Positions 1 to 64,000 of a stretch of 64,000 nucleotides of DNA are shown here, in pieces (position 1 is the first letter of the stretch; each line of letters starts with the position of its first letter). The notes under the pieces are model-generated. The model ran no database searches. It saw only the letters and a program-made list of their open reading frames with translations, and had not been told where the DNA came from. The DNA lies in NCBI RefSeq assembly GCF_964204645.1, contig NC_134031.1:19351910-19415909 (forward strand), written 5' to 3'. The stretch is from Tubulanus polymorphus (taxonomy: Eukaryota > Animalia > Nemertea). The position numbers were made by a program, and so were the translations under genes.

Positions 1-2827
1 CTTAGATACACTTAGATCCACCTACAAGTATTTTTGTACAGGTTAAGTTTTTTTAGATCGTTTAAATCTTTTTGGAATCAATCCAGAAATCTAATTCTAG
101 AAAGATTCTAGTTAAAGTGATGATAGGACCTGTTTGTTGTCGGCGTTATGAGATAGGATGCGCATCACAATCCATAGTGATGCTAGTTTTTGAAGAATTA
201 ATACGCTTCGAGTCGGATAAGGTGTTTATTCAACTGCATACGCTTTAACCTTGTAGAGATAATCTAGAATTGTGCGACCTTTGACGCATTTTCAACCGCG
301 TTCGTGATATATTTACACCACATTTAAACTGCGTAACCTCTGTAAGGGCAGTCATGTATAGGTCGGTAGGAGGATGTTGAATAAAATCAAGGCCAAACCC
401 CGCATCCCATATCAATCAGTCTGCCCATCAACCTTTCTTTATATATAAATAAGTAAATAAAATTAGTAGATGTCTAGATATGATATTATCAATTTATCGC
501 CATTTGCTTAACGTTTCCAAAATTTACGTGGTGACATTAACAAGAAAACGCCGACTCGACTCGAGAAATAGTGAATTAAACAGAATTGTAAACAGAAACG
601 TACACGACGCGAAAGTCATTTGAAATTGGACACGATCGCAACAAACAATCTGTGATAATCTATTTTTAGCAAATTGTGGGTGAAACGTCATACGTGAATT
701 CCATTTTTTGTTGATTGAATTGTCTTGTGAAAATCACGGCGCCGAAGCTCCCCATTTCACTGGAGATAGGAATAACCATCGTCCCCATTCACGCGGTATC
801 GCTCGATCCGTCTGGAGAGGAATTTCGGTCCACGTTTATTGTGTTTGTTTTGTGTGACTTGAAAAAGATCCATCGCCTTCAGATTTTCATGTGTAACAAA
901 TGAACGGTTACCGTCCATTTTCCCTAAAAAAAAATCTAAATGAGCATAGTTTATCACATATTGTTATATTAATGTAAACTCCTGAATAAGTCATCGAAAA
1001 CGTGAACACGATTCTGGATAACGTAGTTTTCTGTTTGACGTTGACCAGCGGTTGGAATGCTGGGTAAGCAGGTCATAGGTATTGGGTTTTACGAATTTCC
1101 TATTTGGGTAGATTTTGTTCAATACACGAAGTTCATTTTTTCATCGAAGTTCGGCTGGTTGTACTCTGAAGAAAACCAACTGTTGCTGCTATTTTGCATA
1201 GCATTTAATTCGTCGAATTAGTGTTAAGAGAATATTTGAAAGCCCGATTTCTATATGCTGTATACGAATCTCTATAGAAATGTCGTTAAGATTAGGTTGG
1301 AATACGTCCATAACAAGCAGGCACGATGCGCTGTCTGTGAAAGACTGTGAAATTGATTTCCAAATTAAGCAGACTATCAGACTTTGAGTTGCTAATAGCG
1401 CGACTCGTGGGACATCCAGTCGACTAGCTCTTGTCTGCTGTACACGTATACGCCACTTCTCATCCGTGATCGTGTGCCGATGAAAATTTCATGAGGCCGC
1501 TTCGTGATAAATGTCGCATTATATTAAAAAGGAGGCGTTCGACGAGTCTGGATCTGCTGGCAGACCCGACAATCGAGGGTAGCGTGGTTATGATGTAAAG
1601 GTCAGTATAAAAGGCACCCGGTATTTAGCAAAAAACGACGCCGCCGACGCTTCGTAGAATTAAGCGTATCATCGCCGGATCATTCTTGCCACCTACAACT
1701 CGTTGTTGGTGTCTGCGCGGTGACATTATTTCCATTAGATATCCAGGCATCTGACACCATGATCAAAGGCGTACAGCGGTAAAATTGCTGTCATTATTGA
1801 ACATCTGCCGATGTATGAGGTAAAAATATTCCGGAATACTTGGCCGGAGATTGCTGGAACACTGCGTGGGAGGCTCCGTCTCCATAATCAAGGTTTATTA
1901 TCGGTGCGAAAATATCAGAATGATAAATATCAATTAGTGCAATCCTGAACGCTAAACCCGAAGTGCAAGCCTGAACACTTAACTGCGTTGAAAGTTTTCA
2001 TAAGACCTACACACTACACCAAATATCATAGATTATTTTTAAGTTAAGATTTCATACCGGAAGTTCGCCGTTATTACGAATACATTCATCCCCGTAAGTT
2101 TCTATCAGGATCGAATCAGATGACAAAATATCATTCATGAAATGTGATTGCCTAACGTGGTCGTTATTGTCTATTACTTATCTGGAAAGATGATATGCGG
2201 CTTGTTATTACGAAATCGTTACCGGATATTACATATCGAGTGGGATGCCACGAAAATCAGAAATGGGCTATTGCGCTATAGCCAGAAATTCGAGATGAAT
2301 TGAAAATGAAAAACCTCTAGATGAGATTTTATTCATACAAATTTAAGAATTACAAGAAGTTTTTTTTTACAATCTCTCGCCGTCAGTCATTTGGATGTAG
2401 CAAGTTCTGAACAATGGGGTCTGTGGCGAAGTAAATGAAATCATCAAAGTTGTGCTATATTTCGAGACGGACGGAAGAGACGATCGATAGCGACGTTCAA
2501 TCGACTAATGCTCCATCTACCGTCATTCACCAGAAAAAAATCAATCTTTACAGGCGTTCAAGAAATGTGACCATCGTTTCTGTATTCGGAAAAGTTGACG
2601 ACTTTTGACAAACGAAGATGGTTTGGCGCTGTCTGATTCGCTGGCGAAGTCCTGGTTAATGAGTCCACTGATTCGCGTTTTTTGTCATCACTGTATCTTA
2701 ATTTTTAGTGTTCTGGAATCCATGTAACTAGACTATGTAGAGAGACTCGCACGGCTGTTTAAGGCCCGAGCCACGATACGGCTACTACATTTTTGGCATC
2801 TAGTATGGTTGCTGATTAGGGCCATAC

Positions 2828-3125
2828 TAATAATAATAATAATAATAATAAACACGAATTTGTAAAGCGCCTCTTTCCATGTCCCTGTGTACAAAGTTCA
2901 GCTGCGCTGTCAAACCTGATTATTATTACCCAGCTACTGTTACCATTCCATAGCAGTCTTACTCTCCCTGGGGAGATACAACACCGATCAGCAAATCACG
3001 ATCAGGCGTCGTCAGCCCGTAGCAAGTGTGAATTAATACCTTGCCTAAGGACACTACAGCATAGCCGTGTTCGAACACTGGACATCTCGATTGAGAAGCC
3101 AACGCCTTAACCACTCCACTCTACT
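2828..3125 (-). mobile_element. tRNA-derived SINE with (TTA)n tail
   Basis: The minus strand reads an A-box-like GTGGAGTGGTTAAGGCG, a B-box-like GTTCGAACAC, a central GTGTCCTTAGGCAAGG block typical of metazoan SINE cores, a LINE-like 3' end (GGCGCTTTACAAAT) and a (TTA)n tail at 2828-2851. Confidence 0.75.
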
Positions 3126-3883
3126 AAAACATTTTTCTGTGAGTCTAGAGGCACGATATGAAATATTTCGCCCGAGAAAACCAAAATGTATTGTTTTCTC
3201 GTACCTCTGGCAGTATGGAAGATTTTTAGTATGACCCGAATCGGCCACCATTTTAGGCCCGAGCCCTATAGTACAATTCAACTTCTTTTTCGTACTGGAC
3301 AAAGCCGAATATCTACAGGTTTACATTCATCAGAGACTTGAATTCATCATGTCATCGCTATTACACAAAACATTCTCTCGGCTCCTCTGACTGTTTGACG
3401 ATAGCGGATTCTTCGTAAAGGAACTATTCATTTATAAACGAACTAAATGTTGCCGTATGACGTACGATATCTATTTCATAATATTTGCCTAAGCGGAAAT
3501 ATATATGACCAATTATCTATATGAGTAGTTAGTATTTTACTTCCGCCATTATATGAATGAGTAAACAAACTAATTGATAAATGTTGCGGAATTAATTAAT
3601 TGCTGTTGTGGTCATATATTGAGTAAAGTATATCGAAGAATCAAAAATCCTTAGGTAGGCGGTTATTTTACAATAGGCATCGCGCGGTTGTTACAGATCA
3701 ATTTGCGAAACAACACTGAAATAATATCCGGATATGGTGTAATTTGTTTGTAAGGTCTAATTACTTACACAAGTCTATAAATTGTGTGTCCACACGACGC
3801 GAATGTATTAACATATGTGTAATCGGTAAAATTAACCATATTTGTTTCATGCCTGTAACAGAAAATAATTGTTTGTAGCGCTG

Positions 3884-3893
3884 GGGAAATTCC
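3884..3893 (+). promoter_or_regulatory. Candidate NF-kB site GGGAAATTCC about 1 kb upstream of the C3 start codon
   Basis: Exact match to GGGRNNYYCC upstream of an immune gene. It is a single 10-mer, so function is unproven. Confidence 0.3.
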
Positions 3894-4929
3894 GGTGCGT
3901 CATAAACAAATTGCTCACGGGTTTCTCGCTGCGTTGATGGTGAAATTGAGGGTAGAATTTCGCCAAGCTGAGTCAAAATCTGTAATGGAACTCGCCCGGA
4001 CTTGCTCCTTGAGTATATAATAAACATATTCCCATCTCTCGTGAGGCATAACTCGAAGAGTAACGCCTGTAGAAGGAGAAGCGAATATAAGCATATAGTA
4101 AGGTAAAATAACTTTAACGTACAAATACACGCTTCAGTAGAAGTTTTACTTGAATGATTTATCAAAATTTGACAAATTATTACTGCATTAATTGTATTTG
4201 ATAGTTATCTTCCACGCCGACTCATATATATATATATATATACAATCTTTTTACTTCTTAACAAGATGTAAACGTGTATAGCCCAGTAGCATATTCGTAA
4301 GCCGGTGTATTTATGAGAGTTCTGCTACGCTTTAAAAAGCGATATGTGATGCAATATATGATGTTTCGTGTAAAAGCATCCACGATTAGACTTGCACTTC
4401 TAGTTACCTCATCGATTGAAGCTGTACTCGTTGGAGAAAGAGAGACGGCGAAATTTCTAGATAAAATGAATACCTTCAGAATGGGGTATTCTAGATCGAA
4501 ACTTCGTATCACGGCGGCGCTACGCGTTCTGTACTACTCGATTTTATCGTCGAAAGTCTTTAACCCGATTTCTAAGAACTAATAATTCTTATCGGTATAT
4601 TTGATAAGGCTAATACTATCATGGCAATTGGACAGTCAATGCGTCGCTCTGTATTTCTATATAGTTGAGTTCATTGTGGGCAGCAGAATTCATCCACAAC
4701 ACGTTGTCTATATCTTGTTATTATTTTAGCCGATGAGTACACGGCCCCGGTCGTTATTTGCAACCATAAAACGGATTATCGACAAGAAGATAATTGGATT
4801 ACGTCTCCGACTGCGTTGTTAATTCAGAATCAGTCGTTGTGGTTGGAAGGAGAGCGCAGATAGGGATCGAGCGAGCTGCAGTGTTACATCGTTGATCGTA
4901 CACCCGCTGTCGGTCTAGCTGCGATCATA

Positions 4930-7900
4930 ATGACGAAGGTTCTGCCGGACATTTGTTTCGTCAGTTTACGAACTGTTGCGAAAATATGGATTATCCTCAC
5001 ATTCCTAAACAGCTTAGTTTCTGCAAGGTACGTATCGAAAATATTACGAATGAATAACCATTTGCGCGGTCATTTTGTTCAAATTCATCGATCGCTTTGG
5101 GACTTGACTCAGTAACCGGACTATGATTGAGTCCAATGTAGCTAGAAGCTAGATATAATCGCAGTCAACACCGCGGTGTTTTTGTTAAAAACCTAGTCAA
5201 AAAGTCAGTGCTGGTATTAAGATAACCAAAACGAACCCACATATTTCAGATCATAAAAACTTATACCTCGGGGTCAAAGTACCAACGTATTTCTATACAT
5301 ACAGCCCTAGACACTTTTACTCTGGCAAGAACCATTCATCTCATGATTGAATCTGCAAATCAAACTTTTAATGTATAAGCAAACTTTAAGGAACGTCGTG
5401 GCTAGCAATAGTTCGCTAGTGTGTGGCGTGGTACCAGTGTGATGGGCGCAAACTGTTCACAGAATACGAATACACCACGAGTGAAACTCGGTTTTGTAAG
5501 CCACCATACGTATACATAGTACGAAACGATGTTCTATTGCATCAACAAGTGGTATAGGTTTCTGTCTTCTCGGTAAAATAACGATCCCCCGAGGGGTTTA
5601 AATACGATTCTATAAAGTGTTTCTCTGATCACTTCTACAGTTTCCGATACAACGCGAAAAACGTCGCGATTTCTTTCGCCCGAAGTGTTCCTATTTATCG
5701 TTCGCTACATTTTATCGCGGTTGTGTAATTCATCATTTTGTGCTATGTTGAATATCATCGTCTCTTTTAAGTTTTTATCATGTAGTTTATTTGTATATGT
5801 AACACTGCGTATACATACACGCAGAAATAGATATAAAACGAATCTAAATCGAGCAATTTTGACACTATAATTACTTATGATCGATTTCGTGGAATATAAG
5901 TCCACGAGATGACAGCTAGCATTCATCCCCACTTTCTCTGCGAGAAATAAAAACTTGTTATATATTTTTCATATCAAAATGAATTGGAAACTATGTGTAG
6001 TAATATATACGAGGTCCACACAAATGCATAATATCAACTTGCTGCCTAGAACCATCCCTTCCGACATTCGAAGCATAATCGCCATCCTTCCAATGTTTGA
6101 CCATTATATCATGTCTACGTTCAGTTCAGTACAGTTGGTAATTGTCTCTTGAACACGAACACCAGGTATTAGACATTTTATCGGCATATTGATTCAAAGC
6201 GATCGTCCTGGTTTAAGACGGAAGGATGTCCAATCGCAGTACGGTGTTCGAAGCTACATATTGGTACCCGCAGAAGTTTGGTGTCTCGCAGTTCTTGGGC
6301 ATCAAAAAATGAATAATTCATCATTCCAGACGTAAAATAAGCAGATGTTTCTGCGAATAGATTGAAAAGAATCTTTTTCTTTTTCTTTCTCCGGCGCGTC
6401 TGCGCTCGATTTTCCGCACGAAAACAAACTTTATTTTGCCCTCAGTTTTAGTTTATTTTTTTCGCCCGCCACCATTTTTCTCGGCGCTTTTCCGAAACTT
6501 ACCGACATGTTACCGAATTCAATTTCTTCATTCAGTGGATGGAAATATTTGAACTCTTGCGTCCCTTTTAATACGAAAGTCAAATACTTCGTGAACAAAG
6601 CATATCTGACATTTTATTATCGCACGAAAGAATTTGTTCCAATTATAACGAGCAAGTTTGGTTGGCCAGCGTCCAGGCCAGCAGTAAAATCAACATGATA
6701 TTACGGATAGATTTTGTCCATCGTGCGGTATCAATTCTTACCGATCAGTTTATTGAATAGTGAAATATGAAGTGTTTGTTTAGGTCTTGTTTCCATTCCT
6801 CAGTAGTTGATAACTATCGGATAATATTGTTTGTTATGTGTATTATAGGTTTTATCAATTCGGCCAAATATATACGCATTTCCTTCTTGTAACGTTTATT
6901 TCAATATCTTCAAGTGCCATTATAAACAAAGCAGTGATTACGGGCAATAAAGGCATAAAAATACGTCCGGTCTGTCGTCACAATGCTTTCAGCCAGCGTC
7001 TTCGTAGTTTCACGAAAAGCTTGTTACTTTTTCTTTACAAAATATACGTATCAAATATCTGGAATCAGCTGCAATGAAAAACAGAAATATTCGTTAAGAA
7101 GTTAGGAAACTTTATGGTGCAAAGTCTGCATTTGTATATAAGATATACGCATTTCTAAGTATCGCCACAATCATCCGTCATTTCTCATTCTCTATGAATT
7201 TCTACAGTTTTTAGTCACGAGCGCGAGTTTTCTCGGAAGCCATATTTTATATTCATAGCCCTGTAACTGTATATACCAATGTACGGCTTATTTTTCCGAA
7301 CGTAAGAACCTTCTATTTCGATCAAGACGCGCGCGGCAGGAGAGACTTGTAATTGAGTAAGTTACCGATCAATTAATGCGATGACCGACGATTGACATTT
7401 ACATCAAAGCGGATTACATGTAACTCTCTCTATCGCCATTGCTGACGAAAAATTCATGTTCCGAGACACCATATATCACATGTCGGTCATTCGGGGCAAG
7501 AATGTCAGACAAATTTGTTTTATTCTGACTGTAAAAAACCGTCTCGCAATGAACAATTAATCAGATATTCTTGAAAATTTCTTATAGGAGAAAAAAAAAG
7601 TTTCTGTTTATGAATATTTTAAGATGTACTATTCGTTCTGGACGCGGCTGTTAAAACTGAACTGTAAAACTAGTCCCCAGTGGCGATACACAGAGAATTA
7701 TGAATTATTTATGGGAAACGCAATGCATTTTCACGAAATAAGCCTATTGTAGCAGAATTTCGCCATCAAGAACAAGACGCCAAGACAATACGTTCAAAAA
7801 GTCCTAATTCATCTATGCATATCGTTCCATTTCGAATGTTATCGAAAAAATGACATTATGACATTTGAATATATATTCCTACTTAACTACAAATGCGTGA

Positions 7901-10900
7901 TATACTCTATATCTTGACGCGTTAATCTTTCTATTCGTATTCTTACCACGTTTTAACTGCAACTTGTTCTTTGTATGGATTTTCTATAAATCTACTACCG
8001 TGCTCCACCCTCCCCGCATCCTGTCATCAAAAGCTCTGCCATTTCACGCCTAGATGATGATTACATATGCTCAGGGATAATGTTTCAAGAAGCATCGCGG
8101 GTATTTTTTATTTCACGCCGTAAAAACCGTTACAAATATGTTTTCATATATTGATAACTACTATACGCGTGTGAGTCGATGTGTACTACGTCATCAATAT
8201 TGGCGTATCAAAATAACAATTACGATTTTAGAAATTCGCTTTTATTTCGTAATTGATTCAACAATTGATTAAAATTCATGACTCTTACTTTCTATTTGAT
8301 GAATTTTTATGCATACTATTGCGCGAGTGGATGTGCACTGCGTCATCAATATTGGGTTAGACTGGTTGCCGGTCAATTGGCAACGAAGCGCCGCTTGGAG
8401 AGACGATATTGAGATTTTTGAATTCACAGTCTAAATCTGGTTCGTGGAAACCGCATATCAAGTTCCTCTTAAAAGATAGATGATTTGGAATCTCGTCTCA
8501 AGTTTTATGAAGCGACTAAAAGGCGCTGATGACACAGATGCATAATTATCCCTAAACGAAGACTACTTTGCATATTCGATACTTTATTGGATCAGATTAT
8601 CGTTTGAAATTCTGAATTCATTCATTTTACGATTGCAAGACGAGTTAGTCGAAATATCAAAAGATTAAGAGAAAAAGACCATGCGCTTACGTATCATCGG
8701 CCACATAATTTTGGAAATCTCAATTCGGACGCGATTCTTGCGCAACATTTCATGTCAGTCAAGTCATGGGCTCTTCGTTTTAGATTTTATGGCTAAATGA
8801 ATAAAAACTGCACTTATGAATCATTTGAAAAATGACCTGATTGATGTAATGTGTAAGCTACTGCGGTATAACGACGCGCTGTGAATGCAATTTTAAATTT
8901 TAGTATTATATCTCATCGCATCGATCGAAATCGACAAAATCCATTTAAAATAAAAGATTCAGTCTCTGATGGCAGCTGATTGACTTAATTTAATTTACTA
9001 AAACATAAGTCAATCGATAAATGCTTCTAAATGTCATTCTTCATCAAACGAATCGACGGCATATTTGCCCCAGGGCGTCGCCAGCTAAATGCCGTACATG
9101 ACATAGGCATAACCTTGACATTCAAGGAGCATAGTTTTACCGAGATTAATTAGAAAGGAGAAAGGTTGAGAACAGTGCCGAGCGGAAAGTACTGTTCGAC
9201 GCTAGCGTCTCTCTGGATCAAGTCAACATTTCATGGCTTTCATCACCTATTTTGCACAGTTCGTGTTTGAGACTTCATACCATAAAATAAACTAATTTTT
9301 ATCCTAGAGTCAAACTTAACTGTGAACCTGTTGAACTTGGTGCAGGTCAATTTCCTGGACGGTCAAATACAATTTCATTCTATAAAACAGTCTATGTTTT
9401 ACTAACTCATAAAGCTCAACGCATACGACGCCAGAGATACGATGAAATACAGAAGAATCAAACAGGTTGTTCCCTGAAACCATGGACGTATAAACTAGAA
9501 CGTCCATGCTGAAACTAATCTTCTCATAATAAGCGTTTATTACGACATAAAGAAACGCCCAAAACATGTTTCTGTTTCTCCGGTTTCCGTGTTTCCCCGC
9601 GTAGGGCTTTACTCTGTCCAGGGGTGTGACGTTCTCCCGTTGGTTAAGCCGCTCGACGATGATCAATCATCATGCAATTATCGAAGCATTGATACTCGCT
9701 CATCAAGCGTTCATCATTATCACCACCACCCGCCGGGTCGTTAAAAAAATAACAAGGCGACTGAAGTAAATCAGTCTCAATAGAATCCCGTCTGACATAG
9801 CCGATAAACATGGTGATATCTGATACCATCAGTAATCAGATTTTTCCAAGATATGCTCATATTAGGCCCATATTCATAAGTATCACAACCCACCCACAAT
9901 TCAAACATTGATTTTTCATTTCGAGAAATAGCTAGGTATACATTTTATATTTTGAAAAATTAAATCTATATGCTTCCCGATCTATAGCTGGTTCAATTTG
10001 AAACACTTAACACATTATCTGGTGCAGGAAAATGAAACCGAAAATACGAGCACAGAATTAACCTTCGTTTCTGTCGAAAAAAATGCCGAACATTAAATAA
10101 AGACGTCAGACTCTGGTGGCGTTTAACTATGTATTAGATCACAGACGCCGACTTCCGGCAGAATTCCGCCATGTTTGTTTTTATGTATCTTTTTTTAATG
10201 AAGATATCTTCATCTTCGCCCGTTCGGCGGCGGCGGCTGTTGCGTCAATTATTCACATGTCTAGAAGGTAACGCGGGGTATATATATATATATTATATTA
10301 CCCGTTATATCGGTATTTAACTAGAAACAATAATTAACCACCGATGTTTATAAACGTTGATACGACGATTACGTCACTGGATGTTGTACTTCTGTTATTG
10401 CACCAATTTCAGGATGAATTAGACCTACCTGCGTGCAACCTTCGTAACTAGTAATGATTATATACGAACTTGATATCTTTTTTTTTCTGGTGACATTTAA
10501 TCCCGTTCGCTTAGGATCTGGTAGCAATTGGCCTTCGAGTCACGATTATCCGTTGACTATGCTAAGTGATTTACAATGTAACGTAAGATCTATATTGTAC
10601 ATACAGTAGTTTGCACCGTCTGCAGCTGACACCGTTATCCATTTGTCTCAACGCTGGGCGATATTTGCTTCCGTCTGAACCCCGGAGGAGGGAGGGGCCG
10701 CGTACATACGTGTTCAAAGCTCACCGACATAGCCCTTATAGAAATAAAATCTCATTTGATATAGATCTACTTCAGTTTATTAGGACTTACACCTAGATAT
10801 ATCTCAAACCAACTTCTGCCAATCTTTGTTTCACATAAGACTCATCAAAATTAATCCGAATGTTGATTTGCTTTTCGACCTTTCGGTACTTTTTAGCGTG

Positions 10901-13900
10901 AATTAAGAAAATAATCCAATAAAAGACATTTCTGATGATTAGCGTGTATCTCTCTCTTGGAAAGATTGTATCTTATATTTTTGCAATTTGGTCTTTAAGT
11001 CGTCGTACTTACGTATATGAGCTTCGGGGAGTTGAGTAGATGTGATGACTGTGAGTGATGGCACCACAGTAATCTAGGCATCTCGCGATCGCTGGTTTCT
11101 GATATGAGACATCCAGTCTGAAATCTTATCAGATAAATAGTGAAACAAGTGCAATAAATGTTTCGAGGAACCCGCGGATTAGACTGCTATCTAGCGTTAC
11201 ATGTCAAAGTAATTGACAAGTACGTATGTAGAATTTCGATGATTTATTTTTCTGAAGTAAAGTCTTATCCGTCATCGAATTATCGATTTCTTCGTATGAT
11301 CAATCAAATCACGAGGCAATGAACAAACTCACGAAATGAACTAACATTTTTCGGAAATATTTTTTTGTTTTTGTTGTACAGACTCCAGGGTAGCAATTAG
11401 CTTAGCGATCAACTGGTTTCCAGGGTAGTAGCTATTTGCTTGGTGTGATAGTCTCAACGTCAGACGATTTCCCGTCGCATTTTCGTCTCTTAAAAATCGA
11501 CGTGTCTGATGACGGAAATAGACGGTATCCGGCTTCCCGAACGACACCCACCCTTCCGGTTCGCCATTTATTCATCTTTTATCGTTAATTTGGCAAAAAA
11601 ATGGTAGAAAGATACAAATAGATACAAAGAACATCATATACATAAGATAATTACTTTACTAACGTGACATGTATCGGTCACCTTCTATGGAAAAAACAGA
11701 GCTTTATTAGAACACATGAATTTTACATGACAGGTTACTACAGTGTCGCACTTACCTTACAAATAGAATTGGTTTCCGTTTTTCAAAAATTTGCAAATTG
11801 TCGAGAATATTAATTTGTCATCACCAGGGATAATACGGATATAGGAACAAACTTGATCAAAAAATGTAAAGAAAAACATGAATATTACCAATTACATTGA
11901 CCAATATATACACTGCATATGATTACACGATCACATGCTAAACGTAGTTAATGTTTTTCGCATCATATATTATTAAATCAAGGAAACTACAATGATAAAT
12001 CATTCCATTAATTCTAATCGATATGTTTTCCTTATTGCAGACGACCATTATTTTTTATAACCGCGCCCAGTGTGATGCGCTATGACGTCGAAGAAACTGT
12101 GGTCGTCAGTTGGTACCACGAAAATCACCAGCCAATCAGATTGCAGATATTCATGCAAGATTATCCTCAAAGGAAGAACTCGTTTAACCATGTATTGCTC
12201 GACGTTCCTTCAAGTAGGTTTAAAGCTTTTTTTATCGATGTATGTTAGATTCTGACAAATCCTAATCCTACACTGAGAATGAAAAGTCAAGACCAAAGTA
12301 TTTCCTTTAGCTATTAGTTTATTTCAATATTTCGACGATTGCCATTATGGTTATAACTCATTTTAGCCATCACTTAGAATATGAGGTACATAATGTTGTG
12401 GTATTCCTGAAGATGAATATTAAGATAATAGTTGAAACGTTGAAAACGAGTACTAGCTAAAGAAAATATTTCGCACGTTATTTTTCACTTTCGCTGCGGG
12501 ATTTGATATCGCCGCTACAGCACGGGTTCAGAGTGTTTCATCAGCGGATATCAAAAGACGTTTTAAGCGATTTCCGATGCACGTTACTTTTTGGTGCGGC
12601 GAACTTTCTTCTTCTCCAGCGCGCTCGCGGAAGAACCTCTGAATTCTCCGATTTCTGTCGGAAAACCAATTGTTTATTAGACGCATAAATCTTGGTTTGA
12701 TTACTGAACAGTATACCGTTTAGACACAGTTGTTTATTGCAATTTTTACACTCTATTAGCTAACCGCATTTAACCGTATACCACCCGCGAGTAACATTCT
12801 CTACTGACGCAAAAACATCACCGAGTTCCCCGGGTTCAATATTCTCCTTTACATTTCATTTTGTGATCCCGGTACAAAGGTGGGCGTAATGAACAAGGAA
12901 TATATGGTTCATTTCTGATATTTTGATTGAATATCGACTGTCAGAATGTCTTATTTTCCTAACTCACCAAAAAGGCACTTTTGTTTGGGGAGGGGCATTG
13001 GCACGCCCTCAACCCAGACACAGAATTCATCGGGTTTTTTGGAGCGCTTGGAAATTTACGAAAACAAAGTTTTCGAAGTCGATTTGAATTGTTTTGCCTT
13101 CTTCAAGAAGTGCATCTCAGATTTGTTTTGGGCCGACAAGGCAGCCTAAATCCACGTCTCCCTGTTATGACGGATATCAGACGGAGAGATTCTAGTCTGA
13201 ATCCCGGTTACAGACGTTCGTTTGGAAAAATCCGGTTAATGAACTTCGTAGTCGACCACGCTTTATCGGCGCGATCTAATTACACCGTATCAAACATTAT
13301 CGGTAAGAATTGAAGAAAAATAACTCAGCGGCTGAGATGATAAAAAGGTCCCGAGGTACAGTTCGCATCTTCATACACCCGCAACGAATACCGAGGTGAT
13401 GTGCGTGTATGTGTGTGGTCAAAATATCCTGCAACACTCCTTAAACCACTTGTGAGTACAGTAATAACCACATCTAACCGAATACACGTTAGCCGCATTT
13501 AGTCGGCAACATGTTAGCTAATCACTGAGTCGAGACGTCTCATCTGTTTTAATACGTTCCAGGGGCCGAAAGTTCACGAGGGGAATCGATGCTTGTAGTT
13601 GGTCTTGTTCCGATAACCGATTTACGAGATGCGTCGAACTATACGCGTTCAGACCGCGTCGTGTTGAACGAACGATTGATTACGACGACGCGCAGATACA
13701 AACAGATAATTAGTCGGCTGAATCTTCGACGGAACTCTGTGTTCCGAGCGATTCTATACTTCAAACACTCGAATGTTACGACTGATATCAAAAGAAAACA
13801 TTTATTCAAAACTAGTACCGTAAGTTCGTGTGTCTCGAATGCGGAAATAGCGCAACAGACAGCGCGAGTGTATAGGTGGTCATAAGTAGAAAAAAATTGG

Positions 13901-16900
13901 TTAAAATTCTTGTGTTTTCTCTGGAACCCCAAAATAACGGGACACGGATCAGTGCAACTATAGCAATGCTGGTTCTATATGAAGTCATCGTCTGGTAGTC
14001 TACGTCATCTCGGGGAACGGCAGCCGCTTACAACTACATTTGACCCCAAAATGTTTTAAGCCCTTTTCTAGTTATTTGAGATATATTTCCTTTCGGCGTG
14101 ATACAAAGCGCAGTCGGATTGCACAGTTTGAACATGTAATCTGAGGCGTGTAATAAACTACCACCATTGATCTGTGGAGGAACGCTAGATCCGAACCCGT
14201 AGAAAAATCACCGGGTCTCACCGGCAAATTACGTTTAGTAATCGAACATACGCGGTATTTTCCGGCACATTTCAGCTCATTCGAACTGACATATTGATGG
14301 GGTAGGACGCGGTGCAGGAACAGATTCGATTGGTAATTGGTGGGAGACATCAGAAAACCTGCCAACTTCTAGATTACGCTGAGACGCAAAAAAGGTGCAA
14401 CGAAAAAAAGAAATCGGAAAAGAACCCGATATAGCTTATCATTGACCACGAATTCTGCCTTAATCCTCAATAGTCTGATAATCGATTTCCGCAGAGACGA
14501 ACTATTTACAGAAATCACTGTTTGTGAAAATGTTGTAAAAACTATAGAATTAAATACCCCCCACCTGGTGGTTTTAACACGTGTAGGTACCTGCTGTTTG
14601 GTTTCTACTTATGTTGGCAAGCCGATACGATTGTACTTAAGGAACAAAAAAAACCAACAAAAATAAAGCGAAATATTTTACCGTCTGAGATATAATAACA
14701 ATTGTTTAGAGGTTGGTATCGAGTTTTAAAGGGGTTTATTTCGAGATATAAACCACGTGTTCGTCGAGTCGCTGTCGGGTGGCGCAAAGAAGCCAACTAG
14801 GTACAATGCGTCAGTGAATGATTATCTGAACATCTGTATTTCATACCTGCCATTCAGCCTCGCTTACCAGGGTTTGACTGCCTCCCACCGAAGCTCTCGC
14901 CAACACAAACCCTGGCCGCAAACCTTCATTGGTCTATTACATTGCCAAGATTCTTGGGCGACTGGTGGCCGCTTCGGTCACCAGTCACAGTATTGAGCCA
15001 ATCAGTAGTCAGATTGAATAGACGGATGGATTTCAATTACATGAGTATTTTCTACGGCATCATTAGATTCTCTGCGCACCTTTTCGAGTAGTCGAGTATA
15101 GTTGCGTAAAGTATGCGACATATTTTTCTTTTGCAGATCAACCAAACATTCTAACGATGAAAATCAGTCCCCATGAACTTCCTCGTCAACCTGAACGTCG
15201 AAAATACGTTTACCTCGTAGCAGTGAGCAAAGACTATCGAGAATCTTTCCGCGAAGAGGCTGTGATACTTATCAATCCAAACAATGGTTATCTATTCTTA
15301 CAATCCGATAAGCCAATTTACACTCCGGGACAAAATGGTACGACCTCTTTACCATCCGACACGGCAACATTCATTTTCTGAAAAGACTGTTAGCGTTTCC
15401 TTCATTTTAATGTCGTTTTCAGTTTTGGTGCGGGCTGTGTCACTGGTTCAAAGACAGTCAGCGTCTCGCAAGCAGGTCACTGTAGAGATAAAGGTAATAT
15501 CATTATCATTATCAATATCATACCTATCAAATCAAAATACCGATTAAACTTACATAGCGCCTTATTACAATAAGGCTCTAAAGCGCTGCACGTGAAAATT
15601 ATAAAATTGAGATTGAAAAAATTGACCTAAAAAATACAAAACATAATACATTCTGAATAAAATACGTAAGGTAAATAGTCTTATACCGATAAATTATGGC
15701 GATTCTCGTAAAATTGCGTTGGTTATGATCCTTTTTTGTCGGTCGTTTCTAGAATCCGGATGACGTGACGATGGAGCGACGCTCGAATCTCAATTCTCGG
15801 ACAGGATTCATAGACTTTTCATTCCATATACCAGAGTTTACTACATTCGGAAAGTGGACAATAGAAGCGACTAGACACGGCGCCGATCAGGTTCGTGATG
15901 AGTTCTCAGTCACACAGAAATGCTGATGTATCTTTGTTGTTGTGAAATCATTTGCGAGGAAATGATTTTTCTCCTATATTTTCAGATACAAAATGCCACT
16001 GCATATTTTGAAGTGAAGAAATATGGTAATAAATCGAAAATCGGAAAATAGTCGGATTTAGTCTCATTCGTTTAAAACAGTGTTGTTACGTTCCTCGATT
16101 TGGCTGGAGTTTAACGATATTATATTTCGATGAATTTTTTGCAGTTTTGCCAACATTTTCCGTAAAAATTCACTCTCCAAAATTCATCCTTCCCCAAGAT
16201 GTACAGGTCAATGGCCACGTTACCGCACGGTAGGTGTTATCAAAACCGTTTCACCAAAATAATCTGAGCCGGATCATGATCTAACCGACCCGGTATTTTC
16301 CGTATTGATAGATACGTTTTTGGTCAACCCGTTGTCGGCAAAATCATCGTCACGTACTATGTACTGAAAGCGGGAGCCGTTAAAATCAGAATTACAGATC
16401 ACAAACAAGACGTAGGTGCCATTATGAAAAACATTTCATGTATAGCGGTAGGATTTTCTAGGATTATAACCAGCTCCAAACAGATACTGTGAAATTGGAC
16501 TTTTCGATTCTTTCCACTTGTAAAATTTGTAAGAAATATCGAATAACTTTCTCTCTAAGCAGTTGGGGCGTTTTGACCTAGTTTATCGAGCTTTGATGCA
16601 ATTATGAATGATTATTTCGCATTTTAAAAAATGTGCACATTATTTCTAATAAACGCTTTCCGCCTTCTCGTCTCTTTTGCAAAAATAAGAATTTTGTCTA
16701 TTTCAGTTGAACAGCAACGGAAGATTCAGCTTCAACATTCCACAAAGTGAATTCGGAACGACGTGGAATAGTTTGGGAAGTCGGTTACTTATCGAGGCGG
16801 CCGTAACCGAAACATCGTCCGGTAAAATTGTGAAAGTGGCCGATAAAACGGCCATGTTTGTCGCGTCACCTTATAAACTATCACTGGTACATAGTAAAAA

Positions 16901-19900
16901 GAACTTTCACGCTGGTTCCACTTATCAGGCGAAGGTAGGATAATTGTTGGTTATGTTTCAGTTATAGATAACCGTAATGGACGTAATATTCATTGCAGGT
17001 TTACGTAGAATGGGCGCACGGTAAACCGGCTGGTGGGGTACCCGTGTTGTTTAACGCCACGGCAGTACAGGCTGACGGTCGACCAAGCAAGCTTCAACTC
17101 GCAACCAACACGGCTCGTACGAACAGCAACGGTTACGCTCAGATACTGATCCCGGTACCGAAATTCTCGCGACAGTTTAGTTTTATCGCGCGAACGAATA
17201 ACGAACGTTACGCGCCCAGTCAACAGTGCACTGATGAGAAAATCGCCAATCCGTACGAATCCCGTAGTGGTAGTTATATATCGTTAACTATCAACAAACT
17301 CGACGCCAAAGTCGGCGAAAATATCACGATAAATCTGCGAACCAATGAACTCCTCACTAAAGAAGTTAGCGTTATGGTAAGCGACTCGAGGAACTTTTCC
17401 GATGAGATTTGAAAAGCGTGTGCGGTTAATGACATTTTTCGCTTAATATTTCTAGGGTGTCTCATTGGGTAAGGTTGTATTATTGAAAGCAGTGAATATA
17501 TCTACTACAGACCCATACGCGGTACAGATAACTATTAATGACTTGATGTCTCCCAGCGTGCGCCTGATGGCTTACTACGTGCGCTGGAGCGAATTACATC
17601 GACCTGAAGTCGTCGCAGACTCCATTTCATTTGACGTCGATGATGACTGTAGATACAAGGTATAGATTAACCCCGAAACCGATTCGAACATTTTCCGCTG
17701 TGTTAAGGACGAGGCTATTCGTTCACACACCTTGAACTGTTCCCCGGAGATTTTACTTGAATTTATTCGATGCTATTATCATTGCAATTAATGATTAAGT
17801 AACTAGTAACAAAGCATATGGCAATAGCATCGAATTTCGAGAAAACAATTTTCAAGTCGCTATTTTTCTTTTGAAGTCGGAAATAGAGAGCGATAAGGAT
17901 CAATATGAACCAGGTGAATTAAGCCACATCAGTGTTTACAGTACACCGTTCGCGCATGTTGGTATACTGGGTGTCGATTCAGCGATTTACGTGTTGAAAG
18001 ACAACACGATCATCACACCAGAAAAGGTTCGTAATCTTTCACGTCGAGTCACGACTTAAAGTCTTAAGACCATTCTAACACCATCTTAGTTCTATAGCAA
18101 ATCTAACAGATGTAAAATTTTGTCTTTTGGACTAGAGAACCGGCTCGACTATGGGACCGGCCACTGGTGTCATTTTAGAGTTTCGAATATCGTAATTACC
18201 AATATCTATTGTAGGTTTTTAAGGCAATGGGTGAATATGACATCGGATGTGGAGCTGGTGGTGGTATGAACAGTAACCAAGTATTCAAGGTGCGCATATG
18301 GGAGTAATGTTCAAAATATTCACATCTATCTAGCTACAAATGTCCTAAGAGAGGATTTTAATTCAACGGGTTCTTTAAAACACTTTCCTGAATTTTAGAA
18401 AATAAGATTATGAGAAATAATTCTAGTGTAGTTTGTATCCATTTTCTACTATTCTAGGATGTGGGACTTGCCGTTATAAGTAACACTAATTTAAACATTC
18501 GGCGACGAACGCAGTCGAAGTGTAACCGTCAACACGTTCGTACGAAGCGAGACGTCGGCTACTTCACCACTTCCTCCACATCGAGCAGAAACAGCCGATA
18601 TAGGTCGAGGTCAAGGTCAAGGTCATTCCAAAGCGGTGGAATCGGTGGCACCAGTGACCTCGGTAGGCAGTTGCAATAGTTGACGAAATTTCGAATTTTA
18701 AAAATGAATCAAAAGAGCCAATCCAGGGTGGCCACTGACGTGGAAAAACCCAGAAAACCTGGAAAACTCAGGGAATTTGGACATGCTACTGAACACACGT
18801 TTCATTATCAATACCTGATTCGTGATGACGCGAATATGTAACATAAGTTAAGAATTTCTCCATTTACCTACCGCAGATTCATTCAGGGAATTTTGTGTTC
18901 TTAAATAGAAAAATTAGGGTAAACTCCGGGAATTTACAAAGGGGAGTGACCAGCTGCTAGTTAGCATACCGAAAAATAGGTTCTCGAAAATTCAAGAATA
19001 TTATTTGCAAGATTTGTTCGATTTCGATGTTCATTGTTTTTTTTTTAATTCTCAGAGTCGTTATTCACTGGGCATAGTCGCTACTGCTGCAGGAAGGGTA
19101 AACAGCTGCGAGTTGACATCTCCGAAACTTGTCATCAACATCGTCATCGAACTCCGAGTAAATCAGCGTCATGTCTGCAGGCGTTTTTAACGTGTTGCGA
19201 AGGAGAACGCGTCCGACTCGGGAAGATCATATCGCCCGGCGATAGTGAGTATCAGTGCGATTGCGTTTTGTTCTTGTTATTTTTTTCTCTGGACAGTTGA
19301 ATTAAGAAAGTCGTTTTACCCCTCGCTGTTAACGACCGACTGGAAAAATCGCGAGGAATATATGTTTTAATCTCACCCAGAATCAGAGTCCGATTCGCCC
19401 GCAGTTCTAGGAAAATGTGTCTTGAAATTGAAATTCGGCCAGTAGGCATCGATGAAACATTCCCTCCGTGTTGTAACCGAAATATAAACCAAAGGATGAT
19501 GAATAAAAAAAGTCGGAGATGTTTTCTTGAGACCTAATATCTTATTTCATTCGACAAATCGACTATATCCTAATCCTGCCAGGAATAGGGTATTCCCGAA
19601 GATAACTTTATTTCTTATTGTGGGATTTGATATCAATTGACAGTTGGCTCTTCGACGTTGTGTGGAATTGGGGGTGATGATAATTTCAATCTTCACAATA
19701 TTCCAAACAGAAACATACACCAATATTCAGAAGATTCTGGGTGATAATCAATTTTCCTCCGATTTTATATTACGTTCTATATAGCATTCAACCCCTTTAT
19801 ACATATATTTACTGTCATTTTCTTCCCGCTAAATTCTAAAGCTAAATAACAAAACGAAAAGAAAACAAACAACAACAACAAAAACAAAAACAAAATAATT

Positions 19901-22900
19901 TCGGAAAATTCTGGTCGATTATCGCCCGTCTTCCTTTTAGGCCTGCGTCGACATTCATATAATGGCAGGCGTCGCTATTACAAAAGTTATAAAAGTCATC
20001 ATCGACGCCCGATTGTATCATTGAGTTTAGGTAGGTAGGTATTCGCTCGCTATTGCAGTATCAATTTTTCGTTCACTCGTTGTAACATTGTGCATATTAT
20101 ATCATCAATATATCAATATTATACTATCTTATTGAATATTTCCATAGTCATATTTTCATGTATCGTCTGAAATTATAGCGAAAATACTAATGCCCGTTCG
20201 TAACGCTCCCTGGCGTCGCAATTCCTTACTAAATGTGAAATGATGGTTGTTGGTTACTAACGTTGACTGCTGCTATTTTTGCTCGTGTTTTGAATTCAAG
20301 AATTCGTCGGCGGGGAACAAAGATTCACTGAGTTTTGTGCGTGTCTGATTTTCTGTCGTGTTTTAGCTTCACGGATTTGATATCAAAATGGCGGACAAAC
20401 AAAATAACGGTCTCACCTTGCGCTACTGACAGTGGTTTCTTAAAAAATAGAAATCTCTTATCAAAACGGTTCTGATTGCGCGTATCATTCGAGAATTAAA
20501 ATCGAAGCCGAGGATGATTTCTAAGTGAAACTGTTTGATCAATAGATTCGAAATTTTTCGAGCATGCAGTTCCGCGTCCGTAAATGTTAGTTCGCATGAG
20601 CGCATTTTATTTTTTCACTTCGATTGAGTTTCTATCGTTCGCATTCATTTTTTTCGCTCTAACATTAATTTTTAATAGTAGCTTAGAATACAATGAAACA
20701 AAGATGGCCACATTATCTTTAAGAACTAATAAGAATGAAACTTTGCCACAGGGATTTGTGAATAATACTTTTTGTTGTTAGTGTCATTTTCTTCAAAACG
20801 TTGTTTGTATGTGATGCTGTTTGTGTATTTCGCCTAAAGTTGCTAGATAAACGTTTTCTCTATTTAGTCATCGCGACTCTGAAATTACCAATTTTACATC
20901 TAACTAATCAGTATAAAAAGTAAATGTAAGATTTACCGGCCATACATGTAACATAAGTGACAGATATACGAATTGTATTTTCTCGTTATATCGTATGGCA
21001 AGTCTCCAACGCTGACGAGTAAACAAACTATGACGTCACGTGCACGACCTCAATACTGATTATTTGGTAACACGTATTTCAGATTGCGATAATTAAATGG
21101 TTTTTTATTTAGTTTTATTGGATTCTCTCGTAACCTGTCAAAGATTCCAATATATACGTAATTTCTTTCCTACACTGCCTTGTGGTGTGTTTCTAGGTCG
21201 ATTTGGGTCACGAGTTCTGTATAGTACGGTGAAATTTATCATAATCTCGTCCAAATTCGTTACTTATATTCATCCTAAAAATTGTAGTATGATATTTTGC
21301 TCTCTTTTTTATTCGTGACCCAAATTGGCATTCCAAACCGCAGGGGCTCGTCACATAAAGCTGATGTATAACAAACAAGTCGCTCCAAGGAAACGACTAT
21401 AAATCTTCATGATTTTGGACACCTAGCTTTTTGTGAAGAGCCCCCGTGATCGAAACAACACCACACTGTTGAAGGCATGAAATCCTCGATGAGGTTTTTG
21501 AAGAAATGAAAATTTCTATTTAACTCAAAATCTATTGGGCAGAGGCTTCCGAATTAGAATCCAATCAAAATATATAAGGTTACAAGATTTGCCGATGTTG
21601 ATATTGCTTCCCGCTTCGTAGTTCAATCGTTGTTTTCCCGCTTTTTTTATACCAGTGCTGCAGCCCGAAACTAATAAGGGCCCATCTTCAATAGATGCTG
21701 TTCCGCCTGGTGGCCGGAAAAGCGGACGAAATGGATACACGTTACAGTACACGAATATCGAAGGAAGAGAGGTGGACGAACGTACGTTCTTCCCAGAAAC
21801 GTGGATCAGTCAGATCGCTTATACCGGGTAAGCATTTACTCGCCGACGCGACTTAACTTAAACCAATATTGATAAGGATAGCCGATAATCTGGGACCAGT
21901 TACATAGTCATGGCTAGAATTTAAGACCAGTCTAACACCACCTAGGTTCTATAACCAATCTAACAACATTTTAACAACCAGTCTTACGATTTATGTCACG
22001 GCTGTCCATGATTATTATTGACTATCTTAGAATTCACTGTCCCATTAGTTATTTCAAGGGTATTTTCCATTTGCATTCCCAGAATTTTTGGGTCGTTCCC
22101 TTGGATATATTTTGCGAGTTCAATAACGATCGTTTCATTCCTGGAATTCTTACTTTTCACCGGAATGATTTTTGAAAATTTAAAAATCTTAAATTTGATT
22201 GCCTGTACAGGTCTCGAGATCAAGCGCAGTTCTCCGAACACGTTCCGGATAGTATAACTACCTGGTCGCTGTCAGCCATCAGTATTTCACCGTCTAAAGG
22301 TCTGTGCGTCACGAAAACCAAACGAGTGAAAGTTTTCAAACCGTTTTTCGTCAGTGTCGAGATGCCGTACAGCGTCGTGAGAAACGAACAGATTGAACTG
22401 AAGGCTACGATATTCAATTATGAAGATCATGTTATTCCGGTAAGCTTTAAATAGATGACGATGATTGTTGCGAGTAGCACCGGAAGAAACTTCATAACGA
22501 TAATTTCAATATGAATTCTTAGATTGCTTCAGATCAATGTAAATTGCCTCAAAACATAATTAGCTTTTCTAGATTAATGATTTAGGTAATTCCGTTGTAA
22601 GGAACAGCCTTATTATATTTTTTCAAAACCCTTCGAGATCTAGAAAAAAATGAAAATTGTTCAAAACTTTTTAAAGGCTTAGACTAAAACCTCTCTCCGA
22701 GGCGGCGCAGTGGATGGAGTTTCGAAAATTAAATCGTTGTTATTCTTCAGGTGAATATTAGTCTGCATTGGTTATCTGGTGTTTGCACGCATGCGCGAGT
22801 TAACGGTTGGACGCCGGAGAAAAAACTGAAGATTGAACCGCACAGATCGGCATCAGTGACGTTCCCGATGATACCCCTGACTGTCGGCAAGTTTAACGTC

Positions 22901-25900
22901 ACCATGCACGCCGATTCGCCGTTCTATTCCGACGCTATAAACAAAACGCTAACGGTCATTGTAAGTACTATGAGCTCCTGAACCCCAGTGCCAAAAGTGT
23001 CCGTTAAATCTGGCTTTTTATACCTGTTTTTTGAGAATCGTTTTTTAAGGGTGGATCTGGACATCGGAATGGACCCTCCTACGGAAAATGTTTGAGATTT
23101 TAGGGCAAAAAGGGGAAATTTTTGGCTTTTTGACCCCGGCCGAATGTTTCAAAACTTTTTGCTAATTTGGACTAATCTTTGTTTTTTTTTCTTCTGATTT
23201 TTGAAGGGACAGATTCGAATTCCGCCCTTGAGATTCAAAATCTTCTCGGTATAATTAAAACATTCATTATTTCTCCTATTTCCAATGCGTATTGTTGTTC
23301 TTTTTGTAACAGGCTGAAGGTACGGAGAAAGTCGCCGTCGTGTCGAAGGTGTTGGATCCATCTGGTAAAATGAAGGCGCCAGTCGTGTCGACTGTAGCTC
23401 GACGTCACGGATCCAGACGAAGTCGAACGAGAGGAGACATCAATCGCAGGGTTCAAGCCGATGACGGTACTGATTTTTCTGTCAATTTCCTTCTCGTTGA
23501 AAATTCATGTGTGGAAATCTATATGTGGAATAAACATATATTCATATGTATACATTGAGAGAATCCCACAATGATAACGAAAAGTCCGAAAATGTTACTT
23601 TGAGCTGGTGTAGTTTATTCAACGTTTCGACTATATCCTAATAGTCATCTTCAGGAATAATGTTTTGAATAATAACAGAATTATTCCTGAAGATGACTAT
23701 TAGGATAAAGTCGAAACGTTGAATAAACTACTATCTTCTGTTATATTTTTGGACTGTTTTTTCATTATTATTGTGGGATTCTCTCTACATCGCGTCAACA
23801 CGGATATAGTGTTCTATAAATCGTGTTCTTATTCATCTTCTCGGAATGAATGCATTGCTCTTTTTTGCAGAGGACGTTTTTGATTTTACGAACCAACGTC
23901 AGATGAGTTGGGTTGACTTGAGCGTTCCGAAAGAGGCGGTCAGCGGATCTGTGAACGCTAAACTAACTATCACAGGTAAGAGAACACGTAGTTTGTGTGC
24001 GACCTGCACCACAGTTCATAGCTTTCTGGCGCGATCAGATGAGAGTTATCAAATTTTCATCGAGTGACTTTTGAAAATTTACATTCTAATCGCAGGAACG
24101 ATAATGGGTCCGACGGTCGGGACGATTATCGGTGGTATGGATAAGATGATAAAACTACCGACTGGATGTGGAGAACAGACTATGATTGCGCTAGCCCCGA
24201 CAGTATACGCGACTAAATACTTAAAAATCGCGAATAAATTAACGTTAGATCGAGAGAACGAAGCTATACGCTATATGCAAGAAGGTAAAGCAGGCTCGGA
24301 AAAATTGACGATATTTTTCTCTTTATCAGAGAAATTCTAGATCACTAGGTCCAGTCGTAGTATTGTATCGAAAAACATTGTGTACGAGGTTGAATAACAG
24401 AATACCATCTAAACAGTTAGATACGTTATGATAACGATATTTTACAGCGATCAACTGAAGATTTCATTTCTTGAAATGAAACGGGAATTCATCAAACTGT
24501 TTCCTCGAGGTCTAACCTTATAGCTTCGATTTTTTCAGGTTTCAAAAAGCAGATGGTCTTCAAGAAACGAGACGGTTCGTTTTCCGTGTGGCCGAATTTC
24601 CGAGCGAGCACGTGGTTGACGGCGTTCGTCGTAAAGGTTTTCTGTCAGGCGCGCGAGTTCGTCGAAATCGATGAGACGATCATCTGTTCGGCTGTAGAAT
24701 GGCTATCGAGAAGTCGGCGAAATAACGGCGCCTTCTACGAAAAATACAAAGTACTACATCGACATATGTTGGTGAGTCTGGGAATTTTGGTTGCATCTTT
24801 GTAACGAAAAGGTCACTGGACCAGTAGAAATCACTTTGCTAGACAATGCGCGTCTTGGGTTTTGGCCCCATTTTCGGGTTAACTCAAATGTTCATTGGAT
24901 ATTCTTTTATCATGTAATTCTAGGGTGGAGCAAAAGGGAAAACTGCCTTAACCGCGTTTGTGCTCATAGCGATGAAGGAATGCAAATGTCAAATCACGGT
25001 ATTTAATCAATTTTTCAATTGATTTTCTGATTTAATGTTTATTGGTCCATTGAATCTCAATTTCGTCATCAAGTGTTCATTTGTTTCTAATGTTAAACAG
25101 CAGGCGGATAGAGCGATTCAAGGTGCGACGATGTATCTAGAACGAAGATACGTTCATCTGAAAGACGCGTATACTTTAGCATTAGTGACGTACGCGTTGA
25201 CTTTAGTTGAAAGTCCTCGGCGATATGCGGCAAACACGAAACTCAAAACATTATCCAAATTCAACACCGGTTAGTATATAAATAGGACGTATTATACATA
25301 ATATCATCCCACGATACAACAGAAAATCGACTCCGAAGAAAAGATTCCTCGAGTTAATATTTCATTTTACGTGTCGAGTATATCCTTATCACTTATCATC
25401 AGGATTTACTGCAAATTCATAAAATATATACATACGATCCAGAACAAAGAGACTAAATAAGTAACCAGAAGTGATCGTGCAGCTAGATTTTTAACTAGGA
25501 ATACTTATAGGAATACTTAGAGGAAGACTTCCAATAGAGAATATTGCTAGTAGAACATGAACATAAGTTCAAATGACCAGTGGAAATCAGATTCAAACGT
25601 CGAATTTACTTTATAACAGATACCTATTTATGTCGATGTTTTAGGATCCCAGTCACGGTACTGGCCAGTTGACGAGCCATCTTCTAACCATCAAGCCAGA
25701 ATCAAGAAATCCACGTGGTACAGAAAGAAACCGTCTGGATTAGCGATAGAGACAGCTTCCTACGCGTTACTGGCACAGTTAAAACTCGGTGAATTCGAGT
25801 ACAGTAAATCTATAGCGATATGGCTAATCGAACAACGTAACAGTCACGGAGCCTTCATATCAACACAGGTAGGAGGTCAATCAAACTGTGAAGGTCATAT

Positions 25901-28900
25901 CGTAACTGTGTTTTTAATTAATTTGTAATATACAATTCAATTCAAGATATACGTAGGCGTCTATCATCCTATAGAGTCTTGCTTTTTTACTCTTACCTCG
26001 CTATATCTGTCGGCAGACACAATTTGTGAATCATCTAGTAAACAAACTATGACATCCCGTGCAAGACCGCTATTCTTCATCATAAAATGAAATCGAGAAA
26101 ATACAAAAAATCCTCGAGATATTCAGATTCACTGATCATATTATTTTCGACAGGATTCAGTGATAGGTCTACAGGCTCTGGCGCAATACGACACGCAAAA
26201 ACAGTCTGAAAGGTTGCAGTTACACGCGCGAATCTATTTCGACGCGGCGATCAGTAACATGACTAAAGACATATACCTGGACGACGGAAATGACGTAGCC
26301 GTTCAAGTGGTTGATGACGTAAGGATCTGATTTTCTGTAAAACGCAATTTCATTTGAAAAAAAAACGGTGAAAAAACTGAATTATTTCTATTTTTCTGCG
26401 GAAACTATTGTAGTTACCGCTCGGAGGAACGATGTATATAGAAACCGATGGAACAGGAATCGGTCAGTTACAAGTTGAAATGAGATACAACGTCGATAAG
26501 ATCAACAAGTCCAAATGTAACTTTCAACTGCACGCTGAAGCCAGTGAAGAGATAGATGACGGACTATCTGAGCTGTTCGGGAATGCTCGAGCGAGGTGAA
26601 GAGACAATTAATTAAATCTTATTCTTATTTGATGATTCTAGTGTTTCTCGACTAACAAACGTTTCTTTCGCGTGCAGGTTCCCAACTCGGTCACGACACT
26701 CAGGCAGGAGACACTATCAAAGAGGTCGCATCAATAAATTCCGGTTCGAACCTTCGAATCCTTATGTACATAGAGGCCATGATGCCATGATCACTAAAAG
26801 GGTTTTCAGAGTAAAAGCTTGCATCAAGTGAGTTATTTCAACTTCTCCCATTCAAATAGAGTAGGCGCTAACTGTTAAAACACTAACCATGTTATTACAG
26901 GGCCCTCACCGATGATATGTCTGAAATGACAATACTTGACGTCGGACTTTTTACCGGATACGAACCAAGAACTCGTGATCTGGATAAGGTAACTCTACAC
27001 CTCATAACTATAGATATTTGTCTATCTTAAGAGTGTTCTAGAAATTCTGATAACTTTTATACAAGAATTCTCTAATTCCGTGTAATTTGTATATTTGCAA
27101 CAGTTGAAAAACAACAGAAACACGACTTTTGTTCAACACTATCATCAAACAGAACGTTCTGTTATATTCTACATGGATCGGGTATGTATAACTCAATCAT
27201 CTGTAAATCGTAACGAAAATTGAGTAAACTTTTCAAAAGTTGTATATTCCTCGATTTTCTGCTGTGACCTTCGGATAGACACGGGAATGTTTGATATTAA
27301 ATATTTCATCGATGTTTTCTTCGTTTTTGTGTAGATTCCCAAATCGTCTAAAGTACACTGTATCGAATTCGGGGTTAGTCAAGAGCAACACGCCGGTCAA
27401 ATCCATTCTGTTGCGGTTAATGTTTACGATTACTACGAACCAGGTATGAACTAATGATCTTTCGATATTCTTCCAGTTATTCATTTAAATCAGATTAATA
27501 CCTTTTATAATAGCCAAACTTTAACGTGTTAGTAACAGTTATAGTAATTTCATTTCTATGGCGCTTTCGCTGTGAAAATTAAATTGGTATTGTAACCCCC
27601 AGCCTATAACTATAACCATTTATCAGTCATCATCTTGCCCACTGCATTCATGTACTGGCGGTTCGAACCCACGTCTTGGCTTCCCAGAGTCGAACGCTCT
27701 AAGTTAAATATCCAAACATAATTTCTGCTATTCTAAGTTAATGATATTATTCCTTTTTTTCGCAGCAACCAATTGTATTGCATTCTATCATATAAATAGT
27801 GGTGCATCTCGTCTGGAAACGACATGTCAAGGAGACCTGTGTCAGTGCGCTGAAGGCAAGTTAAAAAGAGATTTTCTATCACATTCAGTTAATACAACGA
27901 GACGAATAGTACTTTTTAGTTTATTTGACGCACGAGCTTTCGCTACTATAGTGTATCAGCTTCCTACGATACACTAGTAGCGCAAGCTCGGGCGTCCAAT
28001 AAACTAAGTTAACCTATAAAGTACCATTCCTCGTCTCGTAATTCATTCTATATCACATTAACACGGCTCTTTCGCGAATTATCGCATTCAGACACGAAAT
28101 TCTAAGAATCGTATATGATTTCTTTTTTCAAATTCTTCTTTCATTCAGGGAAATGCCCGGAATGTTATGGCCTATCGCCTAGCGAAAAATCCCCATTGAG
28201 TTTCCTGGAAATGAAGACAAAAGCGTGCAATGAACTAGACTATGGTAAGAATATTCATCAATGTACCTTCATACATCTAATCATTCTGATTTCATTATAA
28301 TTCGGTAATTCATATTTTTGCAGCATTTAAAGGGGTTGTTTTAGATATCGAAAGAGTTGAATCTGGTTTAAATTACATAGTGAAAATCCAAGATGTTCTT
28401 CACAAAGGTACGGTATATGCGACTGACAATTCGAAAAAGCGAGCACATATTTTTCTATTTCGTAATCAGTTCATATAGATGATATCAAAAATACCTAAAG
28501 AGGACATGTAGTTTTTATGATATCTAATATCGCCACCATTGCGGAAACGACTTACGACTTATGTCTTCTAAATGTCTTACATTTGCCGTACATTACAAGA
28601 GTATATTCTAAAAATGCTTTGATAGTTAACATGCTTATCACCAGATTTAGCGTTATTTTTGTCTCTTTTACTTAGTTATGTATATATTTATTCATTTTCA
28701 GGCAAGGAGGACGTGAAGTCAATGGAATCGGGCGTTATATTCACGAAAAGGAAAAGCTGCCCGGCAAACTGCCCTCGTCTGATGAGAGACAGGTCTTATC
28801 TGTTCATCGGAAAAGATGGACCGAAACACAAAGACGAATTTGGAAACGAATGGTAACAATTTCTTCAAGATCGATCATGCGCACCAGTTTACCCTCAGAT

Positions 28901-29086
28901 TCGATGAAGTGCTCAGAATTTTTTTGAAATCGTTTTCTATTATTCAGGTATAAGTACTTCTTAGAAGATGACACGTACGTGGTCGAATGGGTTGATAACA
29001 CCGAGTACACGTTAGACGCAAAACGAAGACAATTAGCTGTCGACCTCGATCGTTTGAAAACTGAACTTCAACTTGTGAAGTGTTGA
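4930..29086 (+). CDS. C3: Complement component C3-like thioester-containing protein (multi-exon, complete)
   Basis: Signal-peptide exon 4930-5027 (phase-2 donor) joins exon 12041-12213 (RPLFFITAPSVMRYDVEETVVV). Later motifs: GYLFLQSDKPIYTPGQ (~15290), beta/alpha site RTKR (18539-18550), six-Cys anaphylatoxin domain in exon 19056-19244, RTFFPETW (~21785), thioester PTGCGEQTM (GCGEQ 24164-24178), STWLTAFVVKVF, catalytic His in VLHRHMLGG (24757-24759), GAFISTQDSVIGLQALA, VYDYYEP, and a C345C/NTR domain ending LVKC-TGA (29084-29086). Confidence 0.93.
12403..12447 (+). ncRNA. Degenerate copy of the Penelope-type hammerhead ribozyme motif
   Basis: TATTC-CTGAAGAT-GAATATTAAGATAATAGTT-GAAACGTT-GAAAA. 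Same family as 23615-23726, but stems I and II are decayed. Confidence 0.4.
18045..18162. mobile_element. Short dispersed repeat/MITE (related copy at ~21893-22010)
   Basis: The core TTAAGACCA(T/G)TCTAACACCA-(C/T)(C/T)AG(G)TTCTATA.C.AATCTAACA occurs in two different C3 introns. Confidence 0.55.
18723..18940. mobile_element. Non-autonomous DNA transposon fragment (hAT-like)
   Basis: Begins CAGGGTGGCCAC and carries repeated subterminal (CA)GGGAATTT and CCTGGAAAA motifs. The right end is not clear. Confidence 0.4.
23615..23660 (-). ncRNA. Minimal type I hammerhead ribozyme motif (Penelope-type)
   Basis: Minus strand: stem I TTATTC, core CTGAAGA(T), stem II GACTA-ttaggata-TAGTC, core GAAA, palindromic stem III ACGT with a GUU triplet, stem I' GAATAA. 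Confidence 0.7.
23681..23726 (+). ncRNA. Minimal type I hammerhead ribozyme motif (Penelope-type), sense to the C3 pre-mRNA
   Basis: TTATTC-CTGAAGAT-GACTATTAGGATAAAGTC-GAAACGTT-GAATAA, with one stem II mismatch relative to the minus-strand copy. Confidence 0.68.
27893..28040. mobile_element. Palindromic MITE-like fold-back in a C3 intron
   Basis: ACGAGACGA..GTACTTT.TTAGTTTATT.GACGC.CGAGCTT.CGCTAC..TAGTGTATC mirrors GATACACTAGTAGCG.AAGCTCG.GCGTC.AATAAACTAA..AAAGTAC..TCGTCTCGT around a 10-nt loop. Confidence 0.65.
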
Positions 29087-30639
29087 TTTTCAAGTTCTGA
29101 ATTTCCAACATGATTTAAAACCGTAAAATCATATTGTAAATACTGGCATTATTACTTCGATGTCACCAAACATAGCTTTCTCATGGAAAATAGTACTTTT
29201 TTAATAAGATGATTTTTTTGTTTGCTTTTTTGAATCAAAGTGGCGAAAATATCTTCTGATGGAGACATGGTAGAATTACATGTAAAAAACAGTCTTCAGA
29301 AACATTGTTAGAATACAAAGGTTTAACATATATATTTTGTAACTGCATAGTCCCTGGTGTCAATAATGTGGGTGTAATGTTTTATTACCATGGAGAATAA
29401 AATAAACAAAGCACTTTGGAACTGGGTCCGGAAAAAGAAATTAGCAACCGGTTTTCTATTGGCCGTTATAGCACAAATCTTAGATTAGAAACCATCAGAT
29501 TAATCTTTCATTGTGTAAATAGTATCTATCTAAAGTATGAATCTCAATGGGTTATGAGCTAGAGAAAGTTGCCCAAGTTGTCGCTAATGACGTTTAATTG
29601 AAAATAAACTAATTCAATCCAAGACTCGCAATGGAACTGTGGGCATGCATCCTGATTAGGGCGAGTAACAAATTTACGAAGCTGGGATTCTTGTCGCCAT
29701 TATAAATTTTAAGGATAGTAGAAACACTATGGACCCAGTTCCACAGTTGGCAGTTAGAATCGAGATTGATTCATTTCTACCATCATATCTTTACCGAAAA
29801 TTGTGAGAACTCGAAGACCTCAGTTCTCAGATAATGTATATATCAATGTAGCTGCGTTACAGAAATCAAGATTGGATTTTTTTAAAGATAGTTTTAAATG
29901 CTTTTATAATTGATATGAGTACTTATGATTTCTCTGAGTTGGCTTTACTAATGCATTCCTCCCAAATACCGAGTACGGCCATGGACTACGAAGAGTTTTA
30001 GAGTCCATATGGTAGGACATAATAGGACGTGTATATATGAACTTAGAATGAATATATGGCCAGTAATATATAGTTGAGAGAATGGCCACTGTCTTTGATA
30101 TACTAGATAATCGATCCTTAGAACTATAGTAGGCGTTGCTTATCCTATGCGGAGATGAACAGAGTTTTGAATTTGTGTTGTTGATATGTTGTGTATGGGT
30201 GCTAGGGTTCATGGTTTCCCAGTGTATGGTCATTATGTATATATCTATATTTACCGTATTCTAAGGAAGATTAGTAAAATATTTGAACATTGTTGGCACC
30301 AAACGCAATTGATGGTGAATACTAATTAGATCGATGTAATAAAAATCAAATATTTATTATTGAGAGTCCGTTTTTTATATTTTCTTTGTTTCTCGAATCG
30401 AAGGATCTTGTGATGCAACAATATTATTGTTGTACTCGAAATACGGTTCAGATTTTACTTACAGTCGCGCGGTGAGATAGAACATAGAGTTTAGGTGGAT
30501 TGCTCGGTACGTCTTTGACTTATTTCTCAAAACAACGCCGAACCAGAAAGGGTGAATTCTGGAAAGATCAAAATAAGAGTAGGACAGCCTGTTTTTTGCC
30601 TATTCGAAACGTGCACGGCTCCTACAGCTCTGTCTTTAA

Positions 30640-30800
30640 AACACTAAGTGGTACTAAACACTACGAACTGGATTTTTTACGCCTCCCGGAATATACACAA
30701 TATTTGTATAAATTTCATTTCGGGCGCGAGCGGGTAACAAGTTTAAACTTAGACGGGTTACCGGTCTAGTTTAAACTGAATAAAGTTTGAATTTGAATTT
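30640..30800 (+). mobile_element. Probable 3' end of a non-LTR retroelement (stem-loop, AATAAA and short repeat tail)
   Basis: Hairpin AGTTTAAACT-TAGAC...GTCT-AGTTTAAACT, then AATAAA and (TTTGAA)n. Confidence 0.35.
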
Positions 30801-31958
30801 AACCGCCGGAACCTTCCGTGGCATGCGAGTAATCATAGGTCGTCAAGGGGCAGCACTTGACGGTTCAATTTCAATTATCAATCTCAATTTATTTTATTGT
30901 GATATGGTGTCAAAATATATCCACAAATTAAATATAGATAGAAATATGGATTAAACACAGAACAGCGCAGGAAACCGAGCCTGGGTTGTAAGTACATTGA
31001 GTTGGCCTGCTCTTCTTATCAATAAATATATACACGCTAATAGAATTGATATATCAACAAATGTTCTTCGAAGTCTAGTCTAGTACCTAGCTGTTGTTCC
31101 TGAAACAACGGAACCGTAACAACGACTCGTATTCAGACTATTCGAAGTCAAGTTATTGGTTTATGATCGAGGTGTTCCATCACTCGGTTCAGTAACGTTT
31201 AGGCCTTTCTTTTAGAACACATGAATCGGTCACTGACTTGCTTGAAATCTAATCTAAAAGTTTGATTTAATTCATAATGCCCAAATTACTATAAGACAAG
31301 TTATCAAGATAAGATTATTAGGGTCTAGTTAATATCACATGATTCTATATAGCCTAGTAATAATAATGACGTAAAATGTAGATTAGATTTGACAGTAAAG
31401 GTTGACGGTCAGATCAATACGCGTAGTCGGAGTAAGAGTAGGATCAGTGAAAAGGTGAAAAGAATATCAATGTACAAATCAATGTATTATTAGTTTATTT
31501 ACTTTAGTGTCAAGCTTTTGTTATTAAGGTAAAATGAATTGTTGAGCTGTTGATTGGAAATTGATTTCTTCCCGTTTAAAATTCATTTGTTAATGCTGGA
31601 ATCTGACAGAAAGGATGCAAGAATTCTGAACATATAAGCGTTTAGATTTTACAGCCAATTTAAGTGAAAGTATTTAGTATATAAAATAGCAGAACCCGGG
31701 ATTATACCAAGGGGATGAGAGGTGCTCGCTCACGACCTACGCGCACATGCGCCAAATGAGAAAGCCATAGGAAGTATAGCCTATTAGGAAGGCCTGTAGC
31801 CGAAAAGCTATTTGCTATTGAAGACACTTCAGCCATGATGTCTATATATTTCATGGAAAATGATTGATATTTTCCTCTATTCAACATCCATGAGTATAAG
31901 AGGATTTTTTGCAATCCTTCAATTCAGTGTGTTTAAGATGGATTAAAATCTATTGGTT

Positions 31959-32261
31959 TAGTTCAGCTGCCCATCAGTGCTGGTCTAAAACCTAGTTCAG
32001 CTGCCCATCAGTGCTGGTCTAAAACCTAGTTCAGCTGCCCATCAGTGCTGGTCTAAAGCCTAGTTCAGCTGCCCATCAGTGCTGGTCTAAAACCTAGTTC
32101 AGCTGCCCATCAGTGCTGGTCTAAAACCTAGTTCAGCTGCCCAGTGCTGGTCTAAAACCTAGTTCAGCTGCCCATCTGTGCTGGTCTAAAGCCTAGTTCA
32201 GCTGCCCAGTGCTGGTCTTAAACCTAGTTCAGCTGCCCATCTGTGCTGGTCTAAAGCCTAG
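31959..32261. repeat. 34-bp minisatellite, 9 copies
   Basis: Unit TAGTTCAGCTGCCCATCAGTGCTGGTCTAAAACC. Two copies carry a 3-nt deletion. Confidence 0.95.
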
Positions 32262-32929
32262 GTGGTATGTAACCATCAAAGTTATTGCACCCAAGCGTTG
32301 CATGGGAACATTCGAATTTTGAAGGGGTTGACTAGTCCACCCCCTAAATCCGTCCTCGCAACCTCTAGTAGACCAATCAAAACCGTGGGGATTATTCAAC
32401 AACATTTACCATAAGATTAGGGCATGTTTTTTTATCAGGTGACTGCTCTAAGCCAATCAAAATCCTAAGATTAATCATACACATGCTTTAGCCTTGGTGA
32501 CCCGCGCCTAGGACCATTCATAAATTTCCAAATTTTGATGCCTTGCATTCTGTTTGTTTATGATATATGAATATTTAACCGTGAAAAACATTCAAACCGA
32601 TTTAAGAATACAAATAGTCTTATAGAATGCACCGAGTTGAGTAAACTGATATGAATATGATAAGCAGGTGGCATTTCTAAAACTCCTGACAGGTTATGTG
32701 ATGATAACTAGGGGGAATTTTCTCTGCGTGGGGATTCCCGCTTGGCTGTGTATGAGTCAGTATTGTCCGATAGTAAACAGGCTCAGCGATTCAATATAAT
32801 TAGGGCCTAAGAGCGGTTCAATAAATCTTTTATGACCAATCAATATATTGATCGTGGAGGTACAGAGGTATCCAGGAAGCAACGTGTGCGGAGCCCGTTG
32901 ACAGTTAACATCGCCCACCTCGCATTTCA

Positions 32930-32935
32930 TATAAA
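32930..32935 (+). promoter_or_regulatory. Putative TATA box of the DDC gene
   Basis: TATAAA followed ~35 nt later by an Inr-like TCATT, ~190 nt upstream of the ATG-containing micro-exon. Confidence 0.4.
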
Positions 32936-33124
32936 GTCATTCAGCAGCAGCAGCAGCAGCGCGAGATCATTAAACATCACAACTACATTACACCCAGCGA
33001 GCACTCAGTTATAATTGTCAGCGCTTGTATCATTATTAGGTAGAGTTGAGTAAAACTGACGCCGACAAACTGAATAACATTGAGAAAGTATAGAAATCAT
33101 CGTCCTCATCATTAAACCGAAACT

Positions 33125-36100
33125 ATGGAAAATGGTAAGTTTCATTTAGTATTCTACTTATATTTCCTAGATCTTGACTCGATGTCACTTTTAATTCGAT
33201 CCATAAAAGGCAATTATTTTCATGAATGAATGACTTTTTGATTTAGTTTGATAATTTCTTTTTGAACCTTTGCAAAAGTTATGTATTCGTTTAATGGTTT
33301 TTTTGTCATGTTTGCGTGCCGTACAACTACATGGAAAACTCATAGGATTTGCGTATGAGCCGAAAGTGACCAACATGTCGTAATGAACATTGAATTAAAG
33401 CTTTTTGCATAACAGCAATAAAATCTACACATGAAAAGATCTTGAGAAAGAGTATTAGAATGTAGTTGAAACATTGATAAGATATCGACTCAACGAGAGA
33501 AAATTCGGACCCTTTATTTTACATCAATTGTTGATTGGAATTTATTTGAAAACTGAGGCTGAATACATTGAGTAAACTCGAACAACTGCTGGAATTGTGC
33601 GGTGAGTTTAGGCACAAGCAGCAGTTTCAGCCTACTGATGTATCAATGGTAGCCTACTCGAGTCAAATATTGGCTAACATCTCTTTATTATGAAAATGTT
33701 TGTTTGAAAACTGAGCCTGCAACTGCAAGCAACTGCTGGTGCGCTGCGTTTAGGCATTATATTAAGCATTGGTTTCAGTGTAGCGGTACTAAGTATCAGA
33801 TATGCCGATGACTGTTGCTATATTGCACACGTCAAACGCGATGAAAATCTCATCAATTCTGGAGAACTATCGCAGCTTAACTATTCAATGCATTTAGATG
33901 AATTGCCATATATCAGTATAACACTAGTCATCCCAGAATACCAGAACATGACATTGATTTGTGTTTTACGCGACCATTTTTCTGGCGTAGATGATTATTG
34001 TATGGATAAAATTGTCTGAAATTGTTTTAATTTTCGTGCTCGTAATAAATCTTCATCGAAAGTCCAACCGACACCGGTGCATAGGCCTATATACAGCAAT
34101 GTAATTTCTGGTATCCAAAAAAATTCCGATGACAACGACCTGAAATATTCATGATTCATCCTCCCACTGAAATAGATATTTTAGATGAGATCTTTTTAAA
34201 AAATGAAAATTTGTGTGTTCTTTTTTATGTGAGGGATATGAATATTCTTGGCTAACCATTGATGAAAAACCCTGTCCTTATTGAAAGATGCAATGCACAT
34301 GGTAATAAAGTGCAGTAAACCTCACCTAAATCAAAAAACAAAACAGGACAAAAACTAAATGATGTTTTCATTTCCTATTTTATCTTCCGATCCTGAACTC
34401 AGAGTGTCACGTACTTACCTGTCCAAGTAAGCTGAGGTTCACTGTACTGAATTAGACACGGTCTTTAATGGCTTTACAAATCGGAAAACCATTAACAAAA
34501 GGGTCTAGAGGCTTGATTCTTAGTTAATTTGGACAATAGAATACTATATGCCATATTCCTGAAATGACCCTACACGTTTGGACACCGCCTAAAGGTGCAC
34601 AAGTCTAGACCTGGAATAACTGAACTATATGTATGTCTTATGTATTGTATAAACCAGTATTTCTGCTGGATTTGTCGAGCGTGTTAGTCGTAAGTAAAAC
34701 CTGAAATTTACTTACATAAAACAAGTAATTTTTGCGTACCTATGAACCTGCTGATAGTGTTATGTATTCCCTACGTAAATTAGTATAAAGAATTAGTCAA
34801 ATGCACTACTTTTTGAAGGAAAAACCCACAATTATGAAATTCTATGAGGCATTTTCAAAAAAGTTTTGAAAATGCTTTAATTTTACACGACACATTGTTA
34901 CCTTACTGTATACAAGTCGTAAGCAAATCCTGTAATTTCAGTGTTTAAATTTTACCTATAAATGCTGATCTATTTGACCATTTTTGCATCGATATCTTCA
35001 GGGGTTGATCCAGGAGTTGAATGAATGTGGGCAACAAATCTGAGGCCTAGTTGTACACACAGGTTACATGAACGTGAGCGCCGTAGATGCAAAATCCTTT
35101 AGTTGGTTCCAAGAGAAAATTTTGAAAAATGGATCACTTTCTGAGAATCTTTGGGGGTCAGATCCGCCCTGATCTTATTTCATCGACGAAATTTCTGTTT
35201 TCTATTTTTCGTAGCAAATTCGCCGCCGGCTAAAAAACTCGGGATGAACGCGGAAGAGTTTCGTCGACGCGGTAAAGAGATGGTCGACTACATCGCTGAT
35301 TACATCGAAACGATCGAGGAAAGAAACGTTTTTCCGAAGATTCAACCGGGATATCTACACAAACTAATCCCGACTGAAGCGCCGCAAACTCCTGATAAAT
35401 GGGATGATGTTATGAACGATATTGAAAGAGTTATAATGCCTGGGGTATGTAAAACTAGCGCAGCTAGTCGAGGTGGTCTTTCCCTTACCCTATACATAGT
35501 CATGATATAAAATCTGAAAATGTTTAGTATAGTTGAAACGTTGAATGAACAATGAAACATTTTCTGGCTTCATTTTTATTTTTTTGTTATTATTTCGTTA
35601 TCATTCTCTCTGAAGAACTATCTGTTACAATAAACAGATTTTTGTTGTAACAAGTTTCCACTATTTTAAGGTATAAAGTATTCTGGAATTCAAATAATAG
35701 TAACTTGCTTTATGTCGCTGCGAAGGGTCGTCCTTTATAATCATGTTCTGTTAGCTTTCGACTATAGTTGAATTGAATAAAGAAAAGCGATTTATCAAAG
35801 AAAGAATAAGAAACAAATCTACAAATGTTTCGATAGTGTTTAAGGATCATGCATTGAATTTGACATTCAGTTAATTGTTGATTAATGATTTATTTGAACA
35901 CTTTCTTTCATATTTCGAAGAAATATTTCTGAAAAGTACTTTTCAGAGGTTGGCAGCGCTGAGAATTTGTCTATTTTCTCAATTCAACGTGTTTTCTTGC
36001 CATTGCCTGATTGGGTTTTTATATGTTTTTATTCCTATTATTTCTTTTAGGTGACACACTGGCACAGTCCGAAGTTCTTAGCTTATTTCCCGACAGCAAA

Positions 36101-39100
36101 CTCCTACCCGGCGATTTGTGCCGACATGCTTTCAGACGCTATCGGCTGTATCGGGTTCTCATGGGTGAGTAGAACATTCATCTATCATGAAATATCTAAA
36201 AAAAAACATTTATGAAATCGACGATTTGATGATAAAAGCATTCCGACGTTAAGAAGTTAGTCATCAACTCAGCACCTGATTCTTTGTTAAAAGCTTTTAT
36301 AATTTGATGGACTTTAACAGAGCAGCCTCCAACCATTATATACCATTTGAACAGTACTCATGCGGATCAATGAAACTCAAATTTGACGTTCCCACAGTTG
36401 TTCAGATTGCCGAAACCCCCATACCCCATCTATGGTGCTGTAATACTGGTCCTGACCAGTACGCAGGAACTGACGCGGGATTCGTCCCGATGATGAAGGC
36501 TGTTGTTAGGAAACGTCAAAACATTGATTGTGGTGTCAATTAACATGTTAATTTTTAGTCTTATATTGCTCGATTTCGCTATCGTTATATTTTTCACGGA
36601 TTTGCACGTATCGACAACTCGTAACTGAATTCTCTTTCCATCTTCAGATATCTAGTCCAGCCTGTACGGAGTTAGAAGTAGTAATGATGGACTGGCTCGG
36701 TAAAATGTTAAAGCTACCCGAACAGTTTATATCCGGCGGTAAGGGAGGAGGTGTAATTCAGGGAACGGCTAGCGAAGCAACCCTCGTCGGTTTGTTAGGA
36801 GCACGAGCGAAGACGATCGCGGAACTGAAGGAATCTCGACCTGAACTAACTGACGCAGAGATCACATCGAAACTAGTGGCTTATTGTTCCGATCAGGTAA
36901 TTTTAGCGATCGATACAAACCCTGTTGATTTCAAAATTCAGGGGTCCCTACGACTCCTTGACCACTGTACCACGCCTCGTAATAATATCACATGTTTTGG
37001 TCGTATTTACGTATGTTCACGGTCGGATTTCGAGCATTAATAGTCGACATCGTTTCCTGTTTTAAGGCGCATTCATCCGTAGTGCGAGCAGCTATGTTAG
37101 GCAACGTTAAAATGGTCAGTTTACCGTCGGACGAGGAAAACAATTTAAGAGGCAAAGAATTAGCTGAAGCCGTGAAAAAAGACATCGCGGATGGCTTAAT
37201 TCCATTTTACGTGAGTTGAAATATGGTTATAGCTTGAATTTTTCATGAAAAAGTTTCCAGATTCATCTAAAACCGATTTTCAGAGAAATGGTAATAAATA
37301 GGCAGTCATTATTTTGACGATGGGGTTTCATTAAATCTCAAAACTTTGAGACGAATAAACTTTTCAAATATCGTTATCGTGGGGGGATTATTCATTATCC
37401 GTTTATAGCCTTCTATAATGTAGCTGTTTTACGAAATGTAGGTCGAATTACGAAATATTTCCGATTTTCATTATTTCAGTTGGTAGCTACACTAGGCACG
37501 ACAGCTTGCTGCGCATTTGATAAACTACTAGAACTGGGTCCAGTGTGTGAGTAGATGAACTTATTTGAATAGAAATTGTCTTCGTATCAATACTCTTGAT
37601 TATACAGATATGTTCATTCATTTGCAGGTGAAGAATACAATATTTGGATGCACGTAGATGCAGCTTATGCTGGAAGTTCGTTTGTTTGTGATGAGTATCG
37701 ACCATATTTGGATGGTGTTGAAGTATGTATACACACATATTGTGAGGTTTTCGTTAAAACGACATGTACCTGAATTTTAATTTTATTTGTTTCTTTTTTC
37801 TCGCAGTTCGCTCAGTCATTCAACTTCAACCCTCACAAGTGGATGTTAGTAAATTTTGACTGCTCCGCTATGTGGTAAGTATTGCTTATAGGATACCGGC
37901 ACTCACTAGATGGCGCAACAAAACACAGGATCTTTTGAAGTGAAAATCCATAAATTTTCAATGAAATTTGAACTTGATTTTTAGGCTGCCGAACCCAAAA
38001 CTTATCAAACACTTCATTTATCAAACGTTCATCAGTGTTTAAAGCTTTTACTGTTCTGCTATTACAGGTTGAAGGATGCGTCGCATGTCGTCGACGCTTT
38101 CAACGTTGACCCCTTATACCTCAAACACGATCACCAAAGTGTCGCTCCTGACTACAGAGTAAGTATCTCTACTAAACGCACCATGTCTGCTTGCAGTCAA
38201 TAGTCCAACAACTTGTTTTACTTAGTTAGCTCAACGTCCTATAGAACTAACGTAAATCATTTTTCAGCATTGGCAGATACCCCTGGGACGTCGTTTTAGA
38301 TCTCTGAAATTGTGGTTTGTGATGAGACTTTACGGTGTACAAGGAATTCAAGATCATATACGAGAGGTACGACTGCTGCTATACGCTGCTGACTTATACA
38401 GCTGTTTAGAAATGACGTATGATATTTTCATTATTCTATGTGTTGTTATCCTTGCAGCAAATCAGATTAGCTCACGTTTTCGAGAGAAAAGTTATAAACG
38501 ATGATCGATTTGAAATATTCGGTAAAGTGACGATGGGTTTAGTGTGCTTCAGATTAAAAGTAAGTTCGATTTCGAGATTGCAAACGAAATCTATTTATCT
38601 AGAATTAAAATCTTAAGTCTAAAGATAGAATGTTTCAGTCCTCCTCTAGTGACTTTCTTCAGGTTTGAAGAAATACATAAAAAGTGGCATATAAATGGAG
38701 CTTGTTCGAGGGGGAATAAGTTACATTATACCACATTGTGTCTTTTTATGTTTGATTTTGATGATAGATTGTGAAAAAGTTGGTTTTAGTCTTATCATCT
38801 ATTCTCTACGTCAGAGTTTACAGGTCATTCTACTAGTAACGGGCATGCTACTGAAAAGAAAACATTTCGGAGTTCCCAAGTTTGGGGGCAAATACAAAAT
38901 AGGAATTTGTTATAACGTGTTTGTTTCTGTCTATTCGATAGAATTGTTCAAATGAAATCAACGAAGCTCTGCTGAAGCGAATCAACGCGGACGGACGAAT
39001 TCACATCACTCCGTCGAAAGTGAAGGAAACGTACTTTTTGCGAGTGGCCGTCTGCTCGCGACGAACTGAAGAGAAAGACATGGATTACGCGTGGGACGTC

Positions 39101-39184
39101 ATTACCGAACTCACCGACAAACTGATGATCGACTCAGAAAACGGGACCGTTTCGGTCAACGGTTCTCCGCAAAACGGCCATTAA
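33125..39184 (+). CDS. DDC: Aromatic L-amino acid (DOPA) decarboxylase, PLP-dependent group II, about 12 coding exons
   Basis: Micro-exon ATGGAAAATG|gtaagt (33125-33134) splices in frame to 35215 ([20 protein letters not shown]). Motifs: [53 protein letters not shown] lysine in FNFNPHKW (~37830), [24 protein letters not shown]. The Gly in PLGRR matches DDC rather than the Ser of HDC/TDC. Stop TAA at 39182-39184. The start could alternatively be the Met at 35244. Confidence 0.93.
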
Positions 39185-40936
39185 TATTCACTCCACTCTA
39201 TCTCTCTCTTAAAATGATAATCATGATGATGCAAAACATGACTTCGACGAATTATATTTTGTAAAATATGAAATGCTACCAGTGTATTGAGGGATCTTTA
39301 CATGAATACTGTTCGTGTATTAGTGCCATGTTTACTATTATAAAGAGGGATCATTGTTTACATATATAGTATTTGTATAGATATATATTATATTATACTT
39401 GTATTGGACATTATCACTTCAGGTTTTATCAAGGTCAACGATTTTTGTATGTAATTTTTACGCTTTTCTTTAATTCAGGGTAAAAACCGTTTCTGATGAG
39501 TAATTATTTTATCGTTTCCCCAAAATTAGTTGATTTCAATTCCTGTATATTGTTATAACTCTATGTTGCCAAATATATTGGCAAAAATATAATGGGGATT
39601 ATATCCAAGGGGGAGCAGCAGGTTAAGTTAACTGGTGGGTAATTGACTTTGTGACTATCAAAACTGGGTCTAGTGTCGCAAATTAAAGGATTTAACTCCT
39701 TAATTTATTTAAAGATAAACCGAATAAACGCAGAAATTAAACTTTTTCATGTCAACATTTTTCAGACAGTTAAACTGTAACAGTCTTAAACCGATTGAGC
39801 GACTGTCCCCTTAGTATTCAGTCTTCTATCTTCACCATTTTTTCTTGCAATTTCAACTGATTTTAAGGCGTTAACCAAGGTTTACTGCATTTTATTTTTT
39901 CCCCACAACGAATTTATTTCCTATTAATTCATGTTCTAACAGTGATAATGATTTATTTTCGAATTGATTTTTTCGTAACTAGAAATTTAGAATCGAATCT
40001 ATGTACCGTATATCTTTTCAGAAATTTATTTATGAAATAAAATTCTAGATGATTGTTCAAACAAATGATATTTCTCCTTTCATGGTTTGTAGTAGTAAAG
40101 CTTAAGAGGAAAAAGTAGTGACAATTTATTTTTTGTCAGGGCCAGAGAAACCCGAAAAAGGGCAGCTCCATAGGATATAACATTGCTATTTGCAAAACGG
40201 GCACTTTTCCAAAATTTCTGGGGGAATCCCCCTGCTTTTCAGGGAATTGTGCCCAGTAAAATAATTGCACTTTTTGTAAAAATTAAGCACAAATCTTATT
40301 TTCCAAAAAGTTACACGAAGTACACTCACAACGAACCAAGTCCTTGTGCGTTCCTTTCATGGATCAGGCTCATACGGGTGATAGGTCAATGTTGATATAG
40401 ATAGGGGGTAGAGCTTGAAGAGACCAAAATCCAGGACGAATCAACAGAAAAACTTCAAAATCAAGATTTTCCATTCTATTCTACACTTTTACTAATATAT
40501 TATACAGATGTTTATACACATTCATTATAGACGCATATTACATGGAATGATATTTCATTCCGGAGGTCATGATGAACACTATACCCAGCTTTCCGCACAG
40601 ACATGTATGTCTTTATTCGCAAGGCTTATTGAACATATTATCTACTATTTCGTTATTTTGACTAGAACACTGGTCTTTCGTTTAGAATGATATACATTAA
40701 TAACGACGTTTAAGTCAGATCTACAAATGCATTTTCCAACTAATATTTGAAGACCAGCCTTAAAACTCGAAATTTAGCAAATCTGACGCTAAAATGGCCT
40801 ACATTACATATACCGGGTACCTCCTTTACTTTAAACATCTATCTTAATGACTAAGACACATCATACTCAGTTCCGATATGACACACAATTATTAATACAA
40901 TATATTGATGATAAATATGAATTTCATAATTGAAAA

Positions 40937-41836
40937 CTAGATGCGAAGATTAATATGTCTTTTAGCTTCTATATCTGCTACTATTTCTATTAAACGCAAC
41001 ACGGTTTTTTCTTTATTCGAAGCGACGTTTTGATTCATATCCTGCAGTTGTCGAGCCATAGCATCGTCGATTGTTTGTTGCATGTTCCCTTTCGAACCCA
41101 TCGTCTAAAATAGGAAAAAACAAAATGCACGAATATTGAAAAAGCAGTTTTAAGATCATGAGGTCATTTGACTGCAGTTTAGAGAGGTACCGGTATTCTA
41201 AAACCATTGGTCACTCCGAATGGCTCGTAAACCCAAAGTTCACAGGTTCTGATCCTGGTGATAGCAAAGTTTCTTGATCGAAGGATCATAAAACACTTTT
41301 ATGCCAACGATGATTATTTCCCTGCTGCCTTTTTTAGATTTTAAGATTCCCAGATTTTTTTTGGGACGGCGACCAGTCCAAACAGGGACGTATAATATAA
41401 TAAATAACTACCTTTTCCTCTTTGTCTCTAAATTCTTTTTCCCTTTTTTGACGATAAGCCTCTATTTCAGCTTGAGCCTCCTCTTTGGCCTGTTTTAATC
41501 TTCGGGCTTTCCCTTAAAAATTTCAAAGAAAAATTGATTAGGCATCGAGGATTGTAAACATGAAACATTAAAATTGTAACAGGCCTATAGTGTGTGATGT
41601 GACAGTTGTCAAAATGTCATAAGATCTTTCACTTCCGGGTTTAGAAACTCATGATTCAAGCGCTGTTTTTACGCGTACTTTCTCCCCAAACGCGAGAAAA
41701 ACTCACCCCGATCAAACAATACTACTTATATTCTCGTTCGATCGTATAACTTACTTTTCCTTGCCTCGGCAACCTTTTCAGCTGCGCGTTTTTCGGCCGC
41801 AAGTAATTGTTGAATTCCTTGAGATTGGCTCGCCAT
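40937..41836 (-). CDS. ATP6V1G: V-type proton ATPase subunit G (3 exons, 116 aa)
   Basis: Exons 41836-41755 (MASQSQGIQQLLAAEKRAAEKVAEARK), 41512-41412 (RKARRLKQAKEEAQAEIEAYRQKREKEFRDKEEK) and 41104-40937 (TMGSKGNMQQ...KRHINLRI-TAG). Junctions are canonical GT-AG and in frame. The ORF track misses this gene. Confidence 0.97.
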
Positions 41837-41847
41837 TTTGGATGTAA

Positions 41848-41857
41848 GTCATGTGAC
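41848..41857. promoter_or_regulatory. CLEAR/M-box element GTCATGTGAC (MiT/TFE binding site)
   Basis: Lies ~12 nt upstream of the V-ATPase G ATG. MITF/TFEB control of V-ATPase subunit genes through this motif is established. Confidence 0.6.
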
Positions 41858-42060
41858 TGACGACGCAGGCAAATCTAGCTTTATCTGTAAAATTCTTAAC
41901 TTGAAATAATTTTTAATTTTTTATTAAATGAATACATTCTTATAGCAAAGTATATAATAAAAGCAGTAGAATTCATCAAAAATGACAATTGTGATATTCA
42001 GCATATGTTAGCAGGTAGTTTTGCCTGAAGAAGAAACTAGGTCAACGTGATTTCCTATTC

Positions 42061-42070
42061 ATGACGTCAT
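42061..42070. promoter_or_regulatory. Palindromic CRE (ATGACGTCAT)
   Basis: Perfect 10-bp palindrome between the V-ATPase G start and the transposon left end. Confidence 0.4.
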
Positions 42071-42081
42071 TAGGCTGGGTT

Positions 42082-42140
42082 TGCCACAGTACAACTAGCA
42101 TCCCCGTACAACAGGCATCCCATAGCAGACTGCGCATGCG
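42082..42140 (+). repeat. Left terminal inverted repeat (imperfect)
   Basis: Aligns with the reverse complement of 61061-61114. Contains GCATCCC motifs and TGCGCATGCG, which is duplicated at ~42131 and ~42152. Confidence 0.75.
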
Positions 42141-42295
42141 TCAATATGCACTGCGCATGCGTCAATAGCAGACAGCTTTTCGCCGTATAAACGGCATCCT
42201 CTGACAGCATAGCTAGCATTTACCGTAATCAATCGCGCCGTGCTTTTTGTTTCCGATAATATACTTATCGATTTATTTAACTATCATCAATAAAA

Positions 42296-45200
42296 ATGGA
42301 TCCTGCTGAAGCAACGAACCTTTCTAATTACCTGTTGAATGGCCAATATCCAGCCGATTTTACAAAGGCGATGAAGTGTACTCTGAGAAAGAAAGCGAAG
42401 CATTTTACCATGCAAGGTAGGAAATGAAATATTTTCGTTTTTCAAAATAATATTTGAAAATTCATTAAAGTGTTTTAAAATTATTTTTGAGATAGATAAA
42501 TACAGTTAGGAAAAAGATATCTTGACTTAAATTAAATTTAGATAGATATGTGAGTGAAAAATTCCAACAAATCATTTGAAAATCTGAAGCGTTTGTGACC
42601 GAATGTGCGATTTTTGTTACCGAACTAAAATTGTTGGGAAAACTGTTTGGGCCCAAATAAAAATTATTTTTCGGCATTCAGGATCTATCCAACAAGACTA
42701 TTTCTTTAAAGAAAAATTTACTAAGTAATGTGAGAAAATTTGTTCGACCAATCATTTTAATTCTGAAGCGTTTTGGTTTTATTGCTATTATCAAAGCTAA
42801 AATTGTTGGGAAAAAGATTTGTCATGACTCTGGATCGACCAAATAAAGCTGAATGAGTTATTTCTTTTAAAAAAGTTTTCAATAAGTCATTTAGATGAAA
42901 AGAAATGAACAAAATGTTTCAACCAATCATTTGAAAATTTGTGTGTATTTTGTAAAGGATATTGGTTAGAAAAAAAATAGTTTCAACGTTTTTCACAACT
43001 CGATGAAAACGTAGGTCCTGAACTTTGGAGATCGTAAAAATCTTTAGATTTTCATTGTGCATAGCAACGTGCTTGAACAGGTGTTTCTATCAGTATCTTC
43101 TTGTCAGGAGTAAAAATTAATGGTACTACGGCCCTGGAAGTGGCAGTACCCAAGGAAGACTGTAGCAATTTATGATGCGTTGACGTGCGTTGAAACGAGG
43201 CGACGCATCACAACAGTTGTTTAACTGCGGTTTCTATGGATGCCAATTACGCACCAGCAATTATGAGGGGTATTCCCTGATAAATCAAACAGCTTTTTTT
43301 CAGGTATTTGAGGCTAATTTAACTAAGGCCAATCTTAGAGGCGGCATATTTGACGTACTATTCTAATAGAATGATATCAAAACATCATGACAATTAATTA
43401 CTTAAAAATAAGAAAATGATACACGACATCAATCAGATTCTGATTAATGGTAATATCTAGCATGGCACCAGATATGGCAGTATTAGAGCTATTCCCTCAT
43501 AGTTTGATATCAAAACATAGATGAAAATTGAAAACTTCATATTATTCAATATTTAATTATTAGATACAGCTATCATATTTGACCGTAAGGGGTGCATTTT
43601 ATACTAGATGTAGTATTAGAGCTATCTCCAAATAAAATGATTTTAAAACATCGATGACATTATAAGAGCTAATAGATTGATATTTAAGACATCCAGGGCA
43701 ATTAATAACTTCAAAATCCAAAATAAAACATGATATTAATGATATTTTAAATAAAATACATTCTGATTAACCGTTACTTATGACTTAAAAGGAGGGGATG
43801 CATGTTATACCGTACCAGCTGACAGTATTAGAGCTACCCCCTAATAGATTGATATTAAAACAACCAGGGCAATTAATAACTTCATAATCCAAAATAAAAC
43901 ATGATATTTATGATATTTTGAATAAGATACATTGTGATTAACCATTACGTATTACTTTAAAGGGGGATGCATGTTATACCGTACTAGCTGACAGTATTAG
44001 AGCTACCCCCTAATAGATTGATATTAAAACAACCAGGGCAATTAATAACTTCAAAATCTATAATAAAACATGATATTATAGATATTTTGAATAAGATACA
44101 TTCTGATTAACCATTACTTATGACTTAAAAGGAGGGGATGCATGTAATACCGTACCATCTGACAGTATTAGAGCTACCCCCTAACAGATTGATATTAAAA
44201 CAACTATTGCAATTAATAACTTCAAAATCTATAATAAAACATGATATTAATGATATTTTGAATAAGATACATTCTGATTAACCATTACTTATGACTTAAA
44301 AGGAGGGGATGCATGTAATACCGTACCAGCTGGCAGTATTAGAGCTACCCCCTAATAGATTGATATTAAAACAACTATTGCAATTAATAACTTCAAAATC
44401 TATAATAAAACATGATATTATAGATATTTTGAATAAGATACATTCTGATTAACCATTACTTATGACTTAAAAGGAGGGGATGCATGTAATACCGTACCAT
44501 CTGACAGTATTAGAGCTACCCCCTAACAGATTGATATTAAAACAACTATTGCAATTAATAACTTCAAAATCTATAATAAAACATGATATTAATGATATTT
44601 TGAATAAGATACATTCTGATTAACCATTACTTATGACTTAAAAGGAGGGGATGCATGTAATACCGTACCATCTGACAGTATTAGAGCTACCCCCTAACAG
44701 ATTGATATTAAAACAACTATTGCAATTAATAACTTCAAAATCTATAATAAAACATGATATTAATGATATTTTGAATAAGATACATTCTGATTAACCATTA
44801 CTTTAAAGGAGGGGATGCATGTAATACCGTATCAGCTGACCGTATTAGAGCTACCCCCTAACAGATTGATATTAAAACAACTATTGCAATTAATAACTTC
44901 AAAATCTATAATAAAACATGATATTAATGATATTTTGAATAAGATACATTCTGATTAACCATTACTTATGACTTAAAAGGAGGGGATGCATGTAATACCG
45001 TACCATCTGACAGTATTATAGCTACCCCCTAATAGATTGATATTAAAACAACCAGGGCAATTAATAACTTCATAATCCAAAATAAAACATGATATTAATG
45101 ATATTTTGAATAAGATACATTGTGATTAACCATTACGTATTACTTTAAAGGGGGATGCATGTTATACCGTACTAGCTGACAGTATTAGAGCTACCCCCTA

Positions 45201-48200
45201 ATAGATTGATATTAAAACAACCAGGGCAATTAATAACTTCAAAATCTATAATAAAACATGATATTAATGATATTTTGAATAAGATACATTCTGATTAACC
45301 ATTACTTATGACTTAAAAGGGGGATGCATGTTATACCGTACCATCTGACAGTATTAGAGCTACCCCCTAACAGATTGATATTAAAACAACCAGGGCAATT
45401 AATAACTTCATAATCCAAAATAAAACATGATATTACTGATATTTTGAATAAGATACATTGTGATTAACCATCACTTATTACTTTAAAGGGGGATGCATGT
45501 TATACCGTACCAGCTGACAGTATTAGAGCTACCCCCTAATAGATTGATATTAAAACAACCAGGGCAATTAATAACTTCAAAATCTAAAATAAAACATGAT
45601 ATTAATGATATTTTTAATAAGATACATTCTGATTAACCATTACTTATGACTTTAAAGGAGGGGATCCATGTTATACCGTACCAGCTGACAGTGTTAGAGC
45701 TATCCCCTGATAAAATGATATTAAGATACTGGAGGACAATTATTATTTAAATTAAAGTAGACTACTATTATACTGAACTGCGATAGTGAAAAACTTTTAA
45801 TTTATGATTTTGTGGCCTCTAATCACCGTAGATAGAATCATACGACTAGTATGCATAGCAACGTGCTTGAACAGGTGTCTCAGTCAGAATCTTTTTGTCA
45901 GCAGTAAAAATTAATGGCCCCGAACGTGGCAGTACCCATCAATTAGGATAGGCATGATATGTTCACGTACGTTGATACGAGGCGACGCAACACAACAGTT
46001 GTTTAACAGCGGTTTCCATGTACCAGTAATTAGAAGGGTATTACTTGATAAATCAAACAGGTTTTTGGTATCTTAGAAGATATATTCTGATTAACATCGC
46101 ACCAGAGAAAGCATTAATAGAGCTGTTCCGTAATAGAAAGATACTAAACCAAATTAAAAATTCAAAGATAAATCACTTTTGGATAATTCCAAAATAAGAC
46201 ATCATCTTATTCACGTTTTTATGTAGATGTATTCTCATTGACTATTATATTTAACTTAACAGGATGTGCATGTTATACCGTTCTATTTAGCAGTTGAGCT
46301 ATCTATTAGAACATTTAAAAGAATTACTTCCAAATCTTAGATTTAAAACGATTATTTTAGAGTGAATACATTCTGATGAACTATATTCTATCCGACTTTA
46401 AGGGTGATTCATGAAATTTAGCATTTGATGCTAAAAGTTGATAAATTTGATAAATAGGCGCCATTTTATGGCGGTCCCTCGAGGTCCACATTTTTGCGAT
46501 AATTTCAACTCTTTTTTTAAAACATATGTTTAGATTAAATATCATATAGTTCTACAGTCCCTTGCTCGATGAACTCAAACACCATTTTAAAGGAAATGAA
46601 ATGCAGATATCTGCTGGTGATTCTTGGATGTTTTGAACGCAACAGAGAACAGTGACGATGTGAAACCAAGGACCGCATATTTTAACCGCGCGATATCTAT
46701 TAACTTTGAAGTATCTCTAAAAGCTATATTTCCAATTTTCACAGAGGTTAAAAGGGTTGTTTGCCGTTCGGGCCGGCGTTTAAATTGTTTGAATATCTTT
46801 CCTTACGACTGATCTGTATCCGCTTGAGTTTGAGATTACGCGCCACCATTTCACCGAACATAACCAAAATTATGAATAATGATATTGCATCGATAGATTA
46901 AAGATCAAATCTCAATATCTAAGAAAAATATCTCAAGTCCCGATCAATAGTTAGTAAAGCAGCTAATATCGAATAATCATAAATCTGATGATAGATATAT
47001 ATTATATAAATGATTGAACTTGTTATTCTATTTGAACTCATTCTGGTAAAATAAAATCAATAAAAGTTTTGAAAAATAAATCTTGCTTCAATTTACGTTT
47101 TTGGCAGGAACTCAACTATTTAGAATTCGTCGGAATGGCAAGCATGCCCAAGTTGTAAGCTCCTTGGATGAAGTAAAAAGGATTTTTACATCATATCATT
47201 CGAGTCCTGAAGGAGGCCATTTCAAATTAGAAAAGACTTTCTCCGTGATCGCAGAGAAGTACTTTTGGCCTTCAATGACTAATGACTTGCGAGACTGGGT
47301 AAGTTCATATATCAAATAACCCTTTTAGATTCAGTCATATATTGTGGGATTTTTACTCATCGTCTTATCACGGATATTGTGATCAACTGATCCGTATATT
47401 ATTTGTTTGAATATTCTACGTAACAGTACAATTATTAAACATAACATAGAATAATTAGAGCATGTATTATTACCCAATTAAAGGTGCCTTTTTATTTCTT
47501 ATCATCAATAAATCAATAGATCAAGGGATGTGAAAGCTGTAATATCAAAACTGGGAGATTGCTGAAGGGCGATTCTGAGTTGCAACCTATTAAGGTAAAT
47601 GTCTCTTTTCTTCTATAAAATTTACATGTACCCTCACCAACATCAAGTATAAGATTATTTCACATACTTTACTTTACTTTACTTTATTTGACAAACTCTT
47701 GGTCTTAATACAAAGGCAATTTGAGTGATATATACAGTACATAAAAAGATACATCATATGCGACGTACAGTAGGTAGATACCTAATTAAATATAGGTTTA
47801 CATGCGAGCTATTTCTAAGGAAAAGTGAAAAATCTCATAATTTTACCAATAAAAATTCACAATTTACTAAGTTCGGCTTTCTCTTTGGTTTGCATTAATA
47901 ACTTATGTTTCATAAGGTTGATATAAAATCTGCTGTCTAGATATAATTCCCTACTATCATTTGAATATGTACAGTTGAAAAGGTAGTGAAATTCGTCCCC
48001 AATCCTTATATACATATGACATGTGCTTTCGCCGCGCTCAGTATTATCCCATCTACGTTTTTATTGTGAGCTTATGATTTGTATTTCGAAATTTAGTTAA
48101 GTTAATTATGAGGTTATTATTACGATAGACCATATTGTTAATTGTTTTTTATTTCTAGGTTAATGAAGTCTGGGAAATGGTAGGCGTTGATCTAACCGAA

Positions 48201-51200
48201 GCACCGATGACAAAAAATGGAAACCGGTATATATTTACGGCTACTGATTACGTGTCAAAATGGGTAGAAGCATACCCGATAAAACAAAAGTCGGCAACTG
48301 AAGTTGCAAAGTGTATCCTACAGATGTACTATCGATTTGGTGCCCCAAAGAGAATCCTGTCTGATCAAGGAAGGGAATTTAATAATCAAGTAGGTTTGAC
48401 TCTTGATAAATCACAGAGAACTTGTTATCATTGAAAATCATGTCATATTGTCTTCTTTTAAGTGCAGAATTCAGAGGAAGGTATGTAGGTACTGTCAAAC
48501 TTTTTAACATTAAGGTTGTGTTTTAATCATAGTAACGTTGGTGTTGTATTTCTCAGCTTTGGTTTTTGTTAACCCACAATTGGTTTTGTCATTCTCTTAC
48601 GGGATCTTAAAGCTTCGATCACCTTATGTTTTATGTATTTTTGTGAAAATGTTCATATTTTATTCATTATTAATAAATTAGCTAAAATTCAAGTAAGCAT
48701 CTTTAACTACAACTATAGTTATAACTATAAATATAACTATGATTATATAATTAACTATACAGCTTTAATCATATAACAATATAACAATATAAGTATAACT
48801 AGTACTATACAACTATAAGTGAAATGATCCTGATTCATTTTAGTTGAATGATGAGTTATTGAAAATGATGGGTACGAAACATTGTGTCACCGCTGCCTAC
48901 CACCCACAAACCAATGGACTCGATGAACGGACAAATCAAACTCTAAAACAGTACGTGAAAATACGGAAATATAACATCAGACAGATCTATTTTCATGTAT
49001 TATGTCATTCTTACATTATTGTATTTTAGGAGATTAAAGCATTTAGTTAATTCTAAAAAAAATGATTGGGACGATTACTTAAACAGTGCCACTTACTCCA
49101 TTAATACGAAGCCACACAGCAGCACGAAAATGTCTCCGTTTTATGTTATGTATGGAAGAGTTGCCAGGAATGGAATTGAGGTACCAGAGGTTACTGAAGA
49201 ATACTCGGTAAAATCAATTTTTTCAGTTCGAATTTTTGTATAAAGATGCTGAATTTTGTTAAAATATGTCTCATTTTCCTATATTTACCTTATATATCCA
49301 GGGAGTTGAAGAAAACGGAAATACTGAAGCCAATATTTTATCCATTCATGAGAAAATTGAACAGACCGCGAGGCAAAATATTGAAAAGGCCCAAACTCGT
49401 CAAAAAATTAATTACGATAGGCGGCAAAATAAAGGAGCGAAGAGCCTCAAAGTTGGAGACAAGGTCTACAGGTATTAGTTCCATACCATGCCTATAGTTT
49501 TATGTATGTATTATTACGTGTTGCATTGAATATATGGTATATATATTAGGTACAAAGCAGAAAATATTGGGAGGAAAGGTGGTTTCTTGGAATCTAACTT
49601 CCACGAGGAGACGTTGACTATTGAAGAGATTGTTGGCAAATCAGCGATATTATTGAAAGATGGTAGACCTCTGGGCAGAAAAGTGTCTTTGAAACACTTG
49701 ATGCCCACCAGAGATTTAATCACTGAGTATATTCCAAGAAACCTTCTAAAGAAGAGTTGAGTATCTTAATGAATTAAAGACATCATACTCGTGAAGACAT
49801 GTACTGATAATGAAAAGTAATTAAAATCTTTTGTTTTAGAAGGTTTGAAGGCAAATGCTGACACGGAAGTCGACAGTAACATCTCTGGTATGTACAGAAT
49901 AAACCAATAGTTCATAATGAATCAATTTTGGAAGTTTGTAAATAATAATTATGTTGAATGTCTTCGTCAATTATATTCTGTTCTAGATGGTTTAATTGAT
50001 GACACTGAAGTCCAGGCTGGTGACGACATCGTGGACAACAACGCTGGTGTGTACAGAATAAAACAAAAGTTTAAGAATGAATTAATTAATTCTAAAGTTT
50101 GTAAATAATGATTATGTTGAATGTCATCGTCAATTAATTCTGTTCTAGATGGTTTAATTGATGACACTGAAGTCCAGGCTGGTGCCGATATCGTGGACAA
50201 CAACGCTGGTGTGTACAGAATAAAACAAAAGTTTAAGAATGAATTAATTAATTCTAAAGTTTGTAAATAATGATTATGTTGAATGTCATCGTCAATTAAT
50301 TCTGTTCTAGATGGTTTAATTGATGACACTGAAGTCCAGGCTGGTGACGACATCGTGGACAACAACGCTGGTGTGTACAGAATAAAACAAAAGTTTAAGA
50401 ATGAATTAATTAATTCTAAAGTTTGTAAATAATGATTATGTAGAATGTCATCGTCAATTAATTCTGTTCTAGATGGTTTAATTGATGACACTGAAGTCCA
50501 GGCTGGTGCCGATATCGTGGACAACAACGCTAGTGTGTACAGAATAAAACAAAAGTTTAAGAATGAATTAATTAATTCTAAAGTTTGTAAATAATGATTA
50601 TGTTGAATGTCATCGTCAATTAATTCTGTTCTAGATGGTTTAATTGATGACACTGAAGTCCAGGCTGGTGCCGATATCGTGGACAACAACGCTGGTGTGT
50701 ACAGAATAAAACAAAAGTTTAAGAATGAATTAATTAATTCTAAAGTTTGTAAATAATGATTATGTTGAATGTCATCGTCAATTAATTCTGTTCTAGATGG
50801 TTTAATTGATGACACTGAAGTCCAGGCTGGTGACGACATCGTGGACAACAACGCTGGTGTGTACAGAATAAAACAAAAGTTTAAGAATGAATTAATTAAT
50901 TCTAAAGTTTGTAAATAATGATTATGTTGAATGTCATCGTCAATTATATTCTGTTCTAGATGGTTTAATTGATGACACTGAAGTCCAGGCTGGTGACGAC
51001 ATCGTGGACAACAACGCTGGTGTGTACAGAATAAAACAAAAGTTTAAGAATGAATTAATTAATTCTAAAGTTTGTAAATAATGATTATGTTGAATGTCAT
51101 CGTCAATTAATTCTGTTCTAGATGGTTTAATTGATGACACTGAAGTCCAGGCTGGTGCCGATATCGTGGACAACAACGCTGGTGTGTACAGAATAAAACA

Positions 51201-54200
51201 AAAGTTTAAGAATGAATTAATTAATTCTAAAGTTTGTAAATAATGATTATGTTGAATGTCATCGTCAATTAATTCTGTTCTAGATGGTTTAATTGATGAC
51301 ACTGAAGTCCAGGCTGGTGACGACATCGTGGACAACAACGCTGGTGTGTACAGAATAAAACAGAAGTTTAAGAATGAATGAATTAATTTGGGAAGTTTGT
51401 AAATAATAATTATGTTGAATGTCATCGTCAATTAATTCTGTTCTAGATGGTTTAATTGATGACACTGAAGTCCAGGCTGGTGACGACATCGTGGACAACA
51501 ACGCTGGTGTGTACATAGAATATCGTTGGTATAATAGACAAAATTCTAAACATTTTTCCCATCTTTTAATAAATTCCCTGTCTATTTACAGAAATAATAA
51601 ATATAAGTGATACGGAAGAGATAGAAATGTCTGTACCGATCGCAAAAGAAGCAGCAGTACCTTCAGATGATACTCGTAAGAAAACAGTTTCTCACATTGT
51701 GCCCACAGTCAATGGCGATGATAATTATCATGAATGTATGATTTCTGTCTTTCAGTGGTTTATACGACCTGGGAATATGGTCCGAAGGACTACTACTTTG
51801 GAAAATTGTTTACCGTAAGAGGAGTACCGTTGTCGGATGCGACAATATTTTCATTAAAAAAAAATGAACAGCTCAATGATGAAGTAAGTATAAAGCTCTT
51901 ACAATTTTTTGATTTTTTCTGGGTTGATTAAACGTATTCCTTTTTCAGGCTGTTTTTCAAGGGCTCAATCATTTAACGTTAAAGTATTCGACGGAATCGA
52001 AAGTAAGTATGGAAAGTTTGAAGTGTACATTCGTATGTACCAATTAAACAAATTACCGCGGTACTGCTTATTGAAAATTTCTTGAATTCATTGAAATAAA
52101 CATTATGGTTTTAGACGATTGGAGTACAGAGTAGCCATATTTTGTCGCCAATGATATTTGGTGATAGACGCCGATTGCCGGGTGCATTGGTAAGTTTGTG
52201 TAACCATGAAATAGAATAAGCTGGAATTCTTAGGAAGTAACGTTAGAAGTATTATCCAAGGATTTATCTAATGTCATTTCATGTGACAGTTTTTAAAAAG
52301 ATATTCTTATATTTCAGAGATCATTGGCAGAAAAAGAAGTATGGCTATGCCCATTGTTACATGGTGGTCACTGGACACTCATGGTACTTAATCAAATCAC
52401 ATAGAACTGAACATAGAACTTATAATTGCTTTAAAATTCATTATATCTGCAGATCATACAGACAAATACGAAAGAGATCTTGTATCTCAATTCATTGGGC
52501 GAACTAAAAGAGGAATTGATAACCGTTTTTAAAAACACAATCGCCATCAAGAGTGTCAAGTCAATGGGAAACTGGAGGTTGAGGACCGTCAAACACTCAA
52601 AGCAGCTAGATTCATCATCATGTGGAGTCTTTGTTCTCAAGGTATATGAAAGGACTTTATATACAGGGATATTATTGATATTAACAAGTTTAATTATGGT
52701 ATACCCTGTATCTAAATAACTTGCAGGAGACCGTGTTTGTTAATCAAATAGGCCTCACACTATAATTGATTATATTCTGCGATATTCTGTAGTTTGCAGA
52801 GAGTATTTTGGCAAATGAAACCCTTGAGTTTGACAATACTAGTTCTGCGATCGATCAGTACCGATTTGAGATAGCCATGTGGCTCATGGGATCGATAGGT
52901 AAGAAAGGTGAACAGTACGCAATAAAGATATACACATTCCTTTACCTGAAATTGAAATTACAGTGTATTTTCATTCAATAGCTACAGATCCTTCAAAGAT
53001 GTGCTGTCTATGTTGTCATGCAAGCTCAATTCATGTTACCGATTGGGTAAGTTTCCGTTGACACTAATTGATATTATACAATTTTTCTTCTATTCGTGGT
53101 GAATGTTTAGAAATGTTCCCAGTTTATTTGATTTATCATTTTCAATCAGATTGGCTGTGATAGATGCTTTAGGTGGTTTCACCTAGCTTGCTACAACAGA
53201 CAAATACCCCTGATAGGCAGCAACATTGCAAGCAGTGTGATGTTTTTTTGCAAGTACTGCAAAGCTATTGACAGTAAGCAAAGATCAGTCTCGCGAATAT
53301 CTTTTCTATCTATTATATTAATTCTTTAATGAATATATTTGCATTCATTTTTATTCAGGCGAACAAGAAAATCAAGGAAATCCTATAGGAAATGGTGAGT
53401 TATAATGAATTGCTGTTGCATAACAATGTATCAAACTTTGAGGAAGACTGGGAAGACTCCAATCGGTTGGCTGGCATGATTCATTTGGTCGACCTGGTTT
53501 ACCCAGAATGATTCCATTTATAACATTATATTATTATAGGAGTTATTAAAGTCTTAGGATAATTTGATGAAAAATCTTACGAAAGAAAATCAATGATAAT
53601 TTTTTCACAGTGTACTTAGTTAAGACTAAGGAGAAATAATTAAGTTGGTTCTAGCTCCGAGGTATCTACTCACTACACATGTCGCGCGCACAATCCTAAT
53701 TTTAAAGTAAGAGTAAAAGACCAACGGAGAATGAAGATAAATTGAATAGAAACTTTTCTTCAGGTAACTTTCCTGATGTGTCCCTCGTCCAAAATGAAAA
53801 TGAGCTTCATGATGCAGAGTTCGTTACTAGTAAGTTCAATATGTCAGGATACCGGGAATGTCCATAATTTATTGCAAGATGGATTACAGATGGAGACAAA
53901 CATTCGCCAAGGAATCATTATGATAGGCCTACTGTAGTAGAAAGTTAGTACTATGAAATAGAGTCGTCCTAAAGTACCCTGTTTTTCTATATTACAGATA
54001 ATGAATTACCAGACATAGTTCCACCAAAACGAAGAAAAACGAGTGATTTTGAGTTCGAGAATACCACTGCATGTGACAACAAAACTGCAGGTCTGTTAAT
54101 TCTGCATTTCTTAATTCTATTCAATCAGATTACTAATTTGATGTAGCGCATTTGTGACCACGAACATAATTATGTTCGTATATAACGAATTAAGTAGGAG

Positions 54201-54791
54201 AGGTATGGTCTTGTATATACATATATGTGTACAATTTGTAGGTACGAAAATGCGAAAAGCTGTAAAAAAGAAGAAAAAAGAAACAGGTATACTTTTCACA
54301 GATTTGAATTTAGTTATTACATCTGTATCGGTTATTTTTGACAATTACATTGACTTTTCTAGGCGGAAAGATGGAGTTACCGAAAAAGGAAAGAACTAGT
54401 AAACAAGAAAAAGATATAGGTAATTTGAAAATAACGACATGAAAGCTGTAACACGTCTCATTTTAGCGCTTTAACATATCAATAATGTATTATTTTTCAG
54501 CGCCATTTTACATGAAGAGAAAGATCGACGAGAATAAAGCGATGCCAAGGCTGCCCTACGGATCTTAAATCGAGACTGGTTGTGGCTTCATATGGAAATT
54601 ATCAATTCTTTGATAAAAAATCTGCCAGCAAGAGGGATTCCTGGAGAGTTGGTTATTTCCACCCTAACGCCACTTGTATTTTGAGAAAATACCCTGAATT
54701 TGATGGAAATATCTTTATGCCATCAGATGTTGTTATATCTGATGAAGAATGTATTGAAATTTTGCAAAAGGGCTTAAAACCAACGTACTAA
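42296..54791 (+). CDS. Ginger/GIN-like transposase: H2C2 + DD35E integrase, acidic repeat linker, Ulp1 (C48) protease, PHD finger, C-terminal Zn-finger-like module; ~34 exons, ~1060-1130 aa
   Basis: Exon 1 42296-42416 (YLLNGQYP...LRKKAKHF). Exons 47108-47298 and 47520-47594 give H..GGH..YFWP..CESC. Exon 48159-48389 has VGVDL and SDQGREF. Exon 48844-48950 has YHPQTNGLDER (35 residues between D and E). Exons 49030-49755 have SPFYVMYGR and AQTRQKINYD..LKVGDKV. Ten 60-nt repeat exons follow. Ulp1 spans 51756-52898 (QLNDE, GGHWTL, YLNSLG, QLDSSSCGVFVL). PHD spans 52982-53273 (CCLC..WIGCDRCFRWFHLAC..FFCKYC). NLS-like PPKRRK and KKKKK follow. All junctions keep frame until the last exon, which has a frame ambiguity near 54520. 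Confidence 0.85.
42480..42970. repeat. Decayed tandem repeat of ~175-180 bp, about 3 copies, in intron 1
   Basis: AATCATTT(G)AA..(T/C)TGAAGCG recurs at ~42570 and ~42751, with a weaker copy at ~42925. CTAAAATTGTTGGGAAAA recurs at ~42625 and ~42797. Confidence 0.5.
43059..43292 (+). repeat. Diverged ~230-bp direct repeat, copy 1 (left of the intronic satellite)
   Basis: GCATAGCAACGTGCTTGAACAGGTGT...GTGGCAGTACCCA...CGAGGCGACGCA.CACAACAGTTGTTTAAC...TGATAAATCAAACAG recurs at 45853-46060. Confidence 0.85.
43600..45730 (+). repeat. 171-bp satellite array, ~12 copies, in transposase intron 1
   Basis: Period measured from TTCTGATTAA at 44101 and 44272. Twelve GGGGAT(G/C)C landmarks lie between ~43795 and ~45665. 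Edges are degenerate. Confidence 0.95.
45853..46060 (+). repeat. Diverged direct repeat, copy 2 (right of the intronic satellite)
   Basis: Homologous to 43059-43292 and followed by highly decayed satellite-like monomers (~46080-46320). Confidence 0.85.
47666..48056 (-). mobile_element. 5'-truncated non-LTR retrotransposon 3' end nested in transposase intron 3
   Basis: The minus strand translates RWDNTERGESTCHMYIRIGDEFHYLFNCTYSNDSRELYL, a decayed C-terminal Cys/His knuckle of LINE ORF2, with an in-frame stop downstream. It ends in AATAAA plus an (AAAGT)n tail. Confidence 0.7.
49840..51515 (+). repeat. 162-bp tandem repeat = 60-nt exon + 102-nt intron, 10 copies plus a diverged 48-nt precursor exon
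   Basis: Each unit is ttctag|ATGGTTTAATTGATGACACTGAAGTCCAGGCTGGTG(AC/CC)GA(C/T)ATCGTGGACAACAACGCTG|gtgtgt. Exon starts: 49987, 50149, 50311, 50473, 50635, 50797, 50960, 51122, 51284, 51447. Encodes DGLIDDTEVQAG(D/A)DIVDNNA. Confidence 0.92.
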
Positions 54792-54949
54792 TGCTTCGTC
54801 ATTTTACAAAATGTATCTTCGTAAGAATCCAAAGATTATCATAGTTGATTTTTTTATTTTGCAGTTATGAATTCTAATAATTAGTTGTGATATCATTTTG
54901 AGCTATACTATCGTCAGGTCAGGTAGTTTGACAGTAAAAAATGTCCTTT

Positions 54950-57900
54950 ATGTTTTGATATCATTTTATCTGTCATTCTATAATGCGATACCTCTAAAAC
55001 TGTCAGCTGGTACAGTATAACATCCCTTTAAAGTCATGAGTAATGGTTAATCAGAATGTATTTTATTCAAAATATCATGTTTTATTTTGGATTTTGAAGT
55101 TATTAATTGCCCTGGTTGTTTTAATATCAATCTATTAGGGGGTAGCTCTAATACTGTCAGATGGTACGGTATTACATGCATCCCCTCCTTTTAAGTCATA
55201 AGTAATGGTTAATCAGAATGTATCTTATTCAAAATATCAGTAATATCATGTTTTATTATAGATTTTGAAGTTATTAATTGCAATAGTTGTTTTAATATCA
55301 ATCTGTTAGGGGGTAGCTCTAATACTGTCAGATGGTACGGTATTACATGCATCCCCTCCTTTAAAGAAATGGTTAATCAGAATGTATCTTATTCAAAATA
55401 TCATTAATATCATGTTTTATTATAGATTTTGAAGTTATTAATTGCAATAGTTGTTTTAATATCAATCTGTTAGGGGGTAGCTCTAATACTGTCAGATGGT
55501 ACGGTATTACATGCATCCCCTCCTTTTAAGTAATGGTTAATCAGAATGTATCTTATTCAAAATATCATTAATATCATGTTTTATTATAGATTTTGAAGTA
55601 ATTAATTGCAATAGTTGTTTTAATATCAATCTGTTAGGGGGTAGCTCTAATACTGTCAGATGGTACGGTATTACATGCATCCCCTCCTTTTAAGTCATAA
55701 GTAATGGTTAATCAGAATGTATCTTATTCAAAATATCATTAATATCATGTTTTATTATAGATTTTGAAGTTATTAATTGCAATAGTTGTTTTAATATCAA
55801 TCTGTTAGGGGGTAGCTCTAATACTGTCAGATGGTACGGTATTACATGCATCCCCTCCTTTTAAGTCATAAGTAATGGTTAATCACAATGTATCTTATTC
55901 AAAATATCATTAATATCATGTTTTATTTTGGATTATGAAGTTATTAATTGCCCTGGTTGTTTCAATATCAATCTATTAGGGGGTAGCTATAATACTGTCA
56001 GATGGTACGGTATTACATGCATCCCCTCCTTTTAAGTCATAAGTAATGGTTAATCAGAATGTATCTTATTCAAAATATCATTAATATCATGTTTTATTAT
56101 AGATTTTGAAGTTATTAATTGCAATAGTTGTTTTAATATCAATCTGTTAGGGGGTAGCTCTAATACGGTCAGCTGATACGGTATTACATGCATCCCCTCC
56201 TTTAAAGTAATGGTTAATCAGAATGTATCTTATTCAAAATATCATTAATATCATGTTTTATTATAGATTTTGAAGTTATTAATTGCAATAGTTGTTTTAA
56301 TATCAATCTGTTAGGGGGTAGCTCTAATACTGTCAGATGGTACGGTATTACATGCATCCCCTCCTTTTAAGTCATAAGTAATGGTTAATCAGAATGTATC
56401 TTATTCAAAATATCATTAATATCATGTTTTATTATAGATTTTGAAGTTATTAATTGCAATAGTTGTTTTAATATCAATCTGTTAGGGGGTAGCTCTAATA
56501 CTGTCAGATGGTACGGTATTACATGCATCCCCTCCTTTTAAGTCATAAGTAATGGTTAATCAGAATGTATCTTATTCAAAATATCATTAATATCATGTTT
56601 TATTATAGATTTTGAAGTTATTAATTGCAATAGTTGTTTTAATATCAATCTGTTAGGGGGTAGCTCTAATACTGTCAGATGGTACGGTATTACATGCATC
56701 CCCTCCTTTTAAGTCATAAGTAATGGTTAATCAGAATGTATCTTATTCAAAATATCATTAATATCATGTTTTATTATAGATTTTGAAGTTATTAATTGCC
56801 CTGGTTGTTTTAATATCAATCTATTAGGGGGTAGCTATAATACTGTCAGATGGTACGGTATTACATGCATCCCCTCCTTTTAAGTCATAAGTAATGGTTA
56901 ATCAGAATGTATCTTATTCAAAATATCATTAATATCATGTTTTATTATAGATTTTGAAGTTATTAATTGCAATAGTTGTTTTAATATCAATCTGTTAGGG
57001 GGTAGCTCTAATACGGTCAGCTGATACGGTATTACATGCATCCCCTCCTTTAAAGTAATGGTTAATCAGAATGTATCTTATTCAAAATATCATTAATATC
57101 ATGTTTTATTATAGATTTTGAAGTTATTAATTGCAATAGTTGTTTTGATATCAATCTGTTAGGGGGTAGCTCTAATACTGTCAGATGGTACGGTATTACA
57201 TGCATCCCCTCCTTTTAAGTCATAAGTAATGGTTAATCAGAATGTATCTTATTCAAAATATCATTAATATCATGTTTTATTATAGATTTTGAAGTTATTA
57301 ATTGCAATAGTTGTTTTAATATCAATCTGTTAGGGGGTAGCTCTAATACTGTCAGATGGTACGGTATTACATGCATCCCCTCCTTTTAAGTCATAAGTAA
57401 TGGTTAATCAGAATGTATCTTATTCAAAATATCATTAATATCATGTTTTATTATAGATTTTGAAGTTATTAATTGCAATAGTTGTTTTAATATCAATCTG
57501 TTAGGGGGTAGCTATAATACTGTCAGCTGGTACGGTATTACATGCATCCCCTCCTTTTAAGTCATAAGTAATGGTTAATCAGAATGTATCTTATTCAAAA
57601 TATCATTAATATCATGTTTTATTATAGATTTTGAAGTTATTAATTGCAATAGTTGTTTTAATATCAATCTGTTAGGGGGTAGCTCTAATACTGTCAGATG
57701 GTACGGTATTACATGCATCCCCTCCTTTTAAGTCATAAGTAATGGTTAATCAGAATGTATCTTATTCAAAATATCATTAATATCATGTTTTATTATAGAT
57801 TTTGAAGTTAATAATTGCAATAGTTGTTTTAATATCAATCTGTTAGGGGGTAGCTCTAATACTGTCAGATGGTACGGTATTACATGCATCCCCTCCTTTT

Positions 57901-60675
57901 AAGTCATAAGTAATGGTTAATCAGAATGTATCTTATTCAAAATATCAGTAATATCATGTTTTATTATAGATTTTGAAGTTATTAATTGCAATAGTTGTTT
58001 TAATATCAATCTGTTAGGGGGTAGCTCTAATACTGTCAGATGGTACGGTATTACATGCATCCCCTCCTTTTAAGTAATGGTTAATCAGAATGTATCTTAT
58101 TCAAAATATCATTAATATCATGTTTTATTATAGATTTTGAAGTAATTAATTGCAATAGTTGTTTTAATATCAATCTGTTAGGGGGTAGCTCTAATACTGT
58201 CAGATGGTACGGTATTACATGCATCCCCTCCTTTTAAGTCATAAGTAATGGTTAATCAGAATGTATCTTATTCAAAATATCATTAATATCATGTTTTATT
58301 ATAGATTTTGAAGTTATTAATTGCAATAGTTGTTTTAATATCAATCTGTTAGGGGGTAGCTCTAATACTGTCAGATGGTACGGTATTACATGCATCCCCT
58401 CCTTTTAAGTCATAAGTAATGGTTAATCAGAATGTATCTTATTCAAAATATCATTAATATCATGTTTTATTATAGATTTTGAAGTTATTAATTGCAATAG
58501 TTGTTTTAATATCAATCTGTTAGGGGGTAGCTCTAATACTGTCAGATGGTACGGTATTACATGCATCCCCTCCTTTTAAGTCATAAGTAATGGTTAATCA
58601 CAATGTATCTTATTCAAAATATCATTAATATCATGTTTTATTTTGGATTATGAAGTTATTAATTGCCCTGGTTGTTTTAATATCAATCTATTAGGGGGTA
58701 GCTATAATACTGTCAGATGGTACGGTATTACATGCATCCCCTCCTTTTAAGTCATAAGTAATGGTTAATCAGAATGTATCTTATTCAAAATATCATTAAT
58801 ATCACGTTTTATTATAGATTTTGAAGTTATTAATTGCAATAGTTGTTTTAATATCAATCTGTTAGGGGGTAGCTCTAATACTGTCAGCTGGTACGGTATT
58901 ACATGCATCCCCTCCTTTAAAGTAATGGTTAATCAGAATGTATCTTATTCAAAATATCATTAATATCATGTTTTATTATAGATTTTGAAGTTATTAATTG
59001 CAATAGTTGTTTTAATATCAATCTGTTAGGGGGTAGCTCTAATACTGTCAGATGGTACGGTATTACATGCATCCCCTCCTTTTAAGTCATAAGTAATGGT
59101 TAATCAGAATGTATCTTATTCAAAATATCAGTAATATCATGTTTTATTATAGATTTTGAAGTTATTAATTGCAATAGTTGTTTTAATATCAATCTGTTAG
59201 GGGGTAGCTCTAATACTGTCAGATGGTACGGTATTACATGCATCCCCTCCTTTTAAGTAATGGTTAATCAGAATGTATCTTATTCAAAATATCATTAATA
59301 TCATGTTTTATTATAGATTTTGAAGTTATTAATTGCAATAGTTGTTTTAATATCAATCTGTTAGGGGGTAGCTCTAATACTGTCAGATGGTACGGTATTA
59401 CATGCATCCCCTCCTTTTAAGTCATAAGTAATGGTTAATCAGAATGTATCTTATTCAAAATATCATTAATATCATGTTTTATTATAGATTTTGAAGTTAT
59501 TAATTGCAATAGTTGTTTTAATATCAATCTGTTAGGGGGTAGCTCTAATACTGTCAGATGGTACGGTATTACATGCATCCCCTCCTTTTAAGTCATAAGT
59601 AATGGTTAATCAGAATGTATCTTATTCAAAATATCATTAATATCATGTTTTATTATAGATTTTGAAGTTATTAATTGCAATAGTTGTTTTAATATCAATC
59701 TGTTAGGGGGTAGCTCTAATACTGTCAGATGGTACGGTATTACATGCATCCCCTCCTTTTAAGTAATGGTTAATCAGAATGTATCTTATTCAAAATATCA
59801 TTAATATCATGTTTTATTATAGATTTTGAAGTTATTAATTGCAATAGTTGTTTTAATATCAATCTGTTAGGGGGTAGCTCTAATACTGTCAGATGGTACG
59901 GTATTACATGCATCCCCTCCTTTTAAGTCATAAGTAATGGTTAATCAGAATGTATCTTATTCAAAATATCATTAATATCATGTTTTATTATAGATTTTGA
60001 AGTTATTAATTGCAATAGTTGTTTTAATATCAATCTGTTAGGGGGTAGCTCTAATACTGTCAGATGGTACGGTATTACATGCATCCCCTCCTTTTAAGTC
60101 ATAAGTAATGGTTAATCAGAATGTATCTTATTCAAAATATCATTAATATCATGTTTTATTATAGATTTTGAAGTTATTAATTGCAATAGTTGTTTTAATA
60201 TCAATCTGTTAGGGGGTAGCTCTAATACTGTCAGATGGTACGGTATTACATGCATCCCCTCCTTTTAAGTCATAAGTAATGGTTAATCAGAATGTATCTT
60301 ATTCAAAATATCATTAATATCATGTTTTATTATAGATTTTGAAGTTATTAATTGCAATATAGTTGTTTTAATATCAATCTATTAGGGGGTAGCTCAAATA
60401 CTGTCAGCTGGTACGGTATTACATGCATCCCCTCCTTTTAAGTCATAAGTAATGGTTAATCAGAATGTATCTTATTCAAAATATCATTAATATCATGTTT
60501 TATTATAGATTTTGAAGTTATTAATTGCAATAGTTGTTTTAATATCAATCTGTTAGGGGGTAGCTCTAATACTGTCAGATGGTACGGTATTACATGCATC
60601 CCCTCCTTTTAAGTCATAAGTAATGGTTAATCAGAATGTATCTTATTCAAAATATCATTAATATCATGTTTTATA
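54950..60675 (-). repeat. 171-bp satellite array, ~33 copies, reverse orientation relative to 43600-45730
   Basis: The monomer is the reverse complement of the intronic satellite. It is a mix of 171-bp and 164-bp (7-nt deletion) units and is highly homogeneous. Confidence 0.96.
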
Positions 60676-60984
60676 GATACTAGTAGATACTATCATTTAT
60701 GTTATCATGTTTATATGCGTTATTCTTATGTTTTACTGGAAATGTAAATATCGTTAAATATTGAAAATAAAATATATTTTAGTATTTGAAAAAACGGAAT
60801 TGTCTGATTACTTTTTAAATTTACGGTTTTGATGCTTATAAAATGCAACTGCCGAAGCATTCATTACTGAATGCATTGTTACGTAGTATTTTTTTCATTG
60901 CGAGTGATTTTATTCAAAAACAAACAATAAATAATTGGTAATTGTTTGATGAATCAAAGCATCAATAAATTGAATTGAATTGGT

Positions 60985-61114
60985 ACAAAAGAAGGGGATG
61001 CCTCTAGTACGGGGATGGCTTTTACTCGTTTGCGGTAAACAAGCAGTGGAATCCCACGCGCATGCGCAATCAGGGGGTGCCTGTAATGAGTGGGATACCA
61101 CTTGTACTGTGACA
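60985..61114 (-). repeat. Right terminal/subterminal inverted repeat
   Basis: Ends CTTGTACTGTGACA|CCGG. The subterminal GGGGATGCCTCTAGTACGGGGATGG mirrors the left GCATCCCCGTACAACAGGCATCCC. Confidence 0.78.
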
Positions 61115-62139
61115 CCGGAAACAACCGATTTTTTTTCATCAAGACAAAGTCTGAATCTAGGTACGTGGATCTTTTAATAATTACTGACTGATTTATCAAT
61201 GACATGCATGAATTATGATATGTTTGTGTTCAACTAAATGATTGCTTCTTGTAAACCGATAATTTGTAAATATTCATTGATGACAACCCTACTTTTTTAG
61301 GAGGCAAAAAATTTAGGGCCAAACCAACAAAGCCAAAAAAGCCAAAGGCAAAAATCATGAACAATTTGTCAGCACTTTGTGCATAAAGCATTCCACTCTC
61401 CATGGCGTATGGTCAGAGTCGATTTAGAGGGCTACTTAATTAGCAGCAGCGGGTCCAGAAATAACAATAAAATTATTTATAAGGTTGCTAGGGTTAGAGG
61501 GTTTTGATATGGAAAGGGTCCAGAGACAGTGGGTTAGGATTAGACCCAGGTCCGAATACTGCGCTATTTTCTCTTACTTTCCTTGAATTTTTTGCATACC
61601 TACCTCATTGTGCATTAGCCAATCAGAACGAGATATTGCCAAAATAGAAGAATAATGCTTTGGCAAAATATCACCTGTCTACTTATTTACCGTTGGTTGG
61701 TGGTGCTTTTATAATGGTCTTATAGGCCTATGCCAATAGTGGTTTATGAAAATATCTAAATGGGACCTTGAACCCCAGATAGGTTACTGATTACTCTTAG
61801 ATTTCATGATGTCAGATTTTATGATGTCAATGATCAGGATCTGTTCCAAGGGTAATCTCAAGTGCGTAGAAATTTGATTTTGTAATATTCTCTCGAGTTT
61901 CCTGGGCTGAAGGTATCTGTTCTAAGTCTGAAGAGTTGTTTCAGTAATAGTTTATGGTACCGACGATACCCGGTGTAGTTGAACACGTGGTTTAGATAGC
62001 TAGAAGATGGAGTACATACCTGAGCATAGACATTCACAGGTGCGCTGTATAGAGTATGTATACTCTCTTAGTGAGGAGAGAGAGAGAGAGGGAGACGGAG
62101 TCAGCATTCCACTCATTCAACCTGTCTACTATACCACTG

Positions 62140-62545
62140 CAGGGACCCGTTCTACAGACAAGTATTAACTCAAACCTTGGAGTAATCGTCAAATGATTAC
62201 TCCAAGCTCAAACCAGGGTCCATTTTCACAAAAAGGATTAAGGCCTAAATCGATTTATTAAATGAATTTGATGAATTAAGATGAAATTGCATTAAGACAT
62301 TATTTAAATCGATTTCAAACCGTTTTGTGAAACCGGGCACTGTGAGTGATTCATGCGAGTCATGTGCTACTGAGTCTAGTTTCAGGGGAAAGGATTTGTT
62401 CATTCATTCATTGATTCGATTTGGGAGTTAATACTTTTGTGCATCTGGACCCGGTTCCACGGTTGTTGGGTGAGTTTGATATCATCGGAAGTAAACTAAT
62501 CTTAGCTCTTCCTCTCAAACTTTACCACGAACTGTGGAATAGGGC
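62140..62545. mobile_element. Cluster of about 3 short palindromic MITE-like elements upstream of the Ro60 exon
   Basis: Hairpin TTGGAGTAATC/GATTACTCCAA (62177-62205). GGGTCCATTTTCACAAAA...TTTTGTGAAACCGGGC (62216-62338). GACCCGGTTCCACGGTT...AACTGTGGAATAGGGC (62448-62544). Confidence 0.6.
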
Positions 62546-62695
62546 GGTTCCGGGCCGTTACTGTTTATCTGTTCGACTTAAGTTTGAACCGTTTTTTTTT
62601 CGATTTATTTTTCAGTTAAATCTTCATGAACGAATGAGTGGATAGATAAATTTATACGACGGAATTCGTGCGTATTTCTGCGGAGTTGAAACGAC

Positions 62696-63227
62696 ATGGC
62701 ATCCGAAAACAACGTCGTTGATACAAATACCGTCGACTTTCGTTTGATGCGAAAGTTTCTAATCGTCGGCGTCGAAGGCGGCACTTATTTCCCGGGTGAA
62801 AAAGCGTTCGTTCGCGAGCACGCGGCTTGTTTCGATCGGTTGATCGCTGACCGACGCGGCGAGGAGGTCGTCGCAGAAATCGTACGTTGCGCTCGCGAGG
62901 ACTCGGTCGTCGATCGTAAATCGTTGATATTCGCGTTGGCGTCGTGCGCTCGCAACGGCGTCGACCCGAAGACGAAATCTGCCGCGTATAAAGCGCTGCC
63001 GTTAATTTGTACGGACGCGAAGCAACTGTTCAGTTTTATCGATTATTGCGAAACGTTGAGCGGACCGACGAGCGGCTGGGGACGCGGACATCGTAACGCT
63101 ATCGGTAACTGGTATCATTCGTTCGCCGCTGAGGATTTAGCTCGAATCGTCACGAGGAATATCCAGTCAGGAGGATGGTCGCACGTCGACGTGCTGCGTT
63201 TGGCTCATGTTCATCCAAAAAATGATG
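62696..63227 (+). CDS. RO60: Ro60 / TROVE-domain RNA-binding protein, first coding exon (gene continues beyond the window)
   Basis: RLMRKFLIVGVEGGTYF, RLIADRRGEEVV.EI, LIFALA.C, TKSAAYKAL, GWGRGHRNAIGNWY and GWSHVDVLRLAHVHP match the Ro60 N-terminal TROVE region. Donor G|gtaag after 63227. May be a divergent paralog. Confidence 0.88.
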
Positions 63228-63808
63228 GTAAGAGCAATGTATATATAGTGGAACCTCGTTACAACGATATTTAGGGGACCAGAAAATCCATATACCGGTA
63301 TATATCCAGTGTGAAATTATTGAAATTGCTCCATTTTGGAGAAAATTTGAGGTTTTAAGTAACCAGTAAATGGTTATTGGCCTACACTAAGTTGTTATAA
63401 TGAGGTACCATTGGAGTTTGTAGCGAGTCTGACAAAATATGAAAAGTGCTTACCTTTAGAAAACTAGGATTGGCTCTGATTAGTACTTGATTGTCAGGTA
63501 AAATCCTGTAAGGGCTGAAAAGTACTTACTTTTTGAACTCAATGTTATCACAGGAAATTTCTATCGACAAATTCTAATGCAGTCTGTCGTCTTTATGTAC
63601 AAATTCAACTGGGCTAATTATTGTTTTAGAAAAAATTTCGGTTACTTGTCTTTGGCTTCAGGAAATGTGCAGACTTCTGACTTTAAAACCCATGGATACG
63701 TAACGTTGAACACCAAGACATAAATAATATGTTATGATGGGTACTATGGGAGCTTAGAGAAATTTGCAGTCAGCGTCTTTAAGATAGAAGTCACTTGTTT
63801 ATGTGAAA

Positions 63809-63990
63809 GGGTCAGTAGCCGAGTGGTTCAAGCCGTCAGTTTTTACTTGTTCGAAGGATCTTCTTTGGTCTCTCTTCCACAAAGGAGAAAAACCTTGAAC
63901 CTGCTTACCCCGAGTGGCTCAGTTGAGGGATGTACCATTGGCTGGTCATTAAATTTGTCGAAGATGTCTCGCCATTGAATTGAACGTTGA
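63809..63990 (+). mobile_element. tRNA-like SINE head in the Ro60 intron
   Basis: GGTCAGTAGCCGAGTGGTTCAAGCCG (A box) followed by GTTCGAA. No complete cloverleaf. Confidence 0.35.
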
Positions 63991-64000
63991 TTTATGAAGC

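Follow-up and report, generated by a model that had tools for sequence, protein, structure and literature searches.

A 19-kb Ginger1 DNA transposon of Tubulanus polymorphus carrying a family-private 171-bp satellite as two inverted arrays

Ginger1 DNA transposons were described by Bao, Kapitonov and Jurka (2010, PMC2836005) as families of 2.6-7 kb with 0-4 introns, bounded by TGTNR termini and by terminal inverted repeats of ~40-270 bp, and flanked by a 4-bp duplication of CCGG (75%) or CCGT/ACGG. Their transposase carries an N-terminal YPYY motif, a GPY/F motif after the catalytic core, and a C-terminal OTU or Ulp1 domain, with an optional PHD finger (PMC2836005). The word "tandem" is absent from the text of this founding paper, and no description of a mirror-array layout in a Ginger element was found in the literature searched. 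Mirror-image blocks of tandem repeats in the arms of DNA transposons are already known from Foldback, Galileo and Tetris. In Galileo, a P superfamily element of Drosophila, and in Foldback, direct tandem repeats are found in mirror orientation in the arms, away from the ends; repeats of ~140 bp lie ~1.7 kb from each end of one Galileo copy, and Galileo arms expand through repeat amplification (PMC4168063). Tetris, from Drosophila virilis, is a DNA transposon with ~220-bp tandem repeats in its arms, variable in number between copies, and connects a transposon with a young satellite (PMC4079207).

The element described here spans positions 42082-61114 of the window, by which we mean the whole stretch of 64,000 nucleotides that was analysed. 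Together with two further full-length copies (C1 and C2), the window copy makes up a set of three, located on three chromosomes and sharing the same layout, with sizes of ~19 kb (18.7-19.0 kb). It is a 19-kb Ginger1 DNA transposon and, judging only from its copies, a recently mobile one. An earlier note on this DNA, made from the sequence alone, had called the element giant, rightly so when compared with the 2.6-7 kb of the described families, and its introns are many more than the 0-4 reported for them. Its features, with the evidence used for each, are as follows.

42082-42141, plus strand: left terminal inverted repeat, ~60 bp, imperfect; begins TGC, CCGG missing on this side
42296-42416, plus strand: exon 1, with start codon and N-terminal motif region containing QYPADF (tblastn, GIN1-like residues 10-39)
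42417-47107, plus strand: intron 1, 4.7 kb, with the forward array and a nested foreign repeat inside (GT...AG, phase, homology)
43349-43668, plus strand: degenerate 171-bp monomers, outer flank of the left array (monomer HMM)
43669-45724, plus strand: left 171-bp array, 12 copies; inner-edge variant monomer at 45639-45728 (Tandem Repeats Finder, monomer HMM)
45725-46381, plus strand: left array, inner flank; holds two decayed monomers at 46094-46381, and the direct repeat of 43058-43298 recurs here
46455-46843, no strand: nested unrelated repeat in intron 1, with many genomic copies (genome search)
47108-47316, plus strand: exon, integrase H2C2 zinc-binding domain, first half (Pfam, tblastn, splice sites)
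48159-48431, plus strand: exon, integrase catalytic core, first two Asp (Pfam, tblastn)
48844-49213, plus strand: two exons, 48844-48960 (catalytic Glu) and 49028-49213 (Pfam, tblastn)
49878-51515, plus strand: 162-bp array, ~10 units, within the gene body (Tandem Repeats Finder)
52435-52716, plus strand: exon, Ulp1 (Peptidase_C48) domain (Pfam)
53132-53326, plus strand: exon, PHD finger (Pfam)
54516-54791, plus strand: last open segment and stop codon, TAA at 54789-54791 (reading frame)
54970-60677, minus strand: right 171-bp array, 33-35 copies; inner-edge variant monomer at 54970-55044 (Tandem Repeats Finder, HMM)
60766-60969, plus strand: first three AATAAA past the stop codon, sense strand (hexamer scan)
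61055-61114, minus strand: right terminal inverted repeat, ending ...GTACTGTGACA (comparison with copies and with the left end)
61115-61118, no strand: CCGG target-site duplication, only the right copy being present at the window insertion (flank comparison)

Membership of the element in Ginger1, as proposed in the note, is well supported. The insertion target is CCGG, duplicated as 4 bp on both sides of C1 and C2, and both ends of these copies, like the right end of the window copy, carry TGTCA, in agreement with TGTNR. As in Ginger1, the gene contains introns and a Gypsy-like integrase, with H2C2 and DDE core and without reverse transcriptase; a C-terminal Ulp1 domain with a PHD finger is also found in Ginger1-9_HM (PMC2836005). 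Ginger2, whose target is AT-rich, and GingerRoot, with a target of 6 bp, were ruled out by the 4-bp GC-rich target.

The closest integrase cores, at 55-63% identity, are those of GIN1-like proteins lacking reverse transcriptase ("Gypsy retrotransposon integrase-like protein 1", from amphioxus and fish), whereas polyproteins bearing a reverse transcriptase reach 35-40%; this ranking, by identity and not by tree, favours the GIN1-like proteins. Exons 1 and 2 are collinear with the N-terminus of these proteins, and, as regards the YPYY motif, exon 1 carries QYPADF. In the GPY/F region, the GIN1-like tblastn alignment ends at residue ~291, and candidate exons were located at 49263-49757. The element itself has termini and target duplications, and nearly identical copies of it lie on three chromosomes. 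At the amphioxus locus of the closest relative (L035; single and poorly annotated), one 108-bp repeat was seen, and no paired inverted arrays. No other close Ginger1 lineage was found in the genome, where the next integrases are at most 43% identical.

The gene, whose exons were searched one by one, is predicted to encode a DD35E transposase of the integrase type that is joined to Ulp1 and PHD domains. Pfam matches were obtained for Integrase_H2C2 (47080-47316), rve (48159-48431), rve_3 (48844-49026), Peptidase_C48/Ulp1 (52435-52716, with a score just above gathering) and PHD (53132-53326), and the DD35E spacing of the Glu encoded in 48844-48960 was established by alignment to P0033. By using retrotransposon polyprotein pieces in tblastn, no reverse transcriptase, RNase H or protease was detected on the element, in line with the Gypsy-like integrase without reverse transcriptase read from the sequence in the note. 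Exon 1, which matches the GIN1-like N-terminus with E = 0.002 (tblastn), ends in the donor site AAG|GTAGGA. Since the GIN1-like residues that follow exon 1 resume at ~47108, and GT/AG and phase fit, intron 1 was placed at 42417-47107, with the left array inside; its phase (121 nt + 2 nt) restores the reading frame of the homologues.

The whole unit, arrays included, transposes, because the additional full copies are bounded by TGTCACAGTAC...GTACTGTGACA and by the target duplication: C1 and C2, both on other chromosomes, have intact termini and read CCGG|TGTCACAGTAC...GTACTGTGACA|CCGG. C1 is 99.97% identical to positions 42085-61119 of the window, in a single alignment of 19,035 bp. CCGG is also found at the right side of the window copy, of C5a and of the C3 fragment. 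At its left end the window copy is damaged, with TGC for TGT and no CCGG, and its similarity to C1 and C2 begins at 42085. The terminal inverted repeats claimed in the note are present, though the match is perfect for 13 bp only and imperfect to ~55-60 bp, with scattered motifs beyond; no inverted similarity was found between 42142-43348 and 60678-61055. The family consists of few copies in this genome, including an older one, C11, whose identity is ~96% by BLAST and ~97.5% if only substitutions are considered. In run X5, from an independent individual, read depth on the element is ~3x that of the flank, and reads over the left terminus show other flanks, ending CCGG|TGT. A candidate new insertion site in this individual was not retained: the left-terminus read consensus (66% agreement) was unmatched in the reference at <=2 mismatches.

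The two 171-bp arrays, one within intron 1 and the other past the stop codon, were identified by Tandem Repeats Finder as 12.1 forward copies at 43669-45724 and 33.4 copies in opposite orientation at 55025-60674. A monomer HMM added degenerate copies, extending the left array to 43349-46381 and the right one to 54970-60677, where reversed monomers start ~180 bp after the stop codon. The arrays bracket the exons for the H2C2/DD35E integrase, the Ulp1 protease and the PHD finger. The inverted arms reach up to 1,192 nt at 98% complementarity, and over its full 2.06 kb the left array can pair with the right one at ~93-95% (measured on C1), leaving a loop of ~9.3 kb. The inverted layout around the transposase exons, the position of each array and the pairing potential of at least 2 kb had all been noticed in the sequence and held. 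Both arrays are real, but to the two described in the note a third has to be added, the 162-bp array of the gene body, each unit of which consists of a 60-nt phase-preserving mini-exon and a 102-nt intron; only ~3 units are found in C11. Tandem repeat makes up about half of the 19 kb, and a search of the arrays against Rfam revealed no RNA family or ribozyme.

The 171-bp satellite is private to this element family in this genome. All of the 12 candidate places matching the monomer proved to be copies or fragments of the family, and the search found no long free-standing arrays outside it. The arrays are present in every copy that keeps the relevant regions, C11 included, where they are again in opposite orientation; the genome-wide search suggested in the note thus found both arrays in other copies, and the satellite was not common at unrelated loci. 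The arrays are copied along by transposition, as the idea that the element disperses the satellite had anticipated: three full copies lie on three chromosomes, two of them with perfect duplications. A satellite that spreads only by transposon can be studied here in a clean setting with few copies.

The inner edges of both arrays end at the same monomer column. Edge monomers of the left and right arrays are 85% alike, and each is 97-100% alike between copies, while 18 of the 33 right-array monomers are identical to some left-array monomer. Since the edges are co-phased but 85% alike, and many core monomers are identical, these data point to an old inverted duplication with continuing exchange between the arrays. 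Near-complete monomers number 19 on the left and 23 on the right in C2, and 11 and 33 in the window copy. The two-array layout is far older than the divergence of the present copies. Birth of a satellite, its inverted duplication, concerted evolution between arrays and changes in copy number can be read from a few dated copies.

We consider it likely that this is a mobile giant Ginger1 with a private satellite in two old, exchanging inverted arrays, most probably cargo. The satellite would have been born in place, out of non-coding sequence of the element; a single, ancient inverted duplication, including the inner array edge, would have produced the second array. Exchange within the element, by gene conversion or unequal exchange, would keep the arrays alike, while each could grow and shrink on its own. 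The arrays, whose positions leave the reading frame uninterrupted, would most likely be tolerated, giving arms like those of Foldback and Galileo without being required for transposition. The damaged left end of the window copy was counted against this explanation, and so was the 8-mer GCATCCCC, common to the monomers and both subterminal regions.

Being like the arms of Galileo, Foldback and Tetris, the layout is a variant of a known architecture and not a new kind; the suggestion that it is undescribed holds for Ginger elements in the literature searched, but not for the general architecture. Mirror-oriented tandem repeats of variable number, as in Foldback-like arms, are found in the element, but inversion of the whole arm is not: in Galileo and Foldback the entire arm is an inverted repeat, whereas here only the ~60-bp termini and the arrays are inverted, the sequences between them are unrelated, and the left arm holds exon 1. 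Galileo also differs in its transposase superfamily and in its target duplication, of 7-8 bp versus 4 bp here. Tetris is non-autonomous, with duplications of 8-10 bp, while the present element encodes a transposase; free kb-size arrays formed outside Tetris, and none were found here (PMC4079207). The element differs from described Ginger1 families in having three tandem arrays inside it, of which two are inverted; able to move as a 19-kb unit of which half is satellite, it is ~2.7x the largest family of the founding description. The arm architecture of the Foldback/Galileo type is hereby extended to integrase-related transposons.

The arrays have persisted well beyond the divergence of the copies, something not predicted if they are cargo, and this could also mean upkeep by selection. 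Of the roles that the note proposed for the arrays (internal binding platforms, chromatin nucleators or an autoregulatory device), none found direct support. In an unlikely reading, the arrays would be under selection as a device by which the element regulates itself, acting through transposase-binding monomers or through a hairpin exceeding 2 kb. Such a device would account for low copy number in a lineage still mobile and for a layout outliving copy divergence; transcripts would start at the left end, cross the reversed array and reach the first poly(A) signals at 60766-60969. Arrays acting in binding or silencing would offer a natural model for self-limiting transposons.

In the first form, monomers would work as cis elements, binding transposase and tuning transposition by serving as its landing pads or as decoys, a role in which subterminal repeats of other DNA transposons are thought to act. 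The age of the two-array layout relative to the copies agrees with it. Occurrences of the 8-mer GCATCCCC within the 64-kb window are limited to 42098 (plus strand), 60994 (minus strand) and nearly all monomers (once in each), in consistent orientation (right array as left terminus, left array as right terminus), and a monomer stretch of 16 nt agrees with the right terminus in 14 of them. However, the 8-mer was chosen after the data had been seen, the best local monomer-terminus alignments are marginal against real genomic 171-mers (p ~0.015 at the right end, 0.16 at the left), the terminus-like motif is not clearly better conserved than the remaining monomer in old copies, and array sizes vary freely; we regard this form as rather improbable. 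Derivation of the monomer from the termini was rejected as more than a lead, the alignment scores being marginal versus both shuffles and real genomic segments.

In the second form, which we hold to be just as doubtful, the primary transcript would fold forward and reversed arrays into more than 2 kb of dsRNA, feeding RNA interference or editing and limiting the activity of the element, with the right array as 3' untranslated region. Such a transcript would be compatible with the sequence: the arms are 93-98% complementary, the family is low in copies, and on the sense strand neither AATAAA nor ATTAAA occurs from the stop codon through the right array, three AATAAA being found within the last 350 bp. 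The missing hexamers have about even odds of arising by chance, because one 171-bp monomer is repeated. Co-transcriptional removal of intron 1 may prevent the arms from ever sharing one RNA, and no signal was obtained over 40500-46400 from the one sequencing run that was taken as possible RNA.

Entry of the satellite from outside into an ordinary Ginger1, by two independent insertions of an element bearing it or by capture of a genomic satellite, is very improbable and close to refuted. Other, unrelated repeats have indeed inserted in the introns, but the monomer is confined to the family, the inner edges of the arrays share phase and variant type, decayed monomers lie at the array flanks as expected of growth in place, and arrays occur wherever the relevant regions are kept. 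Two further readings, an assembly error as the source of the inverted layout and a domesticated host gene with decayed ends instead of a transposon, might be suggested by the damaged left terminus and the many exons, but are refuted for practical purposes: the layout is common to three separately assembled copies and to older diverged ones, both left-array junctions are spanned by source-sample contigs (by >50 nt) and covered by reads of the independent individual (the read check concerning the left array only), and a single-copy domesticated gene is excluded by the perfect CCGG duplications on other chromosomes and the near-identical copies.

As a measure of purifying selection, the comparison of C11 with the window copy was uninformative (exons 97.9%, rest 97.5%, with frame-breaking gaps in C11); an excess at third positions was seen in the integrase exons only. 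A TROVE-like open reading frame neighbours the element.

The element occupies 42082-61114 of the window, and carries two arrays of a 171-bp monomer in opposite orientation. Five Pfam domains were identified in open segments between them.

Satellite arrays and Pfam domains of the element (window positions)
43669-45724, forward: left 171-bp array, 12 copies
47080-47316: Integrase_H2C2 (Pfam)
48159-48431: rve (Pfam)
48844-49026: rve_3 (Pfam)
49878-51515: 162-bp array, distinct from the 171-bp arrays
52435-52716: Peptidase_C48 (Ulp1; Pfam)
53132-53326: PHD (Pfam)
55025-60674, reverse-complemented: right 171-bp array, same monomer as the left one, 33 copies

The longest ungapped inverted arms between the arrays measure 1,192 nt at 98%; decayed flank copies, recognized by a monomer HMM, widen the arrays to 43349-46381 and 54970-60677. 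Exons were searched singly by reference. Exon 1 (42296-42416) aligns with residues 10-39 of GIN1-like proteins (RT-less proteins annotated 'Gypsy retrotransposon integrase-like protein 1'), the subsequent residues being found from 47108, and the splice signals are compatible (donor AAG/GTAGGA, acceptor ...TTTTTGGCAG/G, phase 121 nt + 2 nt). Intron 1 therefore corresponds to 42417-47107 and encloses the forward array, as the earlier note had proposed. The reversed array follows the stop codon (54789-54791), which lies about 180 bp ahead of its first monomer.

Ginger1 elements are characterized by 4-bp CCGG or CCGT duplications, TGTNR termini with inverted repeats of 40-270 bp, 0-4 introns, a size of 2.6-7 kb, and a Gypsy-like integrase with YPYY, H2C2, DDE and GPY/F motifs, followed by a C-terminal OTU or Ulp1 and sometimes a PHD domain (PMC2836005, Bao et al. 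2010). Duplication, termini, H2C2, DDE, Ulp1 and PHD were all found in the element, and reverse transcriptase, RNase H and protease queries, taken from parts of retrotransposon polyproteins, had no match within it. The picture is less clear for the repeat length, YPYY and GPY/F: the termini are inverted over about 60 bp, of which 13 bp match perfectly, exon 1 carries QYPADF, and tblastn with GIN1-like proteins gave no alignment past residue ~291. By alignment to the protein P0033, the catalytic core contains both Asp and the Glu, the latter being separated from the second Asp by 35 residues. The assignment to Ginger1, and the description of the protein as a DD35E integrase without RT, are well supported. 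The integrase core is nearest to RT-less GIN1-like proteins of amphioxus and fish (55-63%), versus only 35-40% for reverse-transcriptase-bearing polyproteins. The next-best integrases in this genome are at most 43% identical, so that the element represents its only close Ginger1 lineage. Ginger2 is excluded by its AT-rich target, GingerRoot by its 6-bp duplication and lack of H2C2.

Each unit of the 162-bp array (49878-51515) consists of a 60-nt, phase-keeping mini-exon between AG and GT, encoding a 20-residue acidic unit, and of a 102-nt intron. About 10 units are present in the window copy versus only about 3 in the older copy C11, which suggests that exon-intron amplification has lengthened a coding spacer separating the integrase from the protease. 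The transposase introns also hold two nested unrelated repeats (46455-46843 and 47665-48117), each with dozens of genomic copies; the former adjoins the start (46434) of the truncated copy C5a, and its genomic copies are often paired in inverted orientation at a spacing of about 1.3 kb, resembling the ends of another transposon.

A search of the genome (268 Mb, 77 contigs) identified two full copies beyond the window, C1 and C2, each on another chromosome. C1 aligns with window positions 42085-61119, arrays included, in one unbroken stretch of 19,035 bp at 99.97% identity; C2 is 18.7 kb long. Both are bounded by CCGG/TGTCACAGTAC...GTACTGTGACA/CCGG and arose by transposition with a 4-bp duplication, so that the element does spread the satellite, as had been suggested. 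Segmental duplication as their origin is ruled out by these bounds on other chromosomes. The window copy has CCGG on the right and a left terminus TGC without duplication, and thus one damaged end; insertion was followed by loss or alteration of its left terminus and of the duplication there. The left junction (42078-42084) reads ggtt-TGC, versus CCGG-TGT in intact copies. Partial copies were also found.

Partial copies of the element in the same genome
C5a: fragment, begins at window 46434
C7b: fragment, begins at window 52488
C11: older fragment, about 96% identical
C5b: fragment, 93-96% identical
C7c: fragment, 80-92% identical
C3 (L033), G000:C3:14538529-14538648: solo 120-bp right end, 99% identity, adjoining CCGG; inner side unrelated

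An old 3' fragment of the family (80-92% identical) occurs twice, about 9 kb apart, in G000:C7:14139386-14149888 (L027, L028); the right-edge monomer and a single additional one come after the second.

All of the 12 candidate places found in the genome by a three-monomer query were scored, and all proved to be copies or fragments of the element's family. The satellite is private to this family in this genome; the alternative raised in the earlier note, a satellite common at unrelated loci, is rejected on the same count. C11 has a left array of 8 monomers and a right remnant of 5 in opposite orientation, and so provides another copy with both arrays in the same inverted arrangement. Of the arrays, C7c retains two monomers, one of them from the right inner edge, and C5b retains the left inner edge; the array is therefore present in every copy keeping the relevant region.

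Decayed monomers beside the left array (43363-43650 and 46111-46294) are those expected from growth in place. Both arrays stop at the same monomer column at their gene-body end, with a variant edge monomer there. Between the left and the right edge monomer, similarity is only 85%, with a gap of 8 bp; compared with the corresponding edge monomer of C11 or C5b, each shows 97-100% identity. In contrast to the edges, 18 of the 33 right-array monomers are identical to some left-array monomer. We read the shared edge column, diverged edges and identical core monomers as an old inverted duplication plus exchange: a single duplication, array edge included, would predate the split of all present copies, C7c possibly excepted, and ongoing exchange would thereafter have homogenised the array cores. 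The sole near-complete right-array monomer of C11 differs by 1.25% from the C11 left array and by 3.7-4.3% from window monomers. Array sizes alter after insertion: in C2 the near-complete monomers number 19 on the left and 23 on the right, versus 11 and 33 in the window, and the additional left ones consist of a repeated block of three to four monomers. The left array is flanked on both sides by a direct repeat of 240 bp with 75% identity (43058-43298 and 45852-46066), which suggests early duplication of a unit larger than the monomer.

Reads were examined on 40500-46400, the junction check covering the left array only. Its outer and inner junctions are spanned by source-sample contigs, by 53 and 51 nt, and are both covered in X5, an Illumina run of an independent individual. 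X5 depth over the element is about 3x that of the flank; reads over the left terminus show other flanks, ending CCGG/TGT, for which no place was found in the reference. Three X5 reads link window 42451 with 43751 on opposite strands, and may derive from a rearranged copy in that animal. The single run presumed to be RNA yielded nothing over 40500-46400.

Galileo carries tandem repeats of about 140 bp some 1.7 kb from each end, whose expansion enlarges its arms (PMC4168063); Tetris has arm repeats of about 220 bp, which differ between copies and gave rise to a satellite (PMC4079207). Mirror-image repeat blocks in transposon arms are therefore already known. The element differs from both in superfamily, array sizes and total length, in the location of its arrays, one intronic and one past the stop codon, in a coding element, and in its asymmetric arms, without inverted similarity from the ~60-bp termini up to the arrays. 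A literature search found no paper tying Ginger1 to paired inverted arrays, which are absent from one amphioxus relative (one locus).

The arrays are most likely tolerated cargo with Foldback-like consequences. As a minority alternative, they might act as binding platforms: within the 64 kb of the window, the 8-mer GCATCCCC is confined to the vicinity of both termini and to the monomers, nearly all of which contain it once, in consistent orientation. It was, however, selected after data inspection, its conservation in old monomers is not clearly better, and the best monomer-terminus alignment, compared with real genomic segments, gives p ~0.015 for the right end and ~0.16 for the left. A hairpin role, within one transcript holding both arrays, is likewise a minority reading. 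Such a transcript is allowed by the sense strand, where neither AATAAA nor ATTAAA is found between the stop codon and the right-hand edge of the right array, and the last 350 bp then contain three AATAAA; since the stretch repeats a single monomer, however, chance alone would leave it without these hexamers about half of the time. Rfam identified no known RNA. Beyond the right end of the element, 1.6 kb away, an ORF of 192 residues (62696-63274) resembled, by eye, a TROVE/Ro60 domain.
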